A stretch of 39,882 bases of DNA from a virus, in the IMG/VR virus record IMGVR_UViG_3300048919_000040, positions 1 to 39,882 of that record; one strand, 5' to 3'. The translations under genes and the position numbers were made by a program. Numbering within the stretch: position 1 is the stretch's first letter; every line of letters starts with the position of its first letter. The notes beneath the pieces were generated by a model. It saw only the letters and a list, made by a program, of their open reading frames with translations, did no database searches and had not been told where the DNA came from. Shown piece by piece: positions 1-39,882 of this stretch.

Positions 1-127
1 ACATAATTATAAAATGTCTTCGTCTTCTTCGCTGTAATCCTGTACCTCATCATATCCCGATGAACCTACACTAATCGCGGGGCGGTCGTCGTCTTCGCTG
101 GCTATTGCCGGTTTACCGTCGCTTTTA
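1..127. repeat. Terminal direct overlap, copy 1 (identical to 39756-39882)
   Basis: Direct comparison: bases 1-127 equal 39756-39882 base for base. The overlap closes the sequence into a 39,755-bp circle or circular permutation. Confidence 0.95.
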
Positions 128-1263
128 GTAATTACCGCGCTTAATAACGCGTTAAACTTCTTTTTGCCTAACTGCTTTTCTAAGTCCGTAAGGCTCTTTA
201 ATTCCATGTTGTAAATATCAAAGGTATCAAAATCTTCACCTATTAGAATATCTACTACTTTGTCTTCGCTGGTGAAGGCGCGGCGGCCCTTACCTTTAAC
301 TAATTTAAACCCTTCTACTGTATCGCCTTTCTCCATGCGGCGCGTAGTTTCGTCTATCATTTTGGTTATCCAGCTTTTTACGTCCGGGCCAATGTTCAAT
401 AGATACGCTAGTTCGTCCTTAGTTATTTCGCGCTTATCTTTGATCGCTGCGAGGTCGTCGAATTGATCGTAAAACGCTTTACATACGTTACGGGCTTTAC
501 AGAATTGGCAATGCTTACCGGGTACAAATTCGCCGATACCGGCAATAGCTTGCACCGCTTTTGGTTTTACCTCATCTTCGCCCCACTCTAGCAACTCCTT
601 TGCTCCTATCTGCCACGAAGACGCACCGCCGGCCCGCGGCTGGTAGATACTTAATACTACTGTGTGTATCTCCGTCCATCCGTCAGCTATCGCGGCTTTA
701 AGACCGCCAAGCCCGTATAACTTCATTTGCTTGTTTTGTATGGCGCTTACCCTTACCCCTTCACCGTATTTATAATCGGTTATATATAGCACGTATCGCG
801 TGCGGGTAGAGACGTCGCCGGTACCAAATCCAAGCGGCACGTAATCGAATATATCGTATCGCGTTTCTATTAAGATGCGGCGCGCTATATCGTCAAAATC
901 CGGGTTTTCAAATTCGCCGCCTATATGTACTTCGCCATCGTTAGGCGTTTGGCTTAGTACGTATTGTGCGTAATCTTCGGCGTGTTCGTACATACTTTGA
1001 AATTGCGACGTTTTGCCCTTATCTTCATAGAATTGCTTAGCTTCCGCTTCTAGTGCAGCTAGGTCTTTTAACCAAAGGCTATGCTTTCCGGCGTAAGTTC
1101 CTGACCTTGCGGCCAAGACTAGCGCGGCTATCTCGTGCGCTATGGTTCCTTCACGTGCATATTCCGTTTCTTCGTTCGGCTGGAATTGCTCAAAACGGGC
1201 CGACGGCGTACACGTTAACCAACGCGACGCCGCCGACGGCCCTAAAATGGCATGGTTAGACAT
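7..1263 (-). CDS. PD-(D/E)XK Cas4-like exonuclease (DUF2800 family)
   Basis: 418-aa ORF. It has N-terminal HAILGPSAASRWLTC, an ITDYKYGEGV nuclease core, and a Cys cluster (C18 plus CQFCKARNVC) as in Cas4/AddB-type Fe-S nucleases. It lies upstream of the DUF2815 SSB and PolA, as in known phage replication modules. Confidence 0.8.
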   Translation of the reverse strand: MSNHAILGPSAASRWLTCTPSARFEQFQPNEETEYAREGTIAHEIAALVLAARSGTYAGKHSLWLKDLAALEAEAKQFYEDKGKTSQFQSMYEHAEDYAQYVLSQTPNDGEVHIGGEFENPDFDDIARRILIETRYDIFDYVPLGFGTGDVSTRTRYVLYITDYKYGEGVRVSAIQNKQMKLYGLGGLKAAIADGWTEIHTVVLSIYQPRAGGASSWQIGAKELLEWGEDEVKPKAVQAIAGIGEFVPGKHCQFCKARNVCKAFYDQFDDLAAIKDKREITKDELAYLLNIGPDVKSWITKMIDETTRRMEKGDTVEGFKLVKGKGRRAFTSEDKVVDILIGEDFDTFDIYNMELKSLTDLEKQLGKKKFNALLSAVITKSDGKPAIASEDDDRPAISVGSSGYDEVQDYSEEDEDIL

Positions 1264-1267
1264 TGGC

Positions 1268-1768
1268 CTACACCTCGAAAGATTCTACAATTTCGTCGGC
1301 ACTTTCACCCCCTGCAAATCTAAGTAGCAAGCCGTAGAAGTCTTCGTATACCGCCGGGTCTAACTCTGATACTTTAGGGCTATCGTAGATCGCTAGTAAT
1401 TTTTTAACGTCTGCGGTTTTACCCTTCTTAGTAAGCTTCGTTACGTCCGTTTGGATGTACGCTAATTGCTCTTCTGCGTCTCCTAGTGCTACCATTTCAG
1501 CTATTTTGTCTTCGTCTGAAAGTTGCGCGGGCTTAGCTGCCTTCGCTGGTGTTGCCTTTTCTGCTTTGGCTGCGGGTGCTGCCTTCGCTGGTGTTGCTGC
1601 TTTAGCGGCTGGCGCTGCGGCCTTTGCTGCGGGTTCTGCTTTTTCAGCTTGTGCCGCTGGCGCTGCTGCTTTTTTAGCTACCGGTGCGTTATCACCTGTT
1701 AATACTCCTAAAACTGCGATCATAGTCGCGTCGTTTAATTCACCTTGTAGTTTAAGTTCTACGTTCAT
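1268..1768 (-). CDS. Ala/Lys/Pro-rich (histone H1-like linker) protein, function unknown
   Basis: 166-aa ORF, 4 nt upstream of the exonuclease gene. A central AKKAAAPAA/PAKAA low-complexity tract is flanked by short globular-looking ends. It contains an internal 42-nt-period DNA repeat. Confidence 0.7.
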   Translation of the reverse strand: MNVELKLQGELNDATMIAVLGVLTGDNAPVAKKAAAPAAQAEKAEPAAKAAAPAAKAATPAKAAPAAKAEKATPAKAAKPAQLSDEDKIAEMVALGDAEEQLAYIQTDVTKLTKKGKTADVKKLLAIYDSPKVSELDPAVYEDFYGLLLRFAGGESADEIVESFEV

Positions 1769-1794
1769 AATGTACTGATTTTAAAGATTAATAT

Positions 1795-1989
1795 TTATTT
1801 TAAAATTTCTTTTCGTGTAATAACTACGGTACCTTGGTCTTTATATCTTTTACTAGCAAATTTTTTGCCCGTAACAGATTGCAGACGCGTACGGCAGCTT
1901 AACACATATTCTAACCGCGTTAGCGGGAAAGTGGCAGATTCGCCAATTTCTAGCGCGTTAATTTCTGCGCGTATGTTATCGTTATCCAT
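1795..1989 (-). CDS. hypothetical protein (64 aa)
   Basis: ORF in the operon orientation, preceded by a 242-nt non-coding leader. No recognisable motif. Confidence 0.55.
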   Translation of the reverse strand: MDNDNIRAEINALEIGESATFPLTRLEYVLSCRTRLQSVTGKKFASKRYKDQGTVVITRKEILK

Positions 1990-2203
1990 AGCTTTGTTAT
2001 TTTATAGGTAAAAGGAAAAACGGCGATGATGTTAAAGAACTTTTGCGCTTGCCGTTTTTCCGGCGTTCATTTAATCAATTTTTGGCTACTGCCGCCCCTG
2101 CCTTATTACCGGTCTCACGGGTGGATGAATGAATGAACTATGCAAATGTAAAAACTATTTTTTAATTGTGCAAATAAATTTACAAAAATTTTTAATTATT
2201 TTT

Positions 2204-2226
2204 AAAAAGGGCGGATTTACCGCCCT
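2204..2226 (-). terminator. Rho-independent terminator after the 109-aa ORF
   Basis: Stem AGGGCGG/CCGCCCT (2208-2214 / 2220-2226) with a 5-nt loop, followed on the minus strand by a T-run. Confidence 0.7.
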
Positions 2227-2231
2227 TTGGG

Positions 2232-2561
2232 CTACATTATTAAATTCATGTCGGCCGGTCTTACTAAGATTTTACCCGCTTCGTGCGACCTATCGAAAGT
2301 GTGTACTACTAAAACCACTTCGTAAAGTAGATTTTTTATTTTGATAAACTCGCCTTTGGCTGGCGGCGTTACGTAGCACGTGCTAGCTAGGTCTTTCTTA
2401 GTTCCCGTTTCCACTATGTGAAATTCACACACCGCGCGGTTATCTATTGTACTCGCTAGGTCGTCTAGTATTACGTCTAACCAATACGCGAAGTCTTCCG
2501 GGTTCTTTTGCGCTAGCATCTTTACAATGTTCTGCGCGTTTAAGTTTAATTTGTTTGCCAT
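2232..2561 (-). CDS. hypothetical protein (109 aa), cassette 2
   Basis: I moved the start to the internal ATG at 2561 (MANKLNL...), because the upstream 19 codons of the tracked ORF overlap the promoter-like repeat. A terminator follows the gene. Confidence 0.65.
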   Translation of the reverse strand: MANKLNLNAQNIVKMLAQKNPEDFAYWLDVILDDLASTIDNRAVCEFHIVETGTKKDLASTCYVTPPAKGEFIKIKNLLYEVVLVVHTFDRSHEAGKILVRPADMNLIM

Positions 2562-2600
2562 AATGTTAAAGATCGTTTTAATTGTTTTACGCTTTATATA

Positions 2601-2617
2601 ATGCAAAGTGCGTGCCA
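2601..2617 (-). promoter_or_regulatory. Sigma-54 type -24/-12 promoter-like element (TGGCACGCACTTTGCAT)
   Basis: Minus-strand reading matches TGGCACG-N4-TTGCW at every conserved position. It lies about 40 nt upstream of the ATG at 2561 and is part of the 42-nt repeat 2576-2617. Confidence 0.6.
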
Positions 2618-2643
2618 AAGTGGATGAACCATAAAACTAAATG

Positions 2644-2664
2644 AAAAACCCCGCTTGCGCGGGG
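2644..2664 (-). terminator. Rho-independent terminator after the 94-aa ORF
   Basis: Stem CCCCGC/GCGGGG (2649-2654 / 2659-2664) with a 4-nt loop. A T5 run follows on the minus strand (A-run 2644-2648). Confidence 0.7.
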
Positions 2665-2670
2665 GCTTGG

Positions 2671-2955
2671 TTAAACTTTACTAATCGCTTCTAGTATTTC
2701 GTCTTCATTTTTAAAACGGTTCCATTCGGCGAAAAATTTACCATCGGGCGGAATAATTAGCCTTGCGGTATATCCGCGTTTGCCGTCGGTTGGCGCAGGG
2801 CCTAGATCACGTATGAAGTAGATCGTTTGGCCTTCGACTTGCTCGTCGTATCTTACTTCAATTTCCCAGCCTAGCGGGGTTATCGCGACATCTGCGCCGT
2901 TTAACAACTCTTTGCACTTCTTAATGATTAGTGCGATAGTAACTACATTTTGCAT
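2671..2955 (-). CDS. hypothetical protein (94 aa), cassette 1
   Basis: ORF bracketed by the promoter-like repeat and a terminator. No recognisable motif. Confidence 0.7.
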   Translation of the reverse strand: MQNVVTIALIIKKCKELLNGADVAITPLGWEIEVRYDEQVEGQTIYFIRDLGPAPTDGKRGYTARLIIPPDGKFFAEWNRFKNEDEILEAISKV

Positions 2956-2989
2956 AATAAAAACTTTTAATTGTTTTACGCTTTATATA

Positions 2990-3006
2990 ATGCAAAGCGC
3001 GTGCCA
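2990..3006 (-). promoter_or_regulatory. Sigma-54 type -24/-12 promoter-like element (TGGCACGCGCTTTGCAT)
   Basis: Perfect match to TGGCACG-N4-TTGCW on the minus strand. It starts immediately after the fibre gene stop (3007) and lies about 38 nt upstream of the ATG at 2955. It is part of the 42-nt repeat 2965-3006. Confidence 0.6.
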
Positions 3007-5058
3007 TTAATGTTTAATATTATAATCCAATAGCGCATTTTTTATGGCAAGTCGTAAGAAGTTGCCCCACGATTCAGTGCCAAACTTTATGGCGTTAGCG
3101 TCATGAGGTTTAAAACCTTCGGCAAATCTAAAGTTTTGCGCAACTTCAAAAGTACCACTGTACATATTTATGTTATTCAAGTGCGCCGAAAGCTTGCCCG
3201 CTCCTAGTCCTAGGCTTGTTGTCATGGCCAGCCAGTTAGGGTCGGTGGGTAGCGTTTCGGTTTTAGTTCTAAACTTTCGCGTAGTTACTCGGCTGGTAGC
3301 ATATCCTATATCTATCATAAAATTGCTGGCTGCTTCTAACCAAGCCGTATTATAATTTTTGGGGTCTTCCTGTACGCTTCCATGAAAATTATGAAAATCT
3401 AAACCTATAAAGCCGCCTTGGATAGAATTAGTGAATGTGTAAATCGCTTGGCTTTCTACTTCGCTTAGTGCCGACGGCCCCGGATAAGTTGGGTCTGTGG
3501 GTACCCCGGCGGCGGCCCAACCTACCGGAAAATTTCTATTTAAATCCACCCCTCTATAATTTTTTCGCGCACCTGTTCCGCCCCCCGTATTCCACCCCCA
3601 AGGGTTAGCAGACGGTATAACTATTATTTTTACATTCCAACGTAGATACTCTAAAAATGGGTCGCTTTGCCAATTGGTTAACATCTGTTTTATTAATTCA
3701 TAGTTGCATAGCGCGCCCGTTTTTTCAAATCCGTGCATAGCTGTATTTATAAAAATAGTCGGCTTAAATACCGGATTACTTACGGTGGTGTCGTCGTTTC
3801 GTGTTATAGGGGGGTCGAATGTATACGCATACATGCTTAATGGCGTTGTTTCCGTCGGCACCTGATCCGTTAGTAGTGTTCGGGTGGCGTATCCCGGGTT
3901 AGCGGATACGAAAGCGTCCCAAAGAGCATAAAAATTACTTACGTTACCAAGCCCTACCGGCACACTCGTACCGCTTGCATTGCTGTAATCGGCTGTAGTT
4001 AGCGTATCGTAATACTTATCGAGTTCTATGTCGGCTATTATGGCATTGGTTCGCTTCATCGCTGTGGTGGCCGAAGCTTTAAACGTATATCTTAATACCT
4101 TATCATTTGACGCCGCGCTAGTGGTTTGAATAAGCCTGTACCCTGTGGCTATCAAATCCCAATTAATAGTTACTTTACCTAGCAAGGCGCCATTAGTTCG
4201 CCTAAATGTATATGTTTTAATACCCGTTGGTACTTCGGCGTTGGCTTGGTAGAAACTACCGCCCCACTCTACAGGCCCCAATTCAGTATTTACCACAGGT
4301 GTGGTAGTTGCGCCAAGTCTGAACCCCATATAATCACGTTTTTCAGTGCTATTAAATTGATATTGTTTACCTATACCATAAAATGATATGAACTCCGTAT
4401 CTAGTATATCATACCACTCCATGGATAAAAGCGCGTTGTTTATAGATTCGGCTAGTGATACGGTGCCGGGTTCAAAGAATTTATTATTTATAGGTACCGG
4501 CGCGGGTAGATATGTATAGTTAGATATATTAGTTAATAACCATTTGCCGGTACCTTTTCGCACACCGCCAAAAATTATGTGTGTGTCGGGTATGCCGGCC
4601 ACATTTGAAGAAGTGTACATAGCTACGGCCCCGGTAGTTCTATTCATAGCTAAGATTACAAATTCACCTGAAACCGTTGTTAAATCTAGTGTGGCCGCTG
4701 TTATTAAATATCTGTTTCGTTGACCCACTACTATGTTGGTAGTTCCGGTAAATGTTAGGGTGGCCGCCGTCTGATCTAACACTACGGTGGCGGGATTATT
4801 TAGTAAAAATCCTAACTTTTCGGCTTTGGTATATCCTGTTAATAACTCCACCCAATTGGCATTGCTTCCCGGCTCCACTGTGGGTGTAGTTATATCTACG
4901 GCCGCATAGTAAATTCGCCCTGTGGGTTTGTGTAATACTGTTCTATTCTGTGTATACGCGCCCGTTTCCCACATAACGGGGGATTGCGCGTCATTGTTAA
5001 AAATTAAGTCGGCAGCACTCGCGCCACTCATACCGTTTGTTATTTTAGTTAGTGCCAT
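3007..5058 (-). CDS. Tail fibre/spike protein with a C-terminal M14 zinc-carboxypeptidase-like domain
   Basis: 683 aa. The N-terminus has a CBM5/12-like motif (W-x4-Y...V...G..YYA...PG....W). The C-terminal part has HGFE (HxxE), NPWG, RGVDLNRNF and DFHNFHG, the hallmark M14 zinc and substrate motifs. Confidence 0.7.
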   Translation of the reverse strand: MALTKITNGMSGASAADLIFNNDAQSPVMWETGAYTQNRTVLHKPTGRIYYAAVDITTPTVEPGSNANWVELLTGYTKAEKLGFLLNNPATVVLDQTAATLTFTGTTNIVVGQRNRYLITAATLDLTTVSGEFVILAMNRTTGAVAMYTSSNVAGIPDTHIIFGGVRKGTGKWLLTNISNYTYLPAPVPINNKFFEPGTVSLAESINNALLSMEWYDILDTEFISFYGIGKQYQFNSTEKRDYMGFRLGATTTPVVNTELGPVEWGGSFYQANAEVPTGIKTYTFRRTNGALLGKVTINWDLIATGYRLIQTTSAASNDKVLRYTFKASATTAMKRTNAIIADIELDKYYDTLTTADYSNASGTSVPVGLGNVSNFYALWDAFVSANPGYATRTLLTDQVPTETTPLSMYAYTFDPPITRNDDTTVSNPVFKPTIFINTAMHGFEKTGALCNYELIKQMLTNWQSDPFLEYLRWNVKIIVIPSANPWGWNTGGGTGARKNYRGVDLNRNFPVGWAAAGVPTDPTYPGPSALSEVESQAIYTFTNSIQGGFIGLDFHNFHGSVQEDPKNYNTAWLEAASNFMIDIGYATSRVTTRKFRTKTETLPTDPNWLAMTTSLGLGAGKLSAHLNNINMYSGTFEVAQNFRFAEGFKPHDANAIKFGTESWGNFLRLAIKNALLDYNIKH

Positions 5059-5082
5059 TTTTTATATTTTTTTTTTGTTATT

Positions 5083-5646
5083 TTAATAGTTCCATAGTCC
5101 CGTAGCCGTCCACACTCTTGCATTATTCCAAAAGCCGGTTGCGAGAATCCAGCCGTCGGCGTCTGTATTTAATACGCGTAATTTTTTGGTTTCACCTGTT
5201 TGAATATCTCTAAAAATTATATCTCCTTCACCTAGTGTGGCGGTTCGCGTTATGGTTACCGTGGTAGTGCCAAGTCCGCCCGTAGATGGGTCGGCCGAAG
5301 CATACGCTATAGTTCCCACAATATCCCAACCCATATTAGACGTTACTTCTACGGTTTTAGAGGGTACGCCCGGATATAGATATATGATATTCGGCGCAAC
5401 ATTAAATATACTTATCGGGCAATTATATAGATCAATAGTAGTGCTAGGTGTGCCGTTTATAAATTCGCCCGGATTAAAATAATATTCTACTTCGTATATA
5501 TCAGGGTTAGGATTTAATATACCTATCATTAACGCTATGGCTTGTTTTCGACCGCTAACGCTTATTAGTTGCCCGTTAATATCTACGGGCTGGCCATTCG
5601 GCGCAACTTTGTACGCTATGGTTGATTGTTTTGCTCCTGTATTCAT
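5083..5646 (-). CDS. Virion structural protein with an Ig/BACON-like C-terminal domain (putative)
   Basis: Start moved to the ATG at 5646 (MNTGAKQ...), 4 nt after the upstream stop. The segment VTSNMGWDIVG...GTTTVTITRTA...GETKKLRV has a BACON/Ig-like pattern. Confidence 0.55.
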   Translation of the reverse strand: MNTGAKQSTIAYKVAPNGQPVDINGQLISVSGRKQAIALMIGILNPNPDIYEVEYYFNPGEFINGTPSTTIDLYNCPISIFNVAPNIIYLYPGVPSKTVEVTSNMGWDIVGTIAYASADPSTGGLGTTTVTITRTATLGEGDIIFRDIQTGETKKLRVLNTDADGWILATGFWNNARVWTATGLWNY

Positions 5647-5650
5647 TGCT

Positions 5651-6181
5651 CTATATTGTTTCGCAGTATGCGTTGTTATCAAAATCCGGTTTAAAAATAT
5701 ATGGCGATAAAAACCGCGTAAACGCGTCGGCCGTAACTTCAAAAAGCGGATAGCGTGAAGGGCAATTAAGTGTAACCAAATGTCCGAACCCTTCGGCGGT
5801 TTGGTTCTGATATGTCAATACGGCCCCGGCATCATATCCAAATGTATAATACTTGCCATTGTTGGCACGGAAAACCACAATTTGGCGACGTTTAGTACCT
5901 ATGTGAAGGTTAGATATAGTTTCCGCGTCGATCGTGGTAATAAACGATTCTAGCACGTGCGTGTATTGTCCGCTAGAATTTAGTTTGGCTATCATATCCG
6001 GCGCTTGTAACTCTGTAAATTCACCCGTTCGCAGTATATCGGTAACTAAGCAATTAACGTATAGATCGTTATCGGCAAAGCGATAGCCGCCGAAGTCTTC
6101 GTAATCTAGTAAGTATATAGCGGCGATGCCGTCTACGGTGTACTTACAAGGGGGTTTTATGTTTTTAATTCTACAAGCCAT
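5651..6181 (-). CDS. Virion structural protein, paralog B (possible tail-tube-like protein)
   Basis: 176 aa, starting MAC like its neighbour. It shares a ...F.E......Y.....I...D.E......L......VV....GK...G...G pattern with CDS 6248..6835. Confidence 0.6.
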   Translation of the reverse strand: MACRIKNIKPPCKYTVDGIAAIYLLDYEDFGGYRFADNDLYVNCLVTDILRTGEFTELQAPDMIAKLNSSGQYTHVLESFITTIDAETISNLHIGTKRRQIVVFRANNGKYYTFGYDAGAVLTYQNQTAEGFGHLVTLNCPSRYPLFEVTADAFTRFLSPYIFKPDFDNNAYCETI

Positions 6182-6196
6182 AATAAATTAGAATTT

Positions 6197-6222
6197 AAAA
6201 AAGCCTATATGTTAATATAGGC
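6197..6222 (-). terminator. Rho-independent terminator after structural paralog A
   Basis: Stem GCCTATAT/ATATAGGC (6203-6210 / 6215-6222) with a 4-nt loop. A T6 run follows on the minus strand. Confidence 0.7.
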
Positions 6223-6247
6223 CCTTGATAAATAAATATGTCTGAAA

Positions 6248-6835
6248 TTAAGGTATTACTTCCGGGTCAGGTGCTACGGTAATCGCGGTTAAATCTTTTA
6301 AGATTGGCGCAATTTCCGTGCTTATGCCTTGGTGTATGATAGTCCAGCCGGTTGCGTCAGCTTCCGCCGCGCCGCTGTTATAATCAAACCCACCGGCCGG
6401 GGCCGATAGTCCGCCCGTTCTACCCAATACGCGGGCTTTGCCGGCCTTATCTAAAACGACGTGAATAAAGCGGCCTAAGCTTAGCGCGTCGCCTTCGTTA
6501 AGTACGTCTATGTCGTATTGGTTTAATACTGCATTTACGGTTTGCTGGCGATATTTACCACCATTACCACCAACTAAAAGGGCGTCTGAAAAGCTTAACG
6601 TATTGTCGGCTGCGCCAATCTCGTAAAACGTTTCGCCGGTTGGTAGTACAATATCGGTAATGTATCCGTCGGTATCAAATACGTATTGAATAAACCCCGC
6701 TACAGGTGCCGGCGCTTCACTAGCGGCTGCCACTAAGACAGGCGGGTACCAATTCGCTATATAATCTTTTGCCGCACCCGCTACCGCGTATACGCAAAGC
6801 TTATTATTTAATGATTTTGTTACTTTACAAGCCAT
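6248..6835 (-). CDS. Virion structural protein, paralog A (possible tail-tube or decoration protein)
   Basis: Start moved to 6835 (MACKV...), because the tracked N-terminal extension runs through the terminator hairpin at 6858-6888. The gene is flanked by terminators, as expected for an abundant structural protein. Confidence 0.6.
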   Translation of the reverse strand: MACKVTKSLNNKLCVYAVAGAAKDYIANWYPPVLVAAASEAPAPVAGFIQYVFDTDGYITDIVLPTGETFYEIGAADNTLSFSDALLVGGNGGKYRQQTVNAVLNQYDIDVLNEGDALSLGRFIHVVLDKAGKARVLGRTGGLSAPAGGFDYNSGAAEADATGWTIIHQGISTEIAPILKDLTAITVAPDPEVIP

Positions 6836-6857
6836 TGTAATATATTTTTGTTGAGTT

Positions 6858-6888
6858 AAAAAGGGTACCGCGTTACGCGGCGCCCTTT
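6858..6888 (-). terminator. Rho-independent terminator after the major capsid gene
   Basis: Nested hairpin AAGGG-ta-CCGCG tta CGCGG-cg-CCCTT, followed by T5 on the minus strand. Confidence 0.7.
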
Positions 6889-6905
6889 CGTACATTATGA
6901 ATTTT

Positions 6906-8201
6906 TTAACTTACTACTTCTTTGTTGCTATTGTCATTTCTTTGCTCTAGCATTAATGTAGCGCTTCTATCGGTGTCGTCGATTTTTACTAAGACTTGGC
7001 CAGTCTTAACGTTAATCGCGCCGGTATTATCGCTAGCTACCACGGTTACCGTAGTTACACCGCCAGTAGTTGTGCCTTTAGTTGCAGTAAATCCACTACC
7101 TGCTGCGTTAATACTTACCGTTGCGGTAGGGTCTTTAGTGATAATAGTAAAGGTGTGCGTTTCGCCGTCCACGTCAAAAATTAGATTGTTTGGTACAATT
7201 CTTAAATCATCGTTACCGGCTGGCATTCTATCGGCTGTGATAGCGTCCGACATAATTACGCATTCGTCAGCGAAAGGAATAGCAAAACCTAGTCTTAATT
7301 TACCGCGAATAAATACTTTACTATCGTGTGGCGCCGGGAATTGCCCTAGTTCGATGTCTTCTAAGTCGCTCATAAGGTCGGTTAGCAAAAGCGCGTTAGT
7401 TCCAATCATTGCGATAATGGTATTATCAATGTTGGTATAGCTTGTGGATTTAACCGGCACTAATTCCACGCCTTCGTAAAATACTTTAGGGTTACGTTTG
7501 TCGCCGTCGTCCAGCGTAAAGCTAGGGTAAAGTACTTGGTTTGATGCTTTCGCCAGCGCTCTACGAAGTTTTCTACGCGTACCGTAAGATACGAACATAT
7601 ACGCAATGCCACTATCTTCCGCTTGTAATACCGCTTCGGGTAGCGCGTCGTAAACTTCTTCTACTAACTCTAGCACGTTATTAACGGTGATCGTTTGCCC
7701 TTGTAGTTGAATTGCGTCAGGTGAAGAAAGCAACGTTTTAACCATACCGTTAAAATCGTTAGGGTCTTTAGTTTCGTCGCCCCCAATAATCATTTGTTCT
7801 ATCTCGTTAGATAGCCCAATTGCGATCAGCCAAAGCGTAGCCGCTTCTAGTTCGTCCGGTAATTCGTCGTTCTTAGCGCCCGGGCTAAGCATATACGCCG
7901 TACGTTTGTTTTCCAATTCGTCAATACATTGTTCGGTATTGATCTTATAGGTTTTTACGCGCGCCTTTTGTTCGCTTAATTTAATAAGCTGGTTTGGCGT
8001 CCATGCGCAATCTTTACCGTCGGCCTGTAAGATTTTATTTTCTAAGTCTATTTGGCTTAAAAGTTCTTCGCCCTTAATATCGGTAAGTACGCGGATGTAA
8101 CCGCCTTGCACTAATCTACCGCCATAGATGGAACGCGTAAACCATTCCATATTTTCGTGCGGCGTGTAAGATAAGCCGCTTATGTTATATACATTTGCCA
8201 T
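6906..8201 (-). CDS. Major capsid protein (putative, HK97-fold type) with a C-terminal Ig-like domain
   Basis: 431 aa, directly downstream of the protease/scaffold gene and followed by a strong terminator. The last ~100 aa (LRIVPNNLIFDVDGETHTFTI...VTTVTVVASDN...) look like an Ig-like or Big-type domain. Confidence 0.65.
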   Translation of the reverse strand: MANVYNISGLSYTPHENMEWFTRSIYGGRLVQGGYIRVLTDIKGEELLSQIDLENKILQADGKDCAWTPNQLIKLSEQKARVKTYKINTEQCIDELENKRTAYMLSPGAKNDELPDELEAATLWLIAIGLSNEIEQMIIGGDETKDPNDFNGMVKTLLSSPDAIQLQGQTITVNNVLELVEEVYDALPEAVLQAEDSGIAYMFVSYGTRRKLRRALAKASNQVLYPSFTLDDGDKRNPKVFYEGVELVPVKSTSYTNIDNTIIAMIGTNALLLTDLMSDLEDIELGQFPAPHDSKVFIRGKLRLGFAIPFADECVIMSDAITADRMPAGNDDLRIVPNNLIFDVDGETHTFTIITKDPTATVSINAAGSGFTATKGTTTGGVTTVTVVASDNTGAINVKTGQVLVKIDDTDRSATLMLEQRNDNSNKEVVS

Positions 8202-8226
8202 TATATGAGTATTTATTTTTTAATGA

Positions 8227-8859
8227 TTATTCGCCTTTTTTACGTGCAAGTTTAGCCGCTAATACTTTGGCCACTCCACCGGTAAACGTTTCCGGTTTAT
8301 CCTGTGCGCCGGCTTCTACTTTAGCTTTAGCCGTTTTAGCGCTTGGCGTTTTCTTTAGTTTATCTATTTCGGCTTGAAGTTTCGCGATCTGCGCCGCGTT
8401 AGTTCCCTTTACTGGTGCCTTACCGGCCGCCTTTCCTAACTTGGCTAGGTACGCGTTACCCATCGCTTTAGCCGCTGCCAATGTAGCCGCGTCTACGGGC
8501 GGTGTTTCAGGGTCGGTAGCTTCGCCTTCTTCCTGTGTTACCACTAAGTTACCGCTATCGTCGATAACAATTACGTTCCCATCTGCTAGCGCATGATCGC
8601 CGGCCGGCGCTTGTTCGCCGTCAATGGTACAAAATCCGGTTTCATCTACCCAAATTTGCCCGCCGTCGGCTAAGTCGAAAATCATAACGGGTTCGCCGCT
8701 ATCCGTTTCGTCTTTTTTCGCTTCGTCTACGATGCCTTCGGCTGCTTCCGTGCTATCGCCTTCTAACATAACGGCCATACTACGAAGTAAAGCCGCCATA
8801 GGATTACCTTTTTTAGTAGCCGGATTAGCTGCGCCGGCTGGTTTTTTGTTTTTGTTCAT
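8227..8859 (-). CDS. Possible nested in-frame scaffold protein (internal start, 210 aa)
   Basis: The internal ATG at 8859 begins MNKNKK, mirroring the full-length start MNKNKL. It is preceded by a very AT-rich stretch (ttttaattttaataatatcaac). Confidence 0.3.
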   Translation of the reverse strand: MNKNKKPAGAANPATKKGNPMAALLRSMAVMLEGDSTEAAEGIVDEAKKDETDSGEPVMIFDLADGGQIWVDETGFCTIDGEQAPAGDHALADGNVIVIDDSGNLVVTQEEGEATDPETPPVDAATLAAAKAMGNAYLAKLGKAAGKAPVKGTNAAQIAKLQAEIDKLKKTPSAKTAKAKVEAGAQDKPETFTGGVAKVLAAKLARKKGE

Positions 8860-9396
8860 GTTGATATTATTAAAATTAAAATAACCTTCTAAAGAAAAGC
8901 CTTTAACGTTACCGCTTAATACTTCTTTTTTCCAATAATTCGCGTCAGCTACTTTGTAAGACGCCATTAACGTACCTTTAGGATATTCGCCCAAACCTAG
9001 CGCTACGGATTTGTCGCGCTTAGGGTCTTGCACTATCCACAATTCTATTAGGTAGTTTCCTTTTAACCCGGTTTCGTGCTGGTGTGTAGTGTTGTTAAGC
9101 GCTACGCCGGTCTTCATCATTTTTTGCGCGATTTGTTCAATATCTTGCGCGCTAAACTTAATGTAATATTCTCCGCGTGTAACATCGTTACGGTATATTA
9201 ATTGATCGGGAATTAAAACCGCGCCCGTAAGTATTTGCTTTGATCTGTTAAGATTTAACTTTACTTCGGTAGCCTTTTTTAATGCCAAAAAATTAGATTC
9301 GTTGGCGGGATAATCTACAAACGATATGGCGAAAATTCCCGTATCGTCTGTTAAACTTACTTTAGCCTGATAAATTGGCAATTTGTTTTTATTCAT
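8227..9396 (-). CDS. Prohead protease (XkdF-like) fused to an acidic/Ala-Lys-rich scaffold-like C-terminal half
   Basis: The first ~175 aa (LTGAVLIPDQ...YYIKFSAQDIEQIAQKMM...THQHE...LIELWIVQ...KGFSLEGY) follow the XkdF/Peptidase_S78_2 pattern. The C-terminal half is acidic then AK-rich and helical, as scaffolds are. It lies upstream of the capsid gene. Confidence 0.65.
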   Translation of the reverse strand: MNKNKLPIYQAKVSLTDDTGIFAISFVDYPANESNFLALKKATEVKLNLNRSKQILTGAVLIPDQLIYRNDVTRGEYYIKFSAQDIEQIAQKMMKTGVALNNTTHQHETGLKGNYLIELWIVQDPKRDKSVALGLGEYPKGTLMASYKVADANYWKKEVLSGNVKGFSLEGYFNFNNINMNKNKKPAGAANPATKKGNPMAALLRSMAVMLEGDSTEAAEGIVDEAKKDETDSGEPVMIFDLADGGQIWVDETGFCTIDGEQAPAGDHALADGNVIVIDDSGNLVVTQEEGEATDPETPPVDAATLAAAKAMGNAYLAKLGKAAGKAPVKGTNAAQIAKLQAEIDKLKKTPSAKTAKAKVEAGAQDKPETFTGGVAKVLAAKLARKKGE

Positions 9397-9637
9397 AAGA
9401 TAAAGATAAATTATATTGCGGGCGTCTGTAACTAAAACTAAATTTTTCTATAAATACGTAATTACCTGTATAAATAGGTAAAATAGGTATTTAATATTAC
9501 TTTTACATATTACTTAGTATTTTAGTTATTTAGTTACAAAGTGGTAAAAAATAGCCTATTCTATGAGGTTTGGCGCGTGTAACCAAATGCGCAACTAAAA
9601 CCACTTTGTAACTAAATTTTGGTTACGTGTAACTAAA
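9397..9637. promoter_or_regulatory. AT-rich intergenic region A with a TTT(G/A)GTTAC iteron array
   Basis: Motif copies at 9428, 9529, 9579, 9608, 9618 and 9629, in both orientations, plus a degenerate copy at 9591. There is a 14-bp inverted repeat at 9531-9544 / 9601-9614. A 41-nt block at 9499-9539 is 35/41 identical to 32114-32154. Confidence 0.6.
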
Positions 9638-12600
9638 AACCGGCTAAGTCTTTTACGGTGGTTACATCGTTGGTTACATTCTGTATGTCTACTACTGATA
9701 CGACCGGGTTAAAATTAATATCGTTAATCGCATCTACTACGGCCGCGTTGCCGCTACTTGTAACATCTGACGCAACGGCCGGCACATCGCCAAACCCCAT
9801 ACCTATATTAACTAGATCGGCCAAGCTTACGGCATCCGGTGAAGAATTAATAAACTCTACTAGTGCTTTGTTAGCTGCATAACTCTTATCGTTTACCATA
9901 AATTCACCGCCTTGCGCTTCGTACTGTGGTTTGCCGTCAATCATAATATTAACGCCGCCGTTTGCGTGTGAAGGGCCATTAATAGGGCCACCTTTCGCAA
10001 GCTTAGATAATTGGCGCGACATAATAGCAACTTGCGCCCCGCCGGCAATACCAACGATAGCGGCCATAATTAAGTTAAGCGGCCACGCTAAGGATAACAT
10101 TTGCGTAACACCTTGCGCGGTGTTAGCGATACCCATAGCTATTTTACCTATTAACTCGTTTTTCTTCATTTGCTTTTCTTTCTTCGCTACTTCCGCTTCT
10201 AGCTTTTCCTTTTCCCGTTGTAAACGTAATTCTTCGCGGGCCGCTTCGTCTCTAAGGTGCATAGCATCCTGTAACTGATTACGTAAGGCGTCCGCCGTAG
10301 CGCCCGTAGCGTTTTGTACTTTTTCTTCTATCGTCTTTACGTCTTCCGCGTACTTTTCGCGCTTTTCTTTAGCTTCGTCGTAGTGTTCATTAGTTTGCTC
10401 TAATTGATCGTTTAACGCGTCTAAACTGGCTTGTATACCCATGTTTAACGTATCTACTACGGACTGTACCGCTTGCGCCCCTAGGTCTGCATATTCGGCG
10501 ATCTTAGCAAACATATCGCGGTAGTATTCTGCGGTAGTACGGGTACTATCCTTTGTGTTTTGTTTTTGCGTTTTCTGCGATTCCCGTATACGTTGGTTTA
10601 TGTCATCTATGGCGACGGCAAATTTTTGTACTTCTTCTTTGTATTCTGCGCTTCCCGCTTTCATACCGTTAAGCGTTTCGGCGTGCGCTATTGCTAAGTT
10701 GGTTTTATATTCTTCCAGCTTGGCAATGTACGTATCTAACGCAGTATTAACGGCCGCCAAGTTTTCACGGGTTTTAACCGGGTCTATGACGCCTTTAAAT
10801 ACGCCTTCTTCGTTACGCTTAACTACTTCGCCTATCCTGTTTTGTATCGCCTTTAATGTGCTATCAGCTTGCGCAAGTTCCAAGGCGGCACGTTTATTTA
10901 ACCCTTCGGCTATTAGTGCGTTCATATCCTTTTCCCTTTGAGCGTCATAGTTTAATACCATAGCGTTAAGGTCACGGCGTTGCTGCTCTGTTAAATTCTT
11001 TTCGGTTCTAAGTCGCTTACGTACGTCGTCTATTTGGCGATCATATAAATAATCTATCTCTTTAATACGGCGGTCTGTGGTTCCCTGTATCAATGCCGTT
11101 TCCTGATCTTCTCGTAGTCGCTGCGTCTCTAGGCTTTTCGCTGCTATTTCTTCATCTAGCTTGCCTAGTTCTATTGCCATTACTTTACCTAAGCTAACTA
11201 TTTGCGCGTTAATTGCGCTTCTAGCCGCAGTAGTTAATTTTTCTTCGGTTTTTAATCTGATCTTTAAATCCTGCTGCTGGCGCTCGTATTCTACTTTTAT
11301 CATACGTCTTTGAGCGTCCAGCGTTTCACCCATCATTTTTAAACGTAAATCTTCGGCGGCCCTTTGCGCTTCTAGCTCTAACGCGGCACGCTCTTGCGCA
11401 TTTTTACGCGCTTCGTCTGCTTTTCTCTTGGCTTCTTCTTTGGCTTTCTTCGCGTCTTCGGCTGCTTTTTCTGCGGCTTCTTTATCTTCTTTTGCGCGGA
11501 TGGCTGCGGTAATTGCGGGTTCTGCTAGTAAATCCGCTTGCTCATTTTTAAGACGTATGCCTATTTCTACTTTTTTGTTGAGATTATCGACGTTCTTTTG
11601 CACAATATCCAAAGCTTCTTTAACGTCTACCTTTTCCGCTTTTCCGTTCAAATCTATATCTAATTCTATACTGCTATCGCCGCGGGCTTCCGCTAGCTTT
11701 AAGTCGCGTATCATGTTCAAATATATTTCCAGCTTCTTACGGTTTTCTTCTAAGGATTCTATTTCTTGGTGATATACCCCCAATAGACGCGCATTTTGCA
11801 AAAGTTTTTCCTTATATATCGCATCTTCTAACCGGCGCGTTTCCTTTATGTTTTCTTCATTTACGGCCGATAATTTTAGTTGACGTTCTAAAATCTTTAC
11901 CCTGTTATCTGCTACGGTTTTTAGGCGGCTTTCTTCCTGTTCTAAATACTCTAACCAAATAGCTTGCTCTTCATTCAGTTTTTTCTGATCTTCGGCCGCT
12001 GATTCGGTAGACCCGGAAAAGGCTATTAAAGCCCCGATAACTGCCACCAAAGCCAAAGCTAGTAATACGTACGGGTTAGCCGCCGCAACTAGGTTAAATA
12101 TTCGTTGCGCCACGGTAGCCGCTATCGTACTCTTAGTAGATAGGTTGGTAGCAATGGTACGGGCCGATTCCTGTATAGTTTGCGTTTTAGTTACCGCGCT
12201 ATTCAAAATTTTAGCTATACTATTTTCACCGGTGGCCGCGCTATTCAAAGATTGTGCCACGGTTACGATGGCGATAATCTTAGCTAATTCTTTTTGCGCG
12301 TCTTCGGTAGCACCCGATATTTGGCCAAAAATCCCCATCATTGCGTTATTCCCGGCAAAAGCTGACGAAAGGCCGTTAACCTGACTACCTACATCGCCTA
12401 GCCCTTTGTCTAGCTTTTCTAAGCCGCCTAACGCTTTTTCGTAGTTACCTACACTATCTCGGAAATCGCCGGTAGATTCTTTTAGCGCTTTATATTCTGC
12501 GTCTAGTGCCTGTATCTTCGTAAGCATTTGACCGCCTATATCTATGTTTTCGCGTTCGGCTTCGCTAAGGTCGTAATACTCATTACGTAAATTAGTAAGC

Positions 12601-13013
12601 TGCATACCCATTGCGTTAATACTGCCTTCCGCTAGTTCGTTTAATTGTATTTCGCGGGTAATTTCGCGGGTACGTTCGCGCAAAGCTTGGGTAGCTTCTA
12701 TCTGCGCACGATTGGCAGCGCTATCCGCTTGGGCTAATCTCTTTTGAGTTTCGGCCAATCGCTTTGCTGCTTTTTCTTCGTCGGTTAACGCTTTAGTATT
12801 TTGGCGGGAAGTGTTGGAAGTACCACCGCCACGGCCACTGCTTCCGCCCCCGGCTTCACTAGCGCCACCCCCGGAAGACGTACCGCCAGCGGGTGCCGTA
12901 GCCGTCTTGCCAGCTTGTGCGTCTAGTGCCTTTAAAGCCGCTTCTAGCTTAGTTACGTTCTTTAGCGAAACGTCTAAGCCGTTAATTTTAATAGTATATT
13001 CTTTCTTATTCAT
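9633..13013 (-). CDS. Tape-measure-like protein (alternatively an internal virion/ejection protein)
   Basis: 1126 aa. It has a Gly/Ser-rich N-terminus, two hydrophobic segments (VLLALALVAVIGALIAF; LIMAAIVGIAGGAQVAIM) and very long E/K/R/A/L coiled-coil regions. Confidence 0.55.
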   Translation of the reverse strand: MNKKEYTIKINGLDVSLKNVTKLEAALKALDAQAGKTATAPAGGTSSGGGASEAGGGSSGRGGGTSNTSRQNTKALTDEEKAAKRLAETQKRLAQADSAANRAQIEATQALRERTREITREIQLNELAEGSINAMGMQLTNLRNEYYDLSEAERENIDIGGQMLTKIQALDAEYKALKESTGDFRDSVGNYEKALGGLEKLDKGLGDVGSQVNGLSSAFAGNNAMMGIFGQISGATEDAQKELAKIIAIVTVAQSLNSAATGENSIAKILNSAVTKTQTIQESARTIATNLSTKSTIAATVAQRIFNLVAAANPYVLLALALVAVIGALIAFSGSTESAAEDQKKLNEEQAIWLEYLEQEESRLKTVADNRVKILERQLKLSAVNEENIKETRRLEDAIYKEKLLQNARLLGVYHQEIESLEENRKKLEIYLNMIRDLKLAEARGDSSIELDIDLNGKAEKVDVKEALDIVQKNVDNLNKKVEIGIRLKNEQADLLAEPAITAAIRAKEDKEAAEKAAEDAKKAKEEAKRKADEARKNAQERAALELEAQRAAEDLRLKMMGETLDAQRRMIKVEYERQQQDLKIRLKTEEKLTTAARSAINAQIVSLGKVMAIELGKLDEEIAAKSLETQRLREDQETALIQGTTDRRIKEIDYLYDRQIDDVRKRLRTEKNLTEQQRRDLNAMVLNYDAQREKDMNALIAEGLNKRAALELAQADSTLKAIQNRIGEVVKRNEEGVFKGVIDPVKTRENLAAVNTALDTYIAKLEEYKTNLAIAHAETLNGMKAGSAEYKEEVQKFAVAIDDINQRIRESQKTQKQNTKDSTRTTAEYYRDMFAKIAEYADLGAQAVQSVVDTLNMGIQASLDALNDQLEQTNEHYDEAKEKREKYAEDVKTIEEKVQNATGATADALRNQLQDAMHLRDEAAREELRLQREKEKLEAEVAKKEKQMKKNELIGKIAMGIANTAQGVTQMLSLAWPLNLIMAAIVGIAGGAQVAIMSRQLSKLAKGGPINGPSHANGGVNIMIDGKPQYEAQGGEFMVNDKSYAANKALVEFINSSPDAVSLADLVNIGMGFGDVPAVASDVTSSGNAAVVDAINDINFNPVVSVVDIQNVTNDVTTVKDLAGF

Positions 13014-16000
13014 ATCTTGCGGATTAGTTTTAGTTTACTTTTGTTTTTATTCTGCGGGTCGTAGCCCTCAATTTCTGCGGCGTAATATAGATCGTTATTA
13101 AATTTAACCATATATGACCCGTCTAGGTTGCTATATTGGTACGGCGTTAAATAGGCTTCTACTTCGGTATAGTGTGATTCGCTGCCAATTCCCAATAGCG
13201 TAAAATAGTTAGATAGTATACTATTCGGTTTGTTTTTGTAGTCTAATATGCTTTGGCCCTTGGTATTACTTACTTTGGCCATACTTAGCGATTTGTCACC
13301 CATTTTAAAAGTGCCGGGCAAAATCCCGTCCATATACCAAAAACGCGTAGGCAGATCGTTAAAACGCTTTAACATCGCTTCACTGTACGCGGTTGCTGAC
13401 GTCCAAACATCGTGCTTACTTATTACCGGAATTTGAAGGGCGATATTTCCGCCGGTCTGTACCTTGGTAATATTTTTAAACCAATTATAAGAAAATGAAC
13501 TCTTTTGTTCTACTACGTTATCTTCAATCGACCCGGTATTAAATTCGCCGCCACCGTCGTCGCCCGTCATAAAATAACCTTCTTCTTCGGTATTGATCGT
13601 AAAGCCGATTTTATATTTTGACGGAAGACCCAGCGGCGTATTAGTTCGCGACGCGATAGACGCGATACCGTCTAAGTCTACCGTTAAAGTGGTTACCGCC
13701 GCTTTGCTTTGCTTTACGTCTAAGCTAAACGCGCTTGTGCCTATTTGCGTCAGTTTAAGATTATACGCTTTTACAAAGTTGTCTATAAAATCGTTGGTCT
13801 TAATGTCTGCGGGCAAAAATCCCACTAGATTAATACTATCCACATCAAAATTTACGGGGTCATCCCAATTCATTACGGCGGTGCCGTGACCCTGATAGTC
13901 CACTTTTAGCCATTGGTCATCTATTCGGAACGGCTCAATATCCAAAGTAAATGCACATTCGTGATTAGTCCAGCCGCTAGTAGTGTGCATACCATCGCGA
14001 CGGTATAGACCTTCTTCGCTGCAATCCACAACGGTAAGAAGTTCGCCAGCATCTAGCCACACCACCGCGTTAAGTTGCCCGGTACCATTCCAATTACCTA
14101 CGCGCCCTACATAGTTATCGGGTGAATTGATAAAATCAATCTTATATTTATCTGTAATTTCCCAGCCTACTACGTTACTACTATTATCGTCTATGGTTCG
14201 ATCTATCACTAGCGTACCGTCTACGTCGAAAATGGCAGTCTTTAGGTAGATAGTTAGCAGCGGATTACCTACAAACGTCGAGCCTAGCGTATCGAATTGC
14301 GCTACGCCGTTAATAAATTGCACTTCCATACGCGGCGCATTTTCGCCGGCTTCGTGCAGATACGCCCAACCGGTATACCCCGTACCGCCATCTAGTCGAT
14401 ACGTGTAAAATTTTTGTAGCGGGAAACGATGAAGTATTACGTTTTGCGCGGTTACATCCGTGCCGGTAATACCTAACGTAGTTTGTTTTGCGCAAAGTCT
14501 TACATATACCGTACCCGGTGGGTATGTTATTGGTGAATTAGTATACATTACCGGCGGCCCTGACGTCGGGGCGTCGATACCTACACCAATATAAAATTTA
14601 TTTTCATCGTAGAAAACCAATACGGCGGCGTCGTCTTTTACGTCCACTATGGCGCTAAACTTTAAATTTGTAAAATTTCGCACGTCAATAAATTCGGATA
14701 TTTCCCAACCCGTCGCAAAATTTTGAAAGCCCGTAGTATTGCTAAGGTATACGCCCGTAGTTCGCAAATTAAGGTTATCCGGGTCGGGGTCTACCGGGTT
14801 ACCCTGAATATCCAATATCTTACCGCTTACGCGAGTACCGCCCGAATAGTCTATATTTAGGTCGGGGTTATCACCCTCATTGTCAAAAGTGCCAATGCGG
14901 CCATATTTCCAATAGCCCGGGCTTTCTACTCCTACTCTATTGGCTTCGCTTTCAGACGACGACCAACTAAGCCCGGGCTTTCCTACTTGCATTTGGCAAA
15001 TTTTAAATGCGGTATCGCGCGGATTATAAAACATATTATCTATCGGCGGTCTAAATTGCGGCGGTATTAAATTATTAACAACGTCGCGACCACCAAAACC
15101 AAAGCCTAATAAATGCTTTCTATTTTGTATCTGATCTATAAAATTAATTTGCCCGTTGCTAGGAATTTGAGGAAAATATTTTGGTATATTATTTTCGTCG
15201 AATGTCATATTTTGCGGTTGGTTGGTTTCATAAAATCCGCCATCTAGTTTAGCGCCTGATATTCCAAAGTCGCCGCTTTTTCGGTCACGAAGTAGTTTTA
15301 TTTCGTACACTCTGTACCCCATATGGTTTAAATGCTTATCGCCGTCGCCGCTTACGTGCTGTACGCCGGTTCGTGGGTCGGTATCTCGCCAGTTAGCATT
15401 TTGACCTATTGCTAATGTGGCTTCAAATTTAATTTTATAATATCCACTTGCTGGTATTCTTATTTGTGTTTGTGCCCAAGTTGTGCCGCTGGTATCGTTA
15501 ACTTCTTTATATAGCACATTGCCGCCCGGGTCATTGAAAACGGTTATTTGCGCATTGGTACAGTCGAATAGATTAGCGCTGTATATGTTATAGCCCCTAT
15601 CGCTGGTTTGGAATACGCCCGTCTCGAAATGATCGCCACCGCCGCGCTTATTGACACGGCTACCCCAAGACCCCAATACCATAATTTTAGCGTGATACCC
15701 ATAATTCCACGGTTGTATATAGTCTACCGAATTACGGTAACTCATATATAATTCAGTAAGTCGAGGGTCATTAAATGCCGTACCACCTAATTCATACCCT
15801 TGGCTATTGAAAATATGTTTTAACATCAATAGTGGATTAATAGACGGCGGTACGTCTTGCATATTTATACGCACGCTATTATCCCAAACATCGCGACCCG
15901 AATAATTATTATCGTTTTTATCTAGTGGAACCTTTGGCAATAGTCCGTATAGAACATACGGAAATATGGCCATTTGTGGCGCCGCTAATGCTGCGTTATT

Positions 16001-16414
16001 TATTGCAGTTATTGAACTAGCAAAGTCACTAAATGGTATTCTATACTCAGGCAATTGATTTAGCATTATGTCGCCAAAAATATCTTTTATTGATTTTACT
16101 ACCGGTATATATAAATTTCCTTTATATTCGTCGCCAATTTCGGAAAGTCTAAAATAGCCTACGAATATACGCACGGAATTTATTACAAGCTGCGCGCGAT
16201 AAATCTTATTAAACTTACCTTTTATTTCTTCCACATTGGCAAAACCAAAAGCGATATTATTGCGGCGCGTAAGTGGTATCGAAATGCTAAACGAATATTG
16301 CGCGTCTTTTGTATTTAGTTCCGCCGGGTTAATTAATTGCCGATTTAACCGGACGTTAAAATTATCGCCCGTATCGGTAATAGTTTCGTTTATAAATAGC
16401 TCTATGTTAATCAT
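13010..16414 (-). CDS. Large tail/baseplate or receptor-binding structural protein
   Basis: 1134-aa ORF with an ATGA overlap onto the downstream gene. It is beta-rich and Asn/Gly/Tyr/Trp-rich, typical of tail-tip proteins. No catalytic motif recognised. Confidence 0.5.
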   Translation of the reverse strand: MINIELFINETITDTGDNFNVRLNRQLINPAELNTKDAQYSFSISIPLTRRNNIAFGFANVEEIKGKFNKIYRAQLVINSVRIFVGYFRLSEIGDEYKGNLYIPVVKSIKDIFGDIMLNQLPEYRIPFSDFASSITAINNAALAAPQMAIFPYVLYGLLPKVPLDKNDNNYSGRDVWDNSVRINMQDVPPSINPLLMLKHIFNSQGYELGGTAFNDPRLTELYMSYRNSVDYIQPWNYGYHAKIMVLGSWGSRVNKRGGGDHFETGVFQTSDRGYNIYSANLFDCTNAQITVFNDPGGNVLYKEVNDTSGTTWAQTQIRIPASGYYKIKFEATLAIGQNANWRDTDPRTGVQHVSGDGDKHLNHMGYRVYEIKLLRDRKSGDFGISGAKLDGGFYETNQPQNMTFDENNIPKYFPQIPSNGQINFIDQIQNRKHLLGFGFGGRDVVNNLIPPQFRPPIDNMFYNPRDTAFKICQMQVGKPGLSWSSSESEANRVGVESPGYWKYGRIGTFDNEGDNPDLNIDYSGGTRVSGKILDIQGNPVDPDPDNLNLRTTGVYLSNTTGFQNFATGWEISEFIDVRNFTNLKFSAIVDVKDDAAVLVFYDENKFYIGVGIDAPTSGPPVMYTNSPITYPPGTVYVRLCAKQTTLGITGTDVTAQNVILHRFPLQKFYTYRLDGGTGYTGWAYLHEAGENAPRMEVQFINGVAQFDTLGSTFVGNPLLTIYLKTAIFDVDGTLVIDRTIDDNSSNVVGWEITDKYKIDFINSPDNYVGRVGNWNGTGQLNAVVWLDAGELLTVVDCSEEGLYRRDGMHTTSGWTNHECAFTLDIEPFRIDDQWLKVDYQGHGTAVMNWDDPVNFDVDSINLVGFLPADIKTNDFIDNFVKAYNLKLTQIGTSAFSLDVKQSKAAVTTLTVDLDGIASIASRTNTPLGLPSKYKIGFTINTEEEGYFMTGDDGGGEFNTGSIEDNVVEQKSSFSYNWFKNITKVQTGGNIALQIPVISKHDVWTSATAYSEAMLKRFNDLPTRFWYMDGILPGTFKMGDKSLSMAKVSNTKGQSILDYKNKPNSILSNYFTLLGIGSESHYTEVEAYLTPYQYSNLDGSYMVKFNNDLYYAAEIEGYDPQNKNKSKLKLIRKI

Positions 16415-18014
16415 TGGTATAGTTTTCGGATAATCTAAATTTAATTGTAGGTATGTGCATATTCTTTGTCTTCGGGTCTTTCTTTAATTCAAAATCTTCT
16501 ATAATAATGTATTCGCCGTTATTATTGAGTAGCACCCGGGCCGCTGCTAATTCCTTTAACCAATCCGCCACGCTATCACTAACGGGTGCGCCTACTATTG
16601 TAAACGGGTTCGCTAACGACGTGCTATATACCGTTTCTTGGCTATCTCCAATTTGATAGGCTGGTGTAATGGTTTTGTTAAATGTGGTGTTGCTTGGCTT
16701 AATTTCGTCGGTTATATCTGCGTCAAAATTAAAATTATCCCAACCGCCTAACCTGTTTAAGAATGTCATTTGCTGCAAGGTATGTAAGCAATCCGGTAAA
16801 ATATAATATTCCAAATCGTTAGATATAATAGATGACCCCCTAGCTAATGACACTTTAATAATTCCTGTTTTTGGATATGCGTCTAAAACCGTATCTATGT
16901 CAAGTACACAGGTATTAATTATGCTAAAATTTGCGCGCATTTGGTCGTGCGCGAATATTGTGCCTAAGTAATCGCCAGCCGTAGAGTATGCTCTATATGC
17001 CACTCGTATTGTGTAATCTATCGGGTTTGATAATCCGCGTTGTGTGTCCTTTAGAATAAAATTTATATATTCACGTTGGCCCCTTATATACGGTGTACGT
17101 GGTTTATTTGAAAGTAGTTTAACGGTACCTACGCCGTACACATATTCGGATAAATTAAGCGAATCGGATAATCGACCGTAACCATTAACCACATACAGTG
17201 CGTTAGATTGATAGAACGCAAACGAATTAATATTTTTAACTTTTGCGACAAATCTATATGCGCTTATTGAATTCGTGTTAAACCACCCGAAAGATGTAGG
17301 CGGTAATGTATACTCGGGATATTGGCCAAATAGCGCGTTGAGTTCAAACCAAAGCGGCGAACCTGAATACGTTTTACTAAGGGTCGTTAAGTAGTGGCCG
17401 ATTTTTGCCGGCGTAGTTGGTCTATCGTCTTCACCTAAAAATACTTGCGGGTCTACGTATACGTCTAACTCTATTTCGGCGGTATTTTGTTCGCCGCTTA
17501 TGCTATCATTATTAATTGATACCGGGTTAACGGTAGTTATAAGATATGCACTATTGCCGACATTATTAGGCGCGGTAACAATGATGTTAAACGCTGCGCC
17601 GGCTGCTTTAGACTTTATATTTATTGTTGACCCATTGGACGGCGTCGAGCCATTCCAAACGAAAGGCGTAACTATTTCAAAGTTTGATTTTATCCACGAA
17701 TCGGATAAAAGCGCTTGCCGTAAGTTTTCGGCCGTTTCGGAAACGTCAGACGAAATATAAAAAACGTTACCGCCAATTTCTGCGACATTAGTTGAGCCTT
17801 TAAATACGCGCGTTTCCCCGCCGGTAACGGCAATGTTTAGCGTCGATCTATTGGCCACATCCGGCGTAGTAGGCAGCATATTAATTTTTATATTTAATTC
17901 TAGCATTGTCTTTGTACTCGGCTTACTCGCAAACTGTACGAAGTTCTGAATAGCCGATAAACTTATTTCGTCCGGTTCCGTTATTACTGCTATATCTTTG
18001 CTTACATATCCCAT
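16407..18014 (-). CDS. Tail structural protein (putative)
   Basis: 535-aa ORF in the tail operon, overlapping the next gene by 8 nt. No motif recognised. Confidence 0.5.
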   Translation of the reverse strand: MGYVSKDIAVITEPDEISLSAIQNFVQFASKPSTKTMLELNIKINMLPTTPDVANRSTLNIAVTGGETRVFKGSTNVAEIGGNVFYISSDVSETAENLRQALLSDSWIKSNFEIVTPFVWNGSTPSNGSTINIKSKAAGAAFNIIVTAPNNVGNSAYLITTVNPVSINNDSISGEQNTAEIELDVYVDPQVFLGEDDRPTTPAKIGHYLTTLSKTYSGSPLWFELNALFGQYPEYTLPPTSFGWFNTNSISAYRFVAKVKNINSFAFYQSNALYVVNGYGRLSDSLNLSEYVYGVGTVKLLSNKPRTPYIRGQREYINFILKDTQRGLSNPIDYTIRVAYRAYSTAGDYLGTIFAHDQMRANFSIINTCVLDIDTVLDAYPKTGIIKVSLARGSSIISNDLEYYILPDCLHTLQQMTFLNRLGGWDNFNFDADITDEIKPSNTTFNKTITPAYQIGDSQETVYSTSLANPFTIVGAPVSDSVADWLKELAAARVLLNNNGEYIIIEDFELKKDPKTKNMHIPTIKFRLSENYTND

Positions 18015-18018
18015 ATTA

Positions 18019-18495
18019 TTAGTTATTAAAAAAGTTATCTAGTTCGCCGGTTATGGCGGCATATAAATTGTCTGACCAATCCGTATCAAATAAACTATTT
18101 ATTTGCGCGTCCATCGTGGCAAAGATCGGCCGGCCTTTGTGGCCATCCCGCCAAATGGCGTTAGCTATCGCGCCCAATGTTGCCGCGTCGGTAGGTATTC
18201 CGTTTTTATCGGCCCAATCTTTTAGCGCGCTAATTGGTGGCCGCTTACCGTACTTCGGCGGTCTATCCCACTCTAAGTAAACTACGTAGTGATTGAAGAA
18301 AGCCGTTATTACGGGGTCGTCACCGTTAGTCTGTGAAATGGCTGCGTAAAGATCGCCGCGTAGCGCACTATCTTTTAGCGTGTTTCGTCCTATCTTAGTA
18401 TTGACGCTAACGCTGTCATCTTCTAGCACTAGGTTAGCTAGCGCTAATAAATCGTCGGCAATCTTATCTATTGCCATTTGTACGCCCGGGGTCAT
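18019..18495 (-). CDS. Neck/tail-completion-like structural protein (putative)
   Basis: 158-aa ORF with an ATGA overlap to the upstream gene. Function is assigned by size and position only. Confidence 0.45.
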   Translation of the reverse strand: MTPGVQMAIDKIADDLLALANLVLEDDSVSVNTKIGRNTLKDSALRGDLYAAISQTNGDDPVITAFFNHYVVYLEWDRPPKYGKRPPISALKDWADKNGIPTDAATLGAIANAIWRDGHKGRPIFATMDAQINSLFDTDWSDNLYAAITGELDNFFNN

Positions 18496-19028
18496 ACTTT
18501 AAAATTTGGCAAGGTCTTAGTATCGTTAAACACTGCGCAGCCTTCCGGGTTATCGGCCACAAAACTAGGCAAAAGCGAATCCTTATTAAATTGTTTAGTC
18601 GGGTCGAAAAAGTCGCCACATAAATTAATAGGGTTCGCGCCATTGATATAGTATGTAAACCTAACACCGGCGGCGTTATCGTCGTAGTATTCGCGTAAAG
18701 TAATCCAGCTAAAAGAATCTACCGAAAAACCGGTATAGTCTTTTATCTTTTCGGCGTAGGATAGCCCAACGGTGTACGCAGCCCTTTGTACTGCTAAAAC
18801 GTCGTTATCATTATCAGGCAAGCCCAAAATATCGACGTTTACACTTTGGCGGATTAATCCCAGCTTTACCGTGGCGCTGCCTACGGTGTTACCGTTAATT
18901 GGGTCGTCTACCCACGTAAGCGGGTAAAGATCAGTACCGGCGCCTTTCTCGCTTGGCTTGCCGTACTTAAAGCCCTTAATTAATTTATGTTGGCGGGCCA
19001 TGTCGTAGAATGTATCAACTATCTGCAT
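18492..19028 (-). CDS. Neck/head-tail joining structural protein (putative)
   Basis: 178-aa ORF in the tail operon. Function is assigned by position only. Confidence 0.45.
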   Translation of the reverse strand: MQIVDTFYDMARQHKLIKGFKYGKPSEKGAGTDLYPLTWVDDPINGNTVGSATVKLGLIRQSVNVDILGLPDNDNDVLAVQRAAYTVGLSYAEKIKDYTGFSVDSFSWITLREYYDDNAAGVRFTYYINGANPINLCGDFFDPTKQFNKDSLLPSFVADNPEGCAVFNDTKTLPNFKV

Positions 19029-19784
19029 TTTTATTTTGTTTTGCTAGTTTACGGTCTAATTTCCTTTGCGCTGCGTCTGCAATACCCTTATCCCGCCTGT
19101 ATTGTATAAACGTAAAAGCCGACGTAACCGGTAACGTAGTGACCGAATCAAAAAGAAGTATTTGATTATCTGCCACATCCGCGATAACTTTATACCATCC
19201 CCAAGCTTTAGAGAATGTAGAATATTCAGGGGCAACGATTCTACCGCTTGCGTTAGGTTGGTAAAGGCTATCGTACGCGTCTCTAACGCGTTTTTGCAGT
19301 GCAAAAAAAAAGCTAACAGGGGCCAAACCTGCGACATCGGTAACTCGCCAAACATGGCCGTACGTTCTTCGGTTAATTCGTCGTCGTAGTCTTCACCAAC
19401 CGGCCGGCATACTATTGCCAGTATTCCGCTTATTACGTTTTCGCCGCTTTTCTGTGTTTCGTCCGCGTCTATATATGCGCCTAAGCTTAATTTTTCTTCT
19501 ATCGGAATTACGTACGTAACGCCGTTAATCTTAACTTTAGGCGACGGCGGCGCTACAAATTCTTCAAAAATGAAAAATGAATGCTCCACGACGATATTAA
19601 AGATGTCAGCGGGAAGGTCTAACAGTTTCGCCGGTTCAATATTGCAAATCTTGGCCACAAGGGCCACACGTTCCCGGGTGTTTTCCGGTTTGTCTTGGTA
19701 GAAGTTTTCGTAGTGCTTTAATTTAATTTCTTCCCATTTGGTCGGCACTTGTATAACTTCGTCTAAATATTCTATTGTAGTCAT
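19015..19784 (-). CDS. First gene of the tail operon, in two frames joined at a T9 run. Either a -1 frameshift or slippage product (tail-assembly-chaperone-like) or an indel artefact.
   Basis: The frame starting at 19784 looks protein-like up to ...PLLAFF. The -1 frame (tracked ORF 19015..19326) continues with protein-like sequence and native-looking codons. The junction is GCT TTT TTT TTG on the mRNA strand. Confidence 0.55.
19303..19311 (-). other. T9 homopolymer / U_UUU_UUU slippery heptamer on the coding strand
   Basis: The plus strand has A9 at 19303-19311. In the upstream frame the codons are GCT TTT TTT, which fits X_XXY_YYZ. A -1 shift enters the frame of ORF 19015..19326. Confidence 0.7.
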
Positions 19785-19836
19785 AAAGTAGAGATAAAAC
19801 AGGCTATATTTATCTTTATCTTAAATAATATTAACA
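19785..19836. promoter_or_regulatory. 52-bp divergent control region between the tail operon and the portal operon
   Basis: Contains the inverted repeat AGATAAA...TTTATCT and two copies, one per strand, of the 15-nt late motif TTTATCTYTAYYTT. Confidence 0.5.
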
Positions 19837-21231
19837 ATGAACGAAGATATTAAAGAAGTTGCTACGCTCGTAGCAATGTCGAACGTCAAATTATCGCCAG
19901 CTTATCCCACGTTTAAAGTAAATAAATCCGGGGGGTGGGTAAGTTATGGCGATAGAAACGACTTCCCGCAGCACATAATAGATATTAATAGTAAGTCGCC
20001 GGCTAACAATTCTATTATACAATCGAAAGTAACGTATATTCTAGGTAAGGGTATACTAGATAGTAAGGCTACCGCGACTACATACATAGGCCGCCCTAAC
20101 GATTCCGATAGTTGGGATGAAATTACGGAGCGTGTAGCGCTGGATTATGTCACTTTTGCCGGTATGTATTGGCAAGTGATCGTAAACAAAGACGGTACTA
20201 CCGTTTCGATCTTCCACGAAGATTTTAGCAAAGTGCGCGTAGGTCAGATAAACGAACGCGGCGAACCTATTACTTTTAGAATATCTAATGATTGGAGCAA
20301 AACCAGCGGAAAAAATAAGCCGATAGAGTTAGACGTATGGCCCGGACTAAGTAGCGCAGAAGAAGGCGTAGCGTATTTATATCACTATTGGGATTATTCG
20401 CCGGGGCTAATGCTTTATAGTGTACCGAATTGGTGGAGCGCCGAGCAATACGTAAAGGCTGACGGCACGCTAGGCCAATTCTATAACAATTCAATAGATA
20501 ACGGCTTTACACCGTCGGTAGTTATCAGTATGCCAAATAACCCGGAGCAAGCAAAAAAAGACGCGTTTCAGAAAAAAATGGAGAGTGCATTTAGTGGCGC
20601 TAAGGGCGCTAGTTCTATCGTGGTGCTTTGGGGTGAAGGTAAAGAAGTTAAGCCCGAAATTACGCCGTTTAACGCTAGCGCAAACGCGGATATTTATAAC
20701 AACGTCGAAAGTATTATTTTTCAAAAGATTATTAGCGCGCACCGCCTTAGTAGCCCAACGCTGGCCGGTATCGCCGGTAGTGGCAACTTATCAGGTAACG
20801 CAAAAGAAATTATTAGTTCTTATATTCTGTTTAACTATACCGTTATTGAAAAAATGCGCCGAAAAGTGCTAGACCAATTAAATATTTTCACGAAAATAAA
20901 CGGCACCGCGCCGCTGCAAATAATGGAACTAGAAGTAATTGATAAGATCAAAGAAGCTACTACTAATTCGCTTACTATCGGCAACGCTGCGGAAGCCACC
21001 ACGGACGAAGGAAATACGCAAATTAGCGATAGTTTAGCGCAAAAGATCGGCGTAGGAGGTACGCAAGCGCTTACCGCGATTATTCAAAACCCGAATATAC
21101 CGGACGATCAAAAACGCGGGCTATTAAAAACGTTATTCGGCCTAGGCGACGACGAACTAGCTAACATTTTTAACGACCCGGTAGAATCCAAATTTAAAAG
21201 AATGCTAAAAAAATTAAGAATATGGAACTGA
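19837..21231 (+). CDS. Portal protein (putative)
   Basis: 464 aa. The central and C-terminal region (FQKIISAHRLSSPTLAGI...GNLSGNAKEIISSYILFNYTVIEKMRRKVLDQLN) follows the Phage_portal core pattern. Size and morphogenesis context agree. Confidence 0.6.
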   Translation: MNEDIKEVATLVAMSNVKLSPAYPTFKVNKSGGWVSYGDRNDFPQHIIDINSKSPANNSIIQSKVTYILGKGILDSKATATTYIGRPNDSDSWDEITERVALDYVTFAGMYWQVIVNKDGTTVSIFHEDFSKVRVGQINERGEPITFRISNDWSKTSGKNKPIELDVWPGLSSAEEGVAYLYHYWDYSPGLMLYSVPNWWSAEQYVKADGTLGQFYNNSIDNGFTPSVVISMPNNPEQAKKDAFQKKMESAFSGAKGASSIVVLWGEGKEVKPEITPFNASANADIYNNVESIIFQKIISAHRLSSPTLAGIAGSGNLSGNAKEIISSYILFNYTVIEKMRRKVLDQLNIFTKINGTAPLQIMELEVIDKIKEATTNSLTIGNAAEATTDEGNTQISDSLAQKIGVGGTQALTAIIQNPNIPDDQKRGLLKTLFGLGDDELANIFNDPVESKFKRMLKKLRIWN

Positions 21232-21773
21232 TAAGCGAAGAAATGTTTAAACAGTATAGCCCGATAACTACCGATACGGGTATAGCTGACTTTGTGCCGT
21301 ATATCAATATTGCGCAAATGATGTACTTAGAAGAATTGTTAGGCCCGGGGCTGCTAACCGAATTAGAATTACAAATAAAGGCGGCTAGCGAGTTAGACCC
21401 GGAGCAACCGGCGCCAGACCCTTACCCAATAACTGCGCATAATCAAGCGCTTTTAAAGATGATAGCGCCGCCTTTGTCATTCTATGCGGTGTATCAGGGC
21501 TTACCCATGCAGTGGGCAAAAATAGTAAACAAGGGGCTTACCATAAAAGAAAGCGAAAACAGTAAGGCCGTAGATATTAAAGACCTTGGCCAGCTTAGAC
21601 GCTGGATTAAAGACGACGCCGAATTTTTACTAACGCGACTTATAAAATATATGTGCCGATGCGCTAAAAATTACCCGCTTTGGTCGCCGGGTAGTTACTG
21701 CGGTGGGTGCGAATGCGGCGACGATAAAAAGAATGTAGCGGCCGACTTCGGTATATTCATCCCTAACCGCTAA
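21222..21773 (+). CDS. Head-tail connector/adaptor-like protein (putative)
   Basis: 183-aa ORF overlapping the portal stop by 10 nt. Function is assigned from position and a weak gp6-like N-terminal pattern only. Confidence 0.4.
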   Translation: MELISEEMFKQYSPITTDTGIADFVPYINIAQMMYLEELLGPGLLTELELQIKAASELDPEQPAPDPYPITAHNQALLKMIAPPLSFYAVYQGLPMQWAKIVNKGLTIKESENSKAVDIKDLGQLRRWIKDDAEFLLTRLIKYMCRCAKNYPLWSPGSYCGGCECGDDKKNVAADFGIFIPNR

Positions 21774-21777
21774 GATT

Positions 21778-22275
21778 ATGAAAGACTATATATTAATGAT
21801 GCGTCACCTATGGGATTTACTTGTAAAAGTGGCGCAAACGTCGTTTGGTTGGTTATCCGCCGTGATTGTATTTATCTTTAACTATTTTTCGCCCGAAGGA
21901 TATAGTTTTTCGGTCGTGTTGGTCGCCGTTTTACTAGATGCTTTTTTCGGCATTTTGGTAGCGCTTAAATTCGATAAGTTTATTTTGTCAAAGCTAGGCC
22001 GCGTAACTCTTACTAAAATGGCGTCGTACGCTGCGCCGCTTATCATGCTTTACATGATCGAGAAATTAACGCACGATAGCGGTTTTATCGGTATTAAAGT
22101 GGCCGCCGGTTGGGCCGCCGCTTGTGAGCTGTGGAGTATGTCGGCGCACATCCTAATTTTATGGCCCGATAGTCCATTTTTTAAACTATTCCGTAAGCAG
22201 CTAAAAGCCGAGATAGAAGCGAAGATAGGCAACCCGCTAGATGATATATTTACGGACGAAGAAAAAAAAGATTAA
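21778..22275 (+). CDS. Holin-like membrane protein (Phage_holin_4_1-like)
   Basis: 165 aa with about 4 hydrophobic helices. LDAFFGILVALKFDKFILSKLGRVTLTK resembles the D..tG...A....S..G..K holin motif. The C-terminus is charged. Confidence 0.5.
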   Translation: MKDYILMMRHLWDLLVKVAQTSFGWLSAVIVFIFNYFSPEGYSFSVVLVAVLLDAFFGILVALKFDKFILSKLGRVTLTKMASYAAPLIMLYMIEKLTHDSGFIGIKVAAGWAAACELWSMSAHILILWPDSPFFKLFRKQLKAEIEAKIGNPLDDIFTDEEKKD

Positions 22276-22281
22276 AATTTA

Positions 22282-22312
22282 TTTGGATTATTAAAAAATA
22301 GTATTATCTTTG
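22282..22312 (+). promoter_or_regulatory. Bacteroidota-type housekeeping promoter (TTTG-N19-TATCTTTG)
   Basis: TTTG at 22282-22285 and TATCTTTG at 22305-22312 match the -33 TTTG / -7 TAnnTTTG consensus with a 19-nt spacer. Confidence 0.45.
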
Positions 22313-22355
22313 TAAAGTCTTAACCGGTGGTTAGTAACTATACATTCACTCTTTT

Positions 22356-22376
22356 AGCGCCTACGGGCGCTTTTTA
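22356..22376 (+). terminator. Rho-independent terminator
   Basis: Stem AGCGCC/GGCGCT (22356-22361 / 22366-22371) with loop TACG, followed by TTTTT. Confidence 0.75.
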
Positions 22377-22404
22377 AAAGTCTTTTTATGGTTCATCCAT
22401 CCAC

Positions 22405-22420
22405 TGGCACGACATTTGTA
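22405..22420 (+). promoter_or_regulatory. Sigma-54 type promoter-like element, near-consensus (TGGCACGACATTTGTA)
   Basis: The -24 half is perfect, and the -12 half is TTGT instead of TTGC. The downstream GTAAAACAATTAAAA and upstream GGTTCATCC..CCAC are shared with the minus-strand copy at 2576-2632. Confidence 0.45.
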
Positions 22421-22445
22421 TTAATGAGTAAAACAATTAAAAGAA

Positions 22446-22760
22446 ATGTATATTATGAAAACCGCAACAAAAGCAATCGTATTAACCGCCAAGGGCGAAG
22501 TAAACAAACATTTTAAAAATGCGCTAATGTGCGCAAGGTTCGACGAAGCGAATACCAAAATTTACCCGTGTAGCTGGATGAAGTCAGGCCGTAATTTTGC
22601 TTGCCGTGATAAAAGCGCGCTAATAACTAGCGTACTTAAAGCGCAAGGTTACAAGTTTGAAATAGGCAACGACGCACCAAAGGGCGGGCTAGAAGGTAAC
22701 TACATCAAAGTAAGTAAAACCGCGTTAGCATTTTTATTGCAGTTTAGAAAATGGAACTAA
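22446..22760 (+). CDS. hypothetical protein (104 aa; may start at 22455, MKTATK...)
   Basis: First ORF after the promoter-like element. No recognisable motif. Confidence 0.6.
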   Translation: MYIMKTATKAIVLTAKGEVNKHFKNALMCARFDEANTKIYPCSWMKSGRNFACRDKSALITSVLKAQGYKFEIGNDAPKGGLEGNYIKVSKTALAFLLQFRKWN

Positions 22761-22894
22761 AACGCCTATTTGCCTTAGAAGATGCTTTAATAGCGCAGTT
22801 GTTAGAAAGTTACGCCATTGGTGCGGTGCCGCGAAAAGCGGTTAAAGACGAATTAGCAACCGTTCAATTAAAAATAAAAAGCTTATGGAAATAG
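22751..22894 (+). CDS. hypothetical small protein (47 aa, not in the ORF track)
   Basis: I read it myself: ATG at 22751, MELKRLFALEDALIAQLLESYAIGAVPRKAVKDELATVQLKIKSLWK, stop at 22892-22894. It fills the gap between neighbours with overlaps at both ends. Confidence 0.4.
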   Translation: MELKRLFALEDALIAQLLESYAIGAVPRKAVKDELATVQLKIKSLWK

Positions 22895-23175
22895 CGACCT
22901 ATAAGTATCAGCGCAAAGAAGGGGTTTACCCCTTCACTGTGTTTGTTACCCACACAATGAAAGTAAAAATACTAGAAGATACCGGTAAGCGCTTGCGCAT
23001 AGAGTTCTTAGGCTACCACGCCGACGGACGAACACCGGGAACCGTTACCACCGTGGAGTATAAAAGCGTTAAGCGAATGGATGCGGCCAGCCGTTCCGGC
23101 AAGTCTGCAAACCTGCAAGACTATTTAGATACCTTAGACCCTGAATTAATTAGAAAACCCTATAAAGATGACTAG
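22885..23175 (+). CDS. hypothetical protein (96 aa)
   Basis: ORF in an operon-like tiling. No motif recognised. Confidence 0.6.
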   Translation: MEIATYKYQRKEGVYPFTVFVTHTMKVKILEDTGKRLRIEFLGYHADGRTPGTVTTVEYKSVKRMDAASRSGKSANLQDYLDTLDPELIRKPYKDD

Positions 23176-23734
23176 AAAAGAAGCCGACGCGCTAATATCG
23201 TATATCGAATTTTTAGCAGCATTAACCGAAGACTACGAACTAATGAACCGGCCGCCTATTTTATCGGCAACCTCAAACGACGGCGAAAATTGGAAGCCTT
23301 CAAATGTATTTCTAGGCGTAAAACCCAGCCCTATTATGGGTATGGACTTCGGAACTGAAAACCCTAGCGTAGCGGTGCAATCATGGCGCGACCAATTTAT
23401 CAGGTGGCACATAGAAGAAGCCGGCCCAATAGACCCGGAAGTATTCGCCAAGCTAAAAACCGCACATAAAAGACGCGGGCAAGACGTTACGCTAGGCGCG
23501 TTACTTAATATCGTAGCTAATGCGCCTAACTCTATGCTAGACTACTACCGAAAAGAAGATATTATAGCCTTTGGTAAAGTCGTTCGCGATTTGACTAGAT
23601 TAGAAATAGAATTTTCGGCAAGCCCTAAAGTGGAATATGTAGACGAAGGCGCGGGCAAAGAACATAAGGCCGTAGTGCTTTGGCCTAAGTTATCAGAAGA
23701 ATACGTATATTTACCAAAAGATTATAAACTATGA
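23168..23734 (+). CDS. hypothetical protein (188 aa)
   Basis: ORF overlapping both neighbours (8 nt and ATGA). No motif recognised. Confidence 0.65.
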   Translation: MTRKEADALISYIEFLAALTEDYELMNRPPILSATSNDGENWKPSNVFLGVKPSPIMGMDFGTENPSVAVQSWRDQFIRWHIEEAGPIDPEVFAKLKTAHKRRGQDVTLGALLNIVANAPNSMLDYYRKEDIIAFGKVVRDLTRLEIEFSASPKVEYVDEGAGKEHKAVVLWPKLSEEYVYLPKDYKL

Positions 23735-24015
23735 ATATCACAATAGAAGCCCCACAAGGCGCGGGCAAATCCACACAAACAAACCTTATCATAAACGCCA
23801 ATATGCCGGCTAACGTAGTGTACGCTAATGGCGACATAGATACGGCGCTAACCGACTTTTACGATAACCCGCCAGCCTTTGGCACAAACTTTGTAATAGT
23901 TGACGATATAAGAAGCGAAGCGCATTTAAAAGCCGCTAAGCGTAAAGTTAACGAATGGCGCCGCCGTAACGACGTCAATTTAAAAGCAATTTTTGAAATA
24001 CAAATAGGATTATGA
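23731..24015 (+). CDS. Mini P-loop protein (94 aa, thymidylate-kinase-like N-terminal motif)
   Basis: ITIEAPQGAGKSTQ resembles the Tmk/dNMP-kinase Walker A context (hEG..GaGKsTQ). FVIVDDI is Walker-B-like. The protein is far too short for a full kinase. Confidence 0.5.
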   Translation: MNITIEAPQGAGKSTQTNLIINANMPANVVYANGDIDTALTDFYDNPPAFGTNFVIVDDIRSEAHLKAAKRKVNEWRRRNDVNLKAIFEIQIGL

Positions 24016-24296
24016 AAACAGGAAAATTAAAAGGTGTTACCACCATAGAAGCCGCAGGTATAGTTATGCACTTAGGCGGCAAAACAATGCTATACCGAGA
24101 CGCCCCGCTATTGAATATTGCGCAGATCATAGACGTATGTAACGAAGCCGAAGCCAACGAAGCCGATAGCATACTATTCGATAAGGGTGCGCTATTTGAT
24201 CCGGCGGCCTACGAACTAGCGCGCGAAGCTGTTAAAGGTTTTGAAGAAAAATACCCGGACCAGCTTAAAGTAGTAATCTATAATATTGCGGAATGA
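24012..24296 (+). CDS. hypothetical protein (94 aa)
   Basis: ORF with ATGA overlaps on both sides. Confidence 0.6.
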   Translation: MKTGKLKGVTTIEAAGIVMHLGGKTMLYRDAPLLNIAQIIDVCNEAEANEADSILFDKGALFDPAAYELAREAVKGFEEKYPDQLKVVIYNIAE

Positions 24297-24541
24297 TGGG
24301 AAAACGAATTGAAGGTAACCCAGACTTAGCTTGCCCGGCACTACCACCAATACACTTGAAGCCGAAATTTAGTATCGGCCAATTTGTCTACCCTAGGGCT
24401 GACCCTGACCAATACCCGCGAATAATTACAGGACTCATAATTCGGCCGAACGAAATTATTAAATACTTGGCCTCTAATTACGATAACGAACGCGAATATG
24501 AAGCCTTTGAACTATCAGACGTTAAAACCTATGTACCATGA
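24293..24541 (+). CDS. hypothetical protein (82 aa)
   Basis: ORF with an ATGA overlap to the upstream gene. Confidence 0.6.
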   Translation: MMGKRIEGNPDLACPALPPIHLKPKFSIGQFVYPRADPDQYPRIITGLIIRPNEIIKYLASNYDNEREYEAFELSDVKTYVP

Positions 24542-24612
24542 GTAGAAAAAAAAAGGCGGACGATATAAAAGTAATAGGCTATACAGATTAGCTCGTTTAT
24601 TTGTTTTACAGT

Positions 24613-24637
24613 AGCGCGCTGCTTTGGCGCGCTTTTT
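24613..24637 (+). terminator. Rho-independent terminator
   Basis: Stem AGCGCGC/GCGCGCT (24613-24619 / 24627-24633) with a 7-nt loop, followed by TTTT. Confidence 0.7.
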
Positions 24638-24664
24638 GCATCAACTAATATAAATACTTACATT

Positions 24665-24889
24665 ATGACAATAGCAGTAATCGCAACATGTTACGCGGAC
24701 TTTAAAGAGTTTATTAGACGCACAGGAGCCGCGCCAGTGCTTACACCATTTCATTTCCATTGCGTTCTAAAAGAATCTGACATTCCCGGTATGGAATTTT
24801 GTTTTGTTTTACATACTCCATCTGCGGAATCGTTTTTGGCAAACTTTTGGAATTTACATGATATGTGTGTAAATCGCGTAATATCATGA
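24665..24889 (+). CDS. hypothetical protein (74 aa)
   Basis: ORF after the terminator and a short AT-rich leader. Confidence 0.55.
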   Translation: MTIAVIATCYADFKEFIRRTGAAPVLTPFHFHCVLKESDIPGMEFCFVLHTPSAESFLANFWNLHDMCVNRVIS

Positions 24890-25068
24890 GTAAACTATAT
24901 TCTAATTGCATATCGCTGGCAGTGCTGGCAAGACAAAAGCACGGCGCCGATAAAGTACGCGACATACTGCAAGCGCTCGGATATAAGAGCGTAACACAGA
25001 TCACAGACGCGCAAGACTTAATAGAACTACAAAAACGATTAAACAATTTATTATGGAAAAATACATAA
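24886..25068 (+). CDS. hypothetical protein (60 aa)
   Basis: Start moved to the ATG at 24886 (MSKLYS...), which forms an ATGA overlap with the upstream stop. Confidence 0.5.
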   Translation: MSKLYSNCISLAVLARQKHGADKVRDILQALGYKSVTQITDAQDLIELQKRLNNLLWKNT

Positions 25069-25310
25069 ACCTAACGACAAACACCGGTAGCACTGCGTCG
25101 ACGTTAACGATAGATGAAATCGGAGATTACAAAAATTTTAAATTTGAAAGTAGTAACCTCACACCGCGCCCAAAGCATGCGCCGGAAGAAAAGCCCAAAG
25201 TTTTAATCATGACACTTAGTGGCGAAGATGGCAGTTTAGAAATAAACGGTGTTAAATTAGAAGGTATTGCACTTACCTTATTTTTAGAATACATAAATCA
25301 GATAGTATGA
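25053..25310 (+). CDS. hypothetical protein (85 aa)
   Basis: ORF tiling with its neighbours. Confidence 0.55.
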   Translation: MEKYINLTTNTGSTASTLTIDEIGDYKNFKFESSNLTPRPKHAPEEKPKVLIMTLSGEDGSLEINGVKLEGIALTLFLEYINQIV

Positions 25311-25579
25311 AAATGACATTTAACGAATGGTTAAATTTACCCAATGTGCAAGCGCAACAAATAGACATAGACGCGCTACACGAAACTACTACCTTTAGAG
25401 TTACTAAGTTAATTAAAACCGGTAGGCGCGAAGAAGTTTTAAAGATACTTTCTAAATATGGAGTATTGCGACCAAGTAACCTACTAGATGATAAATTAAG
25501 TTATAAGCTATTTGCGGCCGAACTGCAAGCCAAAGTATGGTGCAAATATTACCCGCCAGCACCGGCGACCAATAAATAA
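25307..25579 (+). CDS. hypothetical protein (90 aa)
   Basis: Last ORF of the plus-strand block, with an ATGA overlap upstream and a terminator downstream. Confidence 0.6.
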   Translation: MKMTFNEWLNLPNVQAQQIDIDALHETTTFRVTKLIKTGRREEVLKILSKYGVLRPSNLLDDKLSYKLFAAELQAKVWCKYYPPAPATNK

Positions 25580-25583
25580 TAAA

Positions 25584-25604
25584 AGCCACCCGTGGGGGGT
25601 GGCT
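25584..25604. terminator. Bidirectional terminator between convergent transcription units
   Basis: Stem AGCCACCC/GGGTGGCT (25584-25591 / 25597-25604) with a 5-nt loop and T-rich tracts on both strands. It sits between the stops at 25579 (+) and 25613 (-). Confidence 0.75.
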
Positions 25605-25612
25605 TTACTGTT

Positions 25613-26176
25613 TTACCTTGCTAAGATCGTGAAGCCGGCCGTTACACCGATGCCGCTCCGTAGCTGTTTACCATCATATAGCGCGGTAGGCCCTACGGTG
25701 ATACTTATTACCGATCGCTTACGCACGGGTTGAATGTTTGTTATCGTGGTAATCTTTGGGAATACCTGCAAACTATCCAGCGACGGGCGCCACCCGCTAA
25801 CCACTGCGTAGAAGTCCGGGCCGCTGTACGTCTTCCGGGTTATTGGTATGTCGATATTACCCGAAGGCTGCAAAATGGGTTTATCGTCCTTAATTGTTTC
25901 ACGTGGAACATTACCCCCGTTATTGGTATTTGATGCGATTTTTACCGTATCGCTGGCTTTGTGTGGCGTTACCGATATCGTACCGGCGTCTTCCACCTTT
26001 GCCGGTTCCTTAATTACTACCCTAATCGTATCGCGCTTTACGATGGTATCACTTTTACCGATCAACGGTACCGCGTCCACCGGGTTAAAATGCGCGTGCG
26101 CTTGGCATCCTACTACGCCACCTATTGCGAAGATAACCAACGCGGCGGCAATTATTAAGATCGTCCGGGTACTCAT
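25613..26176 (-). CDS. Membrane-anchored or lipoprotein-like lysis-associated protein (spanin-like, putative)
   Basis: 187 aa with an ATGA overlap to the endolysin stop. The N-terminal hydrophobic helix ends in ...GGVVGC, a possible lipobox. Confidence 0.4.
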   Translation of the reverse strand: MSTRTILIIAAALVIFAIGGVVGCQAHAHFNPVDAVPLIGKSDTIVKRDTIRVVIKEPAKVEDAGTISVTPHKASDTVKIASNTNNGGNVPRETIKDDKPILQPSGNIDIPITRKTYSGPDFYAVVSGWRPSLDSLQVFPKITTITNIQPVRKRSVISITVGPTALYDGKQLRSGIGVTAGFTILAR

Positions 26177-26718
26177 AACTTTAGACCTTGTAGAATGTGG
26201 TGTAGTTCGCTGGCATACCTTCCAACGTCTGCGAATTTAAGCGCTTCCGGGTTGGACCCAAAAAACGGCTCTATGATAATGGCCGGTGCTTTCGGTAAGT
26301 AGATAAACCAATAACCGCGATCGTTTTTATTAACCAACGCCCTAGCGCCTTTATCGCCCCTTAGCGTGGTATCGTAAGCCAGCGATAGGCCAGCCGCGAT
26401 ATACTGCGCTGCCTTCTTACCCTTGGCACTATTGAAGAAATAGCAGACTTCCGTACCATTGGCCGCCGGGCTGGCTGCATTAAAATGTAATTCTAAAACT
26501 AGGTCGTACGCCTGTTTATTGATCTTATCCGCTAACAACTTTTCGCGCTCGTAGTAGCTTTGCAGCGAATGGGTGTAAACGTCATACGATTGCGGGGCTA
26601 GGCATTTAAGCGCTTGCGCCACCGCGTTGTTAAATGGTTGCTCGCTTTGTTTTAAGTAAGCGGAATACGCGCCTTTATCGGCGCCGGTAGTGTGACCTAC
26701 CACAATGGCAATTTTCAT
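26173..26718 (-). CDS. N-acetylmuramoyl-L-alanine amidase (Amidase_3) endolysin
   Basis: 181 aa with the Amidase_3 pattern: IVVGHTTGADKGA, LELHFNAAS and IIEPFFGSNPE. Confidence 0.8.
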   Translation of the reverse strand: MKIAIVVGHTTGADKGAYSAYLKQSEQPFNNAVAQALKCLAPQSYDVYTHSLQSYYEREKLLADKINKQAYDLVLELHFNAASPAANGTEVCYFFNSAKGKKAAQYIAAGLSLAYDTTLRGDKGARALVNKNDRGYWFIYLPKAPAIIIEPFFGSNPEALKFADVGRYASELHHILQGLKL

Positions 26719-26729
26719 AATACTTGGTT

Positions 26730-27914
26730 TTAATCGTGCGACGTGGTAATATCCCAGCCCGCCGCAATGTTAGACAATCTATTTAAAAATACGTATCTTT
26801 CGGCATCCTTAGCGTGGTTATGTTTGTCGATCGGCTTAGTTGTGTATTCGCCGGTCTTCTTATCCATTGCGTAGCGGTATAGCCTATTTTCTTTAATCGA
26901 ATCTAGCGAGCGCTTTGTATAGTGCTTTTTAAAACGGTTCATAACCGATATTCCTAGGTCTATATCTTTCGATAGGTTCGGGTCTGTGTCTTTATCCGCA
27001 ACCCATAGGCCGGCGTTTTGGAGTTCCTTAATACTTTTAGGTTCGGCAATATCGGCGATTACTTCAAAATCTTTTAGCCCTGCGTCTATAATGATCTGCG
27101 CTATTTCCGGGTTATCTAAGTTTTTGGTATATGCTAGCTGATCTATGTACACTTCGCCGTAACTCAATACCACGTGCATAATAGCCGTTGGCGCAGTCCA
27201 CCCAAAGTCTACCCCGATAAACGATTTTTTCCATTCGTCGCGCGGCGGCATCGCGTCCACTTCATCCCACTTTTTAATAATAAGCCCTTGCTTACTTCCG
27301 GTCTTACCTTCACCGTATACGCGCCACCATTCCGGGTCTTCTTCTTTGTTACTTTCAATTTCGGCGATCTGCGCAGCCGTTAACATATCGTTATCTAAAT
27401 ACGTGCTATGTATTACTTTCACATCGTCGCGCTTAGCTAGCTTAGTATCTACCCAAAATTCGTGCGCCGGGTTATAATCTAATATAATCTTTTCGGTAGT
27501 ACGTACGGCTAGCTGCCTGTATACTTCCCATTCGACGTTAATACACTCGTTAATATAAAGTACTTGACGCGCAGGGCCTAACACCTTTTCGGGGCTATCT
27601 GCGCTAAAAAATTCTAGTTTGGCGTTTTCGTACGTGTATATCTTATCGGTATCGTGCCACTTAGCCGGGTTATATGCGCCTTCTTCTTTTAGCATATTTT
27701 CAAAGTCACGTATAGCGCCACGCTTTAGGTGTGGCATTGTTTCCGATACTACCGATATAAGGCGCTGCTTTTTAGATTTGCGCGCCATGTAGTTTAAAAA
27801 CTGAATTACCGCCCAAGTCTTGCCCGAACGCGTACCCCCCTTTAGCGCAATGACCCGTATAGACGGGTCAATATATGCGGCTAAAAGTTCGCTAAATACT
27901 TTTGTAGTTTCCAT
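26730..27914 (-). CDS. terL: Terminase large subunit (PBSX/Terminase_3-like)
   Basis: 394 aa. Walker A is LKGGTRSGKTW, the nuclease region has VDFGWT...HAKDAERY, and the gene follows the small-subunit gene. Confidence 0.8.
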   Translation of the reverse strand: METTKVFSELLAAYIDPSIRVIALKGGTRSGKTWAVIQFLNYMARKSKKQRLISVVSETMPHLKRGAIRDFENMLKEEGAYNPAKWHDTDKIYTYENAKLEFFSADSPEKVLGPARQVLYINECINVEWEVYRQLAVRTTEKIILDYNPAHEFWVDTKLAKRDDVKVIHSTYLDNDMLTAAQIAEIESNKEEDPEWWRVYGEGKTGSKQGLIIKKWDEVDAMPPRDEWKKSFIGVDFGWTAPTAIMHVVLSYGEVYIDQLAYTKNLDNPEIAQIIIDAGLKDFEVIADIAEPKSIKELQNAGLWVADKDTDPNLSKDIDLGISVMNRFKKHYTKRSLDSIKENRLYRYAMDKKTGEYTTKPIDKHNHAKDAERYVFLNRLSNIAAGWDITTSHD

Positions 27915-27915
27915 T

Positions 27916-28437
27916 TTATAGTATGTCGTCTAAGTCGTTAAGGTTATCGGCCGTTTGTTGATCGCGCACCGTAACCACTAAACTACCTTCGTTTTTAACG
28001 TTGGCGTTAATGTTATCGGCTATGCCGTGTTTCTTAGCTACTAGCCCGCTATCGAATACGCGGACTATCGCGCCTTCTAAGTTCTGCGTATAACAAACTA
28101 ATTCGATTTGTTCTACCGTATCTAATAACTCTTCTTCTACCGAATTGGCGCGCTTGGCGTCTATCTTCGTTTTAATGTTTGCTTTAAACGATCGGAAGTA
28201 CGAACCGCTAACACCGAGGTAAATAGTAAAGCCATCCATAGAATAAGGGCGGCCTAACGATATTTCGTATTCAGTTGCCGCGCCTTGGTGCTTTACCAAT
28301 TCCGGGCGCATCCACGGGCTACGGTCGCATAAATCCGTGTAATCGTAAAAAGCTTGCATAAGTACGGCGGGGTCGCTAAATAGCTTATCCCGTCCGTGCT
28401 TAGTGCGTTGCTTCCAAAACTTGTTACCTCGTATCAT
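27916..28437 (-). CDS. terS: Terminase small subunit (gp3 DNA-packaging-like)
   Basis: 173 aa, immediately upstream of terL. SLGRPYSMDGFTIYLGVSGSYFRSFK resembles the GP3_package HTH region. Confidence 0.55.
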   Translation of the reverse strand: MIRGNKFWKQRTKHGRDKLFSDPAVLMQAFYDYTDLCDRSPWMRPELVKHQGAATEYEISLGRPYSMDGFTIYLGVSGSYFRSFKANIKTKIDAKRANSVEEELLDTVEQIELVCYTQNLEGAIVRVFDSGLVAKKHGIADNINANVKNEGSLVVTVRDQQTADNLNDLDDIL

Positions 28438-28445
28438 GCGCTAGT

Positions 28446-29225
28446 TTATAGTATTGATTCTTCGCCCGCTTTGAACGTAGTTTTACCGCCCGGTTGTACT
28501 GCGTAGCTATCGCCCGTATCGGTGGTATAGGTTCCCGGCTTCATGTTCTTAGTTTCCTTATCCGCGTTAACGAAGGTAAGGCCGCCCTTTGTAGCGTCTT
28601 CGGCATCCGGGGTAAACGTTACTTCGTGTACGTTGCCGTCTTTATCCTTTACGATAAACGACCCGTCTGCGTTAGTGGTATCTACGTTAGGCGTATTCAA
28701 TTCGGTAAGTCTATCGGCCAATAGCTGGCGCTCGCTATCGAATAGCATAGTATTACCGTTTGCCGTAGCTTCCGCGTCCTGCTTAGTAATTTCGGCGATC
28801 GCGTCCGCTTCGCCCATAGCGTTTTCCGGTTCGTCCGGGTCGTACCCAAATTCTGCGCTGTATGCTGCGTAAATATCATGTAGCGCCGTGTATGTTTCAC
28901 GTGGAACATTTGCGCCCGCGGCTTCGGTTGCTGGCACGGTAGGCGCTGCGGCTTCCAGCTTTTCGCCGTACACGTCTTTGCCCTTATCGGCTTGCGCTAG
29001 TGCGTAATCGGCATACCATTGCTTTAGCTTATTGGCGCGATTGGTTAAGCACGACGTACACGATTCCGGTACCTCTCTTAGCCCAAATACGGCGTTATGC
29101 GCATTATAAATTCCCGATGTGCTGTATCGGTGTTTAGAGACGTCATTTAAAACAATCTCTACGCTTTGGATAATTGCCGGCGTAATGTGTGAATAGTCGG
29201 CGGCTTTGTTGTCTTGCTTTTTCAT
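28446..29225 (-). CDS. hypothetical protein (259 aa) with an acidic C-terminal tail
   Basis: ORF between the membrane protein gene and terS. No motif recognised. It ends ...GEESIL. Confidence 0.65.
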   Translation of the reverse strand: MKKQDNKAADYSHITPAIIQSVEIVLNDVSKHRYSTSGIYNAHNAVFGLREVPESCTSCLTNRANKLKQWYADYALAQADKGKDVYGEKLEAAAPTVPATEAAGANVPRETYTALHDIYAAYSAEFGYDPDEPENAMGEADAIAEITKQDAEATANGNTMLFDSERQLLADRLTELNTPNVDTTNADGSFIVKDKDGNVHEVTFTPDAEDATKGGLTFVNADKETKNMKPGTYTTDTGDSYAVQPGGKTTFKAGEESIL

Positions 29226-29491
29226 TTGGTAATAATGTATTTTGATTTAACATATAAGTAATTTAATAGGCCCGATATTAGCGCGATAACTAATAACAGG
29301 TAGAAGGCTTCGCCGTTTCGCGTCCAAGCAATTAGCGTGCCAAATATCAGGGTTAGCCAAAAGGCCAAACACCCGTAACAGTTAAACGGTTTTACCGGCA
29401 ACACTGCGCGGCCCGCCGTACCTAAATACGCTAACGCGTTGGAACCCAACACGTTAACGATTAATAGAATTATGATTTTATAGAAGTCCAT
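29222..29491 (-). CDS. Small membrane protein (89 aa, about 3 hydrophobic helices)
   Basis: Hydrophobic segments IIILLIVNVLGSNALAYL, CLAFWLTLIFGTLIAW and FYLLLVIALISGLLNYL. ATGA overlap with the downstream gene. Confidence 0.6.
   Translation of the reverse strand: MDFYKIIILLIVNVLGSNALAYLGTAGRAVLPVKPFNCYGCLAFWLTLIFGTLIAWTRNGEAFYLLLVIALISGLLNYLYVKSKYIITK
29327..29342 (-). promoter_or_regulatory. Sigma-54 consensus match inside a coding region (TGGCACGCTAATTGCT)
   Basis: The minus-strand reading matches TGGCACG-N4-TTGCW perfectly. It lies about 100 nt upstream of the ATG at 29225, which heads the 259-aa/terS/terL/lysis genes. It is not part of the 42-nt repeat. Confidence 0.3.
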
Positions 29492-29506
29492 AAGGTAAAG
29501 ATAAAA

Positions 29507-30217
29507 TTATTTAGTATCGTCATTTAGCGATAGCAAATAGTCTTTGCGCGCTTTGAACGTTATTTGCACATCTTTTTTAATTGCGCCGATTACCTGCCAT
29601 ATTTTAGTAAACGAAATACCAAGTAGCGCCGCTAAGCGCTTATACGAAGTATCGGGCAAAAGGCCCAAATATATTTCAAATATGCACGTATCGAAGTCGC
29701 AGTAATTGGCGCGCACATATTCCAGCACTTCCGTATTTAACGTATCTACGACTTCTTCGTACAGCGCGTAATTAAAATCGCTGGCCAAAAGGCGATCTTT
29801 AAGGGTGAAATTTACCGGAATACCGCTACGACTTGCGCGGCTATCTTTATAAAACTTATCTCTATCTAATTCAGCGTCAAGACTTTGCAACATTTTAGCG
29901 GTAGAAATATCGTTTATCTGCGCCTTCATGGCGTTAGTGTAATACGCGCGATAAAAGTAATCGGCATAGCTGGCGATACGCGTACCCTTTAATAATATGG
30001 CGTCGTAAATAACTAGCGCGGTATCGGTAGCCACGTCGTCGTTAAACGTCCAGCCCTTACTTTTAAATGTAGTTTTCAATTCGATGAAGTGCGCGCCATA
30101 CCATGACATGAAATTACGCGCCCGGCGTTCATTCTGAATAGTTGGCACTTCGTGGCCCGTAAGCTTCTTATATTTTTTGCCGGCATTCTTACCGCCGCTA
30201 TTTCCATATTTCGCCAT
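29507..30217 (-). CDS. Sigma-70-family-like transcription regulator (putative late-gene factor)
   Basis: 236 aa. The C-terminal LPDTSYKRLAALLGISFTKIWQVIGAIKKDV resembles a sigma region-4 HTH, and DVATDTALVIYDAILLKG is region-2-like. The position (after SNF2, before terminase) matches sigma/RinA-like regulators in related modules. Confidence 0.4.
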   Translation of the reverse strand: MAKYGNSGGKNAGKKYKKLTGHEVPTIQNERRARNFMSWYGAHFIELKTTFKSKGWTFNDDVATDTALVIYDAILLKGTRIASYADYFYRAYYTNAMKAQINDISTAKMLQSLDAELDRDKFYKDSRASRSGIPVNFTLKDRLLASDFNYALYEEVVDTLNTEVLEYVRANYCDFDTCIFEIYLGLLPDTSYKRLAALLGISFTKIWQVIGAIKKDVQITFKARKDYLLSLNDDTK

Positions 30218-31676
30218 AGTGTTTATTTTTAAGGTATTTTACTTCGTCCATTAGAAACTGCTGATCTGTGCCTTTTGATTCGGTGCGCTTCTTTACTCTA
30301 AAGTCTTCGGTATTCATCATAAGTAAAAGCCAAACATATATTTTATCGAATCCGCGACGTCGGCGTATTCGCGCAATAGTTTGTAGCCAATGTTCTAAAT
30401 TAAATGTAGGCGACCCCCAAACAATATGCTGACCGCCGTACTGAATGTTTAGCCCGTGGCCTGCACTAGCTGGGTGGATAACTAATTTTTTAATTTCGCC
30501 CCTATTCCATGCGTTAAATACTTCGCGCAACTTCTTACCTTTTGGCAAGCTTACGGCGTCCGGGAAACGTTTTAGTATTCTATCGCGTTCGTGTTGGAAC
30601 TGATATACGATTAAAAAATTATCGTCCGGGAAACGATCGAACAAATTAGCCATTGCGTCCAGCTTCACCGTATTTAATTCGTGCCAAACTTTAGCTTTGC
30701 CTTCTTCGCTATCTTCATAGATGGCGCCGGCCGATACTTGCAATAGTTTATTTATTAAATCGGCACTTGTTTTGATGGTGGTACTTTCGCCGTTAAAGAA
30801 GTCTATGCAATATTCGCGCTCTAGTTCGTCGTATACTTCGCGCTCTAGGTCTGTTAATTCTAATATAATGTCGCGATGTATAACGTCAGGTAATTTAATA
30901 TCTACATCCTTAGCGTTTAGACTTAGTACAATGTCGGATATTTTACGCGCAATAGTTTTACGCGCATTTGCTTTTAACTTGTATTCGTACACTATCATAC
31001 CATTGCCGCGCGTAGTAAAATACTTATCTGTGAACGGGCCAACCTGCGCACCCAATCGCTGGCCGCCGTCTAATAATTTAAGTTGCGCCCAAAGGTCTTT
31101 TTCACCATTAGGCGAAGGCGTACCCGTTAGCGCTATTCGATAAGGTACGTTAGACATTTCTAGCGCGCGGTCTAGCTTCTTAAAGCGGCCGCCACTCCAT
31201 GACTTAAACAAACTGCTTTCGTCCAACACGACGCAATCAAAAGGCAGCGAACCCGTCCACGGGTATTTAGTGGCCCCGGATTTGCTGCGCGGCTGATATA
31301 CGTACATATCAATAAGCCATTCCAAATTATCCACACTTATTAAATATAGATCGGCGTCAGCTTCTAAAGCTGCTTTTCGTTCTTTGGGGTCGCCATGTAT
31401 TACACTATATCTAAAATCGCTAACCTCCTGCCAGTCTTTTATTTCATTGGGCCAAGTAAGGCGCACAACGTTTGCCGTAGATATTACTAAGGTCTTACTT
31501 ATTGCCGCTTCGCGATATGTCATATCGTAAAGGTACAATAGTGTAACTATCGTTTTGCTCAAACTCATTTCGAGAAAAAGGCCGGCCCGGGGGTTGGCGT
31601 ATAAATGATCTAGGGCTAAATATTGGTGCGTATCTAATTCGCATTCTTCGCCCGTACTACTTTTCGTTATTATCAT
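30198..31676 (-). CDS. SNF2-family helicase/ATPase
   Basis: 492 aa with VVLDESSLFK (DExx), ALTGTPSPNG (motif III) and QTIARIRRRRG (motif VI). Confidence 0.8.
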   Translation of the reverse strand: MIITKSSTGEECELDTHQYLALDHLYANPRAGLFLEMSLSKTIVTLLYLYDMTYREAAISKTLVISTANVVRLTWPNEIKDWQEVSDFRYSVIHGDPKERKAALEADADLYLISVDNLEWLIDMYVYQPRSKSGATKYPWTGSLPFDCVVLDESSLFKSWSGGRFKKLDRALEMSNVPYRIALTGTPSPNGEKDLWAQLKLLDGGQRLGAQVGPFTDKYFTTRGNGMIVYEYKLKANARKTIARKISDIVLSLNAKDVDIKLPDVIHRDIILELTDLEREVYDELEREYCIDFFNGESTTIKTSADLINKLLQVSAGAIYEDSEEGKAKVWHELNTVKLDAMANLFDRFPDDNFLIVYQFQHERDRILKRFPDAVSLPKGKKLREVFNAWNRGEIKKLVIHPASAGHGLNIQYGGQHIVWGSPTFNLEHWLQTIARIRRRRGFDKIYVWLLLMMNTEDFRVKKRTESKGTDQQFLMDEVKYLKNKHYGEIWK

Positions 31677-31960
31677 AAGGCAATTATTAAAGCGTCTACG
31701 GCGTCGTAACTATCTATAACCTCAACCCTAAAGCCTAAGCGTCGTAGCTTATCATGTACTTTAAGCTGAATAGCCCGGGCTACTTCGCCGGGCTTTTTTA
31801 CCTCTACAAATATTATAATTGCGCCGGGGGCTAAGCAAATTCTATCCGGGAAACCGCGGAAGAATAAAGGCGGGAATTTAATACACATACCGCGCATAAT
31901 CTTTTCCCACTGCGCAACTAAATACTTTTCTACGTGTTTTTCTGTAACATCCTTATTCAT
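31673..31960 (-). CDS. VRR-NUC domain nuclease
   Basis: 95 aa. GFPDRICL...IIFVEVKKPG...QLKVHDKLRRLGF fits the VRR-NUC D...ExK pattern. ATGA overlap with the SNF2 gene. Confidence 0.75.
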   Translation of the reverse strand: MNKDVTEKHVEKYLVAQWEKIMRGMCIKFPPLFFRGFPDRICLAPGAIIIFVEVKKPGEVARAIQLKVHDKLRRLGFRVEVIDSYDAVDALIIAL

Positions 31961-32253
31961 AGTTATTTACGTTTAGTTACAAATTTGGTTACACCTGTAA
32001 GTTATTAAGCTACATAGTGTTACGGTGTTTTGCCGTATCGTGTAACTTTGTAACCAAATTTTTTGTATACATTATTATATATAATATAAATTGTTTAAAT
32101 TGAATATTTATATACTTTTACTAATTACTATATATTTTAGTTATTTGGTTACAATATTCATAGAACATAGATAGGCAAAGGATTTGCGGCGTAACCAAAT
32201 TTGTAACCAAAATATAAATGTAACCAAAATTTAGTTACACCTATGTAACCAAA
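31961..32253. promoter_or_regulatory. AT-rich intergenic region B with a dense TTT(G/A)GTTAC iteron array (candidate origin or regulatory hub)
   Basis: Forward copies at 31972, 31984, 32144 and 32230. Reverse copies (GTAACCAAA) at 32050, 32191, 32203, 32220 and 32245, plus core-only copies. They flank an extremely AT-rich core at about 32058-32140. Confidence 0.6.
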
Positions 32254-34649
32254 ATTCTACGGTACACCTTTTGCGAGCCGTACCAATTAACCCGGGTAGC
32301 TTTGCCCGAAGGCGTCCACCCACGTAGTGACTTCAATAGCCGGCCCAACTCGAAAGAATCTTTACGCGTAATATTGGTAGCGTCTTTACCTAGGCATTCC
32401 GTCCATATCTCTAGCATACAAACGCTATCGCGTTCTACGGTGCCTACGTTCTTTTCTTCTCCAAGCCATTGACGACGGGCGTACGGTTCCATGTTATCCC
32501 AATCTTCCGGCAATAGTCGTCTAAGGTATTCGCCTACTAAGCCTAGGCGTTCGTCTTTCTCTAGGTGTTCGTCTTGCACTAACTTAGCCATAACTTCCAG
32601 CTTACCAACTAAACGCAATTCTTCGCCCGCTTCATATCTTACTTTAGCTTCGGCCCATAACTGCGCTACTATTTCTTCGTCTAGGTAATCCCACGCATCT
32701 ACCAAGCCTTTACGACCCATAACGTTAATAACCCAAAAACGGCGGTTACCTGTTACGTCTCGCAAAAAGTCGCCTTCGTTAGTCGTAGCAAAGAATACGC
32801 AGCGGCGCGGAAATTCTTCCGTACGCTTGCCGTACGCTACCCTGAACTTATCAACTCGCTTACTGATAAATTGTTTTTGCGTATCTACCTGCGCGCGTCT
32901 CATACCTGCCATTTCGCCAAGTTCGATAATCCAACTACCTTGTATTACTTCTAGCGCGTCCTTACCTTCTACGTTGGTCAAACTATCGTTAAACCATTCG
33001 CCCCCCATTCTATCCAAAAGCGTAGACTTACCTGCGCCTTGGTCACCTGCAATAATAGTACATTGGTCAAACTTAATACCCGGGCGATAAATACGGGCCA
33101 CTGCGGCCGTGAAAGCTTTACGGGTTACCGCACGCGTATACGCGTTATCGGCTGCGCCTAAGACCGTTATAAATAATTCGTCCAGCCTTTCCACTCCATC
33201 CCATTCGAGCGCGTTAAGGTAATCCTTTACCGGGTGGTAACGGTGGTTACGCAGCACTACCGTAAGCCCGTCGGTTATCTGCCCTTTGCCTGTGATACCG
33301 TAAGCACGTTCTAAGTATAAACGTAATTGTGCGTCGTCGGCATCTTCTAACGCGCGCGGGTACTTGCGTGTTTCCTTATCCCACGGTAGCGGTAATACAG
33401 CCGTTTCCCTTTGGTCAAAATCATTATACCCAAACTTGCCAGCTAATGCGGGGTCATAGCTAAGAATAAGCACTACGTTTGCTATCGTGTTCTTAACGGC
33501 CCCGCTTTTCTCCGTTTCTAGGTTTTCTAGCCATTCGTCAAGGCCCGCCACTTCCCGGCTTTCGTCGGCTACTGCGTCGTAGTCCATCACGTTGCCGCTG
33601 CGTTCGGCTAGTATCTCACGCTTTACCGCCTTCATCTTACTAGCGAAGTCGGCCATAGCTTTGTAAGAAGGTAAGCGGGTTGGGTCTTTAACGTCGCGGC
33701 CGTCGTCTAGGTCGCCGAACTTATGCAGCCTAACGAGGTCGAACGCGTTACACGTCTTACCGCCGGCCGGGTCGGTGCTATGGTTAGAGTAGGCCAGCAC
33801 ATCACCGTACACCACCAAGCCGCCGGACGTCGAGCCATTGACGTAGGTATAGCGGTCGCTTCCCATGTCTAGCGCTTCGTCGTACACGTCGGGTAAAAAT
33901 TCGGCTATTGCTTCCGGGATGGTGAAGGCACGGCAAAACGCGCCAATGATACCCGCCTTAGTCGTTGGGTCTTCTACTGTGCCGTTGCTGGCGTGCTGTA
34001 CTGCTTCGGCCACGCGGGAACTAACCGGCCACGTCGTCGGGTCTTGCCAATCGTGGTAATCTGCTAGCACTTCGTCGGCCGACATCCACGGGCCATCTTC
34101 ATACGCGAAAAGATATTGCCCGTCTTTGCTGGTAGATGGGTAATACATAAGGCGGCTAGGTTGGTACGTGGTATCGTCGAACGCGTCAATACCTAGCCAG
34201 CTAGCAACCTTACGGGCGATCGCTTCGTATTCGTCCGGGTTTACCGGGCGATCTAGCGGGAAGATAAGACGTAGCCGCGGCTTACTTGGTTGGTGCTTAT
34301 GCGTCGAATACATAGCGCCAGCGTTGCCCCAAATTACGAAGTCTTCCCAAACCTCAACACCTGCGTAATCAATATCTAGGCAAACGATTTGGCGGAACTC
34401 TACCGTATCTTTCTTACGCTGGCCACCTATCAGGTACCCGCCGACAAAGCCGCCGACGTCCTTTATTTCGTCTTGCTTATCTTTGGTGTAACTGAAATAC
34501 TGCTTTAGCGTTTCCGGGGTGCGTTCCGTTTCTTCTAACTGCGCTAACAGGTCTTGCCACTCTATGCGCTTATTATGCCACTTCGTAGCCTTGCGCGACT
34601 TAGCCGTAGCTATGTCTATCGTATCGTTATATTTTAATCTAATTGCCAT
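32241..34649 (-). CDS. Primase-polymerase / VirE-type P-loop helicase fusion
   Basis: 802 aa. The N-terminus is VirE_N/prim-pol-like (VCLDIDYAG; PRLRLIFPLDRPV). The C-terminal half has Walker A GDQGAGKST and the VirE signature FFATTNEGDFLRDVTGNRRFW. Confidence 0.8.
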   Translation of the reverse strand: MAIRLKYNDTIDIATAKSRKATKWHNKRIEWQDLLAQLEETERTPETLKQYFSYTKDKQDEIKDVGGFVGGYLIGGQRKKDTVEFRQIVCLDIDYAGVEVWEDFVIWGNAGAMYSTHKHQPSKPRLRLIFPLDRPVNPDEYEAIARKVASWLGIDAFDDTTYQPSRLMYYPSTSKDGQYLFAYEDGPWMSADEVLADYHDWQDPTTWPVSSRVAEAVQHASNGTVEDPTTKAGIIGAFCRAFTIPEAIAEFLPDVYDEALDMGSDRYTYVNGSTSGGLVVYGDVLAYSNHSTDPAGGKTCNAFDLVRLHKFGDLDDGRDVKDPTRLPSYKAMADFASKMKAVKREILAERSGNVMDYDAVADESREVAGLDEWLENLETEKSGAVKNTIANVVLILSYDPALAGKFGYNDFDQRETAVLPLPWDKETRKYPRALEDADDAQLRLYLERAYGITGKGQITDGLTVVLRNHRYHPVKDYLNALEWDGVERLDELFITVLGAADNAYTRAVTRKAFTAAVARIYRPGIKFDQCTIIAGDQGAGKSTLLDRMGGEWFNDSLTNVEGKDALEVIQGSWIIELGEMAGMRRAQVDTQKQFISKRVDKFRVAYGKRTEEFPRRCVFFATTNEGDFLRDVTGNRRFWVINVMGRKGLVDAWDYLDEEIVAQLWAEAKVRYEAGEELRLVGKLEVMAKLVQDEHLEKDERLGLVGEYLRRLLPEDWDNMEPYARRQWLGEEKNVGTVERDSVCMLEIWTECLGKDATNITRKDSFELGRLLKSLRGWTPSGKATRVNWYGSQKVYRRILVT

Positions 34650-34834
34650 TCTTCGAGAAACGTTTTTAGGGTTTGATATTGGCGCATTTCTGCGCCTATT
34701 GTGCCGTCGTTATCCATAGATAAGATAGCCGGCTGTATGGTGACGTAAGCGCCAACCGTAAGCCATAAGAAGTAACTAACGCCACTAGTGTAATATGCGT
34801 TACTTTTACCTTTAAACGTCGCTTGTATATACAT
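34634..34834 (-). CDS. hypothetical protein (66 aa)
   Basis: ORF tiling between neighbours with overlaps. Confidence 0.5.
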   Translation of the reverse strand: MYIQATFKGKSNAYYTSGVSYFLWLTVGAYVTIQPAILSMDNDGTIGAEMRQYQTLKTFLEEWQLD

Positions 34835-35159
34835 TGTCTTTAGGGGTTAATATTAATAACTGTAATATGGTTCGGTTATTACCACCCGGCCCGGGTTGGT
34901 TGTGCTGTGTTTCTATTAGCTTTTCTACGGCTTTCGACATTTGCGCGCCTGCGTCTTCTATCTCATATTTATACCCGTAAGTTCCTTTTTCGTATCGGTG
35001 ATCTACCGCGACTTTTAACGGGCTTAACTTATATTCGCGGTGTCCGTAAATTATTGGCGCTTCAATCATAGGTGCGCATACTTCCGGCTCTAATTTATTA
35101 GCCCAACGGCGCAGCCACCATGCTAATTTATGTTTAATTCTCGTGTTCATCTGTACCAC
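34812..35159 (-). CDS. hypothetical protein (115 aa)
   Basis: ORF in the replication operon. No motif recognised. Confidence 0.55.
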   Translation of the reverse strand: MVQMNTRIKHKLAWWLRRWANKLEPEVCAPMIEAPIIYGHREYKLSPLKVAVDHRYEKGTYGYKYEIEDAGAQMSKAVEKLIETQHNQPGPGGNNRTILQLLILTPKDNVYTSDV

Positions 35160-35376
35160 TTAAATCTATATCTTTACCCCAAATGGACACAATAGTAAAA
35201 CTTATGCCTACTAGACACATAGCCGCGACAAATGAACCCCACAAAGGGGCTGTAATCCAATACCACGGGATGCTGTAGTCTTCTGCTACATTTAAGTAAA
35301 CCATAACTAAACTAGCTAACACCGTTAACCCGGTATAAACTCTACCATAAGTAAATAATTTGTTTGTCTTTTTCAT
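35134..35376 (-). CDS. Small membrane protein (80 aa, 2 hydrophobic helices)
   Basis: Start moved to the ATG at 35376 (MKKTNKL...). The tracked N-terminal extension overlaps the polymerase 3' end. Confidence 0.55.
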   Translation of the reverse strand: MKKTNKLFTYGRVYTGLTVLASLVMVYLNVAEDYSIPWYWITAPLWGSFVAAMCLVGISFTIVSIWGKDIDLSGTDEHEN

Positions 35377-35428
35377 GATGTAAATTTTAATGAATGAACC
35401 ACAAAGATAGGAATTAAAATTTAATTTC

Positions 35429-37444
35429 CTAATCCTTTTTGTAAAAGTCTGATATATAGCCCTCTCCACCTAGTGGAAGATCAGGCGCCCAAATTGGCGA
35501 AATAGACATACATTCCTGCATATATCTTAAACAATCTTCGGCCGTTTCTTCCGGCTCTTCTGCTACTATTTCGTCATGCACATGGAAGATAATATCGATA
35601 TCGTTATCCATAGCGTACATACATTCTACTAAGCAATCGCGCGCAACCGCTTGCGTAATGTTTTCTACTAACTTACCGCCGTACGTATCTATTTGGCGCC
35701 ATATCTTCGGCTTCCCGGGTTCCTGCTGAATACCCCAATACGTAATACTTTCGCCATATCTTCCCGGCTTTAGCTGTACGCCGTGATACGCTAGGCGTCG
35801 GCCGCTAGGCAGTTCGATAAACACGTAGCCACGATCGTAGATAAACGTAAGGCTAGTATATTTTTTGCGCAGCTTCACCGTGCGACGTTCCCGGAAACAA
35901 GTTTTAAAAGCGTCTTCTACTTCGCGCCAAAACGTTACCGTGTTGGGGTTAGCTTTGCGCCAAATGGAAACAAGGCCGGGTAATTCTTCTTCGGTCAGTC
36001 CTTCACGTAAAGCGCCCATAGTTAACATAGCGCCCTTAGCCCCTTGGTAACCTAACGCCAATTCTGATACTTTACCCTTGGCACGTAGTGGGTGGCCCTT
36101 TACAATTTCTTCAATCGGAACGCCAAACATTTTGGCCGCCGTCGCTTCGTAAATTTTGCCGTGTGTTCTGAATACTTCTAGCTTCCAATCTTCGCCAGCT
36201 AACCAGCCTAATACCCGGGCTTCAATTGCCGCGTAGTCGCAGCTTACTATTTTGTTGCCCGGCCCTGCGATGAATATAGACCGTATTAGCTGGCTTATGA
36301 TGTCGGTAGGGTCGTCATATAGTATGCTTATCAAATGCTTACGCACGGCTTCCCGGGCTGTTACTATTTTGGCGTGCGCTTTTTCGGAAGTCTTGCCGCT
36401 TAGTTCTTTGGCTAGCATCTTCTTTAAGTTGTGTATCTGTATACCATTGGCAGCGAACCGGCCCGTACGTCCGGCCCCGTAAAACTTAATTTGCCCGTAT
36501 ACCTTGCCGTCATCGCAAAGATACTTTAACGCGGTACTATATTTACTTGCGCTAGTCCGGCTAGATAGCTGGCGCAACCTCAACAAATGGCGTACGGCTT
36601 CCGGGGTATCTTCGTCGTCTATCGCGTCTTGTAACGCTTCTTTGGCCATTGATTCCATTTCAAAGCCTTGCCCGGCTAACCACTCTTTTAACTGCGGTAA
36701 GCTGGTAGCATTCGATACGCCCGTATAGTCGCATATCTCTTGCCGTACTTCTTCCATAACTTCGGCCCAAACCGCTAGCGTTTCGTTAACTAGCTCTACG
36801 TCGATGTGAATACCGCGGCCGTTTATTCGTTGGTCTTGCTGCCAATAAATCCACTCTATGGCTGGCATCGGCACGTACTGACGAATGTATTTTAAAATAC
36901 CGTGTTCGGTCTTTACGTCCTGCGCGCCGTAGTTGCAAAATTGCTGCCATTTAACGGGGTCATGGTGTGGAAGGTTCCGCGTTCTACCGCCGTTAACTTT
37001 CGTAGCCTTGCAAGGCATCGCGAAGTATTTAATAAGTGCTTTACCTTTGGCGTCCTTTTGATCTTCCAGCTTTAACGCTTTGGCGATGTCACCAAGCGAA
37101 GACGGCAAACCAAGGTAAAGCGCTGCCACTTGCGTACAAAACCACTGCGCCGGGTCTAGGTCTAACTTATAATAGTTCGTCATACAAACTATTTCAAAAT
37201 TAGCGTTGTGCGCGATCTTTAATACGTTCGGGTCGGTCAGGGCTTCCCAAACCTCAACGGGTATACTTTCGCCCGGGTACGCATCGTTAGTACAATCTAT
37301 GTACGTGGGTTCGTCATCGTCGAACGCATACGCGAAGATCGTTATCTCAAACGATTCGTGCGTAGAGTATTTGTATACCCCTACCTTGGTTAGATCGAGT
37401 TCGCAAAACGTTTCTATATCGTTGTGAAGTTCCCGGCGTTTCAT
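35429..37444 (-). CDS. Family A DNA polymerase with a 3'-5' exonuclease domain
   Basis: 671 aa. Exo motifs are DIETF (DxE), HNANFE and YGAQD. Pol motif A is SCDYAAIEARVL, motif B is RAKGKVSELALGYQG, and motif C is FHVHDEIV. Confidence 0.9.
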   Translation of the reverse strand: MKRRELHNDIETFCELDLTKVGVYKYSTHESFEITIFAYAFDDDEPTYIDCTNDAYPGESIPVEVWEALTDPNVLKIAHNANFEIVCMTNYYKLDLDPAQWFCTQVAALYLGLPSSLGDIAKALKLEDQKDAKGKALIKYFAMPCKATKVNGGRTRNLPHHDPVKWQQFCNYGAQDVKTEHGILKYIRQYVPMPAIEWIYWQQDQRINGRGIHIDVELVNETLAVWAEVMEEVRQEICDYTGVSNATSLPQLKEWLAGQGFEMESMAKEALQDAIDDEDTPEAVRHLLRLRQLSSRTSASKYSTALKYLCDDGKVYGQIKFYGAGRTGRFAANGIQIHNLKKMLAKELSGKTSEKAHAKIVTAREAVRKHLISILYDDPTDIISQLIRSIFIAGPGNKIVSCDYAAIEARVLGWLAGEDWKLEVFRTHGKIYEATAAKMFGVPIEEIVKGHPLRAKGKVSELALGYQGAKGAMLTMGALREGLTEEELPGLVSIWRKANPNTVTFWREVEDAFKTCFRERRTVKLRKKYTSLTFIYDRGYVFIELPSGRRLAYHGVQLKPGRYGESITYWGIQQEPGKPKIWRQIDTYGGKLVENITQAVARDCLVECMYAMDNDIDIIFHVHDEIVAEEPEETAEDCLRYMQECMSISPIWAPDLPLGGEGYISDFYKKD

Positions 37445-37692
37445 AATAGCCCGCGGTTAATCATGTAAAACAAAGTGTAATTAAGAACATTAAGCGCGGC
37501 GGCCCTTGCTTCTTCCGGGCTGTCACTGTGTAAAAGTTTTCGTGTGTTAGGTACTATAAAATCTTCTACGCCTTCGGCGTTTAATGCATATTCTAGCGCG
37601 TCGCCTTTATCGCTGTTTTCATTTATTACTATGGTTTGGGCTATCGCTTGCGCCGCTATGGCTTCTTCTATGTCTTTAAATTGTGTATTCAT
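37441..37692 (-). CDS. hypothetical protein (83 aa)
   Basis: ORF with an ATGA overlap onto the polymerase start. Confidence 0.55.
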   Translation of the reverse strand: MNTQFKDIEEAIAAQAIAQTIVINENSDKGDALEYALNAEGVEDFIVPNTRKLLHSDSPEEARAAALNVLNYTLFYMINRGLL

Positions 37693-37931
37693 TATTCTAT
37701 TATTTGATATAGTGCGTCTATAATTTTGTTTTGCTGTGCGGGCGTATACATCTCTAAACTTATCTTATACGCCGGCCCGTCGGTTCGCATAATGTATATA
37801 ACTTCGTCTATAAGCTTGGCACGTACATTGGTCATTAGCTTGGTAAATACAATGGTGCTATAAATGTGCGGGTATTCCCAAATACCGTTATCTTCAAAGC
37901 GCGCCCAATTTTCAAAAGCCCGTACGATCAT
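37692..37931 (-). CDS. hypothetical protein (79 aa)
   Basis: The ORF starts immediately after the upstream stop (TAAATG). Confidence 0.55.
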   Translation of the reverse strand: MIVRAFENWARFEDNGIWEYPHIYSTIVFTKLMTNVRAKLIDEVIYIMRTDGPAYKISLEMYTPAQQNKIIDALYQIIE

Positions 37932-38222
37932 TTATAATATGTCTTCTTCTAGTTCGTACGTTTCGCCGGTTGGTTTGTACTTTTCCCACTCATACCCATA
38001 GATATAGCATTTTATACCTAGCGACCCGTCGGCGTTTATTTCTTGGATGCGGTACGATATTAAGCAGTTACTTACCACTGCCACGCCCGTAGCTTCTAAT
38101 ATTACGTATCGCTTCGGTGGCGCGTAGGTAGTAACTATATCGCCGTCTTGAAATTGTCTGTTAGCCGCAATAAACTTATTGTTAAGCTTTCGCAATTCTC
38201 TTAAATATTCTGTTTTCTCCAT
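37932..38222 (-). CDS. hypothetical protein (96 aa) with an acidic C-terminal tail
   Basis: ORF ending ...YELEEDIL. Confidence 0.6.
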   Translation of the reverse strand: MEKTEYLRELRKLNNKFIAANRQFQDGDIVTTYAPPKRYVILEATGVAVVSNCLISYRIQEINADGSLGIKCYIYGYEWEKYKPTGETYELEEDIL

Positions 38223-38225
38223 AAT

Positions 38226-38251
38226 AAAAGGGCGACCCGTATAGGCCGCCC
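38226..38251 (-). terminator. Putative terminator/attenuator after the SSB gene
   Basis: Stem GGGCGACC/GGCCGCCC (one mismatch) with a 6-nt loop. TTTT follows on the minus strand and runs directly into the next start codon. Confidence 0.45.
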
Positions 38252-38261
38252 GGGTATTTAG

Positions 38262-39014
38262 TTAGTTAATATCTTCTTCTTCGGGATAGTACCAAGTATC
38301 GCCGCCGTCTTCCGTCCAAATATCGTTACCTTTGGCGTCTACCCCCCATTCGCGTACCGGCTTCTTAGGTGCTGCGGGTCTTGCAGCTTTGGCCGCTGGT
38401 GCTGTTCCGCGGGTAGGTCTTGTAGTAGCTGCGCCACGGGTTGGCCTAGCTGGTGCGCTGTAATCTTCTTCTTCGTCGAAAGCTTCTACGCTTGCGCTTC
38501 CACCGCCTGCCAGCTTATCGCCGTCTTTGGTCTTTTTGATGGAATTAAGGAAAACTGTAATACCTTTCGATTCGTTGTTAAATGGCCAAAATGTAATATC
38601 GCATCTGCCAAATACACCGCTATATAATTCTTCGTCAATGTCGAAAATTTCTTGCCCCGCAGCATCCCATAATTTAGGTTGCGAAGTGCTGGTAGCTTTG
38701 ATAAAATAGCAACCTGCGTATTGCTCCGGGCCGTCCGGGTTATCTTCTAAATACTCGTCACCGTCGCGTAATGGGTTTTTAAAGTTCTTAGACGTAAGCG
38801 GCATACCTTTAAACTTACCGCCTTTTTCAGCTTCGTATACTTCGGCTATTGCCGCGTCGATACGTTCTACGTCCGGGTGATCTTTAGGTATTACTATTGT
38901 AGCTTCATATTTAGGGTCGCCTTTTACTTCGCCCTTGCTATTGGCTCTAGGCGGTCTAGCGTTTTTTACGTAAACGTAAACTAATAAATGTGTGGATGTG
39001 ATTAATTTAGACAT
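38262..39014 (-). CDS. Single-stranded DNA-binding protein (DUF2815 family)
   Basis: 250 aa. KNPLRDGDEYLED, YSGVFGRCDITFWPFNNESKGITVFLNSIKKTKDGDKLAGG and an acidic tail (PEEEDIN) match the DUF2815 phage SSB pattern. Confidence 0.8.
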   Translation of the reverse strand: MSKLITSTHLLVYVYVKNARPPRANSKGEVKGDPKYEATIVIPKDHPDVERIDAAIAEVYEAEKGGKFKGMPLTSKNFKNPLRDGDEYLEDNPDGPEQYAGCYFIKATSTSQPKLWDAAGQEIFDIDEELYSGVFGRCDITFWPFNNESKGITVFLNSIKKTKDGDKLAGGGSASVEAFDEEEDYSAPARPTRGAATTRPTRGTAPAAKAARPAAPKKPVREWGVDAKGNDIWTEDGGDTWYYPEEEDIN

Positions 39015-39020
39015 AATTAT

Positions 39021-39371
39021 TTAATTTTTAGATTTGTTAAACATATTTTGTAGTGCGCGTTCGGCTGCGCAATTGGGGCAATTACATGGCGTGCTTTGCC
39101 AATGCTCTAGCGCGTTAACCATAATTACCGCTAATTCCGGTTGGTTATCCAGCGCGTTAACTAACGCCGCTATAAGGCTAGTCGAATCGCCTACGGACGA
39201 ACCGGAATACGTTACGCCGGTACCTTCGTCGTCGTTTACCGCGCCCGCGATAAAGATAGCATTTATTTTGCCGGGTTGGGCTTCTGCCATCCATTTAATT
39301 TCTTCTTTTACGCTTTCCGCGCTTGCTTTGGCCGCAACTATGGCCGCTTGTATTTTAGCCTTGTGGTTCAT
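39021..39371 (-). CDS. hypothetical protein (116 aa), tandem paralog 2, with a C-terminal CxC..C motif
   Basis: ORF upstream of the SSB gene. IFIAGAVNDDEGTGVTYSGSSVGDSTSLIAALVNAL aligns by eye with the neighbouring 134-aa protein. Confidence 0.6.
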   Translation of the reverse strand: MNHKAKIQAAIVAAKASAESVKEEIKWMAEAQPGKINAIFIAGAVNDDEGTGVTYSGSSVGDSTSLIAALVNALDNQPELAVIMVNALEHWQSTPCNCPNCAAERALQNMFNKSKN

Positions 39372-39759
39372 TTGTCTTGCCGTTTGATCTTAATTGTACT
39401 ATTTGCCCTACCCATATACCTAGGTTAATGGCGTCTTGTTTGGTCGGTAGCGCGATGTCTAACATATACGTAAAGTCTTCGCCATTCATTGCGCTAGAAG
39501 TATACACTTTGCCCCCGTCGGTAGCCTTTGGCTGGCGATCTACACCACCAATAAAATATTTTAGTCCTAGCTTTTCTAGGTCTTCCGCTGCCTTATCTAT
39601 AATAGCGTGTATCATATCTGCGCGGCGGCTTTCGTCTATTTGCTGCGGGCTTGCTGCCAACGCTTCAATAGCTGGTTTTGTTTTACCTATGGCCTGTTTA
39701 CTTGGCCATACTTTTTTTGGTGTACCCTTGCGCGGGTCGTCCGGTTTTTTATCGTACAT
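39355..39759 (-). CDS. hypothetical protein (134 aa), tandem paralog 1
   Basis: In the circular map the ORF starts 2 nt after the exonuclease stop (TAAttATG). YFIGGVDRQPKATDGGKVYTSSAMNGEDFTYMLDIAL aligns with the 116-aa neighbour. Confidence 0.6.
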   Translation of the reverse strand: MYDKKPDDPRKGTPKKVWPSKQAIGKTKPAIEALAASPQQIDESRRADMIHAIIDKAAEDLEKLGLKYFIGGVDRQPKATDGGKVYTSSAMNGEDFTYMLDIALPTKQDAINLGIWVGQIVQLRSNGKTNEPQG

Positions 39760-39882
39760 AATTATAAAATGTCTTCGTCTTCTTCGCTGTAATCCTGTAC
39801 CTCATCATATCCCGATGAACCTACACTAATCGCGGGGCGGTCGTCGTCTTCGCTGGCTATTGCCGGTTTACCGTCGCTTTTA
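39756..39882. repeat. Terminal direct overlap, copy 2. It duplicates the 3' end of the exonuclease gene and the start codon region of the 134-aa gene.
   Basis: Identical to 1-127. Positions 39762-39882 repeat the C-terminal coding part of CDS 7..1263. Confidence 0.95.

Follow-up and report, generated by a model that had tools for sequence, protein, structure and literature searches.

Because the closed complex of the sigma-54 holoenzyme opens only through an AAA+ enhancer-binding ATPase, exact copies of the sigma-54 promoter consensus in a viral genome raise the questions of whether they are promoters, what would read them and from where their activator would come. We addressed these questions in one stretch of viral DNA of 39,882 nucleotides (hereafter the window), which comprises a single genome of 39,755 bp and a terminal overlap of 127 bp. 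A near-identity DNA search of a phage collection returned no match to the window, and a search of a genome contig collection with its capsid protein found nothing. The capsid and portal proteins have hundreds of homologs, including those in prophages of Bacteroides nordii, B. stercorirosoris and B. fragilis. Judging solely by these Bacteroides prophage relatives, the host lineage is presumably Bacteroidales, and this phage of ~40 kb would infect gut Bacteroides-type bacteria.

Exact -24/-12 motifs in front of small genes

A preliminary description of this DNA had read, on the minus strand, TGGCACGCACTTTGCAT at 2617->2601 and TGGCACGCGCTTTGCAT at 3006->2990, and both the sequences and their coordinates are correct. 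Scanning with the pattern TGGCACGNNNNTTGCW, we found three exact copies of TGGCACG-N4-TTGCW in the window, all on the minus strand (2617->2602, 3006->2991 and 29342->29327); 100 dinucleotide-preserving shuffles gave none (mean 0.00, maximum 0). The earlier judgement that an exact match is unlikely by chance thus holds, and the observation is larger than was reported. Every intergenic TGGCACG heptamer in the window (3/3) is followed, after N4, by TTG(C/T)A. These three sites are P1 (TGGCACG-CGCT-TTGCA; 2991-3006, minus strand), P2 (TGGCACG-CACT-TTGCA; 2602-2617, minus strand) and P3 (TGGCACGACATTTGTA, TGGCACG-ACAT-TTGTA; 22405-22420, plus strand), each of which faces an ORF starting 25-40 nt downstream. 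P1, P2 and the intragenic site P5 match the consensus at 12/12 positions and P3 at 11/12, with T at the -12 C position; the -24 GG is separated from the -12 GC by exactly 10 nt, and the region between the -12 element and the predicted start site is AT-rich.

P1, with a predicted start near 2980, adjoins the stop codon of a tail gene (3007-5058) and forms part of the first copy of a 42-nt repeat (2965-3006, minus strand), which covers the motif and its leader and ends in TAAAACAATTAAAA. Behind it lies a 94-aa ORF (2671-2955, minus strand), and a hairpin followed by a T-run (2649-2664, minus strand) closes the cassette as an intrinsic terminator. P2, with a predicted start near 2591, lies directly behind an intrinsic terminator and, together with its leader, forms the second repeat copy (2576-2617, minus strand); its cargo is a 109-aa ORF (2232-2561, minus strand) with its ATG at 2561, and the cassette is closed by a terminator-like hairpin read from the sequence, GGGCGG-TAAAT-CCGCCC with a T-run (2204-2225, minus strand). 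The ORF starts had been placed about 40 nt from the motifs, which, measured from the motif end to the ATG, is exact for the ATG at 2561 and becomes 35 nt for that at 2955. The two repeat copies (family D11) are identical at 41/42 positions (98%), as first described, and appear to derive from a recent duplication of a promoter-plus-leader cassette.

Both cassettes occupy the classical 'moron' position, with the tail genes on one side and the early region on the other. Neither cargo ORF matches a family in Pfam, PHROG, PADLOC or NCBIfam or has a homolog in any fetched locus, and in IMG/VR we found neither a relative of the tail protein (3007-5058) nor a match to the promoter-plus-leader pattern. 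We also considered a structured RNA leader or riboswitch and rejected it: the repeat copies fold no better than shuffles (z = -0.7 for copy 1 and +1.0 for copy 2; the third z-score in the test of leaders was -1.1), and Rfam gave nothing at the gathering threshold across the window.

P3 lies directly behind an intrinsic terminator and faces a 104-aa ORF (22446-22760, plus strand) that has a homolog with 82% identity in the related genome L018. This ORF is the first in a block of small genes that P3 heads, downstream of the portal module and reaching to 24541.

P5 (TGGCACG-CTAA-TTGCT; 29327-29342, minus strand) is an exact motif inside ORF 29222-29491, 101 nt upstream of ORF 28446-29225. It is kept in L018 (14425), where the sole change is synonymous and falls in the spacer, and is absent from L020; it could be a promoter within the gene or arise simply from what the gene encodes there (IFGTLIAW). 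Another motif site, at 23880, also lies inside a gene. A further candidate, P4 (TGGCGCG-CTTT-TTGCA, 11/12; 24625-24640, plus strand), falls on a terminator hairpin at 24613-24633, of which it forms the 3' arm and the T-run, and the spacing in its L020 counterpart is 2 nt shorter. Because the motif sits in a hairpin with TTTTT and its spacing differs in L020, we filed P4 as a terminator and not as a promoter.

Relatives keep the -24 and -12 elements amid diverging surroundings

To define the conserved positions, we aligned seven promoter regions from the window and the related genomes L001, L018, L019 and L020. The P1 ortholog (L001:15013-15028, TGGCACG-CGCT-TTGCT) lies behind a different tail gene and ahead of different cargo, and P3 has orthologs at L018:7428 (12/12), L019:5639 (CGGCACG..TTGTA) and L020:12542 (12/12), the last a perfect motif despite unrelated flanks. 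Across the alignment the only invariant promoter columns are GGCACG at -24 and TTG at -12, their spacing is fixed in 7/7, and the 4-nt spacer and the flanks vary. Because GGCACG and TTG are the positions read by sigma-54, this footprint favours the sigma-54 reading. One check proposed at the outset was whether relatives retain the GG and GC dinucleotides: the -24 GG is invariant, as is TTG, but the -12 C is replaced by T in two of the seven promoters, P3 of the window and its L019 ortholog.

The motif is confined to a small subclade and absent from 13 more distant relatives. The cargo of the P1/P2 cassettes differs among close relatives, others lack the cassettes, and several small genes, such as 24012-24296, are likewise confined to the motif-bearing clade. 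At the P3 junction, the window clade has a degraded -7 box and then the -24/-12 motif. In the more distant L012, a canonical sigma-A -7 box with GGTTCATTCATTCA stands directly after the ortholog of gene 21778-22275; the corresponding junction of L011, L013 and L014, where the preceding gene does not score as an ortholog of 21778-22275, has the same arrangement. Since distant relatives carry a sigma-A promoter at the P3 position, one promoter class has replaced another there.

We then scanned for Bacteroidota sigma-A promoters with the model TTTG-N17-23-TAnnTTTG, which recovers canonical examples in the window at 2150, 22305 and 35409. The first of these, TTTG-N20-TACATTTG, has its -7 box at 2143-2150 (minus strand), is the early promoter of ORF 1795-1989 and is kept in L002, L004 and L021. 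By the same test, P1 (GCGCTTTG), P2 (GCACTTTG) and P3 (GACATTTG) have neither the TA nor a -33 TTTG at the right distance.

The only upstream element common to P2 and P3 is ATGGTTCATCCA, found 3 nt upstream of P2 (2621-2632, minus strand), where it is part of an imperfect dyad GTGG-N5-CCAC, and 5 nt upstream of P3 (22388-22399, plus strand). At -30 to -43 it is too near for a classical enhancer. It is missing at P1, its gap to the motif varies (0, 3 or 5 nt), it is inverted in L020 and L021, and across the phage family it also follows the sigma-A -7 box; ATGGTTCATCCA is probably an operator or promoter-proximal element. We found no enhancer-like upstream site common to P1, P2 and P3 (the DNA upstream of P1 is coding) and detected no enhancer site 70-150 bp upstream of the phage promoters.

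The phage carries no recognisable sigma-54 activator

No ORF of the window contains a Sigma54_activat, sigma-54 or sigma-70 Pfam domain, and none of its six frames encodes a GAFTGA loop or an RpoN box; the domain search and six-frame scan bear out the earlier remark on the lack of a recognisable activator gene. Among the conserved proteins, only that encoded by a 236-aa ORF at 29507-30217 has a C-terminus resembling a helix-turn-helix. We considered this ORF as a specificity factor, as it looks sigma-like by eye, and rejected it, as it also occurs in relatives without the motif. It has no Pfam, PHROG, NCBIfam or PDB-sequence match, its single-sequence AlphaFold model is unusable (pLDDT 46), and hhalign against an ECF sigma factor aligned 17 columns only.

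In the presumed host lineage, groES and grpE are reported to be sigma-54-dependent in B. thetaiotaomicron (PMC12316311). The groES upstream regions of Bacteroidaceae and other Bacteroidales (L143-L148) read TGGCACA-CTTT-TGGCA or TGGCACA-CTAT-TGGTA, sharing with the phage sites the -24 TGGCAC, the GG-N10-G(C/T) spacing and the C/T variation at -12. These chaperone sites match 9-10 of 12 consensus positions, whereas the phage sites are nearer the universal consensus, and their leaders are ~100 nt long, compared with 15-30 nt in the phage. Near the sites of the phage we found no enrichment of ATTTGTCAG, a candidate upstream element of the host promoters.

Host sigma-54 is the favoured reader of the phage promoters

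We propose that P1, P2, P3 and possibly P5 are true -24/-12 promoters read by host RNA polymerase with sigma-54 (RpoN). Because the phage has no enhancer-binding ATPase, their firing should depend on a host activator. We give a probability of about 60% to this reading, in which host sigma-54 holoenzyme drives moron-like cassettes in dependence on a host activator. As to the earlier naming of these sites as sigma-54 promoters, the promoter reading passes all the computational tests that we could apply (placement, footprint and sigma-A replacement), while RpoN dependence is what we infer from them.

Could the promoters be read by something other than host sigma-54? In one version of this unlikely alternative, the sigma-A holoenzyme would use TTTG as its -7 box, helped by a clade-specific phage activator at TGGCACG or ATGGTTCATCCA; in another, an unrecognised phage specificity factor would mimic -24/-12. 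TTTG is indeed common to the Bacteroides -7 box (TAnnTTTG) and 8/10 tabulated sites of the window clade, P2 retains TAGTTTTA, one mismatch from the L014 -7 box TAGTTTTG, and the dyad-like ATGGTTCATCCA is placed where a class II-type activator would bind. The small genes exclusive to the motif-bearing clade, and the failure to find either an enhancer-binding protein or an upstream activator site, would also suit it. However, the three intergenic sites are without the sigma-A elements described above, L020 reads AATTGCA and so has no TTTG, and TGGCACG would fall in the sigma-A promoter spacer, at -22 to -16, where we know of no activator contact. The irregular occurrence of ATGGTTCATCCA (missing at P1, inverted in L020, with a varying gap) and the lack of a sigma-like domain in any ORF speak against it as well. 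Further, the universal sigma-54 consensus is matched 12/12 at three sites of the window and three of its relatives, so that a chance mimic of sigma-54 specificity is improbable.

It is less probable again that the motifs are simply protein-binding sites, either operators of a phage regulator or silent sigma-54 closed complexes that block or insulate against read-through from upstream genes. In E. coli, closed complexes of sigma-54 that are stable but inactive are established, as is its widespread binding inside genes (PMC4591121), and P5 and the 23880 site do lie inside genes. Other viral contigs carry inverted motif pairs (L024, L058 and L101), and in L096 the motif is the exact spacer of TTGACA-N17-TATAAT promoters; because these unrelated contigs have inverted pairs or sigma-70 spacer placement, the motif is not always a -24/-12 promoter. 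By contrast, the intergenic sites of the window are single and directional, and their distance from the start codons is that of a promoter. P2 and P3 already lie behind terminators and would have no need of a roadblock. At P3, moreover, the motif stands in place of a sigma-A promoter; without it, the genes downstream would have no promoter. A chance match copied by the 42-nt duplication, with no regulatory meaning, is very improbable: P1 and P2, as copies of each other (41/42), do count as one event, but P3 and P5 are matches independent of that event, the orthologous sites of four other phages retain GGCACG and TTG amid diverging surroundings, and the shuffled sequences gave no match at all.

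The preliminary description had left the choice among a co-opted host activator, a phage factor and a mimic of -24/-12, and here we favour the host activator. The phage, its own activator gene being absent, most likely borrows host machinery. Dependence on a host activator would tie the cassettes to a host signal and not to the phage's sigma-A-driven programme, and such an activator might act from solution or from an unrecognised site. One speculative candidate is the activator behind the sigma-54-type promoters of Bacteroidota chaperone genes; with it, the cassettes would fire in response to proteotoxic stress, for example during infection.

Relation to known promoter systems

The signature and GG-N10-GC spacing of the phage sites are identical to those of bacterial sigma-54 promoters (TGGCACG-N4-TTGCW; glnAp2, nifH and pspA), and in both only the -24 and -12 elements are conserved. 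Unlike their bacterial counterparts, the phage sites lie on a phage genome ahead of tiny genes, with no enhancer site or nearby cognate activator gene detected and with the -12 C replaced by T in some orthologs. As promoter-ORF-terminator units with variable cargo, the P1 and P2 cassettes resemble phage morons (lambda bor/lom and the HK97 morons); classical morons have housekeeping-sigma promoters, whereas here the promoter would be of the enhancer-dependent class.

Because a single sigma-54-like promoter is on record in Pseudomonas aeruginosa phage YuA (Ceyssens et al. 2008, cited in 10.1101/2023.10.13.562163), phage sigma-54-type promoters are already a known kind. The preliminary statement that RpoN-dependent phage genes are rarely described is therefore roughly right but not absolute. 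In that secondary account, YuA likewise has no recognised activator and is reported to use a host sigma-54-type promoter beside sigma-70-type ones; it has one site and a Pseudomonadota host, whereas the present Bacteroidales phage has three or four sites, backed by comparison with relatives. Our literature search turned up no account of sigma-54 promoters in phages of Bacteroidota. T4 late transcription (gp55, gp33 and the gp45 sliding clamp) also involves a phage promoter class that needs energy-dependent or enhancer-like activation, and is the standard analogy to sigma-54 (PMC2988020). T4, however, has its own sigma-like factor and a simple TATAAATA motif, and neither is present in this phage.

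Motif arrays in other viral contigs and implications

One viral contig, L134, bears 10 perfect sites within 14 kb on a single strand, and 6 of the 10 precede an ORF of at least 40 aa by 36-73 nt. Neither L134 nor a second multi-site contig, L040, has a match in the phage collection or a useful Pfam domain, and we saw no canonical enhancer-binding ATPase in the contig fragments examined. We also scanned metagenome and viral sequences with the anchor GGTTCATYCA-N0-8-YGGCACG; among the matches listed, TTG stands at N4 in 4/239, about the 1-in-64 chance rate, and we discarded these matches as chance hits.

Arrays of up to 10 perfect sites suggest that the strategy is wider than recognised. A bolder and rather doubtful extension is that sigma-54-type promoters constitute a class that is widespread but has gone unrecognised in phages of Bacteroidota, and perhaps of other hosts. 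If it were true, the array sites would be a main promoter class for blocks of small, early-looking genes without annotation. Because no canonical ATPase was seen, array-bearing phages would need a new way of opening sigma-54 closed complexes; candidates are a non-canonical phage activator, a captured host stress (chaperone-regulon) activator and an activator-independent Bacteroidota sigma-54. The arrays suggest that the present phage is only one case of something larger, which could show how phages trigger the enhancer-binding step or get around it.

For the phage described here, placing accessory genes behind sigma-54 promoters would pass their control to a host signalling pathway. If the activator is that of the Bacteroidota chaperone regulon, the cassettes would be switched on under proteotoxic stress, including that of the phage's own infection. 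If our reading is true, Bacteroides phage biology would gain a second promoter class, orthogonal to the first, and so would the Bacteroides genetic toolkit.

Sigma-54-type motif sites in the window

The preliminary description had quoted two perfect matches to the -24/-12 consensus, and both read as quoted: TGGCACGCACTTTGCAT on the minus strand at 2617->2601 and TGGCACGCGCTTTGCAT at 3006->2990, within a 42-nt direct repeat whose two copies agree at 41/42 positions (repeat family D11). We find that the pattern TGGCACGNNNNTTGCW has three exact matches in the window and 0 in 100 dinucleotide-preserving shuffles, the third being 29342->29327 on the minus strand. When one or two mismatches are allowed, the window holds 13 matches versus 4.15 ± 1.88 expected, two of which are intergenic and aimed at ORFs (22405-22420 and 24625-24640, plus strand). 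We refer to the sites as P1 (3006, minus; exact, TGGCACG-CGCT-TTGCA), P2 (2617, minus; exact), P3 (22405-22420, plus; TGGCACGACATTTGTA, TGGCACG-ACAT-TTGTA), P4 (24625-24640, plus; TGGCGCGCTTTTTGCA, TGGCGCG-CTTT-TTGCA) and P5 (29342->29327, minus; exact, TGGCACG-CTAA-TTGCT). Ten TGGCACG heptamers occur in the genome, and all three intergenic ones are followed by N4-TTG(C/T)A. The original observation is thus borne out and enlarged by further sites, and the shuffles, together with orthologous sites in relatives, rule out a chance origin.

Two of the five sites are set aside. P4 was rejected as a promoter: it belongs to a terminator hairpin (24613-24633), whose 3' arm and T-run it spans, and the spacing of its counterpart in the relative L020 is 2 nt shorter. 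The hairpin and T-run at 24613-24640 (plus strand; AGCGCGC-TGCTTTG-GCGCGCT) mimic -24/-12 by composition, a caution for pattern scans. P5 (29327-29342, minus) and a weaker site at 23880-23895 (plus) both lie in coding DNA, where they encode Phe-Gly-Thr (TTT GGC ACN; TTTGGCAC...). Both are conserved in L018 with synonymous or conservative changes (P5 reads TGGCACG-TTAA-TTGCT there), a conservation that protein sequence can explain and that would equally fit an internal promoter; P5 may thus be one serving the 28446-29225/terminase block.

Gene layout around P1, P2 and P3

P1 starts on the first base past the stop codon that ends tail gene 3007-5058. Downstream lies a 94-aa ORF (2955->2671), whose unit ends in a clean intrinsic terminator (2664->2649); P2 follows this terminator ahead of a 109-aa ORF (2561->2232), and its unit closes with a second hairpin and T-run (2225->2204). 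From this order of ORF and terminator around each site, P1 and P2 head promoter-ORF-terminator cassettes in classical moron position. Next comes an early promoter of textbook Bacteroides sigma-A form, TTTG-N20-TACATTTG, which is conserved in relatives. The cargo ORFs of P1 and P2 have no family match in Pfam, PHROG, PADLOC or NCBIfam and no homolog in any fetched locus. The cassettes are absent from the relatives L021, L002, L004 and L006, and in L001 the P1 ortholog stands after a different tail gene (GDSL lipase) and ahead of different cargo. P3 has a terminator upstream and a run of eight small ORFs (22446-24541) behind it, downstream of the portal module.

The last tail gene (3007-5058, minus) is exchanged among relatives: it carries an M14 peptidase domain in the window, and its counterparts are a GDSL lipase in L001:13115-15010 and L021:4442-5908 and CotH in L004:13108-15447. 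In the B. nordii prophages L007 and L008, the phage-host junction falls directly after this gene. A leader of ~150 nt (1990-2142, minus) precedes the first early ORF (64 aa); it combines a hairpin and T-run with the conserved stretch cggcaagcgcaaa..tctttaac, is common to L002:15210-15317 and L021:6045-6165, and may be a transcription attenuator or regulatory RNA. Directly upstream of P3, 22282-22376 (plus) comprises a perfect Bacteroides sigma-A promoter, TTTG-N19-TATCTTTG, and, ~45 nt on, a strong terminator (22357-22376); with a fold z-score of -1.9 and no Rfam match, this unit could be a short non-coding RNA or attenuator.

A -24/-12 motif in the place of a sigma-A promoter

Intergenic promoters across the phage family share one order: terminator, -7 box (TAnnTTTG or a near variant), 1-12 nt, GGTTCATTCATTCA and leader. 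L012 has TATATTTG...GGTTCATTCATTCA right after the ortholog of gene 21778-22275. The same architecture stands at the corresponding junction past the portal/DUF6712 genes in L011 (TTACCTTTG) and L013/L014 (TAGTTTTG), where the gene adjoining the junction upstream failed to score as an ortholog of 21778-22275. At the P3 junction of the window's clade, GGTTCATCCA is kept, the -7 box lacks its G or is wholly gone, and the -24/-12 motif lies 0-5 nt downstream. Because this motif sits where a sigma-A promoter stood, with the same gene block behind it, it is most simply read as another promoter. Canonical sigma-A promoters persist at other places in the window (2150, 22305 and 35409), so the phage is predicted to use at least two promoter classes.

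Conservation in relatives

Four close relatives carry orthologous sites: L001 (capsid 83% identical), L018 (portal 90%), L019 (77%) and L020/L021 (74%). P1 reads TGGCACG-CGCT-TTGCT in L001, and P3 reads TGGCACG-ACAT-TTGCA in L018, CGGCACG-AAAT-TTGTA in L019 and TGGCACG-CAAA-TTGCA in L020, the last within unrelated flanks. When the seven sequences of the P1, P2 and P3 regions are aligned, the sole invariant promoter columns are GGCACG and TTG, with variation in the N4 spacer, the upstream flank and the leader. This is the footprint that sigma-54 recognition would leave, with a single blemish: two of the seven have T in place of the -12 C. More distant relatives (L002, L004-L006 and L009-L017; capsid ~70% or portal 59-67% identical) have no site of at least 11/12 at a comparable position.

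The phage, its host lineage and host sigma-54 promoters

The window is one 39,755-bp genome of a tailed phage (G+C 43.8%) plus a 127-bp terminal overlap (repeat family D2); the identical direct repeats at 1-127 and 39756-39882 reflect either the overlapping ends of a circular assembly or a short terminal redundancy. Annotated genes encode a family A DNA polymerase, a VapE-type primase-helicase, an SNF2 helicase, a DUF2800/PD-(D/E)XK nuclease and an Enc34-type single-strand-binding protein; small and large terminase subunits, portal, protease and capsid protein; and a tape-measure protein, an amidase and a tail protein bearing an M14 peptidase domain. The annotations include no phage RNA polymerase, sigma factor, integrase or enhancer-binding protein. 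Two homologous AT-rich intergenic regions, 9397-9632 upstream of the head genes and 31961-32240 (minus) downstream of the primase gene, are full of TTGGTTAC, GTAACCAAA and GTAACTAAA repeats; the former ends in ATCTTTATCTTA, which also lies upstream of the portal gene (19808-19822). They may serve in late-promoter control or as origin iterons.

No close relative occurs in the phage collection, and metagenome assemblies yield hundreds of capsid and portal homologs, many on 36-39 kb contigs. Other homologs are prophages in contigs of Bacteroides nordii, B. stercorirosoris and B. fragilis, with one in an Alistipes contig. Because these include Bacteroides prophages, the host is most likely one of the Bacteroidales, belonging to Bacteroides or a nearby genus.

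Chaperone genes across Bacteroidota have been predicted to be under sigma-54 control, and groES and grpE of B. thetaiotaomicron are stated to be sigma-54-dependent (PMC12316311). In assemblies of Bacteroidaceae and other Bacteroidales, we found TGGCACA-CTTT-TGGCA (L143-L145) or TGGCACA-CTAT-TGGTA (L146-L148) ~100 nt before the groES ATG (at 2878-2893 or 2915-2930 of these loci), with GG-N10-GC/GT spacing, in agreement with those predictions. From these motifs, the host lineage appears to use sigma-54-type promoters and to tolerate C or T at -12, just as the phage sites do.

Search for an activator

The preliminary description recognised no activator gene. Likewise, no window ORF has a Sigma54_activat, sigma-54 or sigma-70 domain, and a six-frame search of the window gave no GAFTGA loop or RpoN box. 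ORF 29507-30217 (minus) encodes an all-helical protein of 236 aa whose C-terminus has a helix-turn-helix-like segment, SYKRLAALLGISFTKIWQVIGAIKKD; Pfam, PHROG, NCBIfam and PDB-sequence searches assigned it to no family. It is conserved throughout the phage family, and because this includes relatives without the motif, we rejected it as the specificity determinant; it is a candidate transcription regulator not tied to the sigma-54-type sites.

P1, P2 and P3 as a set have no upstream element in common. Just upstream of the -24 element, P2 and P3 share ATGGTTCATCCA, part of an imperfect dyad, GTGG-N5-CCAC. The element (A/G)TGGTTCATCCA(C/T) occurs in the window at 2621-2632 (minus), 22388-22399 (plus), 2130-2141 (minus) and 35391-35402 (minus), and inverted at L020:12529-12541 and L021:5943-5955; family-wide it comes after the -7 box in sigma-A promoters, often lengthened to GGTTCATTCATTCA. 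The ATGGTTCATCCA element overlaps the start region of sigma-A promoters and probably belongs to the phage's own circuitry, as an operator or promoter-proximal element; it does not resemble an enhancer. No enrichment near the phage promoters was seen for ATTTGTCAG, a candidate element that lies upstream of groES in the host lineage.

Interpretation of the sites

By sequence and comparative criteria, the element belongs to the sigma-54 promoter kind, and this part of the preliminary interpretation stands; dependence on RpoN and an activator is predicted, and no upstream activator site was found. We consider host sigma-54-dependent promoters on accessory cassettes the best explanation of P1-P3 and possibly P5, with a probability of about 0.6. 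The activator would then, as we favor, be a host enhancer-binding protein acting without a nearby site or via one that we do not recognise.

A promoter related to sigma-A, or one read by a phage factor, is still alive as a rival, since TTTG is also the -7 core and P2 still has TAGTTTTA. However, P1, P2 and P3 lack the TA and the -33 element, L020 reads AATTGCA, and it is improbable that the universal sigma-54 consensus would be mimicked at 12 positions. Other viral contigs, in which the motif forms inverted pairs or fills a sigma-70 promoter spacer, point to an operator or roadblock role, which fits poorly with the single, directional, post-terminator sites of the window. Folding and Rfam rule out an RNA element.

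The closest precedent for a host sigma-54 promoter in a phage is that of Pseudomonas phage YuA, whose reported sigma-54-like promoter was re-detected by ONT-cappable-seq (10.1101/2023.10.13.562163); the window is instead a Bacteroidales-type phage, and our literature search found no report of sigma-54 promoters for Bacteroidota phages.

The motif in other viral contigs

A scan of IMG/VR for TGGCACGNNNNTTGCATWAW returned at least 120 loci (L023-L142; 1.01 Mb). Among these listed loci are at least 180 perfect core sites, ~60 beyond the seeding ones versus ~0.2 extra expected by simple arithmetic, and distance to the next ORF peaks at 40-70 nt. At least 30 of the listed loci have two or more sites; multi-site loci include L134:1-14231, L076, L040, L098, L068 and L046. 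Some of the contigs are near-duplicates of each other, which lowers the independent count. L134 has 10 perfect sites in 14 kb on one strand, six of which are followed 36-73 nt later by an ORF of 40 aa or more, and the leaders at its sites resemble that of the window in being A-rich, with 'caattaaaat' and without a Shine-Dalgarno sequence. None of the listed fragments encodes a GAFTGA or RpoN-box protein.

Other arrangements also occur. In L096:2069-5702 the motif fills the spacer of TTGACA-N17-TATAAT promoters with Shine-Dalgarno leaders, and L024:12282-12706, L058:3457-3620 and L101:6745-7777 have inverted pairs (TGGCACG..TTGCA / TGCAA..CGTGCCA) that resemble dyad operators or iterons.

As a lead and not a result, the scan suggests that phages use sigma-54-type promoters more broadly than has been described, the window being one case. 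The interest of these sites lies in how they are activated and in the possible breadth of the phenomenon.

Follow-up and report, generated by a model that had tools for sequence, protein, structure and literature searches.

Predicted sigma-54-type promoter elements in a modular cassette at the head of the accessory genes of a presumed Bacteroidota phage

The window analysed here is the whole 39,882-nt stretch of the IMG/VR record IMGVR_UViG_3300048919_000040, in which bases 1–127 are repeated at 39756–39882, indicating a circular assembly of about 39,755 bp. Pfam and PHROG scans identified genes for a portal, a capsid-like protein, a protease, terminase subunits and an amidase, as well as replication genes for a family-A DNA polymerase, a primase-helicase, SSB and an exonuclease, and this phage shows no lysogeny genes. 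Nothing recognisable as an RNA polymerase, a sigma factor or an AAA+ enhancer-binding protein (bEBP, PF00158-type) came up in these scans, which took in every phage ORF. The host almost certainly belongs to Bacteroidota, because the phage genes are without Shine-Dalgarno sites, the genome carries perfect TAnnTTTG promoters, and relatives found by portal protein occur in Bacteroidales assemblies, that is, a Bacteroides stercorirosoris isolate assembly (39.3-kb contig) and Rikenellaceae and Salinivirgaceae MAGs. Among GenBank phages, no relative was matched by nucleotide search or by capsid-protein search, and Rfam and ARAGORN returned no known RNAs. Exact matches to TTTG-N17-21-TAnnTTTG occur only twice in the genome, at 2143–2174 (−) and 22282–22312 (+), both intergenic and homologous to each other. 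Two further promoter types were considered and rejected: sigma-70 −35/−10 promoters are not enriched (20 against 16.8 expected) and are irrelevant in type for a Bacteroidota host, and for promoters of a T7-like single-subunit RNA polymerase there is no polymerase gene in the PHROG and Pfam scans, while the elements described below stand only before accessory genes.

The locus lies on the plus strand between a 165-aa gene, which is holin-like in that some of its homologs carry PF05105, and a block of small ORFs. Its features are as follows:

22282–22312 (+), perfect Bacteroidota sigma-A-type promoter TTTG-N19-TATCTTTG, with TTTG at −33 and TATCTTTG at −7
22356–22375 (+), intrinsic-terminator hairpin AGCGCC-TACG-GGCGCT (22356–22371) with T-run
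22390–22404 (+), box GGTTCATCCATCCAC, a family-wide element directly before copy C
22405–22421 (+), copy C, a sigma-54-type −24/−12 element TGGCAC-GACAT-TTGTAT, reading TGGCACGACATTTGTAT
22428–22442 (+), conserved A-rich block GTAAAACAATTAAAA, present in three exact copies in the window
22446–24541 (+), first accessory transcription unit (predicted), 7 small ORFs
24625–24641 (+), element of a second subclass, TGGCGC-GCTTT-TTGCAT
24665–25579 (+), second accessory transcription unit (predicted), 4 small ORFs, with a bidirectional terminator (25582–25606) at its end

The sigma-A promoter is located between the stop codon of the holin-like gene and the hairpin, 90 nt upstream of copy C, and is found at the same place in the relatives L018, L019, L020 and L021. 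The hairpin consists of a 6 bp stem followed by 4–5 Us, and it is taken to be real because orthologs show compensatory changes in the stem, that is, AGGCGC/GCGCCT in L019 and AGCGGC/GCCGCT in L020. The initial annotation had described a strong terminator at 22356–22376; the hairpin and T-run are indeed present and the stem is conserved, but with only 6 bp and 4 free Ts it falls below the threshold of the terminator scan, which missed it.

The box has the general form GG(T/C)(T/C)CAT(Y)CA(YY)CA(C), and at least 16 copies occur in the window and its relatives, all of them intergenic and oriented with the gene. Each copy comes immediately behind a sigma-A −7 box or immediately in front of a sigma-54-type −24 block, and in relatives without sigma-54-type elements it follows the sigma-A −7 boxes by 2–13 nt. 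The upstream flank, whose homology to the minus-strand copy had been pointed out at first, is thus not specific to the sigma-54-type copies, since it is this box, which is shared across the family and stands behind ordinary sigma-A promoters as well. Taken in order, the cassette is composed of a perfect sigma-A promoter, 20–45 nt of non-conserved sequence, a hairpin terminator, about 15 nt, the box, 0–7 nt, the −24/−12 element, a short leader without Shine-Dalgarno site and ATG. This cassette is conserved in L018–L020 at the copy C locus and in L011, L015 and L016 at the locus of a 109-aa gene.

As for copy C itself, positions 22405–22420 read TGGCACGACATTTGTA, so that the sequence first given for the element, with TTGT at −12, is confirmed by the letters. 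The homology of its flanks to minus-strand 2576–2632 was likewise verified: that region carries GGTTCATCCAC-TT-TGGCACGCACTTTGCAT and the identical 15-nt downstream block, and TATGGTTCATCCA is common to the upstream flank of copy C and to 2621–2633 (−). Exact copies of the 15-mer are found at 2576–2590 (−), 2965–2979 (−) and 22428–22442 (+), and the A-rich block also occurs in L013 and L014. When the three copies A, B and C are aligned, conservation runs from TGGCAC to the start codon. The predicted start site, at about 22431–22432 for copy C, coincides with the onset of the conserved A-rich block GTAAAACAATT in all three.

Outside this locus, the window holds the following related features:

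2601–2617 (−), copy A, TGGCAC-GCACT-TTGCAT, heading the conserved 109-aa gene at 2232–2561
2990–3006 (−), copy B, TGGCAC-GCGCT-TTGCAT, heading a 94-aa gene at 2671–2955
29328–29342 (−), exact TGGCACGCTAATTGC, inside an 89-aa ORF
2121–2174 (−), second perfect sigma-A promoter (2143–2174) followed by a box (2121–2138), conserved in L011, L013, L014 and L016

Copy A is preceded by a hairpin at 2649–2664 and a box at 2620–2630, and has orthologs in L011, L014, L015 and L016. Copy B stands directly after the stop codon of a 683-aa peptidase gene, its ortholog being at L014 1748, and the two copies are 98% identical over 42 nt. The element at 24625–24641 lies 23 nt before the ATG at 24665, and its −24 block is supplied by the 3′ arm of a hairpin terminator at 24613–24633. 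Therefore, at least four intergenic copies exist in the window, instead of the three counted at first. Copies A and B and the 24625 element have the dinucleotides GG-N10-GC; copy C has GG-N10-GT, and its ortholog in L018 has GC. The exact site at 29328 is located 102 nt upstream of a gene cluster continuing into the genes for terminase and lysis, and it has no counterpart at the equivalent place in L003, L004 and L021, the relatives that cover this region. With regard to the 109-aa protein, there is no Pfam or PHROG match, and its AlphaFold model (pLDDT 82) gave no significant PDB fold match; the guess of a GroES-like co-chaperonin thus finds no support in fold, Pfam or PHROG.

Within the window, TGGCAC-N5-TTGC has 10 matches when one mismatch is allowed, against 1.8 expected, and 3 exact matches against 0.05 expected. 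All four intergenic elements are confined to the 1,572 nt (4%) of non-coding DNA, where they are oriented with the genes and lie 23–41 nt before ATG. A weight matrix was made from 149 E. coli sigma-54 ChIP-seq motifs (PMC4591121, Table S2), and gave these scores:

24624 (+), 18.9 bits, the 24625–24641 element, top score of the genome
2618 (−), 17.5 bits, copy A
29343 (−), 17.3 bits, the site at 29328–29342
3007 (−), 17.0 bits, copy B
22404 (+), 12.9 bits, copy C, rank 9

The top four of the 79,476 window positions thus reach 17.0–18.9 bits with the E. coli matrix, and three of them are intergenic. For the E. coli sites themselves, the median of the leave-one-out scores is 12.4 and the highest is 17.1; shuffling the genome 100 times gave best scores with a median of 14.3 and with 16.6 as the 95th percentile. 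Copies A and B and the 24625 element therefore score at least as high as most bound E. coli sites and stand above the shuffled background. Copy C alone, at 12.9 bits, is typical of true E. coli sites, yet lies within the chance range for the genome, and the E. coli matrix penalises its TTGT; that is to say, the significance of copy C comes from its context and conservation and not from the motif match alone. With the same matrix, 11 positions in 323 kb of relatives reach at least 15 bits, and 9 of these are the intergenic elements. A relaxed pattern found 27 matches over 320 kb against 4.1 expected, of which 18 are intergenic, co-oriented with the next gene and placed 11–41 nt before ATG.

The relatives were retrieved without use of the motif, through homologs of the portal, the capsid, the 109-aa protein and the holin-like protein. 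Those carrying the element at the same two loci have 58–91% protein identity, and the pattern there is [T/C]GGC[A/G]C-N5-TTG[C/T]A[T/C]. Each homolog of the 109-aa gene is preceded by TGGCAC-N5-TTG[C/T]A[T/C], at L011 12407, at L014 1748 and 2130 (in duplicate, like the window), at L015 5953 and at L016 5956. The junction that follows the holin-like gene is equivalent to that of copy C, and there the element is present in all four close relatives:

L018, TGGCACGACATTTGCAT
L019, CGGCACGGAGTTTGCAT
L020, CGGCACGAAATTTGTAT
L021, TGGCGCGCCATTTGCAT

Among them, L018 is the closest relative, and its ortholog of copy C has TTGC and scores 19.1 bits with the E. coli matrix. The second subclass, TGGCGCGC(N3)TTG[C/T]AT, in which the −24 block is the 3′ arm of a terminator hairpin, is found in the accessory blocks of the window and of L018, L019, L020 and L021. 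The 18 intergenic elements together read (T15/C3)GGC(A11/G7)C(G15/A3)-N3-(T17)TTG(C12/T6)A(T15/C3), where GG, C, C, TTG and A are invariant in 18/18, GG-N10-G is kept in all and the spacer length is fixed, while the spacers themselves differ (GCACT, GCGCT, GACAT, AGCGT, AGCAT, ACGAA, GGAGT and GAAAT). The alignment of the copies with homologous phages, which the initial annotation had proposed, thus shows both blocks conserved at orthologous sites and a spacer that drifts.

As for the range of the element, it is absent near the portal gene in the distant relatives L001–L009 and L023–L026, including the Bacteroides isolate contig, and therefore belongs to a subclade. In IMG/VR, the exact pattern of element plus leader had no match, and the composite pattern of box plus element matched a single real contig, which is that of L011, besides four stretches of coding DNA by chance. 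A metagenome scan, mostly with low-complexity N-terminal peptide patterns, found only the contig of L011 again. The 683-aa protein led to no relatives, the exonuclease to one distant locus and the capsid protein to one locus. No shared enhancer (UAS) emerged from a search for 9-mers, common or dyad, in the upstream sequences of the 18 elements, as all that it yielded were parts of the box, of the hairpin or of the sigma-A promoter.

Sigma-54 promoters of bacteria reportedly follow the −24/−12 consensus YTGGCACGrNNNTTGCW, which is said to go back to Barrios et al. 1999. The elements described here resemble them in having the same two blocks with GG-N10-G[C/T] spacing just upstream of genes, and the sequence-level properties examined here, that is, spacing, score (apart from that of copy C alone), non-coding location and conserved blocks, all agree with such promoters. 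They differ in that they are on a phage genome with no enhancer or activator found, that the GGTTCAT box abuts −24 and one subclass overlaps a terminator hairpin, and that they are predictions from sequence. It has been reported that Flavobacterium and Bacteroides have sigma-54 (PMC9723704, PMC12316311). In Flavobacterium psychrophilum, the sigma-54 (SM4) promoters follow the consensus TGGCACGnnnnTTGC, the base behind TTG being A, T or C, and the regulon includes groES/EL, dnaK, grpE/dnaJ, htpG, clpB, lon, skp and gliding genes (PMC9723704); the same trend towards a chaperone and stress regulon has been reported for Bacteroidota (PMC12316311). The TTGT of copy C fits this host type, because the mapped F. 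psychrophilum promoters relax the last −12 base (TTGT, TTGA); they are, however, chromosomal, with mapped starts and mutagenesis, and the phage elements are stricter matches to the consensus.

On the best reading of these data, this genome would have at least four promoters of the −24/−12 class served by sigma-54 (RpoN), copy C among them, and the elements are probably genuine host sigma-54-dependent promoters within a modular cassette. Host RNA polymerase with sigma-54 would bind TGGCAC (GG at −24) and TTG[C/T] at −12, and transcription would start 12–13 nt downstream of the −12 block, at the A-rich block near 22431. Opening of the promoter would need a host enhancer-binding ATPase, possibly one that does not bind DNA; the dependence on a host activator is suggested because neither an activator ATPase nor a sigma factor is recognisable among the phage genes. 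The terminator may insulate the accessory genes from the portal–holin operon and from the sigma-A promoter, which with the terminator in between would give at most low early read-through, so that the accessory genes would respond mainly to sigma-54. The trigger may be host proteotoxic or envelope stress during infection, as the Flavobacterium sigma-54 regulon comprises chaperone/protease and envelope-stress genes. The unstructured A-rich leader would suit translation initiation in Bacteroidota, which according to PMC6847099 is independent of Shine-Dalgarno sites. A more far-reaching proposal, which is doubtful, is that in a subclade of Bacteroidota phages a mobile modular cassette plugs the accessory genes into the host sigma-54 chaperone/envelope-stress regulon, with the host response to phage-induced proteotoxic stress as the timer and no phage regulator; possibly the packaging–lysis cluster is also plugged in through the 29328 site. 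On this proposal, the box might act as an operator common to both promoter classes, closing those of sigma-A and aiding those of sigma-54.

The element could instead be a promoter of another kind, with TTTG[C/T]AT serving sigma-A, or a further host sigma factor, as a −7 box of reduced strength. TGGCAC and/or the GGTTCAT box would then be the upstream recognition site, and transcription would start about 6–7 nt after TTTG. The sigma-A holoenzyme may in this case be redirected by a small phage protein, in the manner of T4 MotA/AsiA middle promoters, and such a factor could be encoded by one of the many uncharacterised small ORFs. The −12 block does have TTTG[C/T]A in common with the true sigma-A boxes of these phages, TTTG is present in 17/18 elements, and the box accompanies sigma-A promoters elsewhere, in some cases without any sigma-54-type element. 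However, the TA of TAnnTTTG and the −33 TTTG of Bacteroidota sigma-A promoters (−33 TTTG / −7 TAnnTTTG) are absent in 18/18, TGGCAC standing there instead, and the match to 11–12 nt of the sigma-54 consensus with exact GG-N10-G, at scores higher than those of most true E. coli sites, would have to be a coincidence. Moreover, L016 has ATTG, and since its full −12 sequence is AATTGC, what is kept is TTGC and not the sigma-A TTTG; copy B, if functional, works without the box. This explanation is unlikely.

It is distinctly unlikely that the element is no promoter at all, and is an operator bound by a phage or host protein, a 5′-UTR RNA element of sigma-A read-through transcripts or, in the 24625 subclass, a terminator arm with T-run. 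Sigma-54 holoenzyme forms stable closed complexes, and these could be roadblocks rather than starts. A perfect sigma-A promoter lies upstream in most cassettes, and in L021 no hairpin separates it from the element, which would then be transcribed; the overlap of the second subclass with a terminator could also explain a conserved G+C-rich −24 block without sigma-54. On the other hand, copies A and B have no upstream sigma-A promoter, and a terminator or coding region is directly upstream of them. No conserved RNA pairing involves the element and Rfam gave no matches, and two conserved blocks with a variable spacer of fixed length fit contact with polymerase better than RNA structure. For copy C in particular, a chance near-match or a functionless, decaying relic of recombination with the 2576–2632 region is very improbable: its score within the chance range, its TTGT rather than TTGC and its flanks, which are clearly recombined cassette pieces, would agree with a relic, but the orthologous junction keeps the element in four relatives while the surroundings diverge, L018 with its TTGC and 19.1 bits among them, and TTGT is common in the mapped Flavobacterium sigma-54 promoters. 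Host sigma-54-dependent transcription remains the preferred reading.

The block at 22446–25579 contains 11 ORFs, against about 12 in the first count, and none has a significant family match. L008 and L009 lack it altogether, and in L004 and L018–L021 the content is different. Copy C had been presented as the only obvious promoter of the whole block, which does not hold on two grounds: the perfect sigma-A promoter at 22282–22312 and the sigma-54-type element at 24625–24641 are also present, and the terminator at 24613–24633 together with the latter element splits the block into 7 + 4 ORFs, so it is not obvious that copy C serves all of it. For annotation, this means that the accessory block has at least three predicted promoters of two classes, and not one. 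Morons of lambdoid phages are autonomous promoter–gene–terminator units between core genes, with sigma-70 promoters and usually expressed from the prophage. The accessory block is moron-like, with its own promoters and terminators and variable presence among syntenic relatives; it differs in the lack of lysogeny genes and in its sigma-54-type promoters.

Use of sigma-54 by phages is rare but already known, and the new details here are the organisation of the cassette and the box. It has been documented experimentally essentially only for Pseudomonas phage YuA; according to PMC5053324 and PMC10914365, which cite Ceyssens et al. 2008, this phage of Pseudomonas aeruginosa has a sigma-54-like promoter region and its development depends on host sigma-54. 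YuA and the present phage are alike in their use of host sigma-54, which is predicted here; YuA is an unrelated siphovirus of a proteobacterial host with reportedly one or few such promoters, whereas the present phage belongs to a Bacteroidota phage family in which accessory genes stand behind a modular cassette that occurs in several copies. No report of sigma-54 use by Bacteroidota phages was found in the literature searched. Bacteroidota are major bacteria of gut and aquatic habitats and, to our knowledge, almost nothing is known about the timing of gene expression in their phages. If the preferred reading is true, the accessory genes would need an activator ATPase of the host for their expression and would thereby answer to a host signal, probably chaperone/envelope stress, which would tie phage gene expression to host physiology in a concrete and testable way; as candidate host factors for resistance, rpoN or the activator would come into view, and the cassette would offer compact, well-defined regulatory parts for Bacteroidota genetics. 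As for the remaining sigma-A promoter, that at 2143–2174 (−) is likely the early promoter of the replication module.

A leader of about 150 nt is conserved in the window and in two related phages, where it follows a sigma-A promoter and the box, the GGTTCAT-type element found throughout the family. A different leader block, the A-rich one downstream of sigma-54-type elements, recurs as its reverse complement near the second-subclass elements, that is, the sigma-54-type motifs whose −24 block is the 3′ arm of a terminator hairpin:

window 1990–2142, minus strand; L011 13200–13335; L014 ~2625–2760: the conserved leader
window 24595–24609, minus strand; L018 ~9935; L019 ~10228: reverse complement of the A-rich leader block GTAAAACAATTAA, ~17 nt upstream of second-subclass elements

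The ~150-nt leader precedes a 64-aa gene and contains GAACGCCGGAAAAACGGCAAGCG ... ATCGCCGTTTTTCC, an arrangement reminiscent of an attenuator or of alternative hairpins; Rfam returned no match for this leader. As for GTAAAACAATTAA and its inverted copies, there is also a resemblance to TTGTTTTACATTTG, the 3′ portion of the spacer in the sigma-A promoter. Given these points, the A-rich block may be not just a leader but a binding site or a piece of the cassette that has recombined.

Further matches to the sigma-54-type motif (TGGC[A/G]C-N5-TTG[C/T]) lie inside coding sequence, with scores in bits taken from a weight matrix of 149 E. coli sigma-54 ChIP-seq sites:

window 29328–29342, minus strand: exact TGGCACGCTAATTGC, 17.3 bits, within an 89-aa ORF
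window 23880–23894, plus strand: TGGCACAAACTTTGT, within an nSTAND3-like ORF, with the next ORF 117 nt on
L008 16646–16663 and L009 17203–17220, minus strand: conserved GTGGC[A/G]CG-N4-TTGCGC, 15.3–15.7 bits

The match at 29328–29342 is followed 102 nt downstream by a 259-aa gene, which in turn leads on to the terminase, amidase and DUF6808 genes. This match could be a sigma-54-type promoter for packaging and lysis, but among the relatives covering that region it is not conserved. The match at 23880–23894 is a possible internal promoter, and at the equivalent coding position in L018 (9300) TGGCAC-N5-TTGC is retained with a different spacer. In L008 and L009, the conserved sequence falls within the SNF2-helicase gene, in its 3′ end; both relatives otherwise lack the intergenic sigma-54-type elements.

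Another motif may represent a promoter or leader of a third kind, by which near-leaderless mRNAs would be produced:

window 8202–8226, 19785–19836 and 29492–29506: TTTATCTTTA(T/C)CTT, in three places

It stands immediately 5′ of two start codons, that of the protease/scaffold gene and that of the 89-aa gene, and it is also found in the 52 nt that separate the divergent portal and 242-aa genes.

One relative carries, after the sigma-54-type element and ahead of the first accessory ORF, an insert that has no counterpart in the window:

L018 7445–7565: structured insert of ~110 nt

It is closed by a 13-bp stem, and its GCGGTTCGATTCCGC resembles a tRNA T-arm; neither ARAGORN nor Rfam made a call on it.

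As for the genome as a whole, positions 1–127 are repeated exactly and directly at 39756–39882. This terminal repeat arises where the two ends of a circular assembly overlap; the genome therefore measures about 39,755 bp, with genes that cross the window ends. A relative, L023 (NZ_FQZN01000044.1), is a phage-sized contig of 39,338 bp in the isolate assembly of Bacteroides stercorirosoris DSM 26884. It encodes a portal 64% identical to that of the window, and its presence in an isolate assembly suggests that a family member propagates in, or is carried by, a cultured Bacteroides strain, which could provide an experimental system.

The two largest intergenic regions (9397–9632 and 31961–32240), located upstream of the protease/capsid genes and of the nuclease/helicase genes, have in common arrays whose GTAACCAAAT / TTTGGTTAC-type repeats occur in either orientation. 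L008 carries arrays of TTGGTTGT, and all of these arrays may serve to bind a regulator or may be iterons of an origin. Moreover, imperfect tandem repeats of GCTGC-rich units occur at 1535–1693 within a 166-aa ORF, where they encode, on the minus strand, a low-complexity protein segment.

Follow-up and report, generated by a model that had tools for sequence, protein, structure and literature searches.

A candidate Rep-helicase-type replication origin and its truncated distal copy in a phage genome of probable Bacteroidales host

The 280-nt gap at 31961-32240, between the ORFs 32241-34649(-) and 31673-31960(-) of a virus genome, carries short repeats on both sides of an A/T-rich stretch. The question raised by this locus is whether the repeats mark a replication origin, as the first-pass annotation had proposed, or serve some other purpose such as the control of the genes that follow. 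The window, that is the whole stretch of 39,882 nt which was analysed (IMG/VR record IMGVR_UViG_3300048919_000040), has identical ends, positions 1-127 being repeated at 39756-39882. This indicates that the assembly is complete and circular (or terminally redundant), with a length of 39,755 bp. Genes were called from Pfam and PHROG scans, and the features discussed here are collected in Table 1. Homologous proteins were found in records of Bacteroides fragilis, Alistipes and Rikenellaceae, and of the cultured relatives Bacteroides phage Bacuni_F1 has the most similar primase. On this basis a Bacteroidales host is inferred. The VRR-NUC gene lies directly downstream of the repeats and is their constant neighbour in the relatives, and the annotations of Bacuni_F1 and phiCT453A show this gene order too. 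VRR-NUC belongs to the recombination and replication toolkit. Two peculiarities were observed elsewhere in the gene map. The portal gene (19837-21231(+), PHROG 11226, E 4.6e-83) is on the strand opposite to terminase, protease and capsid and heads a block of small + strand ORFs, which is unusual for a head module. Two adjacent genes of 1126 and 1134 aa (9633-16414, -) are almost without family matches, the sole match being a weak one to tape-measure proteins in the 1126-aa gene (E 1.3e-6).

Table 1. Positions of genes, repeats and AT-rich cores in the window
Feature	Position	Strand	Remark
DNA polymerase A	35429-37444	-	
Primase-helicase/initiator gene, 802 aa	32241-34649	-	VapE-like SF3 helicase domain
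Predicted winged-helix domain, residues ~722-798	32256-32486	-	AlphaFold2 model
TTTRGTTAC in array A	31972, 31984, 32144, 32230	+	exact match
TTTRGTTAC in array A (GTAACCAAA on +)	32050, 32191, 32203, 32220, 32245	-	exact match
One-mismatch copies	32136 and 31914		32136 is TTTAGTTAT and abuts 32144
Primase-proximal iteron block	32191-32253		five exact copies: 32245(-), 32230(+), 32220(-), 32203(-), 32191(-)
Inner dimer, primase side of AT core	32136-32152	+	TTTAGTTAT (one mismatch) then TTTGGTTAC
AT-rich core, candidate DNA-unwinding element	32059-32143		85 nt, 8 G/C
Inner dimer, far side of AT core	32042-32058	-	exact copy 32050-32058 and half-site 32042-32046
GTAAC half-site	32042-32046		
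Outer dimer	31972-31992	+	copies 31972 and 31984, 12-nt spacing
VRR-NUC	31673-31960	-	Pfam VRR_NUC, E 2.3e-4, below gathering score
SNF2 helicase	30198-31676	-	
Small terminase	27916-28437	-	
Large terminase	26730-27914	-	
Array B	9397-9637		between 1126-aa gene (9633-13013, -) and head protease/scaffold gene (8227-9396, -)
Array B exact copies	9629(-), 9618(+), 9608(-), 9579(-), 9529(+), 9428(-)		
Array B one-mismatch copies	9591 and 9521		
Array B AT core	9437-9520		84 nt, 15 G/C
Head protease/scaffold	8227-9396	-	
Capsid	6906-8201		follows protease gene

The word TTTRGTTAC has 17 exact matches in the 39,882-nt window, against 1.61 expected as the mean of dinucleotide shuffles. In 100 such shuffles the maximum was 6 matches and none (0/100) reached 17. 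Fifteen of the 17 copies fall within two gaps which together make up 1.3% of the window, nine of them in 31972-32253 (array A) and six in 9428-9637 (array B); in the whole window the word is found outside both arrays only at 5772 and 12186. The repeat cluster reported near the primase-helicase gene is therefore real, the positions given for its copies were all correct when the sequence was checked again, and the expected confinement of the motif to two intergenic regions was borne out. The A/T stretch between the repeats was also confirmed, with the limits given in Table 1. One detail has to be corrected, as the copy at 32245-32253 does not span the primase stop codon (32241-32243) but occupies the final three sense codons, leaving 1 nt between it and the stop. 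Scans of the window against Rfam and for tRNAs were empty, leaving a structured-RNA reading of the gap without support. Cumulative GC skew had no extremum at array A or B and tracked the direction of transcription, and GC and AT skew together followed gene orientation with no origin signal. Megablast of positions 30000-35000 against the phage collection gave no match. The exact 18-mer from the inner dimer was found at 15 loci in viral contigs, in isolated copies only, and these were judged to be chance matches.

The copies of array A are arranged in a definite order. Starting from the primase gene there is a block of mixed orientation, in which the copies 32203(-) and 32191(-) form a dimer with 12-nt spacing, followed by 38 nt (between 32191-32211 and the inner dimer), a reversed dimer, the AT core and a forward copy with its half-site. 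After the half-site come 49 nt (between the 32042 side and 31992), the reversed 12-nt-spaced dimer 31992-31972 and the VRR-NUC start codon, about 11-14 nt from this outer dimer. The inner dimer at 32042-32058 is oriented opposite to that at 32136-32152, and an inverted pair across the core (I7, 32048-32059 and 32143-32154) is 100% complementary. In the same way the outer dimer 31972-31992 is paired with 32191-32211 in inverted orientation (I1, 24-nt arms, 92% complementary). As the inner as well as the outer dimers are inverted, array A possesses dyad symmetry about the AT core. It was also observed that the 3' end of the primase-helicase gene (32244-32258) is made of iterons, encoding the residues RILVT in the window. 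The gene end of the relative L009 is likewise iteron-built (6388-6421; VTNLVT within PVTNLVTDDI), so that the last residues of the protein are dictated by the repeat word.

The 802-aa protein encoded next to array A matches the Pfam family VapE-like_dom with an E value of 1e-76. A phmmer search against PDB sequences returned one match, 7PDS (E 2.7e-73, query residues 366-717), an entry named SaPI1 Rep1 with DNA. An AlphaFold2 model was built on 50 homologues and has a mean pLDDT of 84.9; its best Foldseek match is also 7PDS (E 2.4e-40, target-normalised TM 0.81, 32% identity), with 449 alignment columns on a target of 454 residues. African swine fever virus (ASFV) PrimPol, NrS-1, poxvirus D5/E5 and SaPI5 PriRep5 were weaker matches. 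Judged from the sequence and the model, the C-terminal ~450 residues of the protein are homologous to SaPI1 Rep. The N-terminal 350 aa have no Pfam match, and the primase label is therefore inherited from the annotation of homologues. The last 80 residues are predicted to form a helix, a strand, two helices and a two-strand hairpin (H722-730, E742-744, H745-752, H762-774, E778-787, E791-798 in the model), which is a winged-helix topology. Since the C-terminal winged helix of SaPI Rep proteins recognises short iterons (PMC9371898), residues ~722-798 are a candidate iteron reader. This C-terminal domain is the least conserved domain of the primase-helicase among the relatives, as expected of a specificity determinant. 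The window and L009 use the same word, TTTGGTTAC; their C-terminal domains are no closer to each other than to those paired with other words, and sliding identity of the window protein against the relatives did not bring the window closer to L009 in any domain. Covariation between domain and word is thus not demonstrated.

The position of array A is conserved far beyond the window. In all 21 of 21 distinct relatives, which include phages of Bacteroidota and Firmicutes, an array is present at the same place after the primase gene with words specific to the lineage. A repeat array and a GC-poor core directly follow the primase stop in every one of 24 viral contigs whose primases are ~45% identical to that of the window; the minimum 60-nt GC of the cores is 0.10-0.22 in these contigs and 0.08-0.22 when every relative is included. 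These contigs and Bacuni_F1 were reduced to 11 non-redundant relatives, or 12 elements when the window is counted. Among these elements there are seven words (TTTGGTTAC, AGTTACC, GGTTTAC, GTTTACA, GTTGACA, GGTTGC and CGTTTAC), and the layout is constant: a left block comes first, then a tandem dimer, the AT core and right copies. In the complete genome of Bacuni_F1, 11 of the 28 copies of CGTTTAC are in 17973-18250, which is the sole cluster. Closer to the window, L052 (88% primase identity) has every iteron of array A in place, including the outer dimer, with diverged spacers. The primase-proximal block has the same positions and orientations in L052 and L053, the contig of the latter being cut within array A. 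In L054 (67% primase identity) the word is TTTAGT(T/C)AC, and L063 (57%) has 14 copies of GTTACAA in a gap of 440 nt. Homologous primases are present in the Firmicutes phages Staphylococcus 2638A, Clostridium phiCT453A, Listeria LWP01 and Streptococcus Javan100, and the genes are followed by gaps of 243-362 nt with repeats of their own. An AT-rich stretch is evident in three of these four. LWP01 contains seven copies of TGTCAACA, with TGTCAA/TTGACA occurring nine times as the core.

Conservation is concentrated on the repeats themselves. When seven A and B elements representing four lineages were aligned for a footprint, the mean pairwise identity was 0.82 in iteron columns against 0.58 elsewhere (p 1e-9), and the columns of the dimer 32136-32152 were nearly invariant. 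Between array A of the window and that of L052, the values were 0.99 for iteron columns and 0.73 for other columns. The words ATTAGTAAA and CNATTTNANCNATTTATA recur in the AT cores of relatives, a conservation beyond base composition. Many relatives possess in addition a GC-rich element of alternating purines and pyrimidines, placed after the AT core and before the right-hand iterons. It is located about 180-260 nt after the primase stop in L002, L005, L013, L015, L020, L007, L003 and L001, at about 4170-4215 in L061, and also occurs in Listeria phage LWP01. Often it consists of two partial copies, such as ACGCGTACGCGTACGCGAGAC; the window, L009, L012 and Bacuni_F1 lack it.

The second cluster, array B, occupies a gap (9397-9632) among the structural genes. 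Its copy at 9629-9637 spans the stop codon (9633-9635) of the upstream gene. Arrays B and A align colinearly over ~230 nt, with iteron order, orientation and spacing alike, and array B is without the outer dimer which array A has beside its downstream gene. By this alignment array B appears as a truncated paralogue of array A. The two are 17.2/22.6 kb apart on the 39,755-bp circle. In L055 (89% protease identity), L056, L057 (72%) and L058 (60%) the protease gene is preceded by a homologous array. It was not found in L027 (55% protease identity), where the two genes abut, nor in L048 (50%), where the gap is 76 nt and has no repeats. L027 and L063 are one contig, whose array A is normal. The distribution in these genomes points to a lineage-specific duplicate, present in the closest clade only and absent from more distant relatives. 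In comparisons of array B with L055 and L057, iteron identity was 0.91-0.94 and that of other columns 0.71-0.77. Having kept its iterons, array B is probably still bound by the primase-helicase, the protein proposed to bind array A. The Logan contig SRR33317126_170929 (L053/L056; 16,373 nt) starts in the core of array B and ends in that of array A, which suggests that A and B of this phage have in common an identical stretch whose length sufficed to break the assembly, possibly by homogenisation through recombination between the copies. The array B core also holds a tandem word, TACCTATTTTACCTATTTATA, at 9455-9480 of the window. It is kept in the array B cores of four lineages (window, L055, L056 and L057) and is found in array A of L054 at about 12500-12525, and array A of the window carries a related word, TCAATTTAAACAATTTATA. 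The tandem word could be a site for a host factor, a priming site or a promoter element.

Array A is most likely the replication origin of the phage. The proposal of iterons flanking an unwinding element beside an initiator gene is supported by the homology of the protein with SaPI1 Rep, by the SaPI-like layout and by the array in 21 of 21 relatives. We give a probability of about 75% to the reading in which array A is an origin of the self-loading Rep-helicase type, as in the staphylococcal pathogenicity islands (SaPIs), with array B as a truncated paralogue likely to bind the same protein. By homology, the 802-aa primase-helicase would recognise the 9-bp iterons through its C-terminal winged helix, and two oligomers would assemble on the oppositely oriented iteron dimers which flank the 85-nt AT core. 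The core would then melt, the SF3 helicase would load itself and the fused primase domain would start synthesis.

An alternative, to which the first-pass annotation had already pointed, is transcriptional. The repeats would be operators or activator sites, or phage promoter elements, switching on two downstream operons, with a promoter in the AT core and a phage transcription factor bound to the 9-mers. Both arrays indeed lie directly upstream of operons on the transcribed strand (VRR-NUC/SNF2/terminase after array A, protease/capsid after array B), they are the two largest same-strand gaps in the window, array B precedes the highly expressed head genes, the AT cores contain conserved words and no terminator is predicted between the primase and VRR-NUC genes. 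The word also contains TTTG, matching the Bacteroidota -33 element. However, the pattern requires a -7 box as well (TAnnTTTG, with the -33 TTTG 17-23 nt upstream of it), and no TAnnTTTG is present on the - strand of 9380-9680 or 31900-32300. The layout is kept with words which lack TTTG (CGTTTAC, AGTTACC, GTTGACA, GGTTGC) and in Firmicutes phages, whose promoters differ, and across phyla only the Rep1-type gene upstream always accompanies it. The one cluster of Bacuni_F1 is not in front of its structural genes, and in L027 and L048 the same head genes are expressed in the absence of array B. A sigma gene had been placed downstream in the first-pass annotation; none was detected, the 236-aa ORF concerned having no sigma or HTH match in Pfam or PHROG, and no sigma or HTH protein was found among the scanned ORFs flanking array A and three small + strand ORFs. 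A scan of 31600-32600 for sigma-70 promoters and terminators stayed at background level. The complete -33/-7 pattern occurs four times in the window, and two of these matches, 2143-2174(-) and 22282-22312(+), lie in gaps toward downstream genes and are by their sequence likely host-type promoters, lending support to a Bacteroidota host. These two matches share the spacer word ATTAAAAAATAGT. Taken together, the transcriptional explanation of the arrays is weakened and appears unlikely. Array A may nevertheless contain a promoter, or the origin may be activated by transcription, and a transcriptional role could coexist with origin function.

If array A is the origin, array B may be a second one, or it may be a bound roadblock or partner site of the kind proposed for SPP1 oriR. 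A wider proposal holds that array B is a programmed partner of the origin, arisen by duplication in this clade of Bacteroidales gut phages, and that the nested dyad grammar of the iterons is a rule across phyla. Here array B would act as a second initiation site or as a protein-bound fork barrier, and as a barrier it would trigger the switch from circle-to-circle to concatemer replication. We put this proposal forward only tentatively and consider it rather doubtful as a whole. The opposite view, in which array A is the origin and array B a functionless relic of duplication or recombination, draws on the missing outer dimer beside the downstream gene, on the restriction of array B to one clade and on its less pure AT core. 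It seems quite improbable, since the array B iterons are kept while the spacers diverge, down to 60% protease identity, the spacing of the primase-proximal block matches that of array A, and in one relative the two arrays share an identical stretch which breaks the assembly at both. The arrays might instead be recognised by the small terminase for DNA packaging, or act as centromere repeats in the partition of a plasmid-like prophage. Such sites often consist of short repeats clustered in both orientations, and array A is 3.5 kb upstream of the small terminase gene, but this explanation is very hard to credit, as the array stays by the primase where the terminases differ (for example in Bacuni_F1 and the Firmicutes phages), the scanned proteins included neither ParA nor ParB, and an AT core between inverted dimers is the layout of an unwinding element and not typical of pac or parS.

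Primase-helicases of the VapE/Rep1 type are very common in gut Bacteroidales and Firmicutes phages; in one search 7,991 of the 8,000 scored candidates were homologues at E <= 1e-50. The literature searched contained no described origin for these phages, and no paper describing the origin of Bacuni_F1 or crr of phage P4 was found in it. If the rule holds, origins could be annotated from sequence alone, pairs of winged helix and iteron word would form a natural dataset for a protein-DNA recognition code, and origin fragments could be used as Bacteroides replicons or as decoys against phage replication. A rule true across phyla would make origins and initiator-DNA specificities readable from thousands of uncultured phage genomes. 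Array B would provide a second system, unrelated to SPP1, for asking whether a bound copy of the origin controls the change in replication mode.

Among known systems, satellite phage P4 offers a parallel for a single polypeptide with two sites. Its alpha protein is primase, helicase and initiator in one chain with a C-terminal DNA-binding domain, and ori and crr are separated clusters of iterons, both bound by alpha, as proposed here for arrays A and B. The crr site is only a few kb from ori and is required in an enhancer-like manner rather than being a full copy of the origin. Searches with the 802-aa protein, by sequence and by fold, did not return P4 alpha. The rule of position is shared by the SCCmec helicase Cch2, which binds direct repeats just downstream of its own gene, and this repeat site is also the preferred priming site (PMC7581432). 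The putative Cch2 origin has only three 5-nt iterons as against nine 9-mers in array A, no flanked AT core or second copy is described for it (PMC7581432), and the helicase and a polymerase-type primase are separate proteins, unlike the fused protein of the window.

Phage SPP1 resembles the window in having two origins of similar organisation, of which oriL is placed at the initiator gene and oriR in the late part of the genome (PMC6316719). Arrays A and B are likewise two similar regions with repeats and an AT-rich putative unwinding element, A at the initiator gene and B by the late genes, where it interrupts the structural genes. The SPP1 origins are about 13 kb apart on the circle, compared with 17.2/22.6 kb here. 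Binding of gp38 at oriR has been proposed to stall the fork and to bring about, with recombination proteins assisting, the switch to concatemer synthesis (PMC6316719), and recombination genes (VRR-NUC and SNF2) are present beside array A too. The resemblance is functional and architectural only. SPP1 uses gp38 as binder, gp39 as separate loader and gp40 as DnaB-type helicase, none of them related to the VapE/Rep1-type SF3 initiator of the window, and oriL lies inside gene 38 whereas array A follows its gene.

The closest likeness in layout is with the SaPIs, whose Rep proteins are self-loading SF3 helicases which act also as initiators (PMC9371898); the window protein has, in its predicted structure, an SF3/AAA+ helicase and a C-terminal winged helix. 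SaPI1 and SaPIbov1 origins and their Rep proteins were the subject of Ubeda et al. (2007, 2012), as these studies are summarised in PMC9371898 and PMC7581432. SaPI origins have 6-12 iterons immediately downstream of the rep ORF (PMC9371898), and array A, immediately downstream of its initiator-helicase gene with the first iteron in the last three codons, has nine exact 9-mers, one one-mismatch copy and a half-site. An AT-rich region is found near the centre of SaPI origins, with at least two iterons per side in opposite directions, and loading of two hexamers, one per side, is proposed (PMC9371898). In array A also, the AT core has at least two iterons per side, in opposite orientations. An origin of the SaPI type is expected to carry iterons specific to its own Rep, with the C-terminal domain as the seat of this specificity. 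SaPI1 Rep1 itself discriminated its origin poorly in vitro (PMC9371898). The systems differ in that the window is a tailed phage of Bacteroidota and the SaPIs are staphylococcal satellites, and in the iterons, which are 9-mers here and penta- or hexanucleotides there. Primase and Rep are fused in the 802-aa protein, whereas pri and rep are separate in SaPI1; SaPI5 has a fused primase-helicase as here, but its helicase is of a different family. The kind of origin to which array A most likely belongs is already known, and array A is further distinguished from the origins of the SaPIs by the nesting of its dimers with dyad symmetry and by the presence of a second, distal copy.
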